Below are positions 1 to 64,000 of a stretch of DNA of 64,000 nucleotides, one piece after another. The stretch comes from a virus. The position numbers and the translations under genes were made by a program. The first letter of the stretch is position 1; each line of letters begins with the position of its first letter. The notes below the pieces were generated by a model, which was given only the letters and a program-made list of their open reading frames with translations, did no database searches and was not told the origin of the DNA. The stretch is from IMG/VR virus record IMGVR_UViG_3300028654_000012, positions 52,674-116,673 of that record; one strand, given 5' to 3'.

Positions 1-115
1 TAGCGTTCGCCGGTCTAAGCTCAAAAAGCTTCCGACCTCCCCGACTGCCTAAGATCACCTAAGAAGTCGCGTCGCCCTCCGCGCGAGTAAGAAATACGGA
101 GGGCACCTATTTTAT

Positions 116-523
116 ATGTTAAAAATTAAGCGTGATAAGTCTTTAGATCAGACAACACCCACCGAATTCGTCAAGTACTTCGTAGGAAAATACCGCCAAG
201 AACTCAAAGCAGATTACCCTGTGAACTACGCACGAGACTGTGTTATTATGTCTCAGGTTTTAGATAAGTTTTATAAAGAGGGTAAGGCGCGTAAAGATGT
301 ATTTCCCTTCATTGACGAAATGTTTGCATCCTATAACGATCGCCCGAGAACGCTACCAATTGATATTAGATTTCTATTAGCTGCAGCTCCTTCTTATTTT
401 AAAAATGGTGGAGATCTTGCCTCTAAAAAGGTAAAGAATAGTAAGATCGAAATAACTCCCGAGCTTAAGGACTGGCTTGTGAAAGAAAAAGAGAAGTGGT
501 TAAAAAAATCTAATGCTAAGTGA
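116..523 (+). CDS. Hypothetical protein, possibly replication initiator/loader partner
   Basis: ORF overlapping the DnaC-like loader start; function inferred from position only. Confidence 0.35.
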   Translation: MLKIKRDKSLDQTTPTEFVKYFVGKYRQELKADYPVNYARDCVIMSQVLDKFYKEGKARKDVFPFIDEMFASYNDRPRTLPIDIRFLLAAAPSYFKNGGDLASKKVKNSKIEITPELKDWLVKEKEKWLKKSNAK

Positions 524-1205
524 ACGCGATAAAAAGAAGCTGGCGCTTCTTAAAGAACAACTAATTTCAGTCTGTCCTAAGTGTAATGGGACAGCTATAG
601 GTTGTTCATGCCTAGACGCTTTTCGGGTAGAGTTCAGAAAGGTTAAATCTAATTTACCTGCCAAGTACAGATCAGCAAAGGTAGAAGATATTACACACCC
701 TCAAATTCTAAAAGCTAGACAAGCTTTACAGGACTACGTAAATAAAGTAACGGAACATCGAGCATCAGGCATGGGATTAGTATTATATGGGTCTACAGGA
801 CTAGGAAAGACCTATCTGGCTAGTGCAGTTTTAAACGAAGCATTTAAGTTCGGGTACACAGGATATTTTACTACTTTAGACAGGTGTGTTAACGAGTACG
901 CGAGTGGATGGAAAGATATAGATTTAAAAATGGAATTCACATCATCAGTTCTAGAAAAAGACTTTCTAGTACTAGATGAGGTAGGTAATGAATCTAGAAC
1001 CAATGTAGCCCTAGTAAGAGGGTGTCTTAATGATATTCTAAGACATAGATCAAATAGTTTACTACCTACGATTATAACGTCTAATTTAGCTTTTGAAAAG
1101 TTCGCAACTGCATACGGCGAGGAAGTATACTCACTACTGCACGAGTCAAGCATTCCTGTCCCTTTCGAAGGAATAGATTTTAGGAAGGGGATGACCCAAG
1201 TATGA
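513..1205 (+). CDS. DnaC/DnaI-like helicase loader (AAA+)
   Basis: N-terminal CPKC..CSC Zn site, Walker A GSTGLGKT, Walker B LVLDEVG, sensor TSNL. Confidence 0.85.
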   Translation: MLSERDKKKLALLKEQLISVCPKCNGTAIGCSCLDAFRVEFRKVKSNLPAKYRSAKVEDITHPQILKARQALQDYVNKVTEHRASGMGLVLYGSTGLGKTYLASAVLNEAFKFGYTGYFTTLDRCVNEYASGWKDIDLKMEFTSSVLEKDFLVLDEVGNESRTNVALVRGCLNDILRHRSNSLLPTIITSNLAFEKFATAYGEEVYSLLHESSIPVPFEGIDFRKGMTQV

Positions 1206-2134
1206 GCGCGAAATCTAGGCCGGGAAACGCAATAGCCGAAAGAACTAGAAGATTTGATTTTGGGGAGGAAGAACCTACCTCCAGAGAATACTGTCAGTAT
1301 AGTATTCTGGAGAACGGCCAATATACGTTAGGGCTATCTACAGTGCCTAAGCTTCCCTCAGGTGCTTATAATATAGAGTGGACACCTCAAAATGGTATCG
1401 TCTTTAAAAAGAGAGTAATCAAGGGAGACGAATTCCTTAACCTGGAAGAATCTCTGTCAGGTAATTTATTTAAGGAGATCACCCAATTCTGGCAGAAGGG
1501 GCCTATCTTTAAGAAGTATGGATTACTCCATCGCAGAGGCTACCTTCTTTATGGTCCTCAAGGATCGGGAAAATCTAGTATCATCTCTCAGACAGTACAT
1601 GAGCTAGCCACTAGAGAAAATGGGGTCTCTTTTATCTGTGATCAGGTAGGTGTAATGGCCGACGCTCTTTCTTCTTTTAGAAAGGTAGAACCTGATAGAC
1701 CTGCCATCTGCGTCTTCGAAGACATTGATGACATCATTGAGCACCAAAATGAGGCGGTTCTATTATCAATGCTAGACGGAGAAACTCAGATAGATAAGGT
1801 GATTAACATCGCTACTACTAATTATCCCGAGAAGCTCGAAGATAGAATTATTGCTCGGCCGCGTAGATTTGATAGGGTGATTAAAGTAGATATGCCTAAT
1901 TCCAACCTGAGACGTGCATACTTTAAAGAGAAGTTAAACTTAGGTGTTGAAGATCTAAATAAGTGGACGTCTGACACAGAAGGTTTGTCTTTCGCGTGCT
2001 TAACTGAATTAGTGATTAGCGTAAAATGCCTTGACCATGATTACGATGAAACTTTAAAGACGCTGAGAGGCATCTTAAAGTCCAAAGTATCCAGCAAGGA
2101 CGATGTAAGTAAACCAGGATTTGCACTCAGCTAA
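1202..2134 (+). CDS. AAA+ ATPase
   Basis: LLYGPQGSGKS, VFEDID, ATTNYPEKL..RPRRFD (second region of homology). Confidence 0.85.
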   Translation: MSAKSRPGNAIAERTRRFDFGEEEPTSREYCQYSILENGQYTLGLSTVPKLPSGAYNIEWTPQNGIVFKKRVIKGDEFLNLEESLSGNLFKEITQFWQKGPIFKKYGLLHRRGYLLYGPQGSGKSSIISQTVHELATRENGVSFICDQVGVMADALSSFRKVEPDRPAICVFEDIDDIIEHQNEAVLLSMLDGETQIDKVINIATTNYPEKLEDRIIARPRRFDRVIKVDMPNSNLRRAYFKEKLNLGVEDLNKWTSDTEGLSFACLTELVISVKCLDHDYDETLKTLRGILKSKVSSKDDVSKPGFALS

Positions 2135-3486
2135 TGAATATTACTTTAGAAAAAACATTCCTTAAGAAATCCCTTTCGTCACTGACAGGGTTTCAGGAAC
2201 TGCCTCAGCTTCAGTTTACGGATGAACTTCTTCAGGACCAGACGTGTCGCAAGTTATATGAAGTAGCCAACTGGTATTATACTAAATACCAGAACCTAGT
2301 CTCTGCCGATACTCTTAAACTTCTACTAGATAAGTCTACAAAGATCGACGGACCTTCTAAGGAAAGAGTCTTCTTACTATATACTGAACTTCAAAATACA
2401 TCTGATCCTGCGGATCAGAATATTAAGTTTGTAGTTGATCAGTTAAAGGATGAGAGGCGTAAAGATTTACTGAAAGAAACGCTACTAGTATCTGCTAATA
2501 ACTTTGAATCAGGTAAAGTAGATCAAGCTTTGTTAGATTTAAAGAAGGGTATTAACAAGATTGAATTAAACATCAAGGAAGACATTAGAGAGGGATATCT
2601 CCATGAATCTTCTGACTCCCGCTGGGATAGATATCAGGATATCAAGAATAACCCTGACAAGTTTAAAGGTATTCCTATTGGATTTCCTTCATTAGATATA
2701 ACTACTAACGGAATCAGACCTGGACAGTTAATGGTTGTTATTGCAGGAGTAAAAGAAGGTAAGTCAACGTTTCTTTTAAACGCCGCATACCACGCCTCAA
2801 TAATGGGCTACAAGGTTTTGTATGTTTCAGTTGAAATGCCTAAGGAGCAGATAGAGAGACGCTATGACGCTAGAGATAGCGGTCTTTCTTATAGCCGGAT
2901 TAGAGATGGTAGATTAACTCCTGCCGAAGAGAAGATATATCAGGAGTGTATTACACGACAGAAGGGTAGACCTGGTAAATTCTATACCCTCGACGCCCAT
3001 GACTGCTCTACGTCGTACCTAAAATCTAAGCTGTTAAGCTTCCCGTATAAGTTTGATCTAGTAGTCGTTGATTACTTAACTTTGATTAAGTCTTCTAAAG
3101 CAGGCCAATCAAGTAGAGAGATGTGGCAAACCGTAGGAGATATCACGTACGAGATACGCGACATTGCGCGAGAACTGAATGTTCCGATCATCACTGCGGC
3201 ACAGGCAAATCGCGATGGAATGAAAGAATCTAAGTACAAGTATGGCGTCGAAAATATCGGGCTATCTCACTTAATCTCCGCCCATGCAGATACTCTAATC
3301 TCACTACGCCTGGTAGATAGAGATGAGCTCGAGATTAACGATGTAGTAGAAATGACTGCCGCTACTATTGCTGTACGCGATGATAAAGCTTGCCGATTCA
3401 CATTGGACGCTTGCTTCGATAAAATGCTGTTAGTTGAAAGACAGTTGCGCTTAACTGGAGATACTACTCCTAGTAGATCTTACTAA
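2134..3486 (+). CDS. dnaB: Replicative DnaB-like helicase
   Basis: GVKEGKST Walker A, SVEM, VVVDYL, AAQANR motifs. Confidence 0.9.
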   Translation: MNITLEKTFLKKSLSSLTGFQELPQLQFTDELLQDQTCRKLYEVANWYYTKYQNLVSADTLKLLLDKSTKIDGPSKERVFLLYTELQNTSDPADQNIKFVVDQLKDERRKDLLKETLLVSANNFESGKVDQALLDLKKGINKIELNIKEDIREGYLHESSDSRWDRYQDIKNNPDKFKGIPIGFPSLDITTNGIRPGQLMVVIAGVKEGKSTFLLNAAYHASIMGYKVLYVSVEMPKEQIERRYDARDSGLSYSRIRDGRLTPAEEKIYQECITRQKGRPGKFYTLDAHDCSTSYLKSKLLSFPYKFDLVVVDYLTLIKSSKAGQSSREMWQTVGDITYEIRDIARELNVPIITAAQANRDGMKESKYKYGVENIGLSHLISAHADTLISLRLVDRDELEINDVVEMTAATIAVRDDKACRFTLDACFDKMLLVERQLRLTGDTTPSRSY

Positions 3487-3489
3487 GTA

Positions 3490-3520
3490 CCCGCAACAAA
3501 CTTCTAAATTGCTCGTATAA
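3490..3520 (+). promoter_or_regulatory. Candidate phage promoter GCAACAA-N14-CGTATAA
   Basis: Same bipartite motif and spacing at 8969-8999 (+) and 45353-45384 (-), each upstream of a start codon. Confidence 0.6.
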
Positions 3521-3548
3521 GATATAAGAAGGATAATTTAGGAGTAAT

Positions 3549-4244
3549 ATGTCAAAAGCAACCGAAGCGCAAAAAGCCCACTTAAATCAAGTTAACGCAG
3601 ATCTGATGCCCATCTTTTTCAAGTATCATGATACTAAAATCAAATTACAAACAGTAACGGATCCAATTATTAAAGACGCTCTTGAGTATGATGCAATTCA
3701 ATATCGTAATCAAGCGGTTGAAAAAGTATTGGCGGAGCTGAGCGATTATCTCGATTCATTAATATATAGTTGGAATAACCATTTTGATTATAGTGAAGCT
3801 AAGTCATATGCGTACGAGAACCTATTAGAAGCGGTACAGAGATATAATCCTCACGTAACGCCTTTTTGCAAGTTCACTTCGTTCTTTTATATGTATAATC
3901 AAAACATTTTTAAGAATCTTTTAATTGGAACTCGGGCAAAGAAGAGGGACGTTTTTAAGACAGATTCACTTGACGCAACATGGGAAAGTTCTAGTGATGA
4001 TATTGACACACCTAAGATATCTGAAACTAATTTAAAAGATACTCCTTCCGAAGATCCTTCCGCTCAGTTAGAGACCAAATTAATAGTCCAAGAACTTTAT
4101 AAGAAAGCTTCTCCTAAGCAAAAGAGAATCTTAAAGAGATTATACTTTGGATATAGCCGTGCTGACATCGCTCGATCCTTAAAGATGTCTCAGACACGAA
4201 TTAATTCTTTAATCAATCAACTACCTGCTCTTCTAGAGAAATAA
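3549..4244 (+). CDS. Phage sigma-70-like factor
   Basis: Region 2-like LLEAVQRYNP..KFTSFFY and region 4 HTH GYSRADIARSLKMSQTRI. Confidence 0.8.
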   Translation: MSKATEAQKAHLNQVNADLMPIFFKYHDTKIKLQTVTDPIIKDALEYDAIQYRNQAVEKVLAELSDYLDSLIYSWNNHFDYSEAKSYAYENLLEAVQRYNPHVTPFCKFTSFFYMYNQNIFKNLLIGTRAKKRDVFKTDSLDATWESSSDDIDTPKISETNLKDTPSEDPSAQLETKLIVQELYKKASPKQKRILKRLYFGYSRADIARSLKMSQTRINSLINQLPALLEK

Positions 4245-4324
4245 TGCATCTTCTATTTTTAATTACTCTTGAAGTAATAGGGCTCCTTGGCTTATTAGCT
4301 TTAGTTGTCATTCTCACAATGTAA
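4244..4324 (+). CDS. 26-aa transmembrane microprotein (not in ORF track)
   Basis: MHLLFLITLEVIGLLGLLALVVILTM; TAATG overlap with the sigma stop codon. Confidence 0.5.
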   Translation: MHLLFLITLEVIGLLGLLALVVILTM

Positions 4325-4328
4325 ATTT

Positions 4329-4811
4329 ATGGACATATTCGACGTTCTAGATAAATATAAAGTAGACTACCAAGCGCAGGGCACGCTATACGTAGCCTAT
4401 TGCCCTTTCCATGATGACGCAGGTAGACCTAACTTCACTATATATCCTACTACGGATAGCTATTTTTGCTACGCATGTAAGAAAGGAGGGGGCCCTGTAG
4501 AATTTGTAATGGCGGCAGAGGGTAAAACTAAAGAAGAAGCTACTCTCATAGTTCATGAAGACTTATCTTTCTTAATTAAGAAGTTAGAAGAAGAGCCTCC
4601 TACGCACCCTGTTAACGATGAGGCTAATCTTCAATTAAGTATCCAAATTAGAGACTTCTTAAAAGATAACCCCAATAAGATATCTAAGGTACTAGGAATT
4701 TGTCGTAGGGTAGATGATACTTTAAATAAAGGACCTCTTACCCGTGAAGAAGCCGCTGATTTAACTCAGAGGGTTACTAAAGTTTTAAGTTCGTTAAATG
4801 ACAAGATGTAA
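4329..4811 (+). CDS. Stand-alone primase CHC2 zinc-binding domain protein
   Basis: CPFHDD..PNF..YFCYAC; ATG at 4329 preferred over the track start at 4305. Confidence 0.8.
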   Translation: MDIFDVLDKYKVDYQAQGTLYVAYCPFHDDAGRPNFTIYPTTDSYFCYACKKGGGPVEFVMAAEGKTKEEATLIVHEDLSFLIKKLEEEPPTHPVNDEANLQLSIQIRDFLKDNPNKISKVLGICRRVDDTLNKGPLTREEAADLTQRVTKVLSSLNDKM

Positions 4812-4843
4812 TATTATAAGGTAGCATATTTAAAGAGGATAAC

Positions 4844-5527
4844 ATGAAAACAATTTTGATTTATAGCGGCGGACTTGACTCAACCACTTTGCTTTACCAG
4901 TTGAAAGCGCAGGGACGTGACGTTAAGGCCCTCTCTATCAACTACGGTCAGCGTCATTCAAAGGAACTAGATTTCGCTAAGAGAAACTGCGATGCGCTGG
5001 GAGTGGAGCACCGAACGGTAGATCTCTCTTCTCTTAAACCCTTACTGGGGGGAAGTTCTCAGACGGATGCTAGTGTAGCTGTTCCCGAAGGTCATTATGC
5101 CGCGGAGAACATGAAACTCACGGTAGTGCCTAATCGTAACATGCTTATGTTATCCGTAGCAGCTGCCTGGGCGATTGCGGAAAAGGCTGATACTATTGCC
5201 TACGCGGCGCACTCCGGAGATCATGCTATCTACCCTGACTGTCGTGAAGAGTTTGTAGATGCTTTGAACAAGGCGTTAGGATTAGCTGATTGGCATACCG
5301 TTCAGATCGAGAGACCTTTTATCAACATCTCTAAATCTGATATTGTTAAGTTGGGCAACGATCTTAAGGTACCTTTTGCAGATACTTGGAGTTGCTACAA
5401 GGGTGGAGATAAAGCCTGCGGAGTATGTGGTACGTGTTACGAGAGGCGCGAAGCTTTCGTAGAGGCCGGCGTTACGGACCCTACTCCTTATCTAGACTCT
5501 ACTACTAAGTTTCAGGTCCCGGCATAA
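4844..5527 (+). CDS. queC: 7-cyano-7-deazaguanine synthase
   Basis: SGGLDS, YGQRH, VPNRN, YPDC, CYKGG..CGVCGTC. Confidence 0.95.
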   Translation: MKTILIYSGGLDSTTLLYQLKAQGRDVKALSINYGQRHSKELDFAKRNCDALGVEHRTVDLSSLKPLLGGSSQTDASVAVPEGHYAAENMKLTVVPNRNMLMLSVAAAWAIAEKADTIAYAAHSGDHAIYPDCREEFVDALNKALGLADWHTVQIERPFINISKSDIVKLGNDLKVPFADTWSCYKGGDKACGVCGTCYERREAFVEAGVTDPTPYLDSTTKFQVPA

Positions 5528-5528
5528 T

Positions 5529-5708
5529 ATGAGTATTAAGAAATCTAAATACTACCTAGTAAAGCATATGGCTGGCCCCGACATCATTAAGACAAATGAT
5601 AAGAGGAAGATTAAGGCTTGGCTTACTAAATTCTATGAGGATTGTTCAAATCCCCCGGATCTAAATAGGCATATCTCCATACGTGAAATCGAAGTAATAT
5701 CTGTATAA
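5529..5708 (+). CDS. Hypothetical protein (59 aa, not in track)
   Basis: Open frame filling the gap after queC. Confidence 0.5.
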   Translation: MSIKKSKYYLVKHMAGPDIIKTNDKRKIKAWLTKFYEDCSNPPDLNRHISIREIEVISV

Positions 5709-5713
5709 ATATC

Positions 5714-5959
5714 ATGAAAGAAAAACTAACTAAGCGGTACTCAAGAAAGCTATCCTATAAATACGCCTCAGAAGAGTTCTCTACGGAACTAACCCGAGAA
5801 GTAGATTATAATACTAAAGACGAATTCTTAGCTGCTAGTGAGAAGCTCGCCGCTCAAGTTAAGGCTCTGACAGCCCGAGATCTAGAGAAGCATTCTGAAC
5901 TTTTGAAAGAAGCTGTCGAAAACGGCGACGCTGTTAAAACACAGGAAACTACAGTTTAA
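5714..5959 (+). CDS. Hypothetical protein
   Basis: ORF in operon context. Confidence 0.6.
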   Translation: MKEKLTKRYSRKLSYKYASEEFSTELTREVDYNTKDEFLAASEKLAAQVKALTARDLEKHSELLKEAVENGDAVKTQETTV

Positions 5960-5962
5960 TTT

Positions 5963-6505
5963 ATGATGACCGTTGAACAGAGACGAGAACTTTTACAGGA
6001 GATTAACTCCATACGTCTATCTCTCGATAGTGATCCTGCTACTACAGGTCTTAGTCTCGTTAATGGCAAGATTGCTGAGATTCATGCCCATAAAGAGAGA
6101 GTAGGGCATATCTTATCTCAGGCCATTGAAAACGAGAGGGAAGCTAACAGACTACTCAATGAAGCTAAACTTGAGCACGAGATTAAGCTAAATAAGATTC
6201 TCGCTACTGATGAGACTGTAAGAACTCAGAAATCTCAGGATATGCGTATAGTGGCGGGTAATGCCTTAATTCCAGCTGAATACCTTCGCGTAAGACAGCT
6301 AGAAATAGAAGCGGCTGATGCCGACGCTTTCCATAAGATAGTTCAAGCCAAGTACAATCATCTAGAAGGAACTAACTCTAGCGTTTCTAGACAGATCACT
6401 GTAATTCAGTTACAGTTAGAGATTGGTGAAATTGAACGCAGATTTCCCGGTCAATGGCAGGCAGCTCCTGGACAAGGTCGTACAATAACAGTCAAAGGAA
6501 GCTAA
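5963..6505 (+). CDS. Coiled-coil hypothetical protein (possible recombination mediator)
   Basis: Helical sequence near the SSB-like and recA genes; function is inference. Confidence 0.5.
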   Translation: MMTVEQRRELLQEINSIRLSLDSDPATTGLSLVNGKIAEIHAHKERVGHILSQAIENEREANRLLNEAKLEHEIKLNKILATDETVRTQKSQDMRIVAGNALIPAEYLRVRQLEIEAADADAFHKIVQAKYNHLEGTNSSVSRQITVIQLQLEIGEIERRFPGQWQAAPGQGRTITVKGS

Positions 6506-6681
6506 TGGCCCGAATTGGTCTTAAGGCTCTAGGCGTTAATCTAGACCCTATTAAACATCTTACGATAGAAGAAGTATTCGGTTCAGGAATTGTTGCAGTA
6601 ACAGAATGTAATAAGAAGTGGTGGAAGATAATTAGAGATAAGGATCTTAAAATTAAATTGGACGTTAAGGGAGTAAAGTAA
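6505..6681 (+). CDS. Hypothetical protein
   Basis: TAATG-coupled start at 6505. Confidence 0.5.
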   Translation: MARIGLKALGVNLDPIKHLTIEEVFGSGIVAVTECNKKWWKIIRDKDLKIKLDVKGVK

Positions 6682-6682
6682 C

Positions 6683-7168
6683 ATGGGTTTTAAAATTAAG
6701 AAAGAAAAGGACATCGAAGAGGGAGATTATCTCGCTCGTTTGTCAGATGCACAGCCTCACACAGGAGCCTTCGGCCCTTGTATTAAGTTTCAGTTTGAGG
6801 TCGTGGAAGGTGAATTTGCTGGACAGGAAGTCTCAATGATTCGTCCTGCACGTCTTGCAATGGGTAATAAGCTTGACAGAACGCTTCAGGAGATGGGTTT
6901 AGATACATCACAAATCACTGACGAAGTGGATGTAGATGTACTGAAGGGTAAGGTGTTCAAGGTTCGCATCGAGAACAAGACTAGTACAAAGGGTAAGGTG
7001 TTTGCTAACGTAATCACTGCGCGCCCGGTCTCCGGTGGATACTCTGCTCCCGTAGCTGCCACTCCTTCAACTCCTGCAGCTCCTCAGCCTCAGGTTCTAC
7101 GGTCAGCGCCGCCAGCTAGACCTCAGGTAAATGCTTCTCAGCCTCCAATCGAAGACGTACCTTTCTAA
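6683..7168 (+). CDS. Single-stranded DNA-binding protein-like (OB fold, DUF669/gp2.5-like)
   Basis: Beta-rich core, Pro/Ala linker, acidic-aromatic tail IEDVPF; upstream of recA. Confidence 0.65.
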   Translation: MGFKIKKEKDIEEGDYLARLSDAQPHTGAFGPCIKFQFEVVEGEFAGQEVSMIRPARLAMGNKLDRTLQEMGLDTSQITDEVDVDVLKGKVFKVRIENKTSTKGKVFANVITARPVSGGYSAPVAATPSTPAAPQPQVLRSAPPARPQVNASQPPIEDVPF

Positions 7169-7180
7169 TAGGAGATCAAG

Positions 7181-7291
7181 ATGAGTGAAATGGAACAAGC
7201 TAACGTAGAGCATTTGAGAGCTCAGACAAGACTTATCAATGCTCAAGCCGCAAGTCTCGAAGCAGAACTACGTAATAAATATACGAAGTAA
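7181..7291 (+). CDS. Small hypothetical protein (36 aa, not in track)
   Basis: AGGAG RBS; MSEMEQANVEHLRAQTRLINAQAASLEAELRNKYTK. Confidence 0.55.
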   Translation: MSEMEQANVEHLRAQTRLINAQAASLEAELRNKYTK

Positions 7292-7304
7292 ATAAGGGGA
7301 AATC

Positions 7305-8297
7305 ATGGACACTAAGTCGCTAAAAAGCACTTTAGATCAGATTGAAAAGGATTTGGGCCTAAAGGTACAGAAGCTGTCGGATGCTCCACCTTTAGATATC
7401 GAAACTATTAGATCGGGATCTTTCCTGCTGGACGATGCCTTAGGTGTTCCAGGATATCCTCGTGGTAGAATTATCGAAGTCTTTGGTGCTCCTTCAGGCG
7501 GAAAGACCTCCCTTGCTTTGGCCGCAGTCGCGGAAGCTCAGCGGGGTGGAGGCGTTGCTGCATTTATTGATGTAGAACATGCATTCAGTAAGCAGTACGC
7601 ACGTGATCTGGGAGTGGATGTAGATAATCTATACTTTGTACAACCTGATTACGGCGAGCAAGCTCTAGAGACTCTTGAACGACTCATTGCCTCGAATGCC
7701 TTTGATATCATCGTCTTAGACAGTACTGCAGCTCTAGTGCCTAAGGCGGAGTTGGATGAGGATATGGAAAAACAGTCAATGGGGCTCCAAGCGCGACTCT
7801 TGAGCAAAGCTTGCCGCAAGATTACTCCTATCATTGGTAAGACGAAGACGGTAGTAATCTTTATTAACCAGATTCGTCAGAGCATGTCTATGTACGGATC
7901 CCCTACTACAACTCCTGGAGGAGAAGCTCTCAAGTTCTACAGCTCCGTCCGTCTGAGTGTTAGAAAGGTATCGGGCTCGGAATTGAAAGAAGGGTCTAAT
8001 ATCTTAGGTCATAAGATGGCTATCAACGTAGTCAAGAATAAAGTAGCCCCTCCTATGAAGACGGCTGAACTTACCTTCCTATATGGTAAGGGCATTGATA
8101 GAGTTACCGATCTAATCGAGTACGCTCTAGATAAGGGGTTCTTAGAACATAAAGGGCATACCTATATCTTCGAAGATCAGAAGTGGGTAGGTAGAGAGAA
8201 TGCTGCCGAAGGCATTCGTAATAATCCTGAGATCTATAAAGCTATCGCTCAGAAGGTAATGGATACTCAGGGGACAAAAGCTACAGCGAGTAACTAA
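7305..8297 (+). CDS. recA: RecA recombinase
   Basis: GAPSGGKT, FIDVEH, VLDSTAALVPKAE, FINQIR, TTPGGEALKFYSSVRL, KNKVAPP. Confidence 0.97.
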   Translation: MDTKSLKSTLDQIEKDLGLKVQKLSDAPPLDIETIRSGSFLLDDALGVPGYPRGRIIEVFGAPSGGKTSLALAAVAEAQRGGGVAAFIDVEHAFSKQYARDLGVDVDNLYFVQPDYGEQALETLERLIASNAFDIIVLDSTAALVPKAELDEDMEKQSMGLQARLLSKACRKITPIIGKTKTVVIFINQIRQSMSMYGSPTTTPGGEALKFYSSVRLSVRKVSGSELKEGSNILGHKMAINVVKNKVAPPMKTAELTFLYGKGIDRVTDLIEYALDKGFLEHKGHTYIFEDQKWVGRENAAEGIRNNPEIYKAIAQKVMDTQGTKATASN

Positions 8298-8803
8298 TGA
8301 CTGCTCTCACTTCAACAGACGGAACTACTTTTACTATAAACCTTCCTACTAATAGTTCTACTACTACCTCTGCATCCACTGCATCCACTGCATCCACTGC
8401 AGGAGTTTGTATTAGTAATAGTGGGGGTGGAGGTCAGTTAGGAACTTACGGTCCTTGTATACATGGTAACTATGGTCAATGCTATACCTGTTACCCCTCA
8501 TATACTCAGACATGTACGTGCGCCGTATATGGTTCTGTATGCCCCATACATACTCTTCAAAATAGCGGCTCAATAACTGTTACCCCCTCATGGACTACTT
8601 GGCCTCCTGCTCCTCCGGCCGTAGACCTACACGCTAAAGAAGGTCATGCTGTTACCCACGAAATGGTGACCGACTCTAAAGGATTAAAGATAGTATTTAA
8701 ATGTTCTTTCTGCTCTGAAGTTATCTATAAAAAGTACATAGTTCGAATCCCTCGAAAAGTCAGAGAAGAAAAATGTCTAGTAAGAGTACTCAACCACAGG
8801 TAG
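8297..8803 (+). CDS. Ser/Thr- and Cys-rich hypothetical protein
   Basis: Low-complexity N-terminus, several Cys clusters, C-terminal CSFC. Confidence 0.55.
   Translation: MTALTSTDGTTFTINLPTNSSTTTSASTASTASTAGVCISNSGGGGQLGTYGPCIHGNYGQCYTCYPSYTQTCTCAVYGSVCPIHTLQNSGSITVTPSWTTWPPAPPAVDLHAKEGHAVTHEMVTDSKGLKIVFKCSFCSEVIYKKYIVRIPRKVREEKCLVRVLNHR
8370..8401 (+). repeat. 9-bp tandem repeat (CTGCATCCA) x3.5, in frame
   Basis: Exact repeats encoding ASTASTAST. Confidence 0.9.
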
Positions 8804-8982
8804 AGTCGTGGCTTTGCTGTACTCTTACCCCTGAACTTATCTGCGCTAGATGTGGATTACTTGTTTGTGAAGCACATTCAACCGTAGGCGGATTCAGAGA
8901 AGTTTGGGAGAGAACAGGTCCTTGCCCTAAAGATCCTGAAGAGATGGGTCATTATTGGCACGTATCGCCCCGCAACAATTAA
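8773..8982 (+). CDS. LCC-family Cys-rich (B-box-like) microprotein
   Basis: WLCCTLTPELICARCGLLVCEAH. Confidence 0.65.
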   Translation: MSSKSTQPQVESWLCCTLTPELICARCGLLVCEAHSTVGGFREVWERTGPCPKDPEEMGHYWHVSPRNN

Positions 8983-8999
8983 TACGATTACTCGTATTA
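8969..8999 (+). promoter_or_regulatory. Candidate phage promoter GCAACAA-N14-CGTATTA with overlapping 8-bp palindrome
   Basis: Motif copy upstream of queE; TAATACGA-ttac-TCGTATTA inverted repeat at 8980-8999. Confidence 0.6.
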
Positions 9000-9005
9000 T
9001 AAAAT

Positions 9006-9722
9006 ATGAAACTAAAAGTCAATGAAATTTATGGGCCCGTAAAGCAGGGCGAAGGTAAATCATCTGGACTAGATGTTCTCTTCTTGAGACTATCTGGATG
9101 CAACTTAGCTTGTTCTTGGTGTGATACTCCTTACACATGGAACTGGGTAGGTACCAAGTTCGTTCACCCGGAGAAGTTTGATCCTATGAAAGAAATCGTT
9201 TTCATGGATACTAACGAAGTTAAGGTTGAATTAGATAAGCTTAATACTAAGGCCGTAGTAATCTCTGGTGGAGAACCTATGCTCCAACAGAAGCCTCTCC
9301 TCCCCTTGATTCAGGCCCTCAAGGCCGATAACTATTGGGTTGAGATTGAGACAAATGGTACTATAGCTCCCGAGCCCGAATTTCTTAATCTGGTAGACCA
9401 GATTAACTGCAGTCCTAAATTATCCAATTCAGGGCCTGATAATCGTCTCTCTATGAGAGAAAGACCTGAAGCACTTACTGCTTTAGCTGATTCCCCTAAG
9501 GTCTCTTTTAAGTTTGTAGTATCCTCTGATAAGGATATGGTGGAGATTGACTCACTAATTTCTAGGTTCTCTATGAAAGAGGTTTACCTCATGCCGGAAG
9601 GTAAGACTCGGGTAGAACAATTAGCTCGCCAGGATAAGATTAAAAAGCTTTGTGAAGAAAAAGGATTCAAGTTTAGCCCCCGACTACATGTATTAGAGAA
9701 TGACTCTAAACGGCGGATCTAA
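9006..9722 (+). CDS. queE: 7-carboxy-7-deazaguanine synthase (radical SAM)
   Basis: QGEG, FLRLSGCNLACSWCDT, SGGEP, ETNG, SPKL. Confidence 0.95.
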   Translation: MKLKVNEIYGPVKQGEGKSSGLDVLFLRLSGCNLACSWCDTPYTWNWVGTKFVHPEKFDPMKEIVFMDTNEVKVELDKLNTKAVVISGGEPMLQQKPLLPLIQALKADNYWVEIETNGTIAPEPEFLNLVDQINCSPKLSNSGPDNRLSMRERPEALTALADSPKVSFKFVVSSDKDMVEIDSLISRFSMKEVYLMPEGKTRVEQLARQDKIKKLCEEKGFKFSPRLHVLENDSKRRI

Positions 9723-9725
9723 ACT

Positions 9726-10751
9726 ATGGCTCACCTTTATCATCTTCTTACCTATCTATTTGTACTAGGCGTTGTCGTTACCCTCCATGAAATGGGCCAT
9801 TATCTGGCCTGCAAATCTCAAGGAATAAGAGTAGACACCTTCTCCCTAGGCTTCGGCCCAGTACTAGCTAGCACTACTCTATGGGGAACTCTTTTTACAC
9901 TCAGGCTAATACCCTTAGGGGGATTTATTATTCCTGCTGGAGCCGGCAACCGCCCTGAAACTGCTACTGAAGGAGAGTACTTCAGTAAAGCGTGGTATAA
10001 GCGCCTTATCGTAGTATACGCAGGACCAGCTATGAACTTCGTTCTAGCCTTCCTTATCTTTGTAGGATTACTGTGGGCTAGAGGAATTCCTAGCTACACT
10101 GATGATTCTATTATAGGGCAGATGGAGAAAGGTTCCTTAGCGGACAAGGCTGGGCTACTTCCCGGTGACGAAATAATGTATGTCAACGAGGAACCTGTAG
10201 ACACTTGGCATCGTATGCGGTTGGAGATTTCTGTTTCAGGACCGGACTTAAGCCTTGTTGTTCTCCGAGGACACGCTTTAAAAACTTTTCACATTCCTTT
10301 CGGAATAGAACCTCCCCGCCTCCTAGGAATCCTGCCTCTGCAAACATACACTCCTCTAGGTTTAGTAGCCGCTAGTAAGGAAAGTGCTAGTATATGCACT
10401 TTCCAAGTCACTCAAACTTACCAAATCCTTTCAGCTAATTTAAGGCATGGTAAGAAAGCCGAGCTAGCAGGCCCTATAGGCATCTATCAAGCTGTAGCAC
10501 AAGCCTCCTCAGATTGGGTAGAGACTTTTTCGCTCATGGCTATAATCTCACTATCACTAGGCATCTTTAACCTACTACCTATTCCTCTATTAGACGGAGG
10601 AACAGGAGTTCTATTCTGGTGGGAAGGATTAACCGGAAAGTATCCCTCCACCTTAGTTGTAAATATATTCCAGCTAGTAGGCTTAGTTGTTATAGGCTTT
10701 ATTCTCCTGTTCGCCACAGCAGGAGATATAGGCAGACTTCTAGGTCATTAA
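9726..10751 (+). CDS. rseP: RseP-like site-2 intramembrane metalloprotease (M50, one PDZ)
   Basis: HEMGH, FSLGFGP, AGPAMN, PDZ (AGLLPGDEI), NLLPIPLLDGG. Confidence 0.92.
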   Translation: MAHLYHLLTYLFVLGVVVTLHEMGHYLACKSQGIRVDTFSLGFGPVLASTTLWGTLFTLRLIPLGGFIIPAGAGNRPETATEGEYFSKAWYKRLIVVYAGPAMNFVLAFLIFVGLLWARGIPSYTDDSIIGQMEKGSLADKAGLLPGDEIMYVNEEPVDTWHRMRLEISVSGPDLSLVVLRGHALKTFHIPFGIEPPRLLGILPLQTYTPLGLVAASKESASICTFQVTQTYQILSANLRHGKKAELAGPIGIYQAVAQASSDWVETFSLMAIISLSLGIFNLLPIPLLDGGTGVLFWWEGLTGKYPSTLVVNIFQLVGLVVIGFILLFATAGDIGRLLGH

Positions 10752-10789
10752 TCCCCTTCCTAAAGAGAGTTACTACCTGTATTAATTAG

Positions 10790-11761
10790 GTGGTTACAAT
10801 CAAATCTCTTCGCCTGCAAAACTTCCAGGCACACAAAGACACTACTATAGACTTTGACGATTACTTCAATTGCGTTATTGGGGCAACTCGATCAGGTAAG
10901 TCCGCTATGGTACGAGCTCTTAATTTCCTAATATATAATGTATGGCACTCTGCTTATGTAAGGCATGGTAGTACCGAGGTAGTAATCACCGCGACTTTAT
11001 CAAATGGGTTCACCGTTGTTCGTACCAAAGGGGATAAGATTAACCAGATTGATGTAAGAGACCCTCAGGGAAAGGTTAAGACATATGATAGTTTCGGTAC
11101 GAACTTACCTAAGGAAGTGTGTACTGTGCTAGGTATTAATCCCCTTCAGATAGATGAAGACGAGTTCATTATGTCTAACGTGGTAGACCAAGATGAACCC
11201 ATGTTCCTCTTAAAAGAAAGTGGACCTACTAAAACAAAGATCCTTGCTCGATTAGCCGGGTTACATTGGATAGATTTTGCATTAAAAGACCTTAATAAAG
11301 ATAGGCGGCGACTATCCGGAGAAACAGATAACTTAAAGACGTCTAATTATGAGCTTAATCAGAAATTAGCTAAGCTTCCTGACCTTAGCATAGTCAGAGG
11401 CCAAGTATCCCTAGCCCGCGCAAGGTACGAGAGTCTACGAGAGCTAGATACGCACTATAACACTGCATTAGCTCTCAAACAAGACATTACTTCTTGGAAG
11501 AGTCAATACGCTGAGTTTAAGAAGCTTAAAGATCTTAACTTTAGCAATTTGATTAAACATGCGACAACGGCTCAGGAACTATATCAGAGCTATCATAGAT
11601 TAAAGGATTTGTCATATAGATTGGAGAACATAGCGGACTCTACGAAGAATTTAGCTTCCGTTAGAAAGACTTCTCAAAAGGACCAGAAAGAATTAGAGCA
11701 CCTTCTAGAAGAAGCTATGGTAGCCGCTCCCGTATGTCCTACATGTAAGAGAGAATTATAA
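10790..11761 (+). CDS. SbcC/Rad50-like ATPase, N-terminal half
   Basis: LQNFQAH, Walker A GATRSGKS, Q-loop region, coiled coil, terminal CPTC hook. Confidence 0.85.
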   Translation: MVTIKSLRLQNFQAHKDTTIDFDDYFNCVIGATRSGKSAMVRALNFLIYNVWHSAYVRHGSTEVVITATLSNGFTVVRTKGDKINQIDVRDPQGKVKTYDSFGTNLPKEVCTVLGINPLQIDEDEFIMSNVVDQDEPMFLLKESGPTKTKILARLAGLHWIDFALKDLNKDRRRLSGETDNLKTSNYELNQKLAKLPDLSIVRGQVSLARARYESLRELDTHYNTALALKQDITSWKSQYAEFKKLKDLNFSNLIKHATTAQELYQSYHRLKDLSYRLENIADSTKNLASVRKTSQKDQKELEHLLEEAMVAAPVCPTCKREL

Positions 11762-12693
11762 TGAAAGCATTGGTTCTTGGAGATCCTCATTTCTGTGATA
11801 GAGTACCTCTTCGCAGAGTAGATAATTTTCTACAGGCTCAGTTTAACAAACTTACTAACCTAGAAAATATAATTAGAGAAGACAAAGAGATAGACGCTCT
11901 CTTTCTTTTAGGAGATGTATTCGATATACCTAAGCCCTCTCTAGAATTAGTTAATAGAGTTATGGATCATCTAGATCGTATTAACAAGCTACTACCTTTA
12001 GGCATATACTCTATTGTAGGTAACCACGACGTACATGGCAGAGTAGAAAGTATACAAGAGACCGCTCTAGGAACTCTATATGCTTCCCGCTTAGTAAAAC
12101 AATTAACTGGTACCCAGATAATCAAAGGCATTCCTTTTGTAGGGATAGATTACTTAGTAAATCATACTCCTGAAATATACCGTGGAAACAATCAAATCAT
12201 CTTAACCCATAATATGCTACTTCCCGCACCAGCTATTTTTAAGCATATATTAGCTCGAGACTTAAATGGTACTGTACAAAATACTACCATATTCGCAGGA
12301 CATTATCATTCCCCCTTTAACGTAAACTTGTCCAATAACAGTAGCGTAATTAACCCTGGAGTATTAGTACGTACAGATATCGCTGAAAGAAAGATAGTTC
12401 CTAGTGCAGTTAAATTTGAAGCTACTATGAGCCCTAATTTAAACGTAAGCTGGCAACGATTGCCTTTAGAGAAGGACAATGGCGATCAAGTATTTAACTT
12501 AGAGGACTATAAAGAAGAGAAGACTCAAAAGTTAGATTTAGAAAAGTTTATTAATGGTCTTAAACAAAGTCAGTTTGAAAGTCATGATATTGAAAAATTA
12601 ATTGAAGAAGTGGGTAATTTATCTAATGTTAGTGAGACTATTTTACAAGAGGCTTTAAAAAGAATTAAATCAGCCCGCGCAATTGTACGTTAA
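11761..12693 (+). CDS. SbcD/Mre11-like nuclease
   Basis: GDPH, LGDVFD, GNHD, GHYH metallophosphoesterase motifs. Confidence 0.88.
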   Translation: MKALVLGDPHFCDRVPLRRVDNFLQAQFNKLTNLENIIREDKEIDALFLLGDVFDIPKPSLELVNRVMDHLDRINKLLPLGIYSIVGNHDVHGRVESIQETALGTLYASRLVKQLTGTQIIKGIPFVGIDYLVNHTPEIYRGNNQIILTHNMLLPAPAIFKHILARDLNGTVQNTTIFAGHYHSPFNVNLSNNSSVINPGVLVRTDIAERKIVPSAVKFEATMSPNLNVSWQRLPLEKDNGDQVFNLEDYKEEKTQKLDLEKFINGLKQSQFESHDIEKLIEEVGNLSNVSETILQEALKRIKSARAIVR

Positions 12694-12721
12694 AGAGATT
12701 TTGCCTTAATGTATTTATATT

Positions 12722-13012
12722 ATGAGTTCGCAAATAACACATCTAGTGATTCAAAAGAAATTTAACGAGACTATTAAAAATATGGCTACCTTATCTAAAT
12801 CCCCCGTCTTTAATCTGAGAGTAGAAGTTTTAAACCTACTGGAACGGTCCCCGATGCGCTTTAGAGATCTAAGATCCCGCCTAAGGGTAACGGACGACAA
12901 CGCCCTAGATTCTACTCTACAGACACTACGTAAGAATAAGCAGATATACTATTCATCCAAAGCAGGATGGACTATCGGTTCAGGAAGTAAGAAAACTACC
13001 CGATCCAAGTAA
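12722..13012 (+). CDS. Winged-helix DNA-binding protein
   Basis: VLNLLERSPMRFRDLRSRL..LDSTLQTLRKNKQI pattern. Confidence 0.55.
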   Translation: MSSQITHLVIQKKFNETIKNMATLSKSPVFNLRVEVLNLLERSPMRFRDLRSRLRVTDDNALDSTLQTLRKNKQIYYSSKAGWTIGSGSKKTTRSK

Positions 13013-13013
13013 T

Positions 13014-13193
13014 ATGGACTTCTCCAAGTGGAGATTCTTAGAGTGTGATAAAGGATGTGCACACTTGCCCACGAGTGAAGTATGCGCTAACTATTGTATG
13101 CATAATATACACTTAGATAAGTGGTGTAGAGAGTGTAGAAATCTTTGCGGTGTAGTTAACGCTAGACCAGATGATAACCAGGAGAGACTATGA
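13014..13193 (+). CDS. Cys-rich microprotein (59 aa, not in track)
   Basis: MDFSKWRFLECDKGCAH..CANYCMH..WCRECRNLC; stop overlaps the queD ATG. Confidence 0.55.
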   Translation: MDFSKWRFLECDKGCAHLPTSEVCANYCMHNIHLDKWCRECRNLCGVVNARPDDNQERL

Positions 13194-13663
13194 TTGTATC
13201 GAAGACATTAAAGTTTGAAGCAGGACATCGCCTAGCATTCGGCTATCCTGGTAATTGCCAGCATGCTCACGGACATAGTTACATTGTCACTGTAGTAATG
13301 GAAGCTACTACAGATGATCTTGATAAATTCGGATTCGTAAAAGACTTCAACGATTTTAAACCCCTTAAGCAGTGGATTGACGATAAGTGGGATCATGCCT
13401 TTTTAGTAGCTCAGAATGATACTCCCATGCTCACCTTCTTGAGAGAGAATAAGCAGAGACATTTCATCTTCGATAGCAACCCTACCGCAGAGAACATTGC
13501 CCGGGAGTTGTTTATTGTAGCTGAGGAACTTCTAAATGATGGAGGAGCTACGGTTACTGAAGTAAGAGTAAACGAGACCGCTACATCTGAAGCCGTTTAT
13601 AGATCTACTTTAGTTCAAGACGCTTTAGATGCACGGAGACTTTTAACTGCAGCTAAGGCTTAA
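13190..13663 (+). CDS. queD: 6-carboxytetrahydropterin synthase
   Basis: FEAGHRL, CQHAHGHSY, DHAF, NPTAENIA, ETATS. Confidence 0.93.
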   Translation: MIVSKTLKFEAGHRLAFGYPGNCQHAHGHSYIVTVVMEATTDDLDKFGFVKDFNDFKPLKQWIDDKWDHAFLVAQNDTPMLTFLRENKQRHFIFDSNPTAENIARELFIVAEELLNDGGATVTEVRVNETATSEAVYRSTLVQDALDARRLLTAAKA

Positions 13664-13923
13664 TGAAAACGAATATAGAAGATATTCGGAGTCGATTAGA
13701 CGACTTAAAGAAGAAAGAAGCTGTAATAAGCACCCGTGAAGAGTATTTAGTAGAAGAAAAGAATAAGCTTCTTTTAGAAGTTAATAATTTATATGAGGTT
13801 CTTAAAGCTACTGGACGTTTTAGTCCTGAAGAATTAACTCCTCAGAATTTAGACGGCGTAATGTCTAAGCTCTATAAGATTATAGAAGACGAATTAAAGC
13901 TTAGTGAATTACCTACCCTATGA
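13663..13923 (+). CDS. Coiled-coil protein (possible third SbcC-associated piece)
   Basis: Heptad pattern; lies between the SbcC halves. Confidence 0.5.
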   Translation: MKTNIEDIRSRLDDLKKKEAVISTREEYLVEEKNKLLLEVNNLYEVLKATGRFSPEELTPQNLDGVMSKLYKIIEDELKLSELPTL

Positions 13924-14051
13924 TAGACACTATCGTAGCTTGGTTTCAAGTGAACGCGGCCGGCATAGTTGTCGGTCTTCTTCTCTGGGTTATCTTTCTT
14001 GTAGTTATCGCTGATCATGTTGAACGCCAAAATAACCTCCCTAGGCAATAA
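13920..14051 (+). CDS. 43-aa transmembrane microprotein (not in track)
   Basis: MIDTIVAWFQVNAAGIVVGLLLWVIFLVVIADHVERQNNLPRQ; ATGA coupling. Confidence 0.45.
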   Translation: MIDTIVAWFQVNAAGIVVGLLLWVIFLVVIADHVERQNNLPRQ

Positions 14052-14658
14052 AATTGTTTCCGTAGAACAACGGCTACAGCACCTTGAGGGCCAAAAAGAA
14101 ACTCTCACTACTCAGCTCACTGAAAATAATCGTCGGCTAAAAGATATTATCACTGAGGAAGACACTTTTCTTAAAGCCTCATCCCTCCTACAATCGGTAT
14201 CTGAAAAGACTCGCGATCTAAGCGTTACTAAGATAGAGTCTATTATTACCAGCGCTCTCCAAGAAATAATGGATAATGTCCATTTACAGTTCGTAATTGT
14301 TTTCGAAAATAAACGAAATGCGGTTGCAGTAGAATTTAAGATAAGAGATACCCAGTTAGGTACCGACTTAGATATAGTTCATTCAGAAGCCGGAGGTATT
14401 AAGAATGTAGTATCTACTATCCTACGACTAATTATTATTGATTTACACCATCCTAAAATCGAAGGACCAATTGTATTAGATGAGGTAGGGGCTAATATTA
14501 GTGTAGAATACCAAGAACGCTTCGGTAAGTTTCTTAAAGATTATAGTAAGATGATGGGCCGTCAGATTATATTAGTTTCACATCATGACAAAGTTAAAGA
14601 ACATGCTGATAAGCTAATTCGTCTTCGAAAGCTTAATGCGGACACTCAGGTAGAGTAA
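14017..14658 (+). CDS. SbcC/Rad50-like ATPase, C-terminal half
   Basis: Coiled coil, divergent signature SEAGG, Walker B IVLDEVG, H-loop LVSHH. Confidence 0.85.
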   Translation: MLNAKITSLGNKIVSVEQRLQHLEGQKETLTTQLTENNRRLKDIITEEDTFLKASSLLQSVSEKTRDLSVTKIESIITSALQEIMDNVHLQFVIVFENKRNAVAVEFKIRDTQLGTDLDIVHSEAGGIKNVVSTILRLIIIDLHHPKIEGPIVLDEVGANISVEYQERFGKFLKDYSKMMGRQIILVSHHDKVKEHADKLIRLRKLNADTQVE

Positions 14659-15065
14659 TGGCTAAAAAGAAACGCAAGAAGATACCTGCTAGAACTATAC
14701 TCCGCCGCTTACATAACAAAGCAGACAAGGCTATTAGTCTTTACGTAAGGGCCATAACCGAGATAGAATATGGCGCTTGTGCCATATGTCTAAAGAATCC
14801 TATTCAATGTTGTTTTCACTTTGTTAGAAGAGGACGTAAGGTACTACGCTGGCATTTACCTAACTTAGTAGGTACATGTCACCGATGTAATTATATAGAG
14901 TATCGTAATCCAGACATCTCTAGAGCTTGGTACATTAGACGTCATGGAGCTGATAGATACCTAGCTTTAGTAGATAGATCTATGACTAATTTTGAGCCAA
15001 CCCCTGAATTTCTTCAGGGGGTTATAGACAACTTTACTGTACAGCTAAAGAATTTGTATAAGTAA
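14658..15065 (+). CDS. NinG/Rap-like HNH-fold endonuclease
   Basis: CAIC..CFH..RWHLPNL..TCHRCN. Confidence 0.65.
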   Translation: MAKKKRKKIPARTILRRLHNKADKAISLYVRAITEIEYGACAICLKNPIQCCFHFVRRGRKVLRWHLPNLVGTCHRCNYIEYRNPDISRAWYIRRHGADRYLALVDRSMTNFEPTPEFLQGVIDNFTVQLKNLYK

Positions 15066-15066
15066 G

Positions 15067-15315
15067 ATGAAAGAAACGGAAGCTTTCTGCGTTGAGAATA
15101 TTCAAAGGATACTTGCAGGCAAGAAGCCTACCTTTAAGAATAAAGTACTGGCCGAGCTCTTCAAAAGAGCCGCAGACGAAGTTATAGAGAAAGCAGGTAC
15201 CAATAAAGTTACCGTAAATGGCGTAACAATTTATAAGAAGAAATCTACCAAGCAATATATAATTCATATTCGATGGACACCTAATGACCGAAAAAAAGAA
15301 CGACCTAAGTCCTGA
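15067..15315 (+). CDS. Hypothetical protein
   Basis: ORF in operon context. Confidence 0.5.
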   Translation: MKETEAFCVENIQRILAGKKPTFKNKVLAELFKRAADEVIEKAGTNKVTVNGVTIYKKKSTKQYIIHIRWTPNDRKKERPKS

Positions 15316-15745
15316 ATTTATTAGGAACCTGCAGGCCTCTATGGAAGATCCCGCTGCCGGAACTGACTCTCCTATAGAGGCTATCCAACGACTTAGAAAA
15401 GCTGAGAATCCTACTAATATGGAAGATCTACGTCGCCGCCTTGATGAGAACGCTGGACGCTTTTCCCCTAAGGTGGTGTTCCCTGGCGAGCAGGTTCAAC
15501 CTTCCGTCCCGAAAGCTCCTCCGCCTCCTCCAGAGGAGAAAGTAACTACTCGCGTTGTTTATAAAGGACATCGGTATAATGGCGATTTCTTTTCATGTAT
15601 GGCTGTAGCTTTAGTAGAACTTAATAATCCTAAGGTAAACGAAGTCATGAGAGCCTGGGCCTTCGTTCTTAAAGACCTAGATGGAAATCAGATTTTCCCT
15701 CCTAAAACTATTTCTAGACCTCGCTCCAAAAAGAAGAAAAAGTAG
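15284..15745 (+). CDS. Hypothetical protein
   Basis: ORF with Pro-rich linker and basic C-terminus. Confidence 0.6.
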   Translation: MTEKKNDLSPEFIRNLQASMEDPAAGTDSPIEAIQRLRKAENPTNMEDLRRRLDENAGRFSPKVVFPGEQVQPSVPKAPPPPPEEKVTTRVVYKGHRYNGDFFSCMAVALVELNNPKVNEVMRAWAFVLKDLDGNQIFPPKTISRPRSKKKKK

Positions 15746-15771
15746 TATAATTAAGTAGCGAGAGGTAAAGC

Positions 15772-18222
15772 ATGTCTTTTGACTTAATCCCCAACCAGAA
15801 TTGTTCTCTATGTGGTCTATGTAAGACCCGTAAGGCTATCGTCAATGGTGTAGGACCTATTACATCAAAGATTATGGTGGTTAGAGAAGGTCCTAACTTT
15901 GAAGAAGATAAGATGGGATCCCCTATGCTCGGTGAAGCCGGGAGACTCTGGCGTAATCTTCTAAAACAGGCGGGCATCGATTACAGAGATATATTCATGA
16001 CTAATCTGACTAGATGTCATGGAGGAGTAGTCGATTTTAAGAAAGGTCCTAAAGATCCTTCAGCTGAAGAGATAGCTGCTTGTGCCCCTTTTCTAGACGA
16101 AGAGATTAAAAGAATCCAGCCTGTAGTTATTGTACCCGTAGGTAATATAGCTCTTAGGTATTTCTTAGGAAGTAAAGTAGCTTCTATTATGACCCATAGA
16201 GGCACAGAATTCTGGTCAGAGAAGTACAACTGCAAAGTTATCCCCGCTATTCACCCCGCTGCCATCCTTAGAAACCCTCAATATACTTCCATCACAATTC
16301 AGGACTTAGTTAGAATCAAACAGTCTTCTACATATACAGGCCTCACACCTAAAGGTGCAGGTACATATACTATCGCAGATACTTTCGATAAGGTAGAATC
16401 TCTATTCGCAGGCCTAGAAGCTGCCAGTGAGTTGGCAATAGATATCGAGACGACCGATTTAAATCCTCTCACCAGTGATATATCTTGTATTGGATTTAGC
16501 TGGAAAGAAAAGGAAGGCTGGTGCTTACCTATCATGAAGGCAGGTGGAAGTACTGATTCCTTTTGGGACAAAGAGTATGCTGTAGCTCTCTGGGAGAGAA
16601 TTAGACGTATACTAGAAGGTCCTGCTAAGAAGATTGGACACAACTTTAAGTTCGATCAAAAATTCTTCATAATGAAGGGTATCAAGTTAAATAACTTTTA
16701 TTTTGATACTATGTTAGCACATCACCTCATTGACGAGAATGCTGAGAATCTACACGGCCTAAAGGACTGTGCCTGGGCATATACTGATATGGGTGGATAT
16801 GATAAGGATCTAGACGACTGGTTTAAAGCTAATAAGCAATTCAAAGGACAGTATATCCAAGTACCTTTTGCTATGCTTAACGAATACTGCGCTAAAGATG
16901 CTGATTGCACCTTTAGACTTTTTAAAGTATTTGAACCGCAGATCACTAGTATGGACCTTACCAGACTGATGAGACAGATAGTATTACCTGCGAGAGATGT
17001 CTTAATGGATGCCGAACTACTAGGTATTCAGGCAGATAAGGACTATATTGAAAAGCTTCGTGTAGAGTATTCTACAAAGAGAAGTTCTCTAGAACAGAGT
17101 ATCTTTGATTCAGTAGGTAAGCCTTTTAACATTAACTCTTCTAAGCAACTGCAAGTCATCTTATTCACCGACTTAGGGTTCGCGCCTGTAGGTAAGACAA
17201 AGGGAGGAGGATTATCTACTGATAATGCAGCCATAGATCTCATTGCTAAAGCCAACCCTAACCATCCCGTACCTAAGTTACTATTAGAATACAAAGATTG
17301 TCAGAAGATCCTTAGTACTTTTATTGAAGGGTTATCTGAACATATAGATGTAGACGGTAGAGTACATAGTAATTACAAGCAGCACGGTACTACAACCGGT
17401 AGATTATCTTCTAGCGAGCCTAACATGCAACAGATTCCTCGCGAATCTATTGTGAGAGGAATATTTGTATCACGCCCTGGATTCAAGTTGATCGAGGCAG
17501 ACTTCTCCTCAGCTGAATTTAGATGGTGGGCAGAGTATAGTAGAGATCCTCAGATGGTAGAAGATCTAAGGAACGGAGTAGATATTCACAGAATGACTTA
17601 TGCTCTATCTCACGGAATAGATATAGCTCTTGTGACAGATTCCCAACGTCAGCAGGCTAAGGCAACAGTATTCGGACTCATGTACGGAAGAGGTACTTGG
17701 TCGCTAGCTGAAGAGCTAGGCATTGCTGAATCTGAAGCAAAGAAAATCGTAAGTATCTTTTTTGGAAGGTATCCCCAAGCCCAAGCTTGGTTAAAGCAGC
17801 AAATCTTTGTAGCTAAAAAGACAGGTCAAGTAGTTAATTACTTTGGAAGAATTCGCAGACTTCCTGGAATTACTAGTAGTCAGGATCAGGCTAGATCTGA
17901 GGCCGAGAGACAGTGCAAGAATGCCCCAATCCAGAGTGCAGCAGCTGACATGACTATGATCGCTTCTATTAGAGTTAAAAAGGCTTTAATTAACGCAGGA
18001 CTTTCAGGTAACTTAGTCATGACTGTACACGACTCACTAGTGTATGAAGTTCCAGAAAATGAGGTAGCTTCTACATTCAGTATAGTTAAGGGTGAGGCGG
18101 AGCGGCCAGTAGCAGGAGCTATAGTTCCTATGCTTGTGGATATCAAGGTAGGCACTCGGTTAGGCTCTCTAAAGAAGGTAAAGAACGTATCAGAATTATC
18201 TTCTGAATTATGTATTAAATAA
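15772..18222 (+). CDS. polA: Family A DNA polymerase with N-terminal family-4 UDG domain and 3'-5' exonuclease
   Basis: UDG: CxxC Fe-S Cys, TNLTRC, HPAAILR; exo DIETT, GHNFKFD, YCAKDAD; pol ADFSSAEFR, KATVFGLMYG, VHDS. Confidence 0.93.
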   Translation: MSFDLIPNQNCSLCGLCKTRKAIVNGVGPITSKIMVVREGPNFEEDKMGSPMLGEAGRLWRNLLKQAGIDYRDIFMTNLTRCHGGVVDFKKGPKDPSAEEIAACAPFLDEEIKRIQPVVIVPVGNIALRYFLGSKVASIMTHRGTEFWSEKYNCKVIPAIHPAAILRNPQYTSITIQDLVRIKQSSTYTGLTPKGAGTYTIADTFDKVESLFAGLEAASELAIDIETTDLNPLTSDISCIGFSWKEKEGWCLPIMKAGGSTDSFWDKEYAVALWERIRRILEGPAKKIGHNFKFDQKFFIMKGIKLNNFYFDTMLAHHLIDENAENLHGLKDCAWAYTDMGGYDKDLDDWFKANKQFKGQYIQVPFAMLNEYCAKDADCTFRLFKVFEPQITSMDLTRLMRQIVLPARDVLMDAELLGIQADKDYIEKLRVEYSTKRSSLEQSIFDSVGKPFNINSSKQLQVILFTDLGFAPVGKTKGGGLSTDNAAIDLIAKANPNHPVPKLLLEYKDCQKILSTFIEGLSEHIDVDGRVHSNYKQHGTTTGRLSSSEPNMQQIPRESIVRGIFVSRPGFKLIEADFSSAEFRWWAEYSRDPQMVEDLRNGVDIHRMTYALSHGIDIALVTDSQRQQAKATVFGLMYGRGTWSLAEELGIAESEAKKIVSIFFGRYPQAQAWLKQQIFVAKKTGQVVNYFGRIRRLPGITSSQDQARSEAERQCKNAPIQSAAADMTMIASIRVKKALINAGLSGNLVMTVHDSLVYEVPENEVASTFSIVKGEAERPVAGAIVPMLVDIKVGTRLGSLKKVKNVSELSSELCIK

Positions 18223-18223
18223 T

Positions 18224-18655
18224 ATGAGCACAACCACATTACTCGTTAAGTTAAATAGTCCTGACGCTAAAGTACCTTTTAAAGCACATCCAGATGAAGA
18301 TGCTGGATTTGACTTAGTAGGTACTCATGATGCGACAGTTAAAGCTTTTGAATCGGCTATAATCGATATCAAATTAAGTTTAGGCATTCCCAAAGGATTT
18401 TATGGCCAATTAATGACTAGATCTTCTATGGGTAAAGCTGGCCTACGAATTCACCCAGGAGTTATCGATGCGGGGTACAGAGGCAATATCTCTGTAATAG
18501 TAATCAATCTAACTAGTAGAGACTACGAGATTCATACAGGAGATAGAGTAGCCCAGCTACTAATCTTACCTGTACCTAAGGTAAAGATAGAAGTAGTAAC
18601 AGAATTACCTGAGTCAAGTAGAGGCGAAGGCGGCTTTGGAAGTACAGGAAAATAA
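18224..18655 (+). CDS. dut: Trimeric dUTPase
   Basis: AGFDL, RSS, GVIDAGYRG, GDRVAQL, RGEGGFGSTG. Confidence 0.95.
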   Translation: MSTTTLLVKLNSPDAKVPFKAHPDEDAGFDLVGTHDATVKAFESAIIDIKLSLGIPKGFYGQLMTRSSMGKAGLRIHPGVIDAGYRGNISVIVINLTSRDYEIHTGDRVAQLLILPVPKVKIEVVTELPESSRGEGGFGSTGK

Positions 18656-19588
18656 ATGGAGACTCTAATGGAAACAGTTAATACAGGGAGCCGGTTGGAA
18701 ACAATTTCACGTAATGGTGGATTTAAGAAGTCAGCTCTCCCGGACGTACATATTACCCCTGACGAAAGAGGGATTGAGATTAATCGCGTCGGAGTAGAAG
18801 GGGTAGCAGTACCTATTGTGTTAAATAGAAAGGGTGGCGGGGAGCCTGTAAAGACTTTAGCTAAGGTAAATATGTTTGGATCCTTAGAGAAGGAATTAAA
18901 GGGAACCAATATGAGCCGATTTGCTCAACTGTTTGTTACAGAGGATAACCATTCGGTTCTATCAGGTAATTCATTTCCCGACCTATTAGAAAGACTATCA
19001 ACTAGCTTAGGAACAAAGGATGTATACATTTCTGCAAGCTTTGATTACTGGATGAATAAGACTACTCCTGTAAGTAAGATTTCCGCTCCTTCAGGGTATG
19101 CCTGTAGATTTATTGGACAGCTCGTATCAGGTAAGTTGAAGTTTGTTACGGAAGTAACAGTTCCCGTAGCTTCTTACTGCCCTTGTAGTAAAGAGATGTG
19201 TCTTACAGATCCTAAGACGGGTGTAGGTCTCGGAGCTCACGCGCAGAGAGGTCTAGTAACTCTACAGGTGATCACTAACCCTCCTACTCCAGGACTATGG
19301 CTAGAGGACATGATTCGCATCGCAGAGACATCAGGTTCAGCTGAACTATACCCTATTCTTAAGAGAGAAGATGAGAAGTACGTCACTATTGCAGGATATG
19401 ATAATCCTAAGTTCGTAGAAGACATCTCTAGAGACGTAGGTAACAAGGTTCAGTTACTACCTGACGCCGTTTGGTATAAGGTTAGAACCCGCAATCTAGA
19501 ATCTATTCATCCGTACGATGTAACTTCGTATGTCGGACAAATTAAGAAAGGCGATGAGTGGGTATCTGACACCCGCAGTTTCTACTAA
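18656..19588 (+). CDS. folE2: GTP cyclohydrolase I type 2 (FolE2/MptA)
   Basis: KGTNMSR, CPCS, AHAQR, NPKFVED, ESIH. Confidence 0.92.
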   Translation: METLMETVNTGSRLETISRNGGFKKSALPDVHITPDERGIEINRVGVEGVAVPIVLNRKGGGEPVKTLAKVNMFGSLEKELKGTNMSRFAQLFVTEDNHSVLSGNSFPDLLERLSTSLGTKDVYISASFDYWMNKTTPVSKISAPSGYACRFIGQLVSGKLKFVTEVTVPVASYCPCSKEMCLTDPKTGVGLGAHAQRGLVTLQVITNPPTPGLWLEDMIRIAETSGSAELYPILKREDEKYVTIAGYDNPKFVEDISRDVGNKVQLLPDAVWYKVRTRNLESIHPYDVTSYVGQIKKGDEWVSDTRSFY

Positions 19589-19598
19589 AGAGGATACC

Positions 19599-19988
19599 AT
19601 GAGAGACGGAGAAATATATAGAGTAGTTGGCGCAAACAACGCACAGATTGAACAAGCGTTTAATCAGTTGCGTATGGAAGTAGTTACCCTTCAGGCAGCC
19701 CTTATTTCTGAGGTACTACGTACTCAAGCTATGGAAGAAGTGTTAGTAGAAGTTACGGCAGCTGCTAACCCTCCTAAAGATGCCCTTAACTTACCTGCTC
19801 CGTTAGTTGTAACAAAAGAAGCTATCGAAGCTAGGTTTAAAGCTAAACTAGAAGCTTATGAAAAGAAAATCGAAGAGCGTAAAGCAGCTCAGGCAGCAGC
19901 GAGAGAAGCAGCGGCAGCGCCAAAGATCGTCGCTCCGACGGCTGAAGAGATGGCTAAGATCAATCAACCAGTAACACCTAATGCATAA
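19599..19988 (+). CDS. Hypothetical coiled-coil protein
   Basis: AGAGG RBS before ATG 19599 (track start 19530). Confidence 0.55.
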   Translation: MRDGEIYRVVGANNAQIEQAFNQLRMEVVTLQAALISEVLRTQAMEEVLVEVTAAANPPKDALNLPAPLVVTKEAIEARFKAKLEAYEKKIEERKAAQAAAREAAAAPKIVAPTAEEMAKINQPVTPNA

Positions 19989-20535
19989 GAATCCGTACAT
20001 CGTATTTGCAGGTACTCAGTCTGTAGGAAAGACTACCTTAGTTAAAGCAACTATACCTCTGCTACAGGAATTATATAACAAGCCTGTATATCATATAGCT
20101 GAAGTAGCTAGAAAGCTGAGTGCTCAAGGACATACTATCAATAGCGCCAGCAACGGTACCACCCAGCGATTAATAGAGGATGGGTATGCCGCTGAGGAAG
20201 CTGCTAATGCTGATAAAGTCTTAATAGCAGATAGAAGCGTCATAGATAGATACTCCTATACTTTATTGAGTAAGGCCGTAGAAGATGTAAGCTTAGTGCA
20301 ATGGTATGAACATTTTATTCCTAGCACGTGTGCCAAGTATAGTCATATCTTCTTCATCCCTCTGTCTGATGACGTTAAACTTGAAGTAGATGGGGTTAGA
20401 TCTTCTGATGAGGATTTTAGAAAAGCTGTAGACACTACTCAGCAGATGATAATTAACAAGTTTAATATTAAAGTCACTAGATTACACGGCTCTACTGAAC
20501 AACGACTTGTACAGATAAAAAAGGCTTTACAATAA
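19981..20535 (+). CDS. P-loop nucleotide kinase (AAA_28/NadR-like)
   Basis: GTQSVGKTT, DRSVID, DGVR lid motif. Confidence 0.8.
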   Translation: MHKNPYIVFAGTQSVGKTTLVKATIPLLQELYNKPVYHIAEVARKLSAQGHTINSASNGTTQRLIEDGYAAEEAANADKVLIADRSVIDRYSYTLLSKAVEDVSLVQWYEHFIPSTCAKYSHIFFIPLSDDVKLEVDGVRSSDEDFRKAVDTTQQMIINKFNIKVTRLHGSTEQRLVQIKKALQ

Positions 20536-20536
20536 T

Positions 20537-21304
20537 ATGATTATTAGCTACGAGATCCCTACACCTAATCTAAAGGACCTAGGAAAGTATAACGATTATA
20601 GTTTTTGCTTAGCTCATCTTGCTTTGCAAGATAAAGCGTATGTAGCTTACTATAAAAACGCTCCTGGATACAAAATAGTAGATAATTCTATTTTCGAATT
20701 AGACCATGCACTTCCGTACGCGGATGTTATGAAGGCAGCTGGCATCTTGCGAGCTAATGAAGTAGTATCACCAGACAGTTTTCAGAATAGTGCGAAGACT
20801 ATAAAAGCAACGGAAGATTTCTTAAAATACTTCTCTGCAGCAGGATTAGTGGGTAAGTATAAGGTAATGGGCGTTGTTCAAGGATCTAACATACCTTCAT
20901 GGGTTAAGTGCTTTACGTGGATGGATAAGAACCCTTTGATTGATGTTATAGGTATCAGTTATGTGGGATGTGCTTCATTCTCTACAGAGCCTACTGATTC
21001 TAGAGTAAAAGCAGTTAAGTATGCTATAGACCATATCAAACCTACCAAGCCTCTACATCTATTAGGCATTGGCGGAAATCCTATGGAAGTAGCTCTACAG
21101 AAGACATTCTCGCAGGTACGTAGCTGCGACACGTCTATTCCGGTAGTAGACGGCTATTACAACGTTAGATACGATATGGAGAAAGGCTCTAATATCTTAC
21201 CTAAGAACAAACGTCCTTCTGATTATTTCAATTTAACTTTGAATAGCAGCCAGTTGACCGATGCAAACTTTAATATGCAATGTATGAGAAAGTGGATCAC
21301 ATGA
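20537..21304 (+). CDS. TGT-fold guanine transglycosylase, candidate DpdA-type
   Basis: Motif order of TGT: VDNSIFE, SPD, GVVQG, IGIS, LHLLGIG, SCDTSIP; genome encodes the preQ0 pathway. Confidence 0.7.
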   Translation: MIISYEIPTPNLKDLGKYNDYSFCLAHLALQDKAYVAYYKNAPGYKIVDNSIFELDHALPYADVMKAAGILRANEVVSPDSFQNSAKTIKATEDFLKYFSAAGLVGKYKVMGVVQGSNIPSWVKCFTWMDKNPLIDVIGISYVGCASFSTEPTDSRVKAVKYAIDHIKPTKPLHLLGIGGNPMEVALQKTFSQVRSCDTSIPVVDGYYNVRYDMEKGSNILPKNKRPSDYFNLTLNSSQLTDANFNMQCMRKWIT

Positions 21305-21936
21305 GTTACTTTAAACAACGGGGATTAACAGACCAGACCGTTAAGACGTTTAATCTAGGATATTGTGATACTTCCGGTTATGTAACAGTACCGGAAGTTT
21401 CTTCTTTTATAGATAGGCGGTTCTATCACAGTGCCCTGTTCCCTATATACAATTTATATAACGTCCCTATATCTGTGTCGGCGAGACCTTTATCCCCGGG
21501 ATCTCCTTTTAAGTATGTCCATACACATTATGATAAGGCCCACCACATGTACGGGCTCAATGTAACCTGGCCGGATATCCTTAAAGCTCGAAAAGCGTAT
21601 ATAGTAGAGGGTAACTTTGACCTCCTGACCTTGTATCAATATGGTATTACAAACACCGTAGCAATGTTAGGGTCTCAATTTTCTCCTACGCAACTTTGTC
21701 TATTAACAAGATTTTGTGATGAAATTGTTATAGCCACGGACGGAGATGAGCCCGGGATTAAGTGCGCAAGTAAAATTATGAAGTTATGTCAATCAAGAGG
21801 CATTAAAAGTTCATTATTAAAACTACCTCCTAACATGGACCCGGATAATTTTGTTAAGACCTATGGGGCATCCGCTTTCTTAAAATTAGCCCCGAAGACA
21901 TTATCAGAGATGTTACAAGGAGGTTCAAGTGCGTAA
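21301..21936 (+). CDS. DnaG-type primase catalytic/Toprim domain lacking a Zn finger
   Basis: FNLGY, LFPI, KYVHT, IVEGNFD, ATDGDEPG, DPD. Confidence 0.88.
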   Translation: MSYFKQRGLTDQTVKTFNLGYCDTSGYVTVPEVSSFIDRRFYHSALFPIYNLYNVPISVSARPLSPGSPFKYVHTHYDKAHHMYGLNVTWPDILKARKAYIVEGNFDLLTLYQYGITNTVAMLGSQFSPTQLCLLTRFCDEIVIATDGDEPGIKCASKIMKLCQSRGIKSSLLKLPPNMDPDNFVKTYGASAFLKLAPKTLSEMLQGGSSA

Positions 21937-21954
21937 TTTATTCCAAGAATAACA

Positions 21955-22560
21955 ATGAACGATATCGCAGTCACGGACAGCTTAGGATTACCGAGAGTAA
22001 AAAGATGGTATACGTTAAAGACAAATGGCATAGCTAATATTCGATCAATTAATGCGTGCCTCAAAGTAGCGCCTGAAGTACCTAATTTTTGGATGGCGGG
22101 ATATATGGTTCCCCGCAAGATTAGAAAAACCACTACCCTTAAGAAAGATTTTTTCTACTACGATTACGCATTCCTCGAATTAGAAGATGCAATGACATTC
22201 GAGAAGTTCTTATCAGATCGCCACATCCCCGCCTACTTCCTTCACCACGTTGGAACTAAAATCCCTCAAGCTTTAACTGAACAAGAGATTTCAGATATTA
22301 AGCAATTAGAGATTTTAAAGCAACTTGAAGTCGAAGCATTTAAGACCCCTCTATTAAGATCCGGAGCTTACATTGAAGTAACTCACGGACCCTTTATTGG
22401 GTGTAAAGGGATAGTCAAAGAGATTACAGGATCGTATGCAGTGCTTGAAATGAATGTTTTTGAGAGACCCACATCGGTTAGAGTAGAGCTAGAGTTCCTA
22501 AAAGACCTACTTCAGTCATGTGAGCCCGTAGCAGAATGTGTAGATGAAGACACCGAATAA
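21955..22560 (+). CDS. NusG-family transcription elongation/antitermination factor
   Basis: NGN-like WYTLKT..YAFLEL and KOW IEVTHGPFIGCKGIV..LEMNVFERPTSVRV. Confidence 0.8.
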   Translation: MNDIAVTDSLGLPRVKRWYTLKTNGIANIRSINACLKVAPEVPNFWMAGYMVPRKIRKTTTLKKDFFYYDYAFLELEDAMTFEKFLSDRHIPAYFLHHVGTKIPQALTEQEISDIKQLEILKQLEVEAFKTPLLRSGAYIEVTHGPFIGCKGIVKEITGSYAVLEMNVFERPTSVRVELEFLKDLLQSCEPVAECVDEDTE

Positions 22561-22939
22561 TAAATCTTTCCGTGGACAGACCGATGTCAACACCGATAGG
22601 TTCATTTTTCGCATACAGCGAGAAATACCTATTGAAGACGTCGAATTAGAGAAGTTAGTAAATGATAATCAGACAGCGATCGCGCAGACTCAGACGGACG
22701 AAGAACGACTAACTGAGCGACAAGAGTTTCAAGAAAAGCGTAAAGAGTTAGTCGAAAAGTTGTTTGCCGCGGCGACTAAGGTACTCACAGACATACAGTT
22801 TCAAATATTTACTTCCTATTTTGTAATGGGAATGAGCGAGCCCCAGATAGCGTCTTCTATGAACGTAACGCAGCCTTACATAAGTATTGTGTTAACGGCG
22901 TCGATCAAAAAGATCAAAAAAGAACTCAAGATCGACTAA
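22544..22939 (+). CDS. Sigma-70 region 4-only protein
   Basis: LTDIQFQIF..MSEPQIASSMNVTQPYIS..SIKKIK. Confidence 0.7.
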   Translation: MKTPNNKSFRGQTDVNTDRFIFRIQREIPIEDVELEKLVNDNQTAIAQTQTDEERLTERQEFQEKRKELVEKLFAAATKVLTDIQFQIFTSYFVMGMSEPQIASSMNVTQPYISIVLTASIKKIKKELKID

Positions 22940-23016
22940 CGACCAATTGTCGTACCCGTTATCCCTCTGTTATATATAATATAATAGCAATTTAACTTAG
23001 TAACCGGGGCCTAATA

Positions 23017-24198
23017 ATGTCTGCGACAATATATGTAAAAGACGATGGGGATTATTTTTTAACAGCTGCCCAATACTCCCTATTTAAAACCTATTCAGAT
23101 TTGGCAGTTAATTGGGTTAAGGTAGCCGAAGATAACGTTGATCTAACTCCTGAACAGCAAAAGGAGTACAACGATAATATAGCTAAAGCCGTTGGATGGG
23201 CTAAGAGCTTAAAGTTTAAACCCGAAATGGGTATAGACCCCTCCTCATTCGCACACACAATTCTTCTTCACGCAGTAAAGACTTACGATGGAGCTAAAGG
23301 TACAGCATTCTCAACATGGCTCTACAGAATTATGCAGCAGCAAGCTGCCACACTTTGGAACAAGTATACTAAGTATTTAGAAGACACCTCAGGCGGAGAA
23401 AGATCGTTAGCCGAACCAGTATCAATGCCTGGAGGAGAAGAAGTAGAACTAGAGCAGTTACTTGAAGGTGTAGAGCAGTTAAGAGTACAAGACGATCCCG
23501 CCTATAATATCCTCCGCAGTCAACTTAAAGACCTCCTCGGCCAAGCCGATCCCTCAGGCAGACTTTTCCGCATCTACCGTATGTTAGTAGAGGAAGGTCT
23601 CTCAAACCCCCAAGTAGCCTCCGCTGAAAATCTTTCACCCTCTCGAGTTACGGGACTGGTTAAGAAAATTCAAGAAGTTCTAAAGAACCACGGAGACATT
23701 AAAGAGCTATTGGAGAATGGAGGATCTACAGAAGAAAATAAAACTTCTGCAATTCGCCGGTTTATCTTTAGAGAAGGAGACCACGTCAACGTAATGTCTC
23801 TGGATAAACCTGGAGTAATTATTAAAGCTTATAAGGGAAATGTATTTGAAGTAAGATTAGATTACAATAACAATATTACTCGTACAGCCCGGCACGATCT
23901 AGAAAAGTATTCCACGGTAACTGATTCTGTAATTAAAGCCTCAAAGCATTTCTTCGGGTTGAGTATCCGAACTCCCCGTTGCTACGCTGCTCGCGTTAAT
24001 AATAACGATAAATCTGTAATAGCTGTTCTTGAATTTAGACCCACATCTGAAATTACTACCCTAGCCAGTCTATACATGGGAAATACTATTGCGGGCAGTG
24101 TTGAGATTTCTGAAGGATCACTAACAAACTTAGTTGATCTCGTTAAGATAAAAATGGGTACAGATGCTAAATTAGACCCCGAGTTTCTATCACTTTAA
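23017..24198 (+). CDS. Sigma-like factor fused to SH3/KOW-like and unknown C-terminal domains
   Basis: AVKTYDGAKGTAFSTWL (region 2), LSNPQVASAENLSPSRV (region 4), then FREGDHVNV barrel. Confidence 0.7.
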   Translation: MSATIYVKDDGDYFLTAAQYSLFKTYSDLAVNWVKVAEDNVDLTPEQQKEYNDNIAKAVGWAKSLKFKPEMGIDPSSFAHTILLHAVKTYDGAKGTAFSTWLYRIMQQQAATLWNKYTKYLEDTSGGERSLAEPVSMPGGEEVELEQLLEGVEQLRVQDDPAYNILRSQLKDLLGQADPSGRLFRIYRMLVEEGLSNPQVASAENLSPSRVTGLVKKIQEVLKNHGDIKELLENGGSTEENKTSAIRRFIFREGDHVNVMSLDKPGVIIKAYKGNVFEVRLDYNNNITRTARHDLEKYSTVTDSVIKASKHFFGLSIRTPRCYAARVNNNDKSVIAVLEFRPTSEITTLASLYMGNTIAGSVEISEGSLTNLVDLVKIKMGTDAKLDPEFLSL

Positions 24199-24914
24199 TG
24201 GCTCTACGCGAATTTAATACTGAATCGGATATTAAGAACTTTAAAAGCAAGCTTTTCTTGCTGCCTAAAAAGCTCCAACTCCAGATCAATCAGATGATCG
24301 AGGAGGGCCACAAAGAGTGGGCTATTGAGGGTATGATTAAGAGGGAATACAAGGGTACTCTTGGATGTCCAACAGCTCCTACTATCGGTGTATATATAGA
24401 TTGGTATGAAGCTCGTAAAAAGATGAATGCCGAGAAGGGTATTGTAGAAGTAATGTCTCCCAATTCGTTAGCTGTTTTAGAAAAGAATGATATAGATGAG
24501 ATTGCTGATGAACGTAAAGCCATTTTAGATAAGGCTACGTCCACAGACAATAAGAAGGACCTATTAGAAAATTTGATTCGTAAGTGTATTGAACGTATCA
24601 GAAAGCTGGAAGAAGTACAAGAGTTAGAAGGATCTACCAGCTCGTTAGAAGCGGTACTAGGTAGTTACGTAAGAGAGATTCATTCTATTGTCGCTACGCA
24701 GTTAAAACTATCTGGCGAACTTGAGAAAGAGACTAACGCTGCCATTGCAGAGATGGTTAATCAAAATTTATATACTCTTATTCAGATTGTTTTCGAAGAA
24801 ATAAGAGCTGAAGCCCCTGAAAAGGCTGATGAGATTCGCAATAGAATCATGACAAGGTTGTCCGAAGTAGAAGCACTATCAAGTGTATCTACAGAAATGG
24901 TACAGGAGAAATAA
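24198..24914 (+). CDS. Hypothetical helical protein (possible terminase small subunit)
   Basis: N-terminal HTH-like plus coiled-coil layout; function is weak inference. Confidence 0.35.
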   Translation: MALREFNTESDIKNFKSKLFLLPKKLQLQINQMIEEGHKEWAIEGMIKREYKGTLGCPTAPTIGVYIDWYEARKKMNAEKGIVEVMSPNSLAVLEKNDIDEIADERKAILDKATSTDNKKDLLENLIRKCIERIRKLEEVQELEGSTSSLEAVLGSYVREIHSIVATQLKLSGELEKETNAAIAEMVNQNLYTLIQIVFEEIRAEAPEKADEIRNRIMTRLSEVEALSSVSTEMVQEK

Positions 24915-25348
24915 TGTTTAAGCCCGAAGTTTATAAAATGTTATCTTTTTTTGCCGATAATCAAGAGCATCGTTTTGCAGAGATTATGAATCTCTCCGCA
25001 TTTACGTTTAAGTATAAACGTTGGCAGACTTCAGAAGAGCTTATGAGGAAATCTCTACTAGCTAACGGGCTAGTCTATAGATGCTGGAACGAAGCATTTC
25101 CTCAGCTAGACTCTTACAAACTGACTCCTAAAGGAGATGAATGCTTTAGAGACTATCAGATTTGGAGAATTAAGTGCGAGAACGATAACTCCGACGCTAA
25201 GAGATATTTCAAGTACTTTAATAGAGAGACTGAGGGCAAGTGGGGCGCTGACGGCATGGGCGGTAAGATTTCAGAGCTAGACGCTATGAATCATACTCCT
25301 GAATACTCGGCGGAGTATTACAGGCGGATGCTCACCCAGCCGGAGTAA
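24914..25348 (+). CDS. Winged-helix-like hypothetical protein
   Basis: LLANGLV..YKLTPKG wing pattern. Confidence 0.5.
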   Translation: MFKPEVYKMLSFFADNQEHRFAEIMNLSAFTFKYKRWQTSEELMRKSLLANGLVYRCWNEAFPQLDSYKLTPKGDECFRDYQIWRIKCENDNSDAKRYFKYFNRETEGKWGADGMGGKISELDAMNHTPEYSAEYYRRMLTQPE

Positions 25349-25349
25349 C

Positions 25350-25562
25350 GTGGATAATCCGGTCTGCGCTAGCTGTGAATGTCCTTCATTCACTCATGCG
25401 TATTTTCATAAGTGCGAACTTTTTGATAAGAAAGATGTTTGTATTGATTGTGCTCGGGATACGCCAATCCCTGAATTTATAGTTTACGTGAAGAATCGTA
25501 CCAATAAAGACGTAACTGAAGAAGACATTAAGAATATCTGTAAGGACCCATCACACTTATAA
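25350..25562 (+). CDS. Cys-rich microprotein
   Basis: CASCEC..H..C..CIDC; GTG start. Confidence 0.55.
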   Translation: MDNPVCASCECPSFTHAYFHKCELFDKKDVCIDCARDTPIPEFIVYVKNRTNKDVTEEDIKNICKDPSHL

Positions 25563-25771
25563 TGATTACTAAGCAATGCGATAGATGCAAGTTATCTATA
25601 GAATTAAACGAAGAGCCTACGCAGAAGGGGTTTCTTTGTCGCGAATGTGTCGTTCTTTGGAAAGTTGAAGAAAGGAAGTGGTTGTATAAGATTACCTTTC
25701 CTGAATTACGTGAAAAATTTATTGCGTTCATCGAAAGCGGTGAACCTGTTCAAAATACTACTTTAAAATAA
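25562..25771 (+). CDS. Zn-finger microprotein
   Basis: CDRC..CREC. Confidence 0.6.
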   Translation: MITKQCDRCKLSIELNEEPTQKGFLCRECVVLWKVEERKWLYKITFPELREKFIAFIESGEPVQNTTLK

Positions 25772-25786
25772 GCGGGGAATAATATA

Positions 25787-28700
25787 ATGAGTAATTGGAT
25801 TACAGATTTGTTTTCAGGAAAGAAAGAAGAGCCAAAAGAGGTCTTCGCAGATAGAAACTCTATCATTCCGAAGTATCTCAGAAAGGCTGCCTTAACTGAG
25901 ATGGAAACGGCTGAAGAGGACGTATCTAACGATTGGCATTCACGTGTTCATAATGTATCAGACTTCGTACTGGCTGAACAGATCACCGAACTAGAGCTAA
26001 CCGGTAAGGGCGCCCCTGAGAAGTATAATGCCCACTGGCAGACGGTGATGGATGACATTCGTAAGAATAGAACGAAAGCCGAAGAGCGTCTATTAAAGCT
26101 GGTTCCCCGCCATAGCTTGTTAGACATCAAGGAATTCTTCAATCGCATTAAGAAGCAGAATGACAAGTTTGAAGTAGCTAAGGATAGAGCTTTAAATAAG
26201 AGAGCTGATCTTACTTTCACTTCTGCTGATAAGCTGGTAGCTAAAGGTACCTCTCACACCGCTTCGGTACTAGCTTCAGATGTAGATTATAATATCTACG
26301 CAGTTAAAACGGATTTTGCCGTAAATTATTATGGAGGAGGAGATGCTCATGAAACGTTTGAAAAAGTTGGCGATGGACTGGAAAAAGAAGCTGCAAAAAC
26401 AAGCGAGCCGCTTAGCCGCAATGTGCTCGAAGAAAAAGATGCCTCGGGCTCGTGGCAAGAGGTAATTTCTAGTCCTTTAGTTAAGGATGTTCAAATTCGT
26501 GCAGAATATGTCGCTGCAAAGAACCCTAAAGCGGAACTACGCATTCAGGCTCTTGAGGAACCTATGTTCCAAGAGGGTGAGACCGTAGCTGACGCTTCAG
26601 GTAAGGAAAATGCTGAAATTCTTCAGGTAGATAAAGAGAATGGTATGTACGTAATGAAAATACCTGGCTTTTCTACCCCTGTTAGAAAGACGTTTGAGAA
26701 GGCTCATGCAGGATTCCATAAAGGAAAGAAGCCCTATCTACCAGGTAATCCCGCTCCAGAACCTAAAGAGATGGGAAAACCTGATTCCTTGCCTAAGTCC
26801 AATACCGAATATATTACGGAGGATGAAAGGGCAAAGTTAGTAAAGAATGAGAAGGAGACAGCTGAGACTGAAAAAGAACTAGCTGGAGCGCAGGAGTTCT
26901 CTCGACATTGGCAGGATCTAACTAGAAAGCTAGAAGATCTGAAGATGAGACATACTGAGATGACTAAGAATAGGATTGTTCAACCGGGTATGCCTGATAG
27001 CAGACCGCCTACACCTGAAGAGAGTGCTAGCTACGATAGATCTAAAGCTTTGGAGAAGGCCCAGCCTGATCCAGAAGCTTCTAAAACGCAGTATGCTCCT
27101 CAGCCCTCTAAGAAGTTAGAACCAGAAGGATGGTGGGGCTGGCCTAACACCGAGAGAAATCTCAAGGCTCCTAAGAAGCACAAGAAGACTAACCAGGGTT
27201 TCGAATTATCTCTAGTAGCTAATTCATTAACTCTTGAGTTACCTAATGGTAGCTTCCTGACATCCGTTCATGCAAATGAACAAGAGGCTGAAGCCGAGTT
27301 CGACAAAGCTGGCGATCTAGATTCACTAGCTTCGCTATTTCCCCTAGCTGCTCTTGAGACCTTTGAAAAGAAGGCTGAAGACGTAGGTACGGGAGGACCT
27401 AACATGGACGGATCTAATGTTATGGTAGATCCTCAGCGTGGCGGAGTTAATCAGATGGGTGAAGGAGTACAAGAAAATCCCGAACCTTTTAAAAAGAAAT
27501 CTGATGACGAAGCTGTTGAAGAGCAGCTAGTTATGGACTTAAATGAATTGATCAAAGAAGCGGGTGGGGACGAAGCAGTTATTCAGAAAGCGATGGCTGC
27601 TGGCGCTAAAACGCGTGAAGAGATTGCTCGCCATGCCGTAATGGAACTAATCGGGGATACTCACGAGGTTGACTTTGACGCGCAGTTGACCGCTACGGGT
27701 CCTAATAGTTCTGCCCAGGGAGAACCTGACTTTCAACACTACAATCAGAAGTTTTCTGCAGCCGAGGTAGTTCCTTTTATGGAGAAGGCCCTTGATGAGT
27801 TCCTTCCTGAGAAGTCAGCTGAAGCCAAGTCGGAGAAGGCTCCAGTAGTAGTTCCCTCTGCCGATCTTTCTGCTCCTCGTCAGGCAGAGCAGGCCTTTGA
27901 TCCTAATGCAGGCCTGCCAGGAGTATTACCTCATGCATCTCTCGAAGATGATACTTTTGTTGTAGGAGAGAATGTTGTTCTCAATTCTAAAGTAGGTTCT
28001 CTAGGGGAAGGTACTGAGGTAAGGATTACCGGAGTGGTGGGAGCTAGCCTAGCTTTCGAAGCAATCCATGACCCTAGAATTATAGGTATCACTAAGTTCG
28101 CTAAGGTAGATAAACAGAAGCCTTTAGAAAAGTATCTATGGGATAACGATGGAGTTAAAGTAGCTTTTGAGTTAGGAGACCACGTTAAGGTTTCTGCCTC
28201 TACTTTCCTCAATGGTAAAGCTCTTAAAGGAATGGAAGGTACTATCCGTGAGAAGGTACTTGTCAGTAATCCAGATGCTTCTGTAGATATGTTCTACTTA
28301 GTAGAATTTGATGGCGCGGGAAATACTACGCTGCCGGGAGAGTGTCTAAAGAGAGGTTCAACTAAAAAGGCATCTTTTTTAGGCCATAAGGAGGCTACGC
28401 TCGAGGTAGTCTCCGTCATTGTTAAGCGCCCTAATGGTTGGTATGTTAAATCACACAAGGGTAAAAGCTTAGGCGGACCTTACCATAGTCGTGAGCGTGC
28501 GGAGAAGCGTCTTCAGCAGGTAGAGATGTTTAAGCACATGAAGGGAGCGTCGGTTGATGGCAAGCCCTGGCTAACTACTCCTGGAGAACCTGAGAGAGAA
28601 GTGAGTGTTGAAGATGCAGCAACTTTAGCTCGGTTTCGCCGTGATAAAGAAATTGCTGACCTTAAGAAACAGAAAGAAGCGTTAGAAGGAGCTACTAAGA

Positions 28701-30187
28701 CTGCGGTGATGAAACCTAACTTAGATACAGCTCAGGACTTCTTAGATTCATTTAAGATCCCTCCTACGGTAGTATCTGATGTAATGATCCAGGAGTTTTT
28801 ACAGGACAGTAACCTACACGCTTCTAAAACTGACCTAAACGAAATCTATAGAATCCTTCAGTCTAGCGGAGTAGAAGTTCGTATCAGTATGCCTAAGGAA
28901 GAGGTCACGGCTCCTACAGCTGAGCCTGCCCCTGAAGCTGAGCCTAAAGCTACTCCAGCTCCTAAGAAGAAAAGCTCTATCGATGAGGTACTTCTAGATA
29001 TAAGAGTAGCCTTAGATACTTTTCACGCAAGTAAAGAGTATAAGGCTATGATTGAAGGGACTCTTTCTCAAGTAATGGCTGATGCTAAGGAAGATCCCAC
29101 GGATACCGAGGAAGCTGCTAACGGACTTAAAGTAGGTTCTAAGGTACAATATACTGTCAAGAGCGAAGATGAACTTCCTGGCATTAAACCAGGTACTGCT
29201 ATTACGGGCAAGGTAATCTTAATGCCTATCCAGCATCCTGAGAAGGACATGAGCTCAGGCCAGCCTAAAGAACAGGGAGGAGCTCCTATTGTTACCGCTA
29301 CTGTAATGTGGGACAAAGAAGAGCTAGGAACCTCTAGAGGGTTGCTGCCTGAAGAACTCGTTAAGGTTGCAGGTACTAAATATAAAACTGACGTTATGAA
29401 CCCTGATGGAACTATGACTACTCTTGAAAAAGATATGGTCAACGATATGGGTCCTGAAGTTACTGAAGATAATCCTGATGGCTCAGCTACTACTTATAAG
29501 AAAGCCGAGTCAGACTTTACATGGGAAGATACGGGGCTAACTGAAGAGGAACATGAGAAAGCATCTGCCGATTCAATGGCAGAAGCTTTGCGTGATTATC
29601 GTCCACGTAAACCCAATGTGGATCTCGCCGAAAATCAAAACCATTGCGACAAGTGTAGTAACGGAGAGTATCTCGACCAACATATGGTTTGTAGATGCCC
29701 TGAACATTATGGAGTTAAAGCTAATCTTGCTGTAGAGGCAAAGGGTGAGAACGCCAAGATTCGTGAACTCAAGAAGCGTCTTGAAAAAGAAAACAAGCCT
29801 TCAGAGATTAGTGCCCTCATCAATGCTATTGACGCTCTAAGTGGGTATGTTTCTAAAGGTAAGGAAGCCCGTGAGAAACGTCGTAAGGATAAAGCCGATA
29901 AAGCTACAGCAGCAACTGCTGAAACGGCAAAGGCTGATAAAGCCGAAGTACTCGCGGAAGTAGATGATGAAAGTGCTGAAGGTATGGAAAATGGTAGAGG
30001 TACGATGGAGACTGTACCAGAGCCTATGGGAGATAAAGTTGCTCCTCTTGGGCCAAAGCCTAGCGACGAAGTTAAAGCTTCTGAAGAAAAGGAGTGCTGC
30101 ATTCCTAGAGAACCGGGATTTCATAATGATGAATGTCCGGAGCACGTAGAATGGTTAAGACAGCAGAAAGCTAATCCCACTAAGTAA
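25787..30187 (+). CDS. 1466-aa multidomain acidic protein, probable virion/internal polyprotein
   Basis: About four SH3/KOW-like barrels, a head-protein-type module (WYVKSHKGKSLGGPY..AEKRLQQVEMFK), recurring K-x-A at boundaries. Confidence 0.65.
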   Translation: MSNWITDLFSGKKEEPKEVFADRNSIIPKYLRKAALTEMETAEEDVSNDWHSRVHNVSDFVLAEQITELELTGKGAPEKYNAHWQTVMDDIRKNRTKAEERLLKLVPRHSLLDIKEFFNRIKKQNDKFEVAKDRALNKRADLTFTSADKLVAKGTSHTASVLASDVDYNIYAVKTDFAVNYYGGGDAHETFEKVGDGLEKEAAKTSEPLSRNVLEEKDASGSWQEVISSPLVKDVQIRAEYVAAKNPKAELRIQALEEPMFQEGETVADASGKENAEILQVDKENGMYVMKIPGFSTPVRKTFEKAHAGFHKGKKPYLPGNPAPEPKEMGKPDSLPKSNTEYITEDERAKLVKNEKETAETEKELAGAQEFSRHWQDLTRKLEDLKMRHTEMTKNRIVQPGMPDSRPPTPEESASYDRSKALEKAQPDPEASKTQYAPQPSKKLEPEGWWGWPNTERNLKAPKKHKKTNQGFELSLVANSLTLELPNGSFLTSVHANEQEAEAEFDKAGDLDSLASLFPLAALETFEKKAEDVGTGGPNMDGSNVMVDPQRGGVNQMGEGVQENPEPFKKKSDDEAVEEQLVMDLNELIKEAGGDEAVIQKAMAAGAKTREEIARHAVMELIGDTHEVDFDAQLTATGPNSSAQGEPDFQHYNQKFSAAEVVPFMEKALDEFLPEKSAEAKSEKAPVVVPSADLSAPRQAEQAFDPNAGLPGVLPHASLEDDTFVVGENVVLNSKVGSLGEGTEVRITGVVGASLAFEAIHDPRIIGITKFAKVDKQKPLEKYLWDNDGVKVAFELGDHVKVSASTFLNGKALKGMEGTIREKVLVSNPDASVDMFYLVEFDGAGNTTLPGECLKRGSTKKASFLGHKEATLEVVSVIVKRPNGWYVKSHKGKSLGGPYHSRERAEKRLQQVEMFKHMKGASVDGKPWLTTPGEPEREVSVEDAATLARFRRDKEIADLKKQKEALEGATKTAVMKPNLDTAQDFLDSFKIPPTVVSDVMIQEFLQDSNLHASKTDLNEIYRILQSSGVEVRISMPKEEVTAPTAEPAPEAEPKATPAPKKKSSIDEVLLDIRVALDTFHASKEYKAMIEGTLSQVMADAKEDPTDTEEAANGLKVGSKVQYTVKSEDELPGIKPGTAITGKVILMPIQHPEKDMSSGQPKEQGGAPIVTATVMWDKEELGTSRGLLPEELVKVAGTKYKTDVMNPDGTMTTLEKDMVNDMGPEVTEDNPDGSATTYKKAESDFTWEDTGLTEEEHEKASADSMAEALRDYRPRKPNVDLAENQNHCDKCSNGEYLDQHMVCRCPEHYGVKANLAVEAKGENAKIRELKKRLEKENKPSEISALINAIDALSGYVSKGKEAREKRRKDKADKATAATAETAKADKAEVLAEVDDESAEGMENGRGTMETVPEPMGDKVAPLGPKPSDEVKASEEKECCIPREPGFHNDECPEHVEWLRQQKANPTK

Positions 30188-30205
30188 TCAACGGAGAAAC
30201 TTCTA

Positions 30206-33200
30206 ATGCCTCTAATACCTAAGGTAGTAACTAATTTACTTAACGAAGACATTTACATTGATGATATCGTTGGCTTTGGCAGCCAGCCCATCCTCATCCC
30301 TGCCCTGGCTACTAATGTAGACCTGACGCAATACGCGTTAGAAGCTACTCTAGCTACATCTGCTAACCTAATTCATTTATATAGATCAGGAGTGATAGAT
30401 GTAGTATCTACTTTTGACACAGATCAATTAAATGCTACGGGAGTTCTAGTTACTGGTACTCCTACTGTCGGCCAAGTCTTAACCGCGACTGATGCCACAG
30501 ATGCTACCTGGCAAGCTGGAGGTGGAGGCGGAGCCCCTTCAGGACCTGCTGGCGGAGATTTATCAGGAACCTATCCTAATCCTACTGTAGTAAGTGCCGC
30601 CGGGGATCTTACTGTTAATGGTAGATTACTATTAACCGCAAGTAGTTCTCAACAGATTTCAGACCAGTCTTCGGGGATGTTTAACTACGATAGTACTACA
30701 GGTACTTTAACTGTAGTTAATACCCATGTAGGAAATTTAGAAATAGGAGACGGCTTCGGTCACGCAGTTACTTATTTCGACGGCGCAAGCTTAATAAATC
30801 TGACTTTTGATGCTCCTTCCGCGGGACAAGTATTTACTGCTACAGACGGTACACATGCTTCTTGGCAAACTCCTTCAGGAGGAACTCCTGGCGGAGCTAC
30901 CGGAGCGGTTCAGTTTAATAACGGAGGAGCGTTCGACGGTGATGCAGCCAACTTCTCTTGGGATACGTCGGGCGTTCCGAACACCTTGAATGTTAGCCAG
31001 ATTAGCGGTCCCGGAAATACTCCGTTGATTGTAAAGAATGGGCTACACATTTTTACTGGGCAAGGATCTATTGGTGTTGTTACTGGCGGAGCAAGTAGTT
31101 TCGATGCAGGCTCTTTCACTACAGATGGTTCAGGTAATGTAATTGTTAATACTTTAACCTCGAACGGCAGTATGGGTAGTGTAGGGCCTTTAAATACAAA
31201 CTCGGATTTTCTTGTGAGCGGCCATTCAACTTTGGACAACGGAGCTATCACTACGGATGGCGCAGGCAATATATTAGTTACCTCAATAGGAGTAGGTAGA
31301 ACCTTAGGTGCCTCATTTGGACCTTATTCTTTAGAAGCTAAGAGTCAGATAGCTATAGTAGACGCTGATGGATCTAACGGCGGTGGAGTCGTTCAAGCGC
31401 AAGGATTTAACGGTACAGGAGGTATAATTAATGGATCTTCAGCCCAAGGTCCTGAATCTGCTCCTACAGCTTCTTTAACAGACGATCTTCTTGCTTCATT
31501 TGGTGCGCGAGGATACGACGGTACATCTCCTACAAATGCTAAAGCTTTTGTGAGAATGTTTGCAGAAGAAGATTGGGGTCCTACAAATACAGGAGCTAGA
31601 TTAGAACTATGGGTAACTCCCAATGGTACAGTAACTCGGCAGCGAGCCGTAAGAGTTAACAACGATACTAGTTTAGATGTTCTAAGCGGCAATCTTAATC
31701 TATTAGGTCCCGTCAATAATGATGTACATCTTAATCTTGGAGTTAGCGGTAACGCTCAGTCGGTAGTTTACTTTAACGGCGGATCAGTAAACTATACTAT
31801 CTCCAAATCTGATTCAGGCCCTACTCCTCTTTGGAAGTTCGGTATCAACAATACTGGTACCCCCGCTATTACAGTTAACTCTTCTATACAGGTAGGTATC
31901 GATAATCCTACACCTGTGTATCCTCTAGATGTAGTAGGAGATGTTAATATAACAGGCTCCTATCTCGTTAATGGAACTCCTCTCTCTGCGGGATCTCCAG
32001 GCGGTTCAAATACTCAACTCCAATATAATAATGCGGGTACCTTTGATGGAATGCCTTCTACATGGGATGGAACCAACCTATTACTAACAGGTAATACAGA
32101 GGGCGTAGTAACGATCTCTGGCGGACCAATCCCTAACAATGTTTCGAACGCGCCTACAACAGGTGCAGTAAACATTAATGGCGCTGACACCTTAGGAGCT
32201 ACCTGGGGAGGAACAGTTACTATCCGGGGAGGTAACGATACATTTGGACAAGCAGGCCACTTAATTCTATCAGGAGGCAATGCAACTCCCGGAGGATTTG
32301 GGGGATCTGTAACAATAAGTGGGGGAATAGGAGATACGCCTCAGTATAATGGTGTGGTAACTATTCAGTCAGGGGGAACTTCCATCGCTACATTCGGGGC
32401 ACCTGGAGAAGTACTAGGACCTCCTAACATTTCTTTTACTGCTCCCGTTACGATTGCAGATGGTACGCAAGCAGCAGGAAAGGTTCTAACCTCTGATGCT
32501 TCTGGTAATGCCTCTTGGCAGACAGCTGGAGGCCCTCCTTCAGGAGCGGCAGGAGGAGCTTTAAGTGGTACATATCCAAATCCTACACTAGTACCTGGGT
32601 TCATATTACATTTCATAGCCCAAAATTTTGGCCTAGGAGATGGAACAGGTGGTATCACGTCAGACGGCACCTACTTCTATGTAGGCCTAGAACCTGACCA
32701 ACTTTATAGGGCGCATGTTTCTAATGGTAGTGGAGGGCAAGGTGTAGTAATAGGCGGAAGTAATATAACCGGAGTATTTTATGACTCAGGTAGTTCTAGT
32801 GTCTGGGTAGCTAATGGTAATGGTAATTATGTAACCAAAGTTACTACTTCCCCCTTCGCTGTAGTAGCTAATTATCCCGTGGGCGCTAACCCTCAAGGCA
32901 TCACCTCCGACGGGACTAATATCTGGATTGCTAACAAAGATGATAATACTGTAACTAAGCTCTTAGCAGCTGACGGATCTTTAGTAGGTACTTACCCTGT
33001 AGGATCCGCTCCTATAGGTATCACCTTCGACGGAACTAATATCTGGACTGCTAATAGTGGCGGAGGGAATGTTACAAAACTTCTTGCCTTGGACGGATCC
33101 AGTATAGGGAGCTATCCTGTTACTTTCCCCGGAGGCTCAATACCTACAGGCGTTGCTACGGACGGAACTAATCTTTGGGTTACCAATAGTGGGCAAGGCA

Positions 33201-34942
33201 CACTCTCAGGGTTACTCACTTCAGACGGATCCAACCCCTATTTAATTACGGTAGGTAATACTCCTACAGGCATCACCTTTGACGGTACCAATATGTGGGT
33301 TATTAACTACGGAGATAATACCGTTACTCAATTCTTATCTTCAAACGGAACTATAATTGGTACATATGCCGTAGGTACAGCTTCTACGGGTATTATGTTT
33401 GATGGAGCTAATACTTGGACGGCTAACGCCGGAAGTGCTAACTTATCTAAATTAGTAGCTTACGAACAGTTTGTAGGACCTGTCGTTGGAGGTACAGTAG
33501 CTGGTGGCGATCTATCTGGTACTTACCCTAATCCAACAGTTAATACCCTTACTGCTGTTACAGGACCTACCTCATTAGATTCCGGAGCTATCCATTCTGA
33601 CGGGTCTGGAAATCTTGGAGTGACCTCTCTTACAGCTGCAGGAGGCAATGTTAATGCCGCTAATTATTATGTAGATAATGTACTCTCATTCAGTTCTGCC
33701 GGCCTTATCACTTCAGCGCTTCAAGTAACTACAAGTCCAACCTCAGGCTATGTCCTAACCTCTGATGCCTCGGGTAATGCTTCTTGGCAGGCATCTGCAG
33801 GATCTCCTCCCGGAGTAGGCTCTGACTACATCTTAAGAGATAGTTCTAATCAGCTTTCTATTGATTGGGGTAATCACATACTGTTCTACCCTTCTGGCAG
33901 CCCTATTCAGTCTATCAACTGGGGCTTTAGTCAGCTGTTAGATACAAGCGGTAACCAATCCGCTCAGTGGGACTTTAGAATACTTTACGATTCTACAAGT
34001 CACATGTCTGTGAATTGGCAGAGCCGGTGGCTAGCAGGCACTACCGGACAGACTGTACTAGATTGGCAGTTCGCTACTCTAAATGATCTCAGTTCCACTA
34101 ATTCTCTCAAATGGGATATTCGACAACTATGGAATAATACAGGACAACCTGTCTTAGACTGGTCGACTAGTACGGGAAGCCATGTTGACTTCTACGTACC
34201 TATAAAAATTACTGATGGAACTGAAGGGGCCGGATATGTCTTAACTTCCGATGCTAATGGACTAGGTTCATGGGCAGCTCCTGTGGCAGCAGGTGCAGAT
34301 ACTCAGGTTCAGTTTAATAGTTCAGGAAGTCTTGCAGCGTCCAGTAATTTGACGTTTGACGGGTACAGCTTATCCATATCTAGAGCTGGTTCCGCAGCTA
34401 ATACCTTGTACTTGAGTGATACTGGAGCAGGTCAACCTGGAATTCAATTTATTAGTGCAGGGAATCCAAATCCTTGGGCCATATACACTTATGATAATGA
34501 TAGATTAGCAATAGGAGTTTCAGGCGGTATCGAGAATTTTGTTCTAGCTCGTAATGGTAATATGGGCGTAGGCCCGGGAATTTCTAATCCCGCTTATACC
34601 TTAGATGTTGCAGGTGATACGCATACTTCAGGTCAATTAATTGTAGGCGGAACTTCTAGCTTAGATGGAGGGTCTATCACTACTGATGGTAGTGGAGACA
34701 TAACTGTACAGGCTATCAATATCCAAGGAGTAGCAGTATTCAATCCTAATGCATTGCCTCCAGCTCCTATGCAGGGCAGAGTCTATTTCGATGCCCCTTC
34801 TAGTCAGCTAGAAGTTAGTTTGGATGGCAGCTCATACGTCCAAGTAGTTACTACCAGTACACCGGGAGCGTCAGGTACCTTTACAACGGCGGATTCAAAG
34901 ACAGTTACTGTTACGAACGGAATTATCACTTCAATAGTATAA
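30206..34942 (+). CDS. 1578-aa fiber/adhesin with YVTN-type beta-propeller
   Basis: Gly/Ser/Thr-rich; GG(D/A)LSGTYPNPT x3, VLTSDASGNASWQ-like repeats, GITxDGTNIW propeller repeats, W-x2-xL-xD repeats. Confidence 0.8.
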   Translation: MPLIPKVVTNLLNEDIYIDDIVGFGSQPILIPALATNVDLTQYALEATLATSANLIHLYRSGVIDVVSTFDTDQLNATGVLVTGTPTVGQVLTATDATDATWQAGGGGGAPSGPAGGDLSGTYPNPTVVSAAGDLTVNGRLLLTASSSQQISDQSSGMFNYDSTTGTLTVVNTHVGNLEIGDGFGHAVTYFDGASLINLTFDAPSAGQVFTATDGTHASWQTPSGGTPGGATGAVQFNNGGAFDGDAANFSWDTSGVPNTLNVSQISGPGNTPLIVKNGLHIFTGQGSIGVVTGGASSFDAGSFTTDGSGNVIVNTLTSNGSMGSVGPLNTNSDFLVSGHSTLDNGAITTDGAGNILVTSIGVGRTLGASFGPYSLEAKSQIAIVDADGSNGGGVVQAQGFNGTGGIINGSSAQGPESAPTASLTDDLLASFGARGYDGTSPTNAKAFVRMFAEEDWGPTNTGARLELWVTPNGTVTRQRAVRVNNDTSLDVLSGNLNLLGPVNNDVHLNLGVSGNAQSVVYFNGGSVNYTISKSDSGPTPLWKFGINNTGTPAITVNSSIQVGIDNPTPVYPLDVVGDVNITGSYLVNGTPLSAGSPGGSNTQLQYNNAGTFDGMPSTWDGTNLLLTGNTEGVVTISGGPIPNNVSNAPTTGAVNINGADTLGATWGGTVTIRGGNDTFGQAGHLILSGGNATPGGFGGSVTISGGIGDTPQYNGVVTIQSGGTSIATFGAPGEVLGPPNISFTAPVTIADGTQAAGKVLTSDASGNASWQTAGGPPSGAAGGALSGTYPNPTLVPGFILHFIAQNFGLGDGTGGITSDGTYFYVGLEPDQLYRAHVSNGSGGQGVVIGGSNITGVFYDSGSSSVWVANGNGNYVTKVTTSPFAVVANYPVGANPQGITSDGTNIWIANKDDNTVTKLLAADGSLVGTYPVGSAPIGITFDGTNIWTANSGGGNVTKLLALDGSSIGSYPVTFPGGSIPTGVATDGTNLWVTNSGQGTLSGLLTSDGSNPYLITVGNTPTGITFDGTNMWVINYGDNTVTQFLSSNGTIIGTYAVGTASTGIMFDGANTWTANAGSANLSKLVAYEQFVGPVVGGTVAGGDLSGTYPNPTVNTLTAVTGPTSLDSGAIHSDGSGNLGVTSLTAAGGNVNAANYYVDNVLSFSSAGLITSALQVTTSPTSGYVLTSDASGNASWQASAGSPPGVGSDYILRDSSNQLSIDWGNHILFYPSGSPIQSINWGFSQLLDTSGNQSAQWDFRILYDSTSHMSVNWQSRWLAGTTGQTVLDWQFATLNDLSSTNSLKWDIRQLWNNTGQPVLDWSTSTGSHVDFYVPIKITDGTEGAGYVLTSDANGLGSWAAPVAAGADTQVQFNSSGSLAASSNLTFDGYSLSISRAGSAANTLYLSDTGAGQPGIQFISAGNPNPWAIYTYDNDRLAIGVSGGIENFVLARNGNMGVGPGISNPAYTLDVAGDTHTSGQLIVGGTSSLDGGSITTDGSGDITVQAINIQGVAVFNPNALPPAPMQGRVYFDAPSSQLEVSLDGSSYVQVVTTSTPGASGTFTTADSKTVTVTNGIITSIV

Positions 34943-35805
34943 TGAATAAAACTTCTCAACAAGTTTCAGTTCTTAATAGAACATACGAAGCTATCCCTAG
35001 ATACAACGAAGACTTGTCATCTCTATTAGGTTATCAAATAAGAGATGATGTCGGAGTAGATGTATTCTTTTTAGAGACGAATAAGTGGCTTACCCAACAT
35101 AATCTAGAGAATGCTATCTACGAAAGGATACTTAAATCTCATGCATCAGTTAATCCTAATACTGTTCCAGGGGGAATGATCAATCTGTTTAAAGATATCA
35201 CAGAAAGATTGGAGACCTACACATCAACTGTTCCCTTTGAAGAGTATTCTAGAATGTGTAGCTTCGTAGCCCAAGGATTTGGACTAAGTGTAGAAGAAGC
35301 GCAGACAGCTGTGTCAAACGTTATGGCAGAGTTAGGGCTAGCAGCGGGGCCTACTTCTCAAGAAGAGGAGTGGCTTGGTCAGAAGAGGACCGCTCCTTTC
35401 GGCATGCAAGATCCTGGCTTCTTAGCTCAACCTCTCTCTTATAAGGAGGTTAAACAACTCAAAACAGCTCGTACATTCGCTGAAGGTGATAAAGTTGAAT
35501 TGAGATATGAAGACACTCGTGATTTAGCTACGCAAGGCCATGTATTAAAGATGAATAAGGATTCTACTTACGATGTCATGGCTAGTAACGGGGAAGTCTA
35601 TCAGAATATAGATCCCAGTAAGCTTCATGAGCCTTCTGATGAAGGGGGACGGATTGGTGGAGAGAATTACGGTTACTTCGATAGTCCCCGTAATATGGCA
35701 GTGCAACCGTTCCCTATTGTAGACAATCCGAGTGAGTATGCTGACGCTAGAGGACAAGAAGGTAAAACAGTATCAGATGCCCCTAACCCTTCTCTGAACG
35801 AATAA
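34942..35805 (+). CDS. Hypothetical virion-type protein with SH3/KOW-like domain
   Basis: LKTARTFAEGDKVELRY..GHVLKMNKDSTYDV. Confidence 0.6.
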   Translation: MNKTSQQVSVLNRTYEAIPRYNEDLSSLLGYQIRDDVGVDVFFLETNKWLTQHNLENAIYERILKSHASVNPNTVPGGMINLFKDITERLETYTSTVPFEEYSRMCSFVAQGFGLSVEEAQTAVSNVMAELGLAAGPTSQEEEWLGQKRTAPFGMQDPGFLAQPLSYKEVKQLKTARTFAEGDKVELRYEDTRDLATQGHVLKMNKDSTYDVMASNGEVYQNIDPSKLHEPSDEGGRIGGENYGYFDSPRNMAVQPFPIVDNPSEYADARGQEGKTVSDAPNPSLNE

Positions 35806-35919
35806 TACGTCTCGTTATAAAGATTTGTCGGAAATGTATAATTAGTTAGAATCAAGAGCAACTTAGCGAAGAACCGATTAGTAGAGTGAGGACGCTAAAG
35901 ACTCTCAAAAGAGGAAGTA

Positions 35920-36774
35920 ATGAGCACACCTAAAAGTTCTAACACGCCGAGTAAAGAGTTAAAAGTAGCTCGTAGACATATGGCTTTATTCGACGTGCAT
36001 GTACCTCACAACATTAAGCTAGATGGTGTGATAAAGTTTATAGAAGCTTACAAACCCACGGATTTTATTATCGGAGGGGACTTTCTTAATTTAGAATGGG
36101 CTTCGCATTGGAATGAAAAAGAGTTCAAATCAATTGGGCTCGAGAAGCTTTCGGGTATGTTGAAGCAGGAATTGAATGCCGGTAAAGAAGTATTAAGACA
36201 ACTAGTCTCGGCTCTACCTGAGGATTGTGATAAATATTACATCCCCGGTAACCATGAGGATTGGCTTTACTGGGCGTGTTTAACATATCCACAACTCGCG
36301 GGTGGAATTAGTTTAGGCGTAGAGCAGATGACCTTTAAGTCGGACTTAGCAGATATTCGTAAGCATGTGCTAGCCGACCTATTAAGACAGCATCTACAGA
36401 CGGACGAACTTGGAATGAAAGTTCTTCCCTTTGGTAAAGAGCTTACGTTAGGTAAGCTGACCTATATTCATGGTCACCAAGTAGGAACACTTTCCGCAAT
36501 GCAGAAAAAGTTTCCTGCCCGCAATATGGTATGCGGTCATCACCACACACATCAAGTAACAACGACACACAACTCAGGTGATGATAGAAAGGCAAATCAA
36601 TATGTAATGGTACCTTGTATGTGTAAGTTATCTCCAGGGTATCTAACTGATGGTAGTACAAGATGGCTCAATGGATTCTGGGTCGCTGACGTCCTACCTT
36701 CGGGTCTTTTTGACGGTAAAGTTGTAAAAGTATTAGACAGTGCAGTAGTGCATGACGGAAAGGTGTACAAGTAA
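35920..36774 (+). CDS. Calcineurin-like metallophosphoesterase
   Basis: FDVH, GGDFL, GNHE, HGH, GHHH. Confidence 0.85.
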   Translation: MSTPKSSNTPSKELKVARRHMALFDVHVPHNIKLDGVIKFIEAYKPTDFIIGGDFLNLEWASHWNEKEFKSIGLEKLSGMLKQELNAGKEVLRQLVSALPEDCDKYYIPGNHEDWLYWACLTYPQLAGGISLGVEQMTFKSDLADIRKHVLADLLRQHLQTDELGMKVLPFGKELTLGKLTYIHGHQVGTLSAMQKKFPARNMVCGHHHTHQVTTTHNSGDDRKANQYVMVPCMCKLSPGYLTDGSTRWLNGFWVADVLPSGLFDGKVVKVLDSAVVHDGKVYK

Positions 36775-36798
36775 TAACGATTTAGTCAGGAGAAAAGT

Positions 36799-36969
36799 AT
36801 GTCTGAAGAGACCAAGAAGAAGTATCATTGTGCAAATTGCCGCGAGGATAAGAAAGAAGACCTTGGGCAGATTAAGCGCACAGCCGTTGGCGAAGGCAGA
36901 ACTCTAATTTTCTGTGAAGCTTGTCAGTGCTTCCTGAAGCTAGAGGAAAGCAAGCCAGCTGCGAAGTAA
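36799..36969 (+). CDS. Zn-ribbon microprotein (56 aa, not in track)
   Basis: AGGAG RBS; CANC..CEACQC. Confidence 0.65.
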   Translation: MSEETKKKYHCANCREDKKEDLGQIKRTAVGEGRTLIFCEACQCFLKLEESKPAAK

Positions 36970-36999
36970 GTCGAAATTAAATAATCAGTTTTAAATCAT

Positions 37000-37044
37000 C
37001 AAGTCGAGATCTATCGGTAAGCATCGATAGGTCTTTTTGACTTG
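37000..37044 (+). terminator. Rho-independent terminator
   Basis: AGATCTATCG / CGATAGGTCT stem followed by a T-run, flanked by CAAGTC/GACTTG. Confidence 0.7.
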
Positions 37045-37079
37045 CATGAAGACGTTAAATTCACTTACAAGGCGGTAGC

Positions 37080-37289
37080 ATGTTATCTGCCAAGAAGCAG
37101 AAGTGTCCTTATTGCGCGAAGTCATCCTATTTCTATGTATATATGGATGAAGTCGAAGATAAGACCGCCATATTCACACAATGTTACAATCCTAAATGTT
37201 CACAGTATATAGACATTTGGGTTGTACCGCACAGTAAAGTCCAGAGCACCTTAGACTCGCTAATAGGCGAAGTCTGGAAGGAAACTTAA
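37080..37289 (+). CDS. Zn-finger microprotein
   Basis: CPYC..CYNPKC. Confidence 0.6.
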   Translation: MLSAKKQKCPYCAKSSYFYVYMDEVEDKTAIFTQCYNPKCSQYIDIWVVPHSKVQSTLDSLIGEVWKET

Positions 37290-37305
37290 CCCATGCGGGG
37301 ATAAC

Positions 37306-38070
37306 ATGAAGTGGGCTTCTAATAAATTCTTTAGGTTGTTCGTAATAGGCGTATTACTATTCGCCTTATATACAAAGCTGTCCAGCCCTGTCTTCATGGT
37401 TAACAGAGCAGAAGATGCTGTGGTTGTTTTACAGATCGTTAAGAATGAACAAGTAGATCCCGGACCTCTCCTGCCTACTCCTTCACATAAACACAAACAT
37501 AAAAAGCATAAAGTAATCGATGTTCAACTTGCTAAAGAGAAAAGAACATATCTTTGTGCAGGGTATGTTGCAGATGATTACGGACATATAGTAACAGCTG
37601 CTCATTGTGTGGAAGGCGGAAAGGATTTAGTATCAGTAACGGTACTATTACACGGCGAGCGTATAGGTTACCCTGCTACTCTTATCTTAAAGAGAACTCG
37701 ATTAGATATAGCTCTAATTCAAGCAAACCTTCCAGAAGGAACTCCCTACCTACACACTAAGCCAGATTACGAATGGCCCGGGACTCACCTGTGGGCTATT
37801 GGACACCCTCTAGGATTATTCTATAGTGTTAGCGACGGAGTTGTATCTGGTTACGCAGCAGGAATGTACGGATCTACCTTTATGCAGTTAACAGCACCAG
37901 TTAACCCTGGAAATTCTGGCGGACCTATTATTAACGATAAAGGCGAAGTCATCGGAGTATGTTCCTTTATGGCTATAGCTCCGTGGGGAACTCCTGCAGC
38001 CGGCCTAAACTTCGCAGTCCCTTCACCTACTATCGATACTGTAATGTCAGGATATCTAAACCACAACTAA
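37306..38070 (+). CDS. Membrane-anchored trypsin-like (S1C/HtrA-like) serine protease, no PDZ
   Basis: N-terminal hydrophobic anchor; TAAHCV, RLDIAL, GNSGGP catalytic triad. Confidence 0.9.
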   Translation: MKWASNKFFRLFVIGVLLFALYTKLSSPVFMVNRAEDAVVVLQIVKNEQVDPGPLLPTPSHKHKHKKHKVIDVQLAKEKRTYLCAGYVADDYGHIVTAAHCVEGGKDLVSVTVLLHGERIGYPATLILKRTRLDIALIQANLPEGTPYLHTKPDYEWPGTHLWAIGHPLGLFYSVSDGVVSGYAAGMYGSTFMQLTAPVNPGNSGGPIINDKGEVIGVCSFMAIAPWGTPAAGLNFAVPSPTIDTVMSGYLNHN

Positions 38071-38071
38071 C

Positions 38072-40936
38072 ATGTCCGTAGCCTTTTACCTTAAAGAAAA
38101 GACGTTACTATTCGCTATCCGGGATTTTGAGCCGGGTACGCAACGTCTGCTTATGAGTACTTTAGATGTAAATGGTCTTATCGCAGACCTTCAAGCATTT
38201 AAAATGGTAGTAGCTCGGCATATGGATGAACTCATTAAAGATCCTAATGAATTAGAAGCTGCTCGCCATGTGGCTTATAAGGGTCAAGTTCTCCCCCTCC
38301 TAAGAGATGAGACCAACGCTCTTAACTTCCAATACAACACCTACAAGATATACCTATCTGATTTAGGAAAAGAGGCAGCCCCTTCTAGGAAGCTCTGTAT
38401 CGACTTCGATCACACCTTATCTAAAGGACATCAGGGAGATCAGATGGATGGCCCCTTCGATGGAGCAATTGAAGCTTTACAGAAGTTAAAAGTAGAAGGT
38501 TACGAAATAGTTATTTACTCCTGTAGAGCTAATTCCGATCATGGGCGTAAGCAAATAGAGGAGTGGTTAAAGAAGTACAACTGCCCCTATGATGAAATTT
38601 TTATAGGTAAGCCTGAGGCTATGGCTTACGTAGATGATCGCGCTATCCCTTTTAAAGGTAATTGGGCTGAAGTACTTAAAGACATAGGAGCTTCTCATGA
38701 TGCCGAACTTAACAAATCTACTAGTGTTAGCATATTCTTATCTATCCCCTCTAGCACCGATAACCAACTGTCTTGCCGTGAAGGCGAGACTAGCCGCCCT
38801 CTATCTGCTAGGGAAGTAAGCTCTGCCTTCTTACCCTCTCTTCCCGGAGTAGTTTGGGAAGTACATGATGGTCCGGATATGCAGCACAGTCCTAGCACTC
38901 CTCTTGAAATGCTACACCCTGTTAATGAGTGGAATACCTACGACTCCTATACGGCTATCCACGACAAGAAGGATCCTACCGACCTACTACACTTCCTATC
39001 GCTTGAAGACATAGAGAAAAAGCCTGATCAATCTTCTGATGCGAAAGAAGAAGATGAAGCGAATGAAGCGCAAGATAACATTGAATCTTCGCTAGGTAAA
39101 CGCGATATAGCTAAGAGAGCAGCTACTAACGAAGAACATCTAGCCCATATCAAAGAGCTAGTCAATCAGCGACAATTTGAAAAGGCGGTCGCTTATCTTA
39201 ATGACAATAAGCTAAACGCCCCTAAGCTTTTAAAAGACCTGGAAGATAGATCTTCTAAGGCGACTATTTTAAATAAAGAGCAAGCCCTTCTCTTGATTGA
39301 GAAAGGAAGTCAGGGAGCCCAGAGTAACGCAGTAAAATGGCTTGCTAAAAATAATAATGTTAATGAGCTTGCTGCCGCGGTTCCTTTAGTAGCTTTCAAC
39401 CCATCTGTAGCAAAAGAGATTATAGATGTCTTTAAAGCTAACAAAAACGTAATAGTTCTTAATAGGCTATATGCTAATACCTCTATCCCGGAAGCTATAC
39501 GAAGAGACATAGTTGAAATTCTAGTAGGAATAAACTACATACCTATTATAGATGAAGCTATTAAAGATGACTCTGAACAAATTAGATCTGCTGGGTATAG
39601 AGCTGCTGCCCGTCTCAAAGCAAAAGACCATCTACTTGAAGAAGGTACAAAAGATCCTTCTGCTAAAGTTCGTAAAGAAGTATATGGTTATTTGTGGGAA
39701 GCTCAAACTCCCGCAGCAATGGATTTGTTTTATAAAGGACAAAAGGATTCAGATCCTTCTATTCAGAACTTTGTTAAAGAGAAAGTAGGTCTTTCCAAGG
39801 GACAGACAGTCGCACCTACCCCGAAGGGAGATGAATTAACTAAGAAGATGATTGAAGATGGTATAACAGATGCTGAAGAGTACTTTAAGAAACATCCTGA
39901 ACTGGGTGAGAAGTTAAAAAAAGAATTAGAAGAAAGAGAGAAGACAATGCAGTACAACAGAAGTTTAGTTCCTTCTGCTCCAAAGAAGTCCTCTCTAGAC
40001 AAGGAAGCTATCCAGCCTCCCGCAGGTATGACCATGGCGATAGAGCCCGCTTTCGAATGGGGCGAGCGCGATGACGGACTATTAGCCAAGGATGTTAAGC
40101 AGTACTATGGCCGACCTAAAACGGAATGGCGCAACAATCTAGGATTGTTACCTGAGTTCCTTAAAAAGATGGAGGACGATAAAATGGAGAAAGAAGCTGA
40201 CTTCTTTCCTTCCGGAAGTTTCTTTCAACTTAAGGATGATTTAAGAACAGCGGAAGGTAAGTTTGTTCTTCCTAAAGGTCACAAGGGCTTAGTACTCTGG
40301 AGAGACCCAACTGTTCCGAGTATCTACGTTGTTAGATTTGAAGGCATTGAAACTAATGATGGAGATATAGGTATCCCCGAAAACATAATGGAACCTTTCG
40401 CAACTCCTAAGACTGCAGCTTCTAACGTCTATGATGACTTCGAGCAGACAGCTGTAGATGATGAACGCAGAATGGAACGCACTGAGGACGACGAAGGCGT
40501 TCTAATAATGGATCGGGATTGGATTAGCGACACCCAGACATTCCCTAGAGGAGTACCTTCGCCGCCTGCTAGATGGGTTATCAACGATGATGAGAGGGAA
40601 GGAGAAGCAGGTAAGCCGGGTGTAGGAGGTACCAAACTACGTAATGGACCTACCTACTGGGAACCTTCTCCAGGTAACTTAGATGGTATGCCTGCAGGGC
40701 AATCTTTCTCTTCTCTTACAGCTGAAGTTGATAATGACGGAGCTAGAGTAACTTGTTCATGGGATAACGAGAATTCTGAGCAAGAGATAACCGCTGCCTT
40801 AGTTAGTTTTATTAAAGTTCATCTGCCTCATGTTTTTGATAAATTTAAAAGCATTTCTTCTGAACACGTAGACTTGCCCAACCGAACTCTTGTATTAAAA
40901 TTCCAGGGCGATAAGGAGCATAATGAAAAAAAGTAA
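38072..40936 (+). CDS. 954-aa multidomain protein: HAD phosphatase + HEAT repeats + SH3-like
   Basis: IDFDHTL..YSCR..GKP..YVDDRA; DDSEQIRSAG/DPSAKVRKE/DSDPSIQ HEAT repeats. Confidence 0.7.
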   Translation: MSVAFYLKEKTLLFAIRDFEPGTQRLLMSTLDVNGLIADLQAFKMVVARHMDELIKDPNELEAARHVAYKGQVLPLLRDETNALNFQYNTYKIYLSDLGKEAAPSRKLCIDFDHTLSKGHQGDQMDGPFDGAIEALQKLKVEGYEIVIYSCRANSDHGRKQIEEWLKKYNCPYDEIFIGKPEAMAYVDDRAIPFKGNWAEVLKDIGASHDAELNKSTSVSIFLSIPSSTDNQLSCREGETSRPLSAREVSSAFLPSLPGVVWEVHDGPDMQHSPSTPLEMLHPVNEWNTYDSYTAIHDKKDPTDLLHFLSLEDIEKKPDQSSDAKEEDEANEAQDNIESSLGKRDIAKRAATNEEHLAHIKELVNQRQFEKAVAYLNDNKLNAPKLLKDLEDRSSKATILNKEQALLLIEKGSQGAQSNAVKWLAKNNNVNELAAAVPLVAFNPSVAKEIIDVFKANKNVIVLNRLYANTSIPEAIRRDIVEILVGINYIPIIDEAIKDDSEQIRSAGYRAAARLKAKDHLLEEGTKDPSAKVRKEVYGYLWEAQTPAAMDLFYKGQKDSDPSIQNFVKEKVGLSKGQTVAPTPKGDELTKKMIEDGITDAEEYFKKHPELGEKLKKELEEREKTMQYNRSLVPSAPKKSSLDKEAIQPPAGMTMAIEPAFEWGERDDGLLAKDVKQYYGRPKTEWRNNLGLLPEFLKKMEDDKMEKEADFFPSGSFFQLKDDLRTAEGKFVLPKGHKGLVLWRDPTVPSIYVVRFEGIETNDGDIGIPENIMEPFATPKTAASNVYDDFEQTAVDDERRMERTEDDEGVLIMDRDWISDTQTFPRGVPSPPARWVINDDEREGEAGKPGVGGTKLRNGPTYWEPSPGNLDGMPAGQSFSSLTAEVDNDGARVTCSWDNENSEQEITAALVSFIKVHLPHVFDKFKSISSEHVDLPNRTLVLKFQGDKEHNEKK

Positions 40937-41597
40937 GTCGAAGCGATCAAGTGGTGCGTACCAGATTGTTCCTAAGAGTGCAGCACAAGAAGAGTACATG
41001 AGAGCGATTGATGAGTTCGACGTAGTTTTTGGAAGAGGTTCAGCCGGATCTGGAAAGACATTTTTAGCAGTGGCCGGAGCTATTAGAGCTCTGCAAGCCG
41101 GCGACGTAGACCGAATCATTATAACCAGACCTATCGTAGAGGCAGGAGAGAAGCTAGGATTCTTGCCGGGTACCTTTCAAGAAAAGGTAGACCCTTATCT
41201 TAGACCTATCTATGATGCGTTCTTTGAATTAATGGAACCTGAAGAGTTCAAGACATGGCAAGCCCAAGGTATAATTGAGATTGCCCCTCTCGCTTACATC
41301 AGAGGTCGCACCTTTACTAGATGCTTTATGATTTTAGATGAGGCTCAGAATACGACTCCTATGCAGATTAGAACGTTTCTAACTCGTATGGGCCAGGAAT
41401 CTCAGATGGTTATTAACGGAGATCCTACACAGATTGACTTACCTGATCATGTAGATTCAGGTTTAGAAGATGCCTTACACGTTTTAAAAGGTGTAGAAGG
41501 TATCGCTTGTATTGAGTTTAGTCCAGTAGATATCGTTAGACATGAAGTAGTTAGACGCATTGTAACTGCTTACGAGAATGATGATGCACAACCCTAA
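40923..41597 (+). CDS. phoH: PhoH-family ATPase
   Basis: GSAGSGKT, ITRPIVE, GFLPG, RGRTF, DEAQN, GDPTQID. Confidence 0.95.
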   Translation: MKKSKSKRSSGAYQIVPKSAAQEEYMRAIDEFDVVFGRGSAGSGKTFLAVAGAIRALQAGDVDRIIITRPIVEAGEKLGFLPGTFQEKVDPYLRPIYDAFFELMEPEEFKTWQAQGIIEIAPLAYIRGRTFTRCFMILDEAQNTTPMQIRTFLTRMGQESQMVINGDPTQIDLPDHVDSGLEDALHVLKGVEGIACIEFSPVDIVRHEVVRRIVTAYENDDAQP

Positions 41598-42708
41598 CCC
41601 ATTATCAAAGAAAGAGTTCTACAAGACAGCTGACGTAGGAGATAGCGATTTCTCCTATGAGGAGCTAGGTCAACCGCCCGCTACCCCTCCAAAAGAGCAG
41701 ACTCCTCCCACGGCAAAGGAAGAACCAAAAAAAGAAGCTCCTAAAGAAGAGGAGCCAAAACCAGAGCCCAAGAAAGAGGAAGCGCCTAAGAAAGAAGAGA
41801 AGGGTAATCACCCTCACGTCGATAAGGTCAATGGAAATCCGGGGGCCTACTGGATCCCTAACATGCAGGGATTCGAGGCATCTGCTCTGGATGCTATTAA
41901 GACAGGTGGGACCGTCTTCAAAGGAAGCGTTGCTTTCCAGGGAGACGATTGGGCGGATAACGGGGAGATGGAGATCTATCTAAACCGTGGTCCTCATAAT
42001 AAACTACACGTATTACTCAATCCTCAAGGCTTCATAGATGAAGTCTCTCGAGTTGCCGAGAAGTACGACGCTGTTGCTAAGACTGAATCAGAAGGTCACG
42101 TATTCCATCCTCGTAGATGCATCCCTTTCGTACTAGAGAATATAGGTAAGAGAATTGTTGACATCTTAGGTAGTAAGCTTCGTGACGTAGGAGTGAAGTC
42201 AGGCTTAGACTTTAAGATGAAAGATTCTGCTCCCTACGCAACAGCTGTTGCAGAAGGTAGAGCTTTACTTTCTCAGGTATCCAGAGAGCTGTCAGATAAG
42301 AACAAAGAAGAAGCCAAAGCTCCTAAGACTCGTGTAAAGAAACTTGATACAGATGGTATTCTCGAGAAGTTCTTTAACGAACTACCCGACGCTGACTGGG
42401 AAGTACATGAATCTAAGACCTTAGGTATTAAAACCAAGACAACCTCTTTACCTCCTGAGAAGTACGCTCCTATCAAAGAAGTACTAGATGGACTTCAGGT
42501 ACCTATGGGAAAAGTAGGACCTTACCAGTTTGAAAAGAGACAGGACGGGAACCTTCTAGTTATAGACACTAATGCCTATAGGTATTCGGGATGGGTAGGA
42601 CCGGAGTTAACACGGCTATCCGAATTGGTGGGAGACGATCTAAGTAAGAACGCTAGCGCTGCTATAGCGGGTTTGACAAGTCGCTTCCTTTCCCCAAAAG
42701 TAAAATAA
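41578..42708 (+). CDS. Hypothetical protein with Glu/Lys/Pro linker
   Basis: Last + strand ORF; K-x-A near both ends. Confidence 0.6.
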   Translation: MMMHNPNPLSKKEFYKTADVGDSDFSYEELGQPPATPPKEQTPPTAKEEPKKEAPKEEEPKPEPKKEEAPKKEEKGNHPHVDKVNGNPGAYWIPNMQGFEASALDAIKTGGTVFKGSVAFQGDDWADNGEMEIYLNRGPHNKLHVLLNPQGFIDEVSRVAEKYDAVAKTESEGHVFHPRRCIPFVLENIGKRIVDILGSKLRDVGVKSGLDFKMKDSAPYATAVAEGRALLSQVSRELSDKNKEEAKAPKTRVKKLDTDGILEKFFNELPDADWEVHESKTLGIKTKTTSLPPEKYAPIKEVLDGLQVPMGKVGPYQFEKRQDGNLLVIDTNAYRYSGWVGPELTRLSELVGDDLSKNASAAIAGLTSRFLSPKVK

Positions 42709-43156
42709 GATCAAGAGCATTCATATCTTGATCGCAGTTCTCTGCTACTCTATAAAAATCTCTAGCGGTCCTCGCTAGCTCGACTTCCAATCGAAGTGTT
42801 GCCTGAGGAGTACTAATAACATTGACGTTCCCTAATGTTCCGTAGGGCGACTCCTGGGAGGTATTCATTTCTAGATAGACTACTTCCATTGTAGAATCTA
42901 CTTTATTTATTTCAGGACTGAGATATTCAGATCTATATAGGTGTATAGATCCGGTGTAGGTAGGGATGCCACTCCAGCCTTTGTAATTAGGAAGGCCGTT
43001 CCACGCTCTCGGGTACGCTCTCCTCACTACGTTGAGAGCTATCTTGAACAGCAGAGGGTTGTGCGGTCCCACTATCTGTACTAGATAATGATTCGCTTCC
43101 TTGAACATTCTTAGCTTTAGAGGTGTTTCTTGGACGTCTACTTCCTTCAATTTCAT
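42662..43156 (-). CDS. Hypothetical protein
   Basis: ORF; true start uncertain (overlaps the next ORF). Confidence 0.45.
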   Translation of the reverse strand: MKLKEVDVQETPLKLRMFKEANHYLVQIVGPHNPLLFKIALNVVRRAYPRAWNGLPNYKGWSGIPTYTGSIHLYRSEYLSPEINKVDSTMEVVYLEMNTSQESPYGTLGNVNVISTPQATLRLEVELARTARDFYRVAENCDQDMNALDLILLLGKGSDLSNPL

Positions 43157-43409
43157 CGGGCGCTCTCACAAAGTAATCCAGATTCTCTTCCCAAACGTAT
43201 TCTTTAGAAAGGGATACCTCTAAGGTATCTTTATAAACTTTACTTACCTTTCTAGGTGAAGTTAGAAGTTTAGCATCCTCTACGGGTGCTCCTGCAGAAA
43301 GAAAGCTTCTAAGTAGACGCAATGTCTCAGCGTCCGCCTTAGCCAGGAAGTCTACGACTTCCTTTAGAGTTCCAATCGGAACTACTACATCTCCCTTCTT
43401 AAGCGCCAT
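42987..43409 (-). CDS. Hypothetical protein
   Basis: GGAG RBS and plausible N-terminus; C-terminal tail overlaps another frame. Confidence 0.5.
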   Translation of the reverse strand: MALKKGDVVVPIGTLKEVVDFLAKADAETLRLLRSFLSAGAPVEDAKLLTSPRKVSKVYKDTLEVSLSKEYVWEENLDYFVRAPDEIEGSRRPRNTSKAKNVQGSESLSSTDSGTAQPSAVQDSSQRSEESVPESVERPS

Positions 43410-43716
43410 TCTTAGGCTCCCCTTCTGCTTCCTTCTTAGACAAAGGCTGAGCTACTACCTTCTGTCCGGGCTGTAACGTACCCTTCGCTAAGGCAAGATC
43501 CTGTAGCTTCTTAACGAAGGCGTTGAAAGCCCCTTCAGAGATCCTGTTGTTCTCTTTTAGCTCTCGTACCCGCCGCATTACAGTCTCTAATCCGAACGTA
43601 GAGTCAGCTACCATCGCTAGCATCTTAGCGACGTCAGGAGCGTTCATATTCATGATAGCATACATCAAATCTTTGTCCGCACCAGCTGTTACAGTCTTTT
43701 CAGTATCTTCTTCCAT
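43399..43716 (-). CDS. Hypothetical protein
   Basis: ORF in operon context. Confidence 0.55.
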   Translation of the reverse strand: MEEDTEKTVTAGADKDLMYAIMNMNAPDVAKMLAMVADSTFGLETVMRRVRELKENNRISEGAFNAFVKKLQDLALAKGTLQPGQKVVAQPLSKKEAEGEPKNGA

Positions 43717-43976
43717 GGGTTTATTCCTACGTGCGAGATATCAAAATCATTTCCTAGGACGACTTCGATTATACTACCATCTTTAAGTATGCTATAGTTT
43801 CTCTTAGGGAGAATATCTACCTTACATAATACAATAGAGTTTGCCCAATCTAATCTATATAAATCCTGGAGGGAAGTCCTTAAGACCTCACCTCCAGGAG
43901 TTATCAGATAATTATAACGACTATAGTCAGGAGGATCTATCGCTCCTACTATATTAAGCCACTTTGTTTGGTTCAT
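43689..43976 (-). CDS. Hypothetical protein
   Basis: ORF coupled to ruvB. Confidence 0.5.
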   Translation of the reverse strand: MNQTKWLNIVGAIDPPDYSRYNYLITPGGEVLRTSLQDLYRLDWANSIVLCKVDILPKRNYSILKDGSIIEVVLGNDFDISHVGINPWKKILKRL

Positions 43977-44871
43977 GAGATTCTACAAACTTAATCCCTT
44001 GTTCAGTTAAGTATCTTCCTTTCGGACCGCGCATTAGCAAGCCTATATTAATAAGATGAGGCTCTCTCAGGGATTCAATTGTTTCTGAATCTTCACCTAA
44101 GACGTTCGAAAGAGAATCAATACCTACAGGTCTATTCTTAAATATCTTTAGAATAGTTGACATCACTTTACGATCTTGCCTGTCCAATCCGTTTTCGTCT
44201 ACGCCAATATTCTTAAAACAAGCTAAGACATTTGTCAACGTAATAAAGTTTTCCGTTGCATAATCTCTTGTTCTAAGTAGATACTGGTTCGCTAATCTAG
44301 GAGTCCCTCTACTTCTCTTAGCAATTTCGTTAATTGCTTCAGCTTGAATCTGAAAGTTTAGCTTTCCTGCCGACCGAGCTATGATAGTATTAAGCTCAGC
44401 TAGAGAATACGTAGTTAGATACTCTATGATTGTAAAGCGATCTCTGAAGGGTCTTGATAGACTTCCTTCTTTAGTTGTCGCACCAATCAAAGTAAAGATA
44501 CATAGCTTATTACCCTTCCAAGTAAAATCCTCCATCGCAGCATACAAGGATTCCTCAATAGAAGACTTAAGCGAATGTACTTCGTCTATAAAGACGATAT
44601 CTCCTGACTTTACGTTAGCAAACACACTATCTAGTTCATCTATACTCTCAATGTTAGGGCCAATTAGTTCGTATATATTAACGTTTAACTCCTTAGCTAT
44701 TACCCTTGCTAAAGAAGTTTTACCCGTTCCTGGCGGTCCCGAAAAGAGAATATGGCCCAGAGACATATCCGACCGTCTCAAGGTTCCTTCGATGCATACC
44801 TTAATGTTTTGTTTTACAACGTCTTGGCCAATATAAGAATCTATACTTTCTGGCCGTAATGAATTGCTCAA
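43954..44871 (-). CDS. ruvB: Holliday junction branch-migration helicase RuvB
   Basis: LRPESI..YIGQ, GPPGTGKTS, FIDEVH, GATT, RDRF, RGTPRLAN. Confidence 0.9.
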   Translation of the reverse strand: MSNSLRPESIDSYIGQDVVKQNIKVCIEGTLRRSDMSLGHILFSGPPGTGKTSLARVIAKELNVNIYELIGPNIESIDELDSVFANVKSGDIVFIDEVHSLKSSIEESLYAAMEDFTWKGNKLCIFTLIGATTKEGSLSRPFRDRFTIIEYLTTYSLAELNTIIARSAGKLNFQIQAEAINEIAKRSRGTPRLANQYLLRTRDYATENFITLTNVLACFKNIGVDENGLDRQDRKVMSTILKIFKNRPVGIDSLSNVLGEDSETIESLREPHLINIGLLMRGPKGRYLTEQGIKFVESHEPNKVA

Positions 44872-44881
44872 TAGTACTCCC

Positions 44882-45076
44882 TTACTGTTTTGGTATTAAT
44901 AACCCTGGCTCGTTGTTAGGCGACACAACTTTACCGGAGAAGTCAGTAGTACCTCCCTTTGAGGCTTTACCAAGAACTTTACCCTTGGTATCCGAGATGG
45001 TCTCTTCATCACCATCAGTATCTTTACGAGCAATACGTCTACCGTAAAAGTCAACAATCCATTTTTCTTTTTTCAT
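44882..45076 (-). CDS. Hypothetical protein
   Basis: GGAG RBS context. Confidence 0.55.
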   Translation of the reverse strand: MKKEKWIVDFYGRRIARKDTDGDEETISDTKGKVLGKASKGGTTDFSGKVVSPNNEPGLLIPKQ

Positions 45077-45333
45077 TAGATTGAAAGAATAGTAGCAATA
45101 GCTTCCTTTACCTGGCTTACTGCTAGATCTAAAGACCCTGCAGTATGATCTACATAAAGTCTTTTAACAGCCGGATGGTTAGGCGTAAAGCCATTATCTT
45201 CTAGACCAGCAATTCTTAGAAGCTTCCAAACAACTGAACCGTCATTATTACGAGAGACTGAAACAGTCCATAGAATATTATCAGTTCCCTTGAGATTACT
45301 AACTTCTATATTAGTCCATGTAGGCGCGCTCAT
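45076..45333 (-). CDS. Hypothetical protein
   Basis: GGAG RBS, downstream of candidate promoter. Confidence 0.6.
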   Translation of the reverse strand: MSAPTWTNIEVSNLKGTDNILWTVSVSRNNDGSVVWKLLRIAGLEDNGFTPNHPAVKRLYVDHTAGSLDLAVSQVKEAIATILSI

Positions 45334-45352
45334 TTATATCTCCGCTATATTT

Positions 45353-45384
45353 ATTATACGTTTTATTTAAGCTTTTGTTGCTAG
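45353..45384 (-). promoter_or_regulatory. Candidate phage promoter GCAACAA-N14-CGTATAA
   Basis: Third exact-spacing copy of the motif. Confidence 0.6.
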
Positions 45385-46155
45385 ACCGAACTTATCTTTA
45401 AGGATATCTACACATAGCTTTTCTACTTTATCGGCAGGAGCTTTTTCTGGAAGAGGAGACTTTTCATAGGCTTGATGTGTCTCTTCAAACAGTTGCTCTG
45501 CCATCTCTTTAACTTGGTCTAGGGTATACTTGCCATCCTTAATATCTAAATACAACTGAAAGTCTGGCCGATATACTTGTAGCTTACCATCTGCTAACGT
45601 TTCTTTAGCAGTGTTAAGAAGCCTGATCATATGAGATGCGTTCTTAGTATCGTACCCATGGGCAGTAACTAACTGCTTACGCTTAGCACCCATATACCCA
45701 TTTGTAGCTGCCGTAGTCATCTTCTTCATCTGATCATGGGCATAACCCGTAAACGTGTTATGGATCTGCTTTGACATAAACATGTCACGGTTGTCGATTA
45801 GAAGCTGGCCAAGTTTACTTACATGAAGATAATCTTCCGGTCTCAACCAGAGAAGGTTAAGTACGTTAGGGTTATTTCCCCCAAGCAGAAAGATGGCCTT
45901 ACGCATTTCATACATCACTACATCCCACTCGTCTTCAAAGAAGTCATGAGTCTCAGTCTGCTTATGACCAAGATAATGCTCTAAGGGAGCTACGAATAGT
46001 CCCATGATATCGATATCATCGATAGAATTAGGATGAGAGTTAGGTCGATAAGTACCATGAACTACGGAACCCCTAAAGGCAACAAGCTCAGAGTCCTGGT
46101 ACTTCTTCCACCAGTTTGTAGCGGTATGATCTTTAACAGTTAGGGTAGTTGTCAT
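45367..46155 (-). CDS. Pol-beta-superfamily nucleotidyltransferase (Nuc-transf/RlaP-like)
   Basis: RGSVVHG..SIDDIDIMG, NPNVLNLLW, YDTKNASHMIRLL. Confidence 0.8.
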   Translation of the reverse strand: MTTTLTVKDHTATNWWKKYQDSELVAFRGSVVHGTYRPNSHPNSIDDIDIMGLFVAPLEHYLGHKQTETHDFFEDEWDVVMYEMRKAIFLLGGNNPNVLNLLWLRPEDYLHVSKLGQLLIDNRDMFMSKQIHNTFTGYAHDQMKKMTTAATNGYMGAKRKQLVTAHGYDTKNASHMIRLLNTAKETLADGKLQVYRPDFQLYLDIKDGKYTLDQVKEMAEQLFEETHQAYEKSPLPEKAPADKVEKLCVDILKDKFGLATKA

Positions 46156-46315
46156 AAAAGAATCTTATAGATCCATCACATTTAGGTCTGTCAGTACGAT
46201 GAACTGATCTAGAGAAAGGATTGGCAAGCTGGCAAGACTCACATAGCTGCCAGTCACATCGGTCGCACTTAGCTCGGGGAGTGTTAAGAACACAACAAAG
46301 TTTATTAATACTCAC
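46133..46315 (-). CDS. LCC-family Cys-rich microprotein
   Basis: GTG start; MSINKLCCVLNTPRAKCDRCDWQLCESC. Confidence 0.65.
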   Translation of the reverse strand: MSINKLCCVLNTPRAKCDRCDWQLCESCQLANPFSRSVHRTDRPKCDGSIRFFYDNYPNC

Positions 46316-46466
46316 GAGGTTGACATCTCCATCCACTATGCTTAGTGGCAGTATGGTGATCGTTTATTTTAAAAGCTATACGCCAGCATTCCAAACATAG
46401 GGAGTAGTTATCACAATCCATACACCAATATGAAGGGTTAATTAGACAGGCTAGGCAGACTTCCAT
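46305..46466 (-). CDS. LCC-related Cys-rich microprotein (53 aa, not in track)
   Basis: MEVCLACLINPSYWCMDCDNYSLCLECWR..H..HSGWR; TAATG coupling. Confidence 0.7.
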   Translation of the reverse strand: MEVCLACLINPSYWCMDCDNYSLCLECWRIAFKINDHHTATKHSGWRCQPREY

Positions 46467-46624
46467 TATTTATAAACTCTCCAACCGCAGTGCCGGGTCT
46501 TCATGTAATGAGGAGTATATAAGTTGCTGTGGTTTGATCGCCAGCAGGGGTTACATTTTATATTCTCATCACAGTCAAAACAGACGTATGCTGGGTTGAG
46601 AAGACAGCAGAGTTTAGGTTCCAT
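46466..46624 (-). CDS. LCC-family Cys-rich microprotein (52 aa, not in track)
   Basis: MEPKLCCLLNPAYVCFDCDENIKCNPCWR..H..HCGWR; TAATG coupling. Confidence 0.75.
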   Translation of the reverse strand: MEPKLCCLLNPAYVCFDCDENIKCNPCWRSNHSNLYTPHYMKTRHCGWRVYK

Positions 46625-47163
46625 TACTTTAATGCAGTGAATACAAAGTGAGGAGGAAGATTACGTACTTCCCACTGGACATCTACCTGACTAAATCTAT
46701 CTTTCATTAAAGGAATCAGATGAGGAGTTACCTGATAGGCAACAAAACGTCCATCTTTATTAAGACTTCGCCAAGTCTTATTTAATAGCTCTTCTCTTTC
46801 GGGCTTATCAAAAAACGCGAAAGGGACGCCTGAGACGATGGAATCTACTCCAGAGATTTGATGATACGCCAGAATCTTATCAATCTCCCTCACATCTCCA
46901 TTGAATACCTTTAATCGGGGATCGGTTAAGGACTTCAACTCGCTAAACAGGTCTGTATTAAATTCAATGGCCAGAAGAGTAGCATCGGGACTCATTTGTT
47001 TTAGAATCTCTCGGGTCATCACACCACGAGCTGCACCATACTCCACAATCGTTTTTGCTTGGGAGAGGTTCATGGAGTCGACAGATCTCTGGACGAGATA
47101 CTTGCTAGAAGGGATTACAGATGCGACTTTCAGATCGTTCCAAAAGGCCTTTACATAACTCAT
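46624..47163 (-). CDS. Class I SAM methyltransferase, phospholipid N-methyltransferase (PmtA)-like
   Basis: VASVIPSS, IVEYG, AIEFN, DSIVSGVPF, GRFVAYQ, NLPP. Confidence 0.75.
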   Translation of the reverse strand: MSYVKAFWNDLKVASVIPSSKYLVQRSVDSMNLSQAKTIVEYGAARGVMTREILKQMSPDATLLAIEFNTDLFSELKSLTDPRLKVFNGDVREIDKILAYHQISGVDSIVSGVPFAFFDKPEREELLNKTWRSLNKDGRFVAYQVTPHLIPLMKDRFSQVDVQWEVRNLPPHFVFTALK

Positions 47164-47165
47164 AG

Positions 47166-47456
47166 TTAATTTCCAAAGCTATTCTTATCTTGAGCACAAT
47201 CTAAATCACATCCACAAGTAGGAGGATGTGATTGTCCTTCACGCCAACCACTTTTCTCGTTCTCTTCTTTGACCCAACAGGGGTAACAAAGCTTTAGCCG
47301 GTTGATAGGTACATTCTTATCACAACGAATGCACTTACCTCCTTCTGGAGGCTTACGAGATCTCTTTTTAAGATCCTCGAGGTCTTCTTCCTTTTCGTCT
47401 TCAGGAACGACCTCTTCTTTAACTTCCTCAGCGGGAAGTACTTCTTGTTCACTCAT
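47166..47456 (-). CDS. Acidic/Cys-rich hypothetical protein
   Basis: CIRC..CYPC..CGCDLDC. Confidence 0.55.
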   Translation of the reverse strand: MSEQEVLPAEEVKEEVVPEDEKEEDLEDLKKRSRKPPEGGKCIRCDKNVPINRLKLCYPCWVKEENEKSGWREGQSHPPTCGCDLDCAQDKNSFGN

Positions 47457-47766
47457 TTGGTAGTACCGTTAATAGATGTCGCCTGTTACCTTGATAGGCA
47501 GGTGTACTCATTACAGCTTCTATAAAGTGACCTTTCCATTCAACAAGACATCTTTGAACATGATCCTTGTGCCCGTAGAAGTAATTCCACTCTAAAGTAT
47601 TCAGAGCCTCTTCTAGATCGATAAGCTCTTCTTCAGTACAAGTTATCTGATAACGTTCAAGTAGTCTCTGATGTACATGCTGAGCATGCCTAATTCGGGT
47701 CATCTTTCTTATCGTGTTCTTTTGCATACTGTTCAGCGGCCTTCTCTCTATCATTAGGAGAACCAT
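47449..47766 (-). CDS. Hypothetical protein, RelE/BECR-like pattern
   Basis: HVHQRLLERY..LLTVLP. Confidence 0.45.
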   Translation of the reverse strand: MVLLMIERRPLNSMQKNTIRKMTRIRHAQHVHQRLLERYQITCTEEELIDLEEALNTLEWNYFYGHKDHVQRCLVEWKGHFIEAVMSTPAYQGNRRHLLTVLPNE

Positions 47767-48355
47767 GCCAGGTTAGTTCACAGACTAAATTATTATAGAC
47801 TTCAAGCAATGAAGGGTTATACGACTCAAGCTCTTCAGATTCGATAGTAATAATCTTACCATCGAGTAGCATATTAGTCTCTACCTTGTGCTTGATAGCA
47901 ACTGGATAGCCCTTGATAAGGTTAAGAGGAAGCATTGTTAGGTCGTACGTAATCTTATTACCCTTCTTGTCAAATCCAGTACCGTGAAAGAAGTCAACGA
48001 TCTCTACGGAAGGCTTAACGACCTTCTTAGACTTCTTTCTACCCTTACGAGGTGTAGAACCGTCTTTAACAATAATCAGCTTCTCTAGTTCAAGAACTTT
48101 AAAGGGAGGCATCTTCTTTACAACCAAAGGAGGTAATGCTACCTCTTCGAGGTGTTCATCAAAGCGCCAAAGGATTAAATCGTAGATAGGAGGATAGGCC
48201 TTTAAAACTTCTTCTAATGTAATACCGTCCTCTAAACGCAAAGGCACGCTGGAGAAGTTATTTAGCTCGCTTTTGGTAATGACAGATAAATAGTTATGGT
48301 TCTCATCCCGAGCTTCAAAGGTACCGTTCTTATTTAACTTGATATACTCAATCAT
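47690..48355 (-). CDS. Hypothetical protein
   Basis: Probable start MIEYIKL at 48355. Confidence 0.55.
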   Translation of the reverse strand: MIEYIKLNKNGTFEARDENHNYLSVITKSELNNFSSVPLRLEDGITLEEVLKAYPPIYDLILWRFDEHLEEVALPPLVVKKMPPFKVLELEKLIIVKDGSTPRKGRKKSKKVVKPSVEIVDFFHGTGFDKKGNKITYDLTMLPLNLIKGYPVAIKHKVETNMLLDGKIITIESEELESYNPSLLEVYNNLVCELTWHGSPNDREKAAEQYAKEHDKKDDPN

Positions 48356-48481
48356 GGCCAGATCCTTGGTACTGTACGTACAGTCCACTTCGGATGGTCT
48401 TTCATTAGCTTATCAGCTTCCTCTTTAGAAGAAACGATAGCTATGACCTCTCCCTTCTCATCACTTACAGAGAGTACCATA

Positions 48482-48730
48482 TTATTTCTTTAACCTTACT
48501 ACCCTACCACCTTTGTTTCTAGAACCCGCTTTAAGGGCATCCTCAAGTTCCATATCTAATGGATTATGCTGAATAGCATTATTAGCTAATAATCTAATAC
48601 TACCATACCATTTCTTAAGGTCTTCAATAGAATCTGTTTCAGGGCATGACTCGGCTATAATCTTAAGCGCGAGTTCGTAATGGTCTAAAATATCTTCTTC
48701 TTTCATATTCGCTTCATGTACTGCCCGCAA
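48482..48730 (-). CDS. Hypothetical protein
   Basis: ORF; probable internal start MKEED. Confidence 0.5.
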   Translation of the reverse strand: MRAVHEANMKEEDILDHYELALKIIAESCPETDSIEDLKKWYGSIRLLANNAIQHNPLDMELEDALKAGSRNKGGRVVRLKK

Positions 48731-48837
48731 ACTTCACACGTAGGTTGTGGGGAGCCGTGCATAGGACAATTATCGTTAGGTAAATCTGCTAGATGACAAA
48801 TACAACAAAGCCACTCTTTGTGTTCATGGAGAATCAT
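48703..48837 (-). CDS. LCC-related Cys-rich microprotein (44 aa, not in track)
   Basis: MILHEHKEWLCCICH..CPMHG..CEVCG. Confidence 0.6.
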   Translation of the reverse strand: MILHEHKEWLCCICHLADLPNDNCPMHGSPQPTCEVCGQYMKRI

Positions 48838-49481
48838 TCGATTATCTTTACACTCGGCCATAGACAGTCGAGGTCAGCTCCTATACGTCCACCTGTTGCC
48901 CACTTACCGAGTCTATGGCATCGTACACAGAACTTAGTAGGATCATCCTCAGGAAATTCACATTGCTGGATAGGAATACCGTGCATAGCGTTATACTTTC
49001 GAACTAAGTCTTCCCGCCTATCGCTAATGCTACCTCCCTCATTTGACTGAGGTCCACCTGGCAACATAGCTCTGTTATCCTTCCAGATGATCTCTTGACC
49101 ATTAAATAAAGAGCGTTCGATTTCTTTCTCTTGGAGACCGTACCATCTTTCAAACAGGATCTTACCTGAATCGGCAAGAGGCTGAAGCATGGCCTTGGCC
49201 CTATAAAAATCGGCTCCCTTATCTTTCCATCGGGAAATCAGAGATGGTTCAGGATCATGGCCTCTTATAATAGCTTCATAGGCGACTAAAGTATCCGGAC
49301 CACACTGTTGGTAGATGGGGAGGATCTTAGGAATGTCGTCGCCATTTACTTCTCCAGCGTCGGCAGATGCCCAGTAGAAAGTATCATTAAGGTTAGTTAC
49401 TATCTTAAAAGCATCGCCAAGTATACGTTTATACGCTTCTAACTCAGTCATAAATGCGCATTCCTTTGCTTTGAATCCCAA
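48834..49481 (-). CDS. Hypothetical protein with C-terminal Cys cluster
   Basis: ORF in operon context. Confidence 0.55.
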   Translation of the reverse strand: MGFKAKECAFMTELEAYKRILGDAFKIVTNLNDTFYWASADAGEVNGDDIPKILPIYQQCGPDTLVAYEAIIRGHDPEPSLISRWKDKGADFYRAKAMLQPLADSGKILFERWYGLQEKEIERSLFNGQEIIWKDNRAMLPGGPQSNEGGSISDRREDLVRKYNAMHGIPIQQCEFPEDDPTKFCVRCHRLGKWATGGRIGADLDCLWPSVKIIE

Positions 49482-49536
49482 ACTAGCGTCTTAGTATAAT
49501 ACACTTCTCAACGCTTGATGAATCGCATTGTCGCTT

Positions 49537-49848
49537 CTAAAGGTTGTCCAGAATCTTCTTAAGGTCCTCTTTAGTTTTCAAACCAATAGACTGAGCGACT
49601 ACCTTACCATCTTTAAAGATGAGGACCGTAGGAATGCTCATAATCTTATGATCAGTCACTACCCTAAACTGTTCATCAGTATTAATCTTAGTGAACTTAA
49701 CTTTACCAGCATAGCTTGTCTCTAGATCCTCTAAGATAGGAGACAGAGCTCTGCAGGGTCCACACCAGGGCGCCCAAAAATCTACTAGAGTAGGAAGGGG
49801 CTCTTGGAGTACTTCTTTTTCAAAAGAGTCATCAGTTAGTTCTACCAT
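49537..49848 (-). CDS. trxA: Thioredoxin
   Basis: VDFWAPWCGPCR, SIPT. Confidence 0.96.
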   Translation of the reverse strand: MVELTDDSFEKEVLQEPLPTLVDFWAPWCGPCRALSPILEDLETSYAGKVKFTKINTDEQFRVVTDHKIMSIPTVLIFKDGKVVAQSIGLKTKEDLKKILDNL

Positions 49849-49849
49849 T

Positions 49850-50716
49850 TTACTTCCTCAGAGTCCAGAAGTCATTTGCTAAGCCTGGATTAGTCATGTA
49901 CGCATAAGGCATATAGAAGTATCCTTTATCGCCCCAGTCAGTGCCCCAGCTATTACGAACGATAAACACTTGCCGCTTATCATCATAGCCTACGCACATA
50001 ACAGCGTGACCACCTTGTTCAACATCTCGTACCTGGGGTAAAGGCATCAGCCCAGTTGCAGCTACCTTAGCACTTTCAAATGAAGCATAGACAGTAAATC
50101 CAAACACAAAGGGAAACCCTTGGGCCAAACAGCTCTTGAGTGCTTGAACATCTCTTCCATTTAAGGACTGGTAACTACTAATCTTATGATTCAGTGCTTC
50201 AGTATAGCTTGCTTGAGGAGGGACATGAAAAGCAAAAGCTACATTGTAAGGCCAAGTAGTTTCAGAGCAAGCTCCTACGGTAGCTAAAGATTTAATACCA
50301 TCACGTAACTGGGCACCATTATCTTCAGAAGTATCTCCTTCAATTACTCTCTCATTCCAATAGATAAACAATCTACTAAACGGAGTAAAGCCGGGTAGGC
50401 TGAATTCTTCAGGGTCACTCTTATCACCCTCAGCCTGCTCTAGTAACTCTAAAAATCCTAGAGCCCCTGCCAGGGAGTTAGCTGTACACGAACCTAAGTC
50501 ACCTTGATTTACAATCGGAGGGCACTTAGATCTTAGGTCAACTGAAGCAGGTAGTTGTCCTGGAGTATAGGTAAACTTTAAGTCTCTCGCATCAGGTACA
50601 TCTCGTTTCCAATTGTATTTGCGCTTAATTAATACTATAGCATCTTCAGTTAGATTTTTTACTAACCAAATAGCAAGAACTGCGACAGTCGTATAAGCTA
50701 ATATTGTTAGATCCAT
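49850..50716 (-). CDS. Papain-like C1 cysteine protease with N-terminal membrane anchor
   Basis: QGDLGSC, GGHAV, RNSWG; hydrophobic N-terminus. Confidence 0.92.
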   Translation of the reverse strand: MDLTILAYTTVAVLAIWLVKNLTEDAIVLIKRKYNWKRDVPDARDLKFTYTPGQLPASVDLRSKCPPIVNQGDLGSCTANSLAGALGFLELLEQAEGDKSDPEEFSLPGFTPFSRLFIYWNERVIEGDTSEDNGAQLRDGIKSLATVGACSETTWPYNVAFAFHVPPQASYTEALNHKISSYQSLNGRDVQALKSCLAQGFPFVFGFTVYASFESAKVAATGLMPLPQVRDVEQGGHAVMCVGYDDKRQVFIVRNSWGTDWGDKGYFYMPYAYMTNPGLANDFWTLRK

Positions 50717-51829
50717 TTATTCATCCCTCAGTGCCTTCCAGATAGGGAATCTTAACGATCCATCTGGAGTGTAATTTTGAAATTGTACAGTAGCCATCTT
50801 ACCAATAAAGTTCTTACGATTCTGCCACATCTCCGCCTTCTCCTCTAAAGTTACAGCAGGAGAAGCTTTAAACTGACGCTTAGTGCCATCGTTTAGTTCA
50901 CAGAAGAAGGCCCCTACACATCCCATTAGCTTACCGCTACCCTCTTCTACGTCTACGATCTTAAATTCAGCATCTTGGAAGGTCTTAACTTTTAGTAAGC
51001 CAGAGCTCCGCTTATTCTCATAGAGGCCCTTCTCATTACGGTACATACAGCCCTCATAGCCCCTATCAATACAATCCATCTGGTAGGCTTCTAAAGCTTC
51101 CCGAGATTCCACTCTAATAGTTTCTACAGGTACGCAGTACGAAGCTTTCCGTAGGAGACTCAGAGGAGTTGTACGATCGAAATAGGTGCCTTCGGCTACC
51201 ACATCGTAGACATGGTACTCTACTAAGATATGATCAGGATGTACATCATCTCTCTTGATAAGAGATGTAATTCTATTAAAGTCCTTTTTAAACTTATGGT
51301 TATAAAGTTCACCATCAAGAACAATGTTCTTCTTAGAGGCGAACACCTTTTCAATCTCGGCTACGATATGAGGAAGGGCAGTATACTCTTTTTGAGTACG
51401 AGAGTATAATCTTACTTTACCATCTTTCATTATGGCGATACATCTAAGTCCATCTAACTTGGGCTGTGCTGATGCGGGGAAGACGACATACTTCTCCTTA
51501 TCTTCAATTCTGTGAGCGAGCATAGGTTCTACAGCATCTAAGGTGTTCTTAGTAGAAGCAGCGAGCTTAATATCTTCTACATACCCTTCTTTCAGCTTAC
51601 CATCAAAAGACTGCTGAGCTTCTGCCTGAGCCTGGGTTTCCGGAGTCGTTGCATTAGAGCGACCCAGATTCTTTCCAGCCTTGACTACATCCGTAGTAGT
51701 CTGAAGCTTACCGTCCTTCAGACCATAGACGGTAGTGACAGCATTACCTGAGACTGAGATAGTCCACTGTTGGATTTTTCCCTTAGAAGTCTGCTTATAC
51801 AACGTAGGAAACTTATTCATAGTAATCAT
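50717..51829 (-). CDS. ATP-dependent DNA ligase with N-terminal WGR-like domain
   Basis: QPKLDGLRC, LDGELY, EGCM, LLKVK, LRFP. Confidence 0.92.
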   Translation of the reverse strand: MITMNKFPTLYKQTSKGKIQQWTISVSGNAVTTVYGLKDGKLQTTTDVVKAGKNLGRSNATTPETQAQAEAQQSFDGKLKEGYVEDIKLAASTKNTLDAVEPMLAHRIEDKEKYVVFPASAQPKLDGLRCIAIMKDGKVRLYSRTQKEYTALPHIVAEIEKVFASKKNIVLDGELYNHKFKKDFNRITSLIKRDDVHPDHILVEYHVYDVVAEGTYFDRTTPLSLLRKASYCVPVETIRVESREALEAYQMDCIDRGYEGCMYRNEKGLYENKRSSGLLKVKTFQDAEFKIVDVEEGSGKLMGCVGAFFCELNDGTKRQFKASPAVTLEEKAEMWQNRKNFIGKMATVQFQNYTPDGSLRFPIWKALRDE

Positions 51830-52065
51830 TTAGTTTTTATATTCCACACAGTATATATAGATAAAGGCAAACCGTTTTTCTTTTCGGGCCAAAGTTCTAT
51901 CTTTGTTTCAGAACACATCGCCGAATCATCTAGCCCTAATATATGGAAGTTTCTAGTTTCAGAAGGGGAAGCGAGACGGACTTGAAAACAATGTTCACAT
52001 TCCTGGAAGCCACACGCTCTGCAGTCGTAACAAGGCTGTAAAGTACAGCAGAGTTTATTAGTCAT
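51826..52065 (-). CDS. LCC-family Cys-rich microprotein
   Basis: MTNKLCCTLQPCYDCRACGFQECEHC. Confidence 0.7.
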   Translation of the reverse strand: MTNKLCCTLQPCYDCRACGFQECEHCFQVRLASPSETRNFHILGLDDSAMCSETKIELWPEKKNGLPLSIYTVWNIKTK

Positions 52066-52073
52066 TACGCCTC

Positions 52074-52817
52074 TTAGGTTAAGATTACAGGTCCTGTAGC
52101 TGTGATAGCTACGGTATGTTCGAAATGGGCTGACAGACTATTGTCTGTCGATACAACTGTCCACCCGTCTTTAAGAATTCTAAAACCACCTAGCCCGAGA
52201 AGAGCCATAGGTTCGATAGCTAGAACCATTCCTTCTTCAATTAGTTCTCCCGTATGAGGAAGACCTACATTACTTATATAAGGACGTTCATGTAATTCTT
52301 TACCAATTCCATGACCTCCAAATTCAGGTATGAGTGCTAGGCCATGAAACTCTGCTTCTATTTGAATAGCGTTTGAAATATCTCCAATATGGTTACCTGG
52401 TTTAGCTTCCGCTATCCCTGCCATAAGAGCACTCTCTGTACCTTTAAGTAGTCGATCTACTGCGGGGTCCACCCGTTGACCCACGACAAAGGTAATAGCT
52501 GAGTCTGCGTTATACCCTTCTACAGTAGCTGCTAGATCTAAACTTACAAGATCTCCATTGTTAATCTTTCGATTACCTGGAACGCCATGGATAATTTCTT
52601 CATTGACAGAAATGCAAATAGATCCAGGAAATCCTTTGTAGCCTAGAAGAACAGGAGTTGCGTTAAATAGTTTTAGTAGTTCACGAGTTCTAAAGTCTAG
52701 ATCTCGAGTAGTCATCCCAACTTTGGTATCCTGATGTAGAAGATCTAAAGTAGTGTGGACTACTACCCCCGCCCTTACAATCTTTTCAATTTCATCAGGC
52801 GATTTAATTAGTCCCAT
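52074..52817 (-). CDS. map: Methionine aminopeptidase type I
   Basis: SVNEEIIHG, SLDLA, DSA, GHGIG..LHE, AIEPM, SAHFEHT. Confidence 0.95.
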   Translation of the reverse strand: MGLIKSPDEIEKIVRAGVVVHTTLDLLHQDTKVGMTTRDLDFRTRELLKLFNATPVLLGYKGFPGSICISVNEEIIHGVPGNRKINNGDLVSLDLAATVEGYNADSAITFVVGQRVDPAVDRLLKGTESALMAGIAEAKPGNHIGDISNAIQIEAEFHGLALIPEFGGHGIGKELHERPYISNVGLPHTGELIEEGMVLAIEPMALLGLGGFRILKDGWTVVSTDNSLSAHFEHTVAITATGPVILT

Positions 52818-53295
52818 TCATAGACTCCATTAGTTTTAAATAGAAGGCCAACTCAGGTCTATGGACTGATTCGTCACTCTTATCATAACGATTCTGTAGA
52901 CTCTTATATACCCGATCAAACTCTTCTTTAGGAGCACCATGAAGATCATCTACCATAGTAGATCTACTATCGGGAGATACTTTAGATTTGTCCATAGTAG
53001 CAAACTTCTTAGACAATCTTTCCCGAAAAGCTTTAATAATCTCATCCCTACTTTCTAAGTCAGCTAGCCTAGCTTTATCTTTTAAAATTGTTCGCTGCCC
53101 ACTAAATCCCATTCGAGTGGCCGAAAGAAGATTTAGAACTCTCCAAACTTTATTAACATCTTCCTGGTCCTCAAGATAATCACTGAGTCTAGTAATACTC
53201 TTCTCAGTCGTATCTAAGGTGGAGAAGTCCATAGATGTCCTAAGAGACTGCCATTTAAAATTATATAAGACCAGCTTAAAGGGGTCTAAGCTCAC
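52804..53295 (-). CDS. Hypothetical protein
   Basis: ORF in operon context. Confidence 0.55.
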   Translation of the reverse strand: MSLDPFKLVLYNFKWQSLRTSMDFSTLDTTEKSITRLSDYLEDQEDVNKVWRVLNLLSATRMGFSGQRTILKDKARLADLESRDEIIKAFRERLSKKFATMDKSKVSPDSRSTMVDDLHGAPKEEFDRVYKSLQNRYDKSDESVHRPELAFYLKLMESMNGTN

Positions 53296-53576
53296 AGCAT
53301 CATCTCTCTTCCTATAGAGACAGGAATTTTAAATGACTTGGTGAATTCGTCATAACAAGGTTCACAAAGATGAAATTCATGGACCTCTGTATCTTTTGGA
53401 GACCCGTATCCCCAAGAATGATTAGCTTCAAAATAGGAAACTCCCCAAGCTACAGGTAGTCCATGATTATCTCTTTCAGCGGTTTCTGCGTTCCAAATTG
53501 TAGTGCTACACTTGTTACAAGTTAATTTAGAAGGATAATCTATTTCTAGTCGCTGCATTACTTTAGTCTCTTTCAT
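53292..53576 (-). CDS. Zn-finger hypothetical protein
   Basis: CNKC..HLCEPC. Confidence 0.6.
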   Translation of the reverse strand: MKETKVMQRLEIDYPSKLTCNKCSTTIWNAETAERDNHGLPVAWGVSYFEANHSWGYGSPKDTEVHEFHLCEPCYDEFTKSFKIPVSIGREMML

Positions 53577-53736
53577 TCAAATACTTCCTATAGATCAAAT
53601 ATGAAAATCGTAGGGTAATCCCTGCTTGAATTAATACAAGTATTACGAATGTGTTGGAGGGCTCAATTGCATATACAGTAATGTATATCGCTAAAAGCAG
53701 CCAGAGAGGTAGGATAGGAGGTAGGATTTTACGCAC
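53563..53736 (-). CDS. 57-aa two-TM microprotein (not in track)
   Basis: MRKILPPILPLWLLLAIYITVYAIEPSNTFVILVLIQAGITL.. Confidence 0.5.
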   Translation of the reverse strand: MRKILPPILPLWLLLAIYITVYAIEPSNTFVILVLIQAGITLRFSYLIYRKYLNERD

Positions 53737-53737
53737 T

Positions 53738-53881
53738 TTAGTTTCGGAGGGGTTGTACTATTGCTTGAAAACAATGATACAGTCCGGCGGCTAATAGAGC
53801 TACGACGGCCATGCCCACGATCACTACGGCTATTAGCTGCGGAGGAACTGCATTCAACATTTTTGAGAAGAATGATTTCAT
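53738..53881 (-). CDS. 47-aa single-TM microprotein (not in track)
   Basis: MKSFFSKMLNAVPPQLIAVVIVGMAVVALLAAGLYHCFQ.. Confidence 0.55.
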   Translation of the reverse strand: MKSFFSKMLNAVPPQLIAVVIVGMAVVALLAAGLYHCFQAIVQPLRN

Positions 53882-53911
53882 GAAGAGCCTGCCTATGTAT
53901 AAGAAACATCC

Positions 53912-54256
53912 CTATAATATAATCTTCAAAGGCTTACCTGCCTTGCGTGTTAAGTCAATAGTACTGGCCGTTCCTTTCGATTCTTTGTCCCAAAAAGCCA
54001 CTACCTCATCAGCTGTTTCTACGATTAAGGCATTACGTATTGGGCCGGCGGCTAGACCAAACGTTTTCCAGTCGGGAAGAAAAATTTCTGTAGGCATACC
54101 TCTCTCTAAGGCAGCTGCTTCCGCAATCTGGTCGACACCTAATGCCCGCCCACTCACTATGACAGTATCTATAGGGAGAGAGTAGACATATTCTTTAACC
54201 AGAGATAGCTCTCTAAACTTACGACTACCTACGATAGCAACCTTCTTAGGTACCAT
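53912..54256 (-). CDS. SLOG-family (YspA/DUF2493-like) protein
   Basis: VAIVGSR, IVSGRALGVD, AGPIRN, FWD..SKGT. Confidence 0.85.
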   Translation of the reverse strand: MVPKKVAIVGSRKFRELSLVKEYVYSLPIDTVIVSGRALGVDQIAEAAALERGMPTEIFLPDWKTFGLAAGPIRNALIVETADEVVAFWDKESKGTASTIDLTRKAGKPLKIIL

Positions 54257-54258
54257 AC

Positions 54259-54588
54259 TTAGCTCTTAGACTCCGCAGTTCTCCGACGCCGACGAGTTCT
54301 TGGAGTAGACTCTTCTTGTTTTTGCTCAGCCACCTTCTCGGTGTGTTCAAATACTTCGCCGTCGGCAAACACAGTTCTAGTCTTGTTGTCGGGATGAGGT
54401 GCAATATGGATACTCATAAACAGACCGAATGAATCAAAGACAGCAGTACTATGTCCTGGAGACGTCTGAGATAGCCACCGTATAATACATTCTCCGTCGC
54501 TAAATACACAGCCTTCTAATACTTTGCCAGAGCCGCTGATACCTGTTTCATCATCGAGTCTAAACAATTCGAACGTTCGTATAGGCAT
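54259..54588 (-). CDS. Conserved phage hypothetical protein
   Basis: DETGISGSG..EG..FSDG..RW pattern recognised from other phages; no function known to me. Confidence 0.6.
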   Translation of the reverse strand: MPIRTFELFRLDDETGISGSGKVLEGCVFSDGECIIRWLSQTSPGHSTAVFDSFGLFMSIHIAPHPDNKTRTVFADGEVFEHTEKVAEQKQEESTPRTRRRRRTAESKS

Positions 54589-54598
54589 AACAACTCCA

Positions 54599-54907
54599 TT
54601 ATTTAATAAACTTCAAAGCACGTTTAACTAAACCATCTCGATCAAAATCTAACATATCATCCCAGTACTTGTGAGGGATCATATTTTGAATCTCAGCAAG
54701 TAGGAAATCCTGTTCAGATCGGGACTTATCACTTAGATCCCACTTCTCCCTACCTCTTAGCAAGCACCTAGTCAGCTTATCCTTATCTTCCTTTTGAGTA
54801 CGAGTCTTCTTCCAAGTGTCATAAGAATCTTTAATTAAAAGACCTATGACAATAGTTAACCCGCTGCCAACAGTATTAGCAATCCACTTTAATGCGCTAG
54901 CAATCAT
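54599..54907 (-). CDS. Membrane-anchored hypothetical protein
   Basis: Hydrophobic N-terminus. Confidence 0.55.
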   Translation of the reverse strand: MIASALKWIANTVGSGLTIVIGLLIKDSYDTWKKTRTQKEDKDKLTRCLLRGREKWDLSDKSRSEQDFLLAEIQNMIPHKYWDDMLDFDRDGLVKRALKFIK

Positions 54908-55965
54908 CTTAATCCATGAGGGATGGACTCATTCCATCCTGCAGTAGTAATTTTTACAAATTCGGCACGCTCTTGTAGCTGCTTAATATCAAAAGCCCCG
55001 CAATAGCTCATACCTGAGCGTAGACCACCCATGAGTTGATTGAGTACCTCATCCACAGGACCTTTATAAGGCACCGCAGTCTCTACTCCCTCAGGGATGA
55101 TGTCTTCGACCGCTAAAGCCTTACCTTCCTTCTGTGTACGAGTAACATTAGCCTCGAAAGAAGCCATACCTCTATAAATTTTATACTTAATCCCATTTCT
55201 ATTAGAAATAAGACCTGGACTCTCATATGTCCCTGCCAGCAGGCTTCCTAGCATCACAGTAGAAGCTCCCGCAGCTAAGGCTTTGGTAATGTCGCCCGAA
55301 CTCTTAATACCCCCGTCAGCAATGATAGGGATTCTAATTCTAGGTTCAAGATCGCCGCTACCTTTTAGAATAGCAATATCCATCAAGGCAGACAGTTGCG
55401 GAACTCCGCAACCAGTTACTATACGAGTAGAGCACGTTGCCCCTGGGCCAATGCCTACCTTTACTCCGTCAGCACCTGCATTAGCAAAGTCTTCGGCACC
55501 TTGCTGTGTCGCAACGTTTCCTCCGACTACATCCATCTTAGGCCAGCGCTTCTTCAGATCGGTTACAATTTTAAGAACATGAGCGGCATGCCCATGAGCT
55601 ACGTCTACCACTAGTACGTCTACACCTGCAGCGATAAGCTTTTCACTTCTCTTGAGATAGTCCTTAACCCCAATAGCTGCCCCTACCTGTAAATCTTTAC
55701 CATACTTCTTTACAAACTTCACTTCATCTACTTGTTCTTGAATGGTTAGGAACCGATGAATAATACCTAGACCTCCTACTCTAGCGAGAGCAAGAGCCAT
55801 AGGTCCCGTAGTAACAGTATCCATGTTTGCGGACACTACAGGTATCTTTAGTACTACGTTAGTAGAAAATAAAGTCCCTAGACGTATATCTCTACGGGAT
55901 CTTACTTCCGAAAACTTAGGTACAAGTAATACGTCGTCGTAGGATAGTGCTTCGTGGATTAGCAT
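54904..55965 (-). CDS. IMPDH/GMP reductase family enzyme without CBS domains
   Basis: [44 protein letters not shown]. Confidence 0.9.
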
Positions 55966-56303
55966 TAGAGCTCCGCATCCTGGACAAATTTACTAAGGTT
56001 CTTAATCATTCGGCCGTACTCCTTAGGGAAGGAACTGTGAGTTTCCTTTTCTTTCTGTAGACGAACTAAACAGTTCTTTGCTACCTTCACTAGGTCTTCA
56101 TTAAATTTAAAACAATACTCTTTAGAAGGGATGATTACTTCTTCAAAGAAGAGAGCTACATTCACTGCCCCACTCGTGTTCCATTCCCCATTATGGTGAG
56201 GTAGATCTTTAGCTAGAACTTTGCTTACCGCTTCAGCTACTGAATGAGCTAAGTCAGCTGCCATATCTGACTCACCCACATGATTCATTCCCATAAATCC
56301 CAT
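55965..56303 (-). CDS. Hypothetical protein
   Basis: GAGG RBS; ORF in tightly packed block. Confidence 0.55.
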   Translation of the reverse strand: MGFMGMNHVGESDMAADLAHSVAEAVSKVLAKDLPHHNGEWNTSGAVNVALFFEEVIIPSKEYCFKFNEDLVKVAKNCLVRLQKEKETHSSFPKEYGRMIKNLSKFVQDAEL

Positions 56304-56312
56304 AATAGTTCC

Positions 56313-56726
56313 TCAGACCTTAACTATCCTCACCGACTCATATTCATATCCTTCATCACTTCTCAGATGAATGAGACTCTTCATAGAAGAAAGATTACCC
56401 TCTTTAGCTTCCTTATAAAGTTTCACTTGACGCTCAACTTTATGAAGTTCATTAGAACCGTAAAGGGATAACTTGTTCTCCACAAAGTTATTGAATTCCC
56501 TTTTAAGGAATTCGTCTTTAAATTCAAAGGATGCTAAATGCGTTTTGAGAGCCTGTAGATCTGTTCTTACAGCGTTTACTTCTAAAAGATTGGTTTCCAA
56601 CTCACAATAATACCCATCGCTATCCATAATCTTAAAGAGTTCTTTATAAGCCTTTTCTTCTAAAGGTAAAGCTGAAACGTCCCAAAATTGCTCGTCATGT
56701 TTACTATCCCACTTTAATAGTTTCAT
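56313..56726 (-). CDS. Hypothetical protein
   Basis: ATGA-coupled ORF. Confidence 0.55.
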   Translation of the reverse strand: MKLLKWDSKHDEQFWDVSALPLEEKAYKELFKIMDSDGYYCELETNLLEVNAVRTDLQALKTHLASFEFKDEFLKREFNNFVENKLSLYGSNELHKVERQVKLYKEAKEGNLSSMKSLIHLRSDEGYEYESVRIVKV

Positions 56727-57094
56727 ACAGGACTCGTTATTTTTAATTTCTTACAGAGACGCTTGAGTTCCGCTAATTCATTCTCTTTACGCTTAGTCGC
56801 GATAAGCTGTCTAGCTACCTTAGCTCGTTTGGACTGCTCTAGACGATGAGCTCTTTCTTCAGCGGTCTCATCTCGATAACCCCAAACCGTTAGAACGCAA
56901 TTATAATCATCGCGATCTATATCGATTACAAAGTCACTCATTGACCGATCGTGCTGGGTAGCTTTCCGAGCAGCTTCTCCAAGCTTAGACGCGAGGCTAT
57001 CCAAAGATATACCATGCCAGCTATCAACGTCTTCTTTGAAAATTTCTACCTGACGCCTTGTAGGCTTATTCTTTTTTGTCATTGAGAGTACCAT
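56723..57094 (-). CDS. Hypothetical protein
   Basis: ORF in block. Confidence 0.55.
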   Translation of the reverse strand: MVLSMTKKNKPTRRQVEIFKEDVDSWHGISLDSLASKLGEAARKATQHDRSMSDFVIDIDRDDYNCVLTVWGYRDETAEERAHRLEQSKRAKVARQLIATKRKENELAELKRLCKKLKITSPV

Positions 57095-57293
57095 CTATCA
57101 TAGATTGAATTACACCGGCCGTATCTTTACGTAACTGGTCTAGTCCGCAAGAGCAGACCCCTTTTAGTTTAAGGAAGTCACATTCGGGTTTATGTGTAAA
57201 GCCTACCAAGACCTTCTGCATAAGTGATACGAGATCACCTACTTTTAAAGTCTTAAGGTCAGGAGTTTTCGCCTTCTCTTCCATAGTCCTCAT
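57066..57293 (-). CDS. Hypothetical protein
   Basis: H..C..CSC motif. Confidence 0.5.
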   Translation of the reverse strand: MRTMEEKAKTPDLKTLKVGDLVSLMQKVLVGFTHKPECDFLKLKGVCSCGLDQLRKDTAGVIQSMIDGTLNDKKE

Positions 57294-57498
57294 TATCTAC
57301 ACAACTCTTACATTCAGGTTCACTTAATCCGGGTAGACCCTCTTCTACCATCGATCTCAGAAGTTTAATAGTACCTATTAACAAAGGCACATTATCTACC
57401 GTAGGATTAGCTTCTATAGTAGGTAGAACCTCATCTAATTCTGCAAGGGGAATAAACATTATCGTATCCTCGTAAACTCTGACCACTTCGTTTGGCAC
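57259..57498 (-). CDS. Hypothetical protein
   Basis: GTG start; C-terminal CKSC. Confidence 0.5.
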   Translation of the reverse strand: MPNEVVRVYEDTIMFIPLAELDEVLPTIEANPTVDNVPLLIGTIKLLRSMVEEGLPGLSEPECKSCVDNEDYGREGENS

Positions 57499-57911
57499 TT
57501 AATACATTCAAACGTAATTGTATCTTTTCCCGAATACCACAACACCTTCTCACCGAAGGACGAACATTCTGGACATTTAGGACTACCTAGTCTGGCATCT
57601 AATTCCCTACTCGTAGTCGCTTCTGTCCACTTAGGATGTTTAAGAAAGTCCGGAGCCTCCGGTAAGAAGGTAGCAATACTATGTCTCTGCTTGTCATAAG
57701 CTAATACAAATGTCTTCTCTTTATATGAGAGAGAACATATGTTAACCCGATTACTTTGTTTCTGAAGTATAGAAGCTTTTCCCTTTTTAATAAGAGAACA
57801 AAGCTCTCGGTAATCAGACTTGCTTAGAGGTACTGAATACCTCTGTTGAGCTCTCTTGAGGGCGTGGAGTTGCTGGCACTGTTCCTTTGTCTTCATTGGA
57901 CTTTGCCTCAT
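57459..57911 (-). CDS. RelE/BECR-like pattern protein with C-terminal Zn ribbon
   Basis: HALKRAQQRY..YDK..IATFLP; CPEC..CIKC. Confidence 0.5.
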   Translation of the reverse strand: MRQSPMKTKEQCQQLHALKRAQQRYSVPLSKSDYRELCSLIKKGKASILQKQSNRVNICSLSYKEKTFVLAYDKQRHSIATFLPEAPDFLKHPKWTEATTSRELDARLGSPKCPECSSFGEKVLWYSGKDTITFECIKCQTKWSEFTRIR

Positions 57912-58641
57912 ACCATATCTCGCCTGACATCACAGACTTCATAATTATATCACTAACACTGTAGTTAGAATCCTTAATCTGTTCGAGATGTTTAGGTGAT
58001 TTATATAGCCAGGACATAAACGTTTTACGATCTTCTGGATTCATCCTACTTAACCCGTCCAAGATATCTACTTGAGAGAATCTGTAGTTTGTTTCCACCT
58101 TCTTCTGAAGCATACTAAAAGTTCTATGAGCGATCTCTTTATTAGGATGTGTCTCCAAGTTAGAGGAGATCATAGAGTAGAACTCAGGTGAGTGACCTTC
58201 AATAGGCTCTTTCTCCAGACAGTCTACTATGTATTTGATTATCTGAGGAGGAATACTCCCCGGATTATTAGCCAGGGGACGTATGATACCTCCGGCCAAA
58301 AGATCTTTACATCTACGGATATAGGTGGCTAGTCGGGCTGTCTCAACTCCCGTACCATAGGTGAGTAGCTCATCTTCTATCCAAATGGGAGCTCTCCACT
58401 TGACGACGAAGTTGGTATAGTCTACATGCCACTGTCGTTCACCCCTGACCCATCCTTCCTTTAAAGCCTTAGCAAAGGCTTCATAATGGCCCTGAGGTAA
58501 CTCTGCCCATCCACCCCGCTGGATGTATTCTAAGGCGACGTTGCGAAAGTATACGGGCCTTTTGAGGGCCGTAAAAAGTTGTAGCTGTCCTGGAAAATCT
58601 GAAGCTTCAAGTCTAAGTCGGGTAATATAAAAACCACTCAT
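57814..58641 (-). CDS. Hypothetical protein
   Basis: 275-aa ORF with GGAG RBS. Confidence 0.6.
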   Translation of the reverse strand: MSGFYITRLRLEASDFPGQLQLFTALKRPVYFRNVALEYIQRGGWAELPQGHYEAFAKALKEGWVRGERQWHVDYTNFVVKWRAPIWIEDELLTYGTGVETARLATYIRRCKDLLAGGIIRPLANNPGSIPPQIIKYIVDCLEKEPIEGHSPEFYSMISSNLETHPNKEIAHRTFSMLQKKVETNYRFSQVDILDGLSRMNPEDRKTFMSWLYKSPKHLEQIKDSNYSVSDIIMKSVMSGEIWYEAKSNEDKGTVPATPRPQESSTEVFSTSKQV

Positions 58642-58720
58642 CGCTTGCTCCTAATAGCATCAGCTATAGAAATTAATCCAAAGTAAATCGCGCATGCAAT
58701 AAACCAACATCCAAGTGAGC

Positions 58721-59014
58721 TCATGCTTCCTCCGGATGAAACTTTGCCATCCAATCTCTAATTCGTTTTGACTCTTGAGGAGTAAATTTAAAGTCTTCGG
58801 AACCTAAACAGTTCTCATAGATATACTTTAAAATTTCATCCGCCTGTACGCCGACGTCTTCTAAATCTTCGTTACAGTACTCACAGGGATAACTTTGTTT
58901 TTTCTCACCGGTCGCTACAGAGCACTTACGCTCATCTAGACCAATGTCGTAGCCATACTTGCATCCATGCTTCGAGCAACAGTGCTCGGTATGGACATCC
59001 GTTTCATTACTCAT
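58721..59014 (-). CDS. Cys-rich hypothetical protein
   Basis: HCCSKHGCKYG..C..CEYC. Confidence 0.6.
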   Translation of the reverse strand: MSNETDVHTEHCCSKHGCKYGYDIGLDERKCSVATGEKKQSYPCEYCNEDLEDVGVQADEILKYIYENCLGSEDFKFTPQESKRIRDWMAKFHPEEA

Positions 59015-59364
59015 AGAATTTCATAGGGGGCGTAACGCTCATTAAAAAATATGAAGCCCTGAATAAAGAGTAACGACATTGGATCTAATGGTTGGGATAT
59101 GAGTTCTATCTTACCATCTATTACTTCTTTCCGCTGGACGATAACGTTACTAGATGCGAGTCGAGGCATTAACTCTTGTAGCTTGGCCGCAATATTCTTT
59201 CCTACCTTCTCGCCAATCAAGGCTTTATTATTACCTACGAACTTGAGAATGATAGGTCTATCTATCTTAGCGTGCATCATTAGAGTCTTAAGTAAGCACA
59301 TGTCCTGGGTAGATATAGTGACCATTCTCTCAGGGTTTGTTTTAGGCAAAAGCTCAAAGGCCAT
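59011..59364 (-). CDS. Hypothetical protein
   Basis: ORF in block. Confidence 0.55.
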   Translation of the reverse strand: MAFELLPKTNPERMVTISTQDMCLLKTLMMHAKIDRPIILKFVGNNKALIGEKVGKNIAAKLQELMPRLASSNVIVQRKEVIDGKIELISQPLDPMSLLFIQGFIFFNERYAPYEIL

Positions 59365-59366
59365 AA

Positions 59367-59573
59367 TTATTCCTCTAACGTCTTCTCTAATAGATCCGCT
59401 ATCTTACCCTTATCAGCCCGCTCAACACAAGCGTAGCAGTCCGAAGCCCACGAATGACTATGTCTATAATCTTTTATTCCAGTAGCACAAGACCCATAAT
59501 TAACCTTGCTTTCCGTTTTAAGACGGGTAATAAGGTCTCTTATCTTAGCCATCTGCCGTTCAGCTTTGATCAT
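59367..59573 (-). CDS. Small hypothetical protein
   Basis: CYAC motif. Confidence 0.5.
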   Translation of the reverse strand: MIKAERQMAKIRDLITRLKTESKVNYGSCATGIKDYRHSHSWASDCYACVERADKGKIADLLEKTLEE

Positions 59574-59575
59574 AG

Positions 59576-60016
59576 TTATACCTTCTTAGTCTTGAGTCCC
59601 GACATTCGAATACGAACTAATTGAGGAATCTTGTCTGCTGGGTATAGAGGCAGTCTCTTCTTGATCTCTTCTACGACCTGATCAAAAGTTAGGCCTTGAT
59701 TAAGGAGTTCATCTGCTAATTTAGTTTGACCAAAGCGCTGATGAGATACTTTAGGTTCAGAGACTACCACAGTTGTCGTTTCAGAAACTTCTTTACGAAC
59801 CGTTTCTTGTCGAGCAGCTTTCTCCTGCCTTCTCATTTCCGCCTCAATGACTTTGTCGTCAGTAGGGTCTATTACAGGGTACTTCTCTAAAGCTTCAGGT
59901 AACATGAAAGCTCTACCTGTAAGAACACACTTCCAGCAAGACCCTGGATATTCTCCAGACATCTTACCGGGACAAGTATTACACTTTGCCCTTACAACAT
60001 CATGGTCTCTTTTCAT
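59576..60016 (-). CDS. Hypothetical protein, N-terminal Zn finger
   Basis: CNTC..CWKC. Confidence 0.55.
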   Translation of the reverse strand: MKRDHDVVRAKCNTCPGKMSGEYPGSCWKCVLTGRAFMLPEALEKYPVIDPTDDKVIEAEMRRQEKAARQETVRKEVSETTTVVVSEPKVSHQRFGQTKLADELLNQGLTFDQVVEEIKKRLPLYPADKIPQLVRIRMSGLKTKKV

Positions 60017-60489
60017 TGATCCTTCTTAAACGCTTTGAGTAGTCGAGGCACTGTTAAACGAGTTCTATTAATTTTATGGAAGAAGTCTAACAATTCCATT
60101 TGGTCTTTTGTTAACTTTCCTAGGAGCTTCATTTTACTATCTAACGGAAACTCTTTTAGAAGTAAGTCTAAATCTTCTGCAGTCATATTTACATCTTCTA
60201 CAAAAGAAGTAAGGCTAGTCATATAACTATTAAAAGTTACAGTGAGACTCTGTATCTGCCTCTCTTTGGCCATCATGGCGCCTTTAGCCTCATGCATTTC
60301 CCAAAGAGCATGATCATTCTTATCTACGTTAATAGATTGTCCTTTAGGCATGAAGAAACCGAGATGGTGTTCAGAAGAATCTTTCACGGTGTAAAGTTTA
60401 TTCCGCAGCAAGCCCCCTGACGATGGACCTATATATTTAAGAACATCATGAGGAAGTACTGCCTTCATTTCTCTAAGCGTCATCTTCAT
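60013..60489 (-). CDS. Hypothetical protein
   Basis: ORF in block. Confidence 0.55.
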   Translation of the reverse strand: MKMTLREMKAVLPHDVLKYIGPSSGGLLRNKLYTVKDSSEHHLGFFMPKGQSINVDKNDHALWEMHEAKGAMMAKERQIQSLTVTFNSYMTSLTSFVEDVNMTAEDLDLLLKEFPLDSKMKLLGKLTKDQMELLDFFHKINRTRLTVPRLLKAFKKDQ

Positions 60490-60907
60490 CTTTCTGGTCC
60501 TTGAGGGTATGAATCATTTCACTAGTCTTGACGTCTTCAAGATTAGCGAGGCGAACACTGGTGGGAGGATATACAAACCCTTCTAACTCTTTAACTTCTG
60601 GAGAAAACTTTACCGTGAACCCTTTACGAGGGCCTCCTGTACGGATCCAGCCTACTCTACCGATGGCTTTATCCATTTCAGGATTCCACTTAACTTTACC
60701 CCCGAAAGCGGAATCGACTTTCTTTTCTACGACAACATAGTCTCCGATCCCTAGATGTCTATCTAGCTTTCGGGGAGCGCAGTTAGGACATCCAGGGCAT
60801 TTGAGGGTGCAGACGTCGCATCCATTACACTCGCCACTTGAATAGCACTTAGCATTAAAGTCGTAACCTAAAGTCTTATCACCATTACACTCAGTAGCTG
60901 TTTCCAT
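60473..60907 (-). CDS. Cys cluster + SH3/KOW-like domain protein
   Basis: CNGCDVC..CPGCPNC; LGIGDYVVV..GRVG..FTVKF. Confidence 0.55.
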   Translation of the reverse strand: METATECNGDKTLGYDFNAKCYSSGECNGCDVCTLKCPGCPNCAPRKLDRHLGIGDYVVVEKKVDSAFGGKVKWNPEMDKAIGRVGWIRTGGPRKGFTVKFSPEVKELEGFVYPPTSVRLANLEDVKTSEMIHTLKDQKDEDDA

Positions 60908-60909
60908 AA

Positions 60910-61293
60910 TTACTCCACTACTATCTTAACACGTTGATGTGCTTTGGACATTAAATCGTCCCTAACTTCCCAAGCCTCAGTAATAATATCATCGAATCCA
61001 TGCTCACTATAATCTTTACCAATTACAGTTTCCAGAGTCTCCTCAAAAGGATTCTCAAGGTCATCTTCGTGACATCGGCCCATATACTCCATAACATCAT
61101 CGCAGCCATGGCGGTCGTCTATAAATTCCGCCATAGCCTCAGCTATCCAATAAGGTACTTTATCCCAATCTACTCTCTTCAATAGATCTTTTTCTACCGC
61201 CCCTCTAAAGCAGGGCTTGCAGTACGATTTGGATTTGTTTCTATGGAAAGTATTTAAAGTACAGCAGAGTTTATTCTTAGTTAGTCCAGCCAT
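60910..61293 (-). CDS. Protein with N-terminal LCC module fused to an acidic helical domain
   Basis: MAGLTKNKLCCTLN..YCKPC; probable start 61293. Confidence 0.6.
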   Translation of the reverse strand: MAGLTKNKLCCTLNTFHRNKSKSYCKPCFRGAVEKDLLKRVDWDKVPYWIAEAMAEFIDDRHGCDDVMEYMGRCHEDDLENPFEETLETVIGKDYSEHGFDDIITEAWEVRDDLMSKAHQRVKIVVE

Positions 61294-61843
61294 CGCCTTC
61301 CACCCACGTAACAAGAATGGTATGCTTACCGACCGTATGTTCACGGATATTCAATTGAGTCGTACCAAAGGGACCAATATCAACACGTCCCTGATAAAGG
61401 TTAGGATGATCCGTTAGCTCCTGAACTGCAATGTCTTGGAATTGTTTACGAACAGTTCTAGAGCCGCCGTCGATCTGGACGATATGGCGAGTACCTTTCT
61501 TTAAAAGAAGTCTAAAGAGGTTAACTAAAGTTCGCCTGACATAGCTATTAGGAGCCTTGCCCGACTTAACCGCACCTGTCTTAAAGATTCTTCGGATCTT
61601 AAAAGCATCCATATCTAACTTTACTAGTTCAGACAGTCTACTAAGGCCACTATACTGGCCGCTGACAATCAAAGAATTAGGAGTTAGGATCTGATAATTA
61701 TCCCCTACGACTCCGTACTGAGCTAAGATATATTGGATTACCGGATCGTCTTTCCGAACCTTATAGTTCTTGGAAGAGATGTAGAGCTTAGTAGTCCTAT
61801 CGAATACACCAAAATGAGACAGCCCTTTCGGATACTTATTCAT
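61277..61843 (-). CDS. Hypothetical protein
   Basis: GGAG RBS; 188 aa. Confidence 0.55.
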   Translation of the reverse strand: MNKYPKGLSHFGVFDRTTKLYISSKNYKVRKDDPVIQYILAQYGVVGDNYQILTPNSLIVSGQYSGLSRLSELVKLDMDAFKIRRIFKTGAVKSGKAPNSYVRRTLVNLFRLLLKKGTRHIVQIDGGSRTVRKQFQDIAVQELTDHPNLYQGRVDIGPFGTTQLNIREHTVGKHTILVTWVEGDGWTN

Positions 61844-61851
61844 ACACTCTC

Positions 61852-62178
61852 CTAAAATTTACATTCCTTACATCTACGATGTAGCTCAATCTCATTAGCC
61901 ACCACATCTACCTTACCTAAAACGGTTGTTAGTCTTAACAACTCTTTTAGATCTATAAGGGGAAGCTCTTTATTATGGTTATATTTCCTACGCTTCATCT
62001 CGTCGACCAACTGGGTATGGCGCCAAGAAATATCGCACGCATCTACTAATCCGGTACGAATATACCCATCTACTTTGATTCCCTTATTAATACTTCCCAC
62101 AAACATATGCATCTCAACATGTTCACCAAGAAGATGTTTGCGGCACATTTTAGAGGGATCTACCTTCCACATTCTCAT
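61852..62178 (-). CDS. Pyrimidine-dimer DNA glycosylase (endonuclease V-like)
   Basis: MRMW..MCRKHLLGEH.E..M..RH..LV.EM.RR.YNH. Confidence 0.75.
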   Translation of the reverse strand: MRMWKVDPSKMCRKHLLGEHVEMHMFVGSINKGIKVDGYIRTGLVDACDISWRHTQLVDEMKRRKYNHNKELPLIDLKELLRLTTVLGKVDVVANEIELHRRCKECKF

Positions 62179-62330
62179 TAGGAATCTCTATTACAATCGA
62201 CACAGATAGGCTTAGGAGGAAAATGTTCCCCATAGTTTAGTATAATCATATGATCTTTTATTACTCCATGGATCATATAAATGAGACAGCTTTGAAGCCA
62301 TCTCCATTTCATGGCGTACATAATAACCTC

Positions 62331-62855
62331 CTAGGTAGCTTTCAGCTGCCCGCGAATATTCTTTACGAACTCAAGCTTGTCATTCAGAGTGTCTATTACG
62401 GTGTCTACGTCAGGACATATGACAGGTATCCCGTACTTTTTAATGAAGGCAGTCATACGCTCATTGTTATCCGCGGATAACTCCATGTCGTCATCTCTAT
62501 AGGTTAGAGAGATGCCTGGAGCAAGAGGTACTTGGTAACAGTATTCCTTCATGTACTCAATTACATTACCCCACCTTCGAACAACACTTTTCCCCGTTGA
62601 AGCATGTAACGATAGGGCAAAGTTGCCTCTCTGACTATGATCTACCCAGTTACTAGGTAGAGTCCATACTTCCTGAGAGAGAAATGACCCTTTAAGAATA
62701 GCCCGCGCTATAGTCTTCTTAATATCATTATGGGCCTTCTGCCGTTTCTCAGAAGCTTTATAAGCAGCTCTATTTACCTCGTTCTGCTTTCTGAGAAGAA
62801 TCTTCATTCTACTATCTAAATAATTCATCTTGGCATCCTGGACAATCCTCTCCAA
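62331..62855 (-). CDS. Hypothetical protein
   Basis: GGAGAGG RBS context. Confidence 0.55.
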   Translation of the reverse strand: MERIVQDAKMNYLDSRMKILLRKQNEVNRAAYKASEKRQKAHNDIKKTIARAILKGSFLSQEVWTLPSNWVDHSQRGNFALSLHASTGKSVVRRWGNVIEYMKEYCYQVPLAPGISLTYRDDDMELSADNNERMTAFIKKYGIPVICPDVDTVIDTLNDKLEFVKNIRGQLKAT

Positions 62856-63051
62856 TACAAGTGGTAGTAGGATATAGTTTATTATATGCTGGCCAAATCA
62901 ACGGCGATAACACCGCTTCAACAAGAATTAATACAGAATGTGTTGATTCATATCTAAGACGTAATACTCCTCCGCGTCTGAGTAACTTATTAAAGTATCT
63001 CAAGTATTGGATCAAATACACTGCAGCTGCGAAGGCTAGGAGCGATTTCAT
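62812..63051 (-). CDS. Membrane hypothetical protein
   Basis: Two hydrophobic segments, C-terminal Cys. Confidence 0.5.
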   Translation of the reverse strand: MKSLLAFAAAVYLIQYLRYFNKLLRRGGVLRLRYESTHSVLILVEAVLSPLIWPAYNKLYPTTTCIGEDCPGCQDELFR

Positions 63052-63053
63052 AG

Positions 63054-63173
63054 TTAGTGGTAGGCGTCTATATGACGCTTAGTACATTGATGGCACATTG
63101 AGGTATCGGGATCACACTGCATACAACATAGCAAGTCTCTAACCTTACGATCACAGACCTGGCACCTTCTCAT
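63054..63173 (-). CDS. LCC-family B-box-like microprotein (39 aa, not in track)
   Basis: MRRCQVCDRKVRDLLCCMQCDPDTSMCHQCTKRHIDAYH; ATGA coupling to clpS-like gene. Confidence 0.7.
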   Translation of the reverse strand: MRRCQVCDRKVRDLLCCMQCDPDTSMCHQCTKRHIDAYH

Positions 63174-63454
63174 TGCTGGACCTTAACCTTTAGACCATCT
63201 GCTTCCAATATCATAGCTACCTCTTCACATCTAGTAGCAGAACCTTCTATGACAACCGCACTACCCTTATTGTGAATTGTAGTAGCAATAGATCTTGCCT
63301 TACCTAAAGCACATCCAGTCGCTTTGATTAAGGACTTTTCTACTTGGTCAAAGGAATGGCAACTGCAGTTAAACAAAATGGTACGCCAACCAGACCCTAG
63401 ATCTGTACCATCGGTTATCTCAGTTTCCTGATCGTGCTTTCCTTCTGTAGACAT
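63170..63454 (-). CDS. ClpS-like adaptor
   Basis: WRTILFN..HSFDQVEKSL..ARSIATTIHNKGSAVV. Confidence 0.75.
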   Translation of the reverse strand: MSTEGKHDQETEITDGTDLGSGWRTILFNCSCHSFDQVEKSLIKATGCALGKARSIATTIHNKGSAVVIEGSATRCEEVAMILEADGLKVKVQQ

Positions 63455-63529
63455 ACCTACTCCGTAAAGTTAAAAATGTACAACAAGAATACAAATTCTA
63501 CTAATAAAATTCCCTGAAGTAACGCTCTA

Positions 63530-63721
63530 TCACTCATTAGGATCCTCTGCAGCTACCCAAGGTTCCTTTACAGGTACTTGTCGTTTGAATACCCACCTCT
63601 CGTCGTAAATACCTCCGAAAGCCGCTTTACCGCTAGGTATAACTTGCACGAGCTCCCAACCATCTTCACCTAACTTTTTTAGATTAGCCGCCGAACTTGT
63701 TTGGAGATATTCCCATTTCAT
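63530..63721 (-). CDS. DUF4177-like small protein
   Basis: MKWEY..LKKLGEDGWELV..FKR. Confidence 0.75.
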   Translation of the reverse strand: MKWEYLQTSSAANLKKLGEDGWELVQVIPSGKAAFGGIYDERWVFKRQVPVKEPWVAAEDPNE

Positions 63722-63894
63722 ATAATAGCCCGCTGACGTTCATAATTGTAGAATAGATGTTGCCCATGCTTTTTAGATTTAGAGCAAGGGTGACGTGTAA
63801 TCCGTTTATTATTTCCACATCCTTTACAGATTAGTCTAAAACATAAGACGCACTTCCAGTAAGGACTTAAGGTGCAGCAGAGTTTCTTTTTCAC
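63718..63894 (-). CDS. LCC-family Cys-rich microprotein (58 aa, not in track)
   Basis: GTG start; KKKLCCTLSPYWKCVLCFRLICKGC..H..C..H; stop overlaps next ATG. Confidence 0.7.
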   Translation of the reverse strand: MKKKLCCTLSPYWKCVLCFRLICKGCGNNKRITRHPCSKSKKHGQHLFYNYERQRAII

Positions 63895-64000
63895 AAATTT
63901 TGCACGGCCACTAGTTATAAGCTGGCCGTGACTAACTTGATCTTAGGCGCTGACGTTCGCGCGCTGCAGGTAATTACCGATGCGGCTTACCGTAGACTGC

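Follow-up and report, generated by a model that had tools for sequence, protein, structure and literature searches.

A conserved kinase partner of the DpdA3 transglycosylase and a possible nucleotide-level route to 7-deazaguanine phage genomes

A replication module containing a kinase-DpdA3 gene pair

The window analyzed here is a 64,000-nucleotide stretch from a large uncultured phage, taken from an IMG/VR record that is classed as viral and is 56% complete. A megablast search of positions 18000-24000 against 50,697 phage records detected no near-identical phage. Within the window, a run of genes encoding PolA, dUTPase, FolE2, a hypothetical protein, a kinase, a TGT-fold protein and a Toprim protein lies downstream of the genes for QueC, QueE and QueD. 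The kinase gene ends with a TAA stop codon at 20533-20535, a single base (T, 20536) follows, and the TGT-fold gene begins with an ATG at 20537 and ends at 21304. The initial annotation had placed the kinase directly upstream of the TGT-fold gene with a 1-nt gap, and the open reading frames bear this out to the nucleotide. The gene order that it gave for the run also stands, except that its "primase" is the TOPRIM half only of a split enzyme, the zinc-ribbon half of which is encoded apart from it at 4305-4811. The features of the module are as follows.

4844-5527, + strand: QueC, 7-cyano-7-deazaguanine synthase family (Pfam QueC, E = 2.8e-67)
9006-9722, + strand: QueE-like radical SAM enzyme (Pfam Radical_SAM, E = 1.3e-9; Fer4_12, E = 2.6e-8)
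13190-13663, + strand: QueD, 6-carboxytetrahydropterin synthase, PTPS family (Pfam PTPS, E = 7.6e-28)
15772-18222, + strand: family A DNA polymerase, PolA (Pfam DNA_pol_A, E = 7e-103), with an N-terminal UDG-superfamily domain (E = 3.9e-24) and a 3'-5' exonuclease domain, exo1 (E = 5e-21)
18224-18655, + strand: trimeric dUTPase (Pfam dUTPase, E = 6.9e-32)
18656-19588, + strand: FolE2-type GTP cyclohydrolase I (Pfam GCHY-1, E = 4.6e-69)
19530-19988, + strand: hypothetical Ala/Glu/Lys-rich protein, 152 aa, likelier start ATG at 19601
19981-20535, + strand: P-loop small-molecule kinase, AAA_28, 184 aa (Pfam AAA_28, E = 1.2e-15)
20537-21304, + strand: DpdA3-subfamily 7-deazaguanine transglycosylase by tblastn, PHROG and AF2 fold, minimal TGT barrel, 255 aa
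21280-21936, + strand: TOPRIM half of a split DnaG-type primase (Pfam Toprim_2, E = 1e-18; DNAG_N, E = 3.7e-8)

QueC, QueE, QueD and FolE2 share a same-strand block with the DpdA3 gene, and the QueE-like family is also present in other DpdA3 clusters. The TOPRIM gene overlaps the end of the DpdA3 gene, and the order kinase-DpdA3-Toprim is common to five relatives (L005, L007 and L011-L013). The hypothetical protein had zero matches in Pfam, PHROG and NCBIfam and is not kept in all relatives, being missing between FolE2 and the kinase in L007. A promoter and terminator scan of 15000-24500 returned fewer sites than in shuffled sequence, and thus gave no indication that transcription is interrupted near the pair; the kinase and DpdA3 are probably translationally coupled. 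We interpret the window as the replication and nucleotide module of a large phage with a putative DpdA3-type 7-deazaguanine genome-substitution system.

Folds and motifs of the two proteins

Sequence comparison places the TGT-like protein in the DpdA3 subfamily described earlier, which forms 5222 clusters in public data when grouped at 50% identity. Its closest named relatives, identified by tblastn, are the DpdA of Flavobacterium phage immuto (gp206; 31.6% identity over 98% of the query, E = 1e-18), Campylobacter phage CP220 gp056 (32.5%, E = 3e-19) and Cellulophaga phage phiST CGPG_00065 (26.3%, E = 4e-12), with 83-98% of the query covered across the three. These orthologs, with 26-32% identity over most of their length, have the same motifs and share PHROGs 19058 and 20335 with the window protein, which matches phrog_19058 with E = 2.4e-19. 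Its match to the Pfam TGT family (PF01702) is below threshold (E = 0.003; 17.2 bits, cut-off 26.3), and a DpdA3 profile found nothing meaningful among PDB sequences, where fold comparison alone was successful. The AlphaFold (AF2) model (pLDDT 96.1) is a TGT barrel (Foldseek probability 1.0) and superimposes on the Z. mobilis TGT with VIA Z 18.1 and an rmsd of 3.0 Å for 229 residues. Invariant in 36 DpdA3 homologs are D49, D80, Q115-G116, H174-L-L-G177 and S196-C-D198-T-S, which, when equated by motif position, fit the catalytic and base-recognition motifs of the TGT/DpdA enzymes (PMC10164549). R156 and K171 are invariant as well. The protein therefore has a (beta/alpha)8 fold with an Asp assigned by motif position to each of the roles of general acid/base, base recognition and nucleophile.

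DpdA1 and DpdA2 of phages such as 9g, and bacterial DpdA acting with DpdB, carry out the same TGT-fold base exchange with products of the preQ0 pathway, and share the motifs DxS...F, H-x-x-G and SCD(S/T)S; their modification is partial, sequence-specific and post-replicative, affecting 0.1-30% of G (PMC10516641). The likeness between DpdA3 and DpdA1 profiles is marginal (hhalign E = 0.01). The DpdA1 of 9g is longer (317 aa), and bacterial DpdA has about 128 extra residues, the Ins8 subdomain, which forms the DNA- or RNA-binding surface of bacterial DpdA and TGT and bears the Zn site (PMC10164549). Ins8 is largely absent from DpdA3, in which only 57 residues, with one Cys and no Cys cluster, follow the nucleophile Asp198; neither Ins8 nor the C-terminal Zn site (CxCxxC...H) of tRNA TGT is found in the window protein. 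The missing Zn-binding cluster had been noted in the initial annotation, and correctly so, but it is not special to DpdA3: in phage DpdA1 proteins, too, no Cys is conserved on the C-terminal side of the SCDSS motif, and the absence of the cluster therefore does not discriminate between the two. Net charge and pI, tried as a proxy for DNA binding, were uninformative, DpdA3 and the DNA-acting DpdA1 both being acidic.

The kinase, described initially as a P-loop protein of the NadR/AAA_28 type, retains that assignment. It matches Pfam AAA_28 (PF13521) with 58.5 bits against a cut-off of 27, over profile positions 2-164 of 164, and phrog_2107 with E = 7.6e-17, and its Walker A motif is GTQSVGKT. 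The best Foldseek matches of its AF2 model (pLDDT 92.5) are dTMP kinases, and the NadR RNK domain matches with a TMq of 0.68. When compared with PDB sequences, the family profile detected the deoxynucleoside kinase 8puu (1.2e-6), the thymidylate kinase 2pbr (1.4e-5), NadR (3e-5) and a deoxyguanosine kinase (7.6e-4). Although its fold is similar to that of dTMP kinase, its score against TIGR00041 is 19.3 bits, short of the equivalog cut-off of 83.25, and it scores below every other curated equivalog cut-off as well. Invariant positions in the family alignment are G11, G16, K17, T19, R44, N54, Q62, R85, D89, D137, R140 and R175, and the DR and DDGxRS motifs are kept outside the P-loop. The protein shares its fold, P-loop, DR(S/C/T) motif and Arg-bearing LID with the NadR RNK domain, thymidylate kinases and deoxynucleoside kinases; unlike NadR, it has no NMN adenylyltransferase or HTH domain. 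This modeled thymidylate/deoxynucleoside/NadR-RNK-like fold is consistent with a kinase of (deoxy)nucleosides or dNMPs, and the predicted enzyme could equally act on a nucleoside.

Linkage of the kinase to DpdA3

The pairing of the kinase with DpdA3 is tight, specific, reciprocal and far beyond chance. The kinase family is the most frequent neighbor of DpdA3: 63 of 80 IMG/VR DpdA3 loci contain it no more than 2 kb away on the same strand, in four gene orders; of the 17 kinase-negative loci, 8 end less than 2 kb downstream. Clustering by BLAST with a 4-kb limit found it in 62 of the 80, with the orders DpdA3>FormylT>KIN (36 loci), DpdA3>KIN (16), DpdA3>FormylT>x>KIN (6) and KIN>DpdA3 (4), and in many loci the two genes are separated by 1 nt or overlap. 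The kinase is present in 8 of 10 DpdA3 clusters at 50% identity, and the pairwise identities of the two proteins correlate (r = 0.83). In the reverse survey, which used a subset alignment and is biased toward immuto-like clades, DpdA3 lay within 8 kb in all 80 kinase-seeded IMG/VR loci. By contrast, the kinase family was found in none of 86 loci of the DpdA1 (phage 9g) type, totaling 1.04 Mb, nor in the whole records of phage 9g and three other DpdA1 phages (n = 4, three of them at least 93% complete, 93-100%); it is present in the whole records of CP220, immuto, the complete 210-kb relative G001 and G004. Lack of conservation of the pair, which the initial annotation had named as grounds for giving up its reading, is thus the reverse of what the gene-neighborhood survey found. 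We found no paper describing the pairing in the literature searched, and PMC10516641 never mentions a kinase; the tight linkage of DpdA3 with this undescribed, conserved partner is new here.

The linkage has exceptions in both directions. A six-locus DpdA3 clade (DpdA3-FormylT-DUF3310-QueF), represented by short fragments, has no kinase nearby. Phage phiST and Bacillus phage BSTP12 also have no member of this kinase family; a different small P-loop protein lies directly upstream of their DpdA3 genes, which suggests that the function was kept by displacement. Conversely, the kinase family occurs in replication modules of Streptomyces phages without DpdA3, and is therefore not intrinsically a deazaguanine enzyme.

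No open reading frame in the 160 surveyed loci matched both HMMs, as a DpdA3-kinase fusion would, which argues only weakly against such a fusion given the number of sequences covered. The long DpdA3 forms among the best 150 representatives are formyltransferase fusions or bear unknown extensions, and a long match to the kinase profile (P0323) proved to be a kinase extended at its C-terminus by 270 aa of unknown nature. Prediction of a kinase-DpdA3 complex gave a score of 0.00, which is uninformative either way.

Routes to a fully substituted genome

DpdA3 is the only candidate enzyme for the complete (100%) replacement of G by 7-deazaguanines that occurs in some phages. We tentatively favor a pre-replicative route at the nucleotide level, involving DpdA3, the kinase and PolA, while rating it at somewhat less than an even chance. 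FolE2, QueD, QueE and QueC would convert GTP to preQ0 or its amide, ADG. DpdA3 would then swap this deazaguanine base for guanine on free dGMP or dG, in a double displacement by the conserved Asp49/Asp198. The adjacent thymidylate/deoxynucleoside-kinase-like protein would phosphorylate the product, the host NDP kinase would carry it on to the triphosphate, and PolA of the phage would incorporate the modified nucleotide where G would otherwise stand. QueF was not found in the window record or in the complete 210-kb relative, and the absence of QueF, DpdL, DpdM and DpdN leads us to predict preQ0 or ADG as the base. CP220, immuto and phiST likewise have FolE/QueD/QueE(/QueC) in the same module as DpdA3, beside a family A polymerase, and in CP220 and immuto a kinase adjoins DpdA3 as in the window. 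The window differs from them in having FolE2 in place of FolE, in carrying none of QueF, DpdL, DpdM and DpdN, in the order kinase then DpdA3 with a 1-nt gap, and in the scattering of its pathway genes over 16 kb among replication genes.

The conservation of the pair suggests, but does not prove, that synthesis of the modified G takes place at the level of the free nucleotide, ahead of DNA replication. The route that the initial annotation proposed is thereby supported in part, as it is by the kinase fold; the missing Zn cluster, which that annotation had also pointed out, is not specific to DpdA3. The near-absence of the polynucleotide-binding Ins8 from DpdA3 also argues for it, as do three published observations: G is completely replaced in DpdA3 phages, as known from CP220, phiST and immuto only; DpdA3 left DNA unmodified when the authors tried it in E. 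coli; and free ADG nucleoside was detected in CP220-infected cells (PMC10516641). A modified-dGTP route was proposed earlier for Campylobacter phages, as outlined in PMC6884629. Counting against the nucleotide-level route are the kinase-free six-locus clade and the Streptomyces phage kinases without DpdA3. To our knowledge, moreover, every characterized enzyme of the TGT superfamily acts on a polynucleotide.

Complete replacement is achieved before replication in phage T4 by a dCTPase, a dCMP hydroxymethylase and the gp1 dNMP kinase, and in S-2L and phiVC8 by MazZ, PurZ and DatZ (PMC12783734, plus general literature). The proposed logic is the same, passing from a dNTP pyrophosphatase to a dNMP-modifying enzyme, a dNMP kinase and the phage polymerase, and the window has genes for both the kinase (19981-20535) and the polymerase (15772-18222), acting on predicted substrates. 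It would differ in that a TGT-fold enzyme would exchange the base instead of altering it while attached, and the proteins are not homologous to those of T4 and S-2L except at the level of general kinase and NTP-pyrophosphatase folds. The pyrophosphatase step is seen in some DpdA3 clades, by analogy with these systems: other clades have all-alpha NTP pyrophosphatase genes within their DpdA3 clusters, with a PRA-PH-like type in 19 of 80 loci, a MazG-like type in phiST and the PF18909 (dGTP_diPhyd_N) type in locus L009. In the window record (G000), which is 56% complete, and in G001, no dGTP-depleting enzyme (MazG family, HD dGTPase or PF18909) was found with profiles PF18909, PF01503, PF03819, PF12643, PF08761 and PF01966, a search of low sensitivity, which also failed to detect MazG-like genes already known in immuto and, in part, those in phiST. 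Three candidate dGTPases were set aside: the window dUTPase, since it passes the NCBIfam dut equivalog cut-off (110.6 bits against 103); an HD protein of G001, which is a CCA-adding enzyme; and CP220 gp055 (HD + AAA_33), which resembles a polynucleotide kinase/phosphatase-type protein and was left uncounted. Since searches in the clade of this phage yielded no enzyme that would remove dGTP, the pre-replicative route is one that we infer, and the conserved pair, the kinase fold and the MazG-type genes of other clades fit it.

In the paper that established the DpdA3 subfamily, insertion is proposed to be post-replicative (PMC10516641), and in that model DpdA3 would be a very efficient, sequence-independent DNA-guanine transglycosylase, with the kinase serving supply, for example in rephosphorylating GMP derived from released guanine to GTP for FolE, or as a general phage dNMP kinase. 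The known TGT and DpdA enzymes all act on polymers and DpdA3 keeps their catalytic motifs; an XGPRT-like phosphoribosyltransferase in 20 of 80 DpdA3 clusters fits guanine salvage, and the kinases of Streptomyces phages fit a general function. The window clade, however, has the kinase and no phosphoribosyltransferase, and hosts already possess guanylate kinase. DpdA1 phages also release guanine and consume GTP, yet never carry the kinase, and a place inside the cluster, adjoining DpdA3, in four gene orders would be surprising for a general dNMP kinase. Pyrophosphatases of the MazG type likewise make little sense if G is first incorporated, and on balance we regard the post-replicative model as rather unlikely.

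In a mixed route, modified nucleotides would be made without DpdA3: a phosphoribosyltransferase, for instance, would take the deazaguanine base as its substrate, the kinase and ribonucleotide reductase would follow, and DpdA3 would be left to replace only the remaining G in DNA. Such a route would account for complete replacement as well as for the retention of a TGT-type enzyme, and the phosphoribosyltransferase and kinase do occur together in many clusters. It appears improbable to us, as it needs more steps than the other models, and DpdA3 and the kinase persist in the window clade and in CP220-type loci, from which the phosphoribosyltransferase is absent. Equally doubtful is a role for the kinase-like protein as an NTPase cofactor in base exchange on DNA, comparable in function to the ATPase DpdB, which bacterial DpdA needs together with ATP (PMC10164549): the tight coupling of the genes would suit it, but the fold and profile are those of small-molecule kinases rather than DNA-dependent ATPases, acceptor-site and LID residues outside the P-loop are invariant, and DpdB is ParB-like and unrelated to the kinase fold.

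If the pre-replicative route is correct, which we hold to be possible though short of probable, DpdA3 would be without precedent among TGT-fold enzymes in using a free deoxynucleotide or deoxynucleoside as its substrate and, together with the kinase, would constitute a widespread pre-replicative route to all-7-deazaguanine genomes. Such a route would be a new enzymatic way to a non-canonical dNTP, would explain both complete G replacement and the failure of DpdA3 in the E. coli assay, and would overturn the published position that 7-deazaguanine modification of DNA always follows replication. It could also supply an enzymatic source of the 7-deaza-dGTP analogues used in sequencing and PCR. The comparative data reduce the question to a simple assay with two small soluble proteins.

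Organization of the kinase-DpdA3 locus

The window comprises the final 64 kb of a 116,673-bp IMG/VR record with a completeness of 56% (CheckV), and a block of plus-strand genes spans its positions 1 to about 42,700. ORF mapping returned exactly the coordinates and the 1-nt gap that the initial annotation had assigned to the kinase and TGT-fold genes. The gene run described there is also present, and consists of PolA, dUTPase, FolE2, a 152-aa low-complexity hypothetical protein, the kinase, the TGT-like protein, and a primase gene that proves to be a TOPRIM fragment. Three Que genes lie upstream of the pair, among replication and repair genes; their start positions and the coordinates of the pair are:

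4844: QueC
9006: QueE-like radical SAM gene
13190: QueD
19981-20535, plus strand: kinase ORF, 184 aa, with a TAA stop 1 base before the next ATG
20537-21304, plus strand: TGT-like ORF, 255 aa, starting with ATG

QueF was found neither in the record nor in a relative that is complete at 210 kb, which leads to the prediction of preQ0, or its amide ADG, as the base. The locus adds a new member to the known DpdA3 system and is distinctive in its composition: it possesses FolE2 and has no QueF, DpdL, DpdM or DpdN, the kinase gene comes first, and the pathway genes are scattered through the replication module.

PolA (15772-18222) carries a UDG-superfamily domain at its N-terminus (residues 26-170), an architecture shared with two surveyed loci, L005 and L007. 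The DnaG-type primase is split between a CHC2 zinc-ribbon gene (4305-4811) and, about 17 kb further on, the TOPRIM gene (21280-21936), which shares bases with the end of DpdA3; the related loci L005, L007 and L011-L013 have the same split. An SbcC/Rad50-like ATPase is apparently also split (10790-11761, 11761-12693 and 14017-14658): an SbcD-like phosphoesterase gene, some small ORFs, and QueD intervene between its Walker A-containing N-terminal half and its SMC_N C-terminal half. The replication block also encodes, directly 3' of the QueE-like gene, a PDZ-containing membrane metalloprotease of the M50 site-2 type (9726-10751). The DpdA3 and TOPRIM genes are followed by NusG/KOW-like, sigma region-4-only, and 393-aa sigma-like genes (21955-24198), and then by ORFs of 1466 and 1578 aa.

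Conservation of the kinase-DpdA3 pair

The main result of this analysis is that the kinase-DpdA3 pair is conserved. Conservation had been set beforehand as a refutation test, and it was found in both directions. A kinase-family HMM was positive in 63 of 80 IMG/VR DpdA3 loci, sampled from at least 562 relatives, and every match lay no more than 2 kb from DpdA3 on its strand. Conversely, DpdA3 lay within 8 kb in 80/80 kinase-seeded IMG/VR loci, a reciprocal survey that is biased toward immuto-like clades because its seeds were immuto-like kinases. When genes within 4 kb of DpdA3 were clustered by BLAST, the kinase was the commonest neighbour (62/80 loci), followed by QueF (56/80), the formyltransferase DpdN (53/80), QueE (32/80), and FolE (32/80). 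The two genes occur in four orders among the 80 loci: DpdA3-formyltransferase-kinase (36 loci), DpdA3-kinase (16), DpdA3-formyltransferase-x-kinase (6), and kinase-DpdA3 (4). The kinase is present in 8 of 10 DpdA3 clusters formed at 50% identity, and pairwise identities within one protein track those within the other (r = 0.83). Relatives in the window clade, which show 45-50% identity and lie on 143-210-kb contigs, keep the arrangement PolA-dUTPase-FolE2-...-kinase-DpdA3-Toprim. The best phage homolog of the window kinase, Campylobacter phage CP220 gp057, is encoded immediately 3' of DpdA3, and Flavobacterium phage immuto encodes an AAA_28 kinase two genes downstream of DpdA3.

Among the 17 kinase-negative loci, eight have a downstream flank shorter than 2 kb, two contain a different P-loop ORF upstream, and six are short fragments from one clade; for one, L059, the full record shows the kinase at a distance of 7 kb. 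The kinase family is absent genome-wide from Cellulophaga phage phiST and Bacillus phage BSTP12. Directly upstream of DpdA3, phiST encodes another small P-loop protein, AAA_18, and BSTP12 encodes BSTP12_039, a small P-loop protein that matches the profile weakly over its full length, DR motif included. In L029 (8166-8429) and five related loci, a DUF3310 gene lies between the formyltransferase and QueF, the kinase's slot in other clades; no kinase was seen on the short contigs of this clade. As a control, the kinase was absent from 86/86 loci (1.04 Mb) of DpdA1, the phage 9g-type transglycosylases, and it is likewise lacking in phage 9g and in three further DpdA1 records of 93-100% completeness. 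The raw Fisher p for DpdA3 versus DpdA1 loci is 2e-30, a value that overstates independence because the control is phylogenetically narrow.

Many DpdA3 clusters also contain all-alpha NTP pyrophosphatase genes. A PRA-PH-like gene is found in 19/80 DpdA3 loci and in immuto, the phiST cluster has a MazG-like gene, and at L009 a PF18909 'dGTP diphosphohydrolase N-terminal' gene adjoins the kinase. An XGPRT-like phosphoribosyltransferase, present in 20/80 loci, could recycle the guanine that is released, or it could ribosylate the deazaguanine; in immuto-like clusters this short xanthine/guanine phosphoribosyltransferase-like gene (for example L033:3855-4259) lies between QueE and FolE. Neither NTP pyrophosphatase nor XGPRT-like genes were found in the window's record or the complete relative by Pfam-based genome searches, which are insensitive. 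Fusions of DpdA3 to a PurN-like, DpdN-type formyltransferase exist as 447-aa proteins in two public protein clusters (P0193 and P0276), and the same two genes are adjacent in 53/80 loci; no DpdA3-kinase fusion was found in 160 surveyed loci or among the best 150 DpdA3 representatives.

Relationships of the two proteins

The 184-aa protein contains the Walker A motif GTQSVGKT, aligns with the entire Pfam AAA_28 domain (E 1.2e-15), and matches PHROG 2107, annotated 'thymidylate kinase'. The best matches of its AlphaFold model (pLDDT 92.5) are thymidylate kinases, equalled in TM-score by the NadR ribosylnicotinamide kinase domain, and its earlier description as a NadR/AAA_28-type P-loop kinase is borne out. 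Run against PDB sequences, the family profile matched a deoxynucleoside kinase (8puu, E 1.2e-6), thymidylate kinase (2pbr, E 1.4e-5), NadR (6gye, E 3e-5), and deoxyguanosine kinase (2jas, E 7.6e-4); none of the curated equivalog cut-offs was reached by the window kinase. Conserved positions of the family outside the P-loop are E41/R44, N54, T61-Q62, D84-R85, D89, and D137-G-x-R140-S. Such a pattern is characteristic of small-molecule kinases, which have an acceptor site and a LID; the predicted acceptor is a nucleoside or monophosphate.

Other family members vary in context. One kinase of the family (P0323, whose cluster has 63 sequences; L184:3499-4860) is extended at its C-terminus by ~270 aa that match nothing in Pfam, and is encoded in the locus QueC-DpdA3-FormylT-kinase-QueF. 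CP220 encodes a fusion of HD(HDIG) and AAA_33 immediately upstream of its DpdA3 gene (L001 4868-5899), and a second kinase paralog away from DpdA3 (CP220 record 5419-5931). The same family occurs in 22 Streptomyces phage records with no detectable DpdA3, and in Streptomyces phage Coruscant (L180 4992-5597) it is part of a replication module together with a MazG-like gene.

The 255-aa protein matches Pfam TGT below threshold (E 0.003) and strongly matches two PHROGs of unknown function. Its closest named relatives by tblastn are the immuto protein annotated as DpdA (31.6% identity at 98% coverage), CP220 gp056 (32.5%), phiST CGPG_00065 (26%), and hypothetical genes of several Bacillus phages. 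The immuto, CP220, and phiST proteins were named DpdA3 by Cui, Hutinet et al., and the subfamily is tied to complete G replacement (PMC10516641). The family comprises 5222 clusters at 50% identity (E <= 1e-3). The AlphaFold model (pLDDT 96.1) has only tRNA-guanine transglycosylases as best PDB matches (Foldseek probability 1.0), and VIA aligned 229 residues (11% identity) with Z 18.1 and an rmsd of 3.0 A. Invariant in an alignment of 36 homologs are D49 (DNSxFE), D80 (PD), Q115-G116, H174-L-L-G177, and S196-C-D198-T-S. TGT and bacterial DpdA employ a general acid/base Asp, a base-recognising Asp, and a nucleophile Asp (PMC10164549), and the invariant DpdA3 Asp residues are predicted from the alignment to occupy these positions. 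The initial annotation noted the missing Zn-binding Cys cluster. This is correct for the window protein, in which only 57 residues and no Cys cluster follow the nucleophile; it is not specific, since 9g-type DpdA1 is likewise without conserved Cys after SCDSS. Also missing from the protein are its Zn subdomain and the greater part of Ins8, which has 128 residues and forms the surface that binds nucleic acids in TGT and bacterial DpdA (PMC10164549).

Possible routes to a substituted genome

The published position is that the presence of DpdA3 in all such phages makes all 7-deazaguanine DNA modification post-replicative; the same work reports completely substituted DpdA3 phage genomes, free ADG nucleoside in CP220-infected cells, and a DpdA3 that could not be made to work in an E. 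coli DNA-modification model (PMC10516641). An earlier paper from this group left room for a route through modified dGTP in Campylobacter phages (PMC6884629), and a December 2025 paper still classes 7-deazaguanine as a nucleic-acid-level modification (PMC12783734). A literature search, with subscription journals mostly outside its scope, returned no description of a DpdA3-linked kinase or of nucleotide-level exchange; relative to the literature so covered, the conserved kinase partner of DpdA3 and its implication are new.

The conservation of the pair lends partial support to the pre-replicative interpretation put forward in the initial annotation. We tentatively regard a pre-replicative route, whose biochemical core we infer from linkage, structure, and analogy, as the single most likely mechanism. 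It is favoured because the linkage of DpdA3 with a small-molecule kinase is tight, specific, and reciprocal, because NTP pyrophosphatases occur in other DpdA3 clades, because the DpdA3 barrel is stripped-down, and because complete base substitution of phage DNA generally arises from the nucleotide pool, as in T4 hmC, SPO1 hmU, and S-2L Z. The main rival holds that DpdA3 acts on DNA and that the kinase has a supply role, such as recycling guanine/GMP to GTP. The phosphoribosyltransferase in DpdA3 clusters fits this role, which leaves unexplained why DpdA1 phages never have the kinase and why clades without the phosphoribosyltransferase keep it, and we consider it rather unlikely. A mixed route is improbable, and there is a similarly slim chance that the kinase is an NTPase cofactor like DpdB, the ATPase with which bacterial DpdA works, a role disfavoured by its kinase-type fold and motifs. 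In the favoured pre-replicative route, DpdA3 would act on dGMP or dG to exchange the base, the exchange product would be phosphorylated by the kinase, and PolA would incorporate the modified nucleotide.
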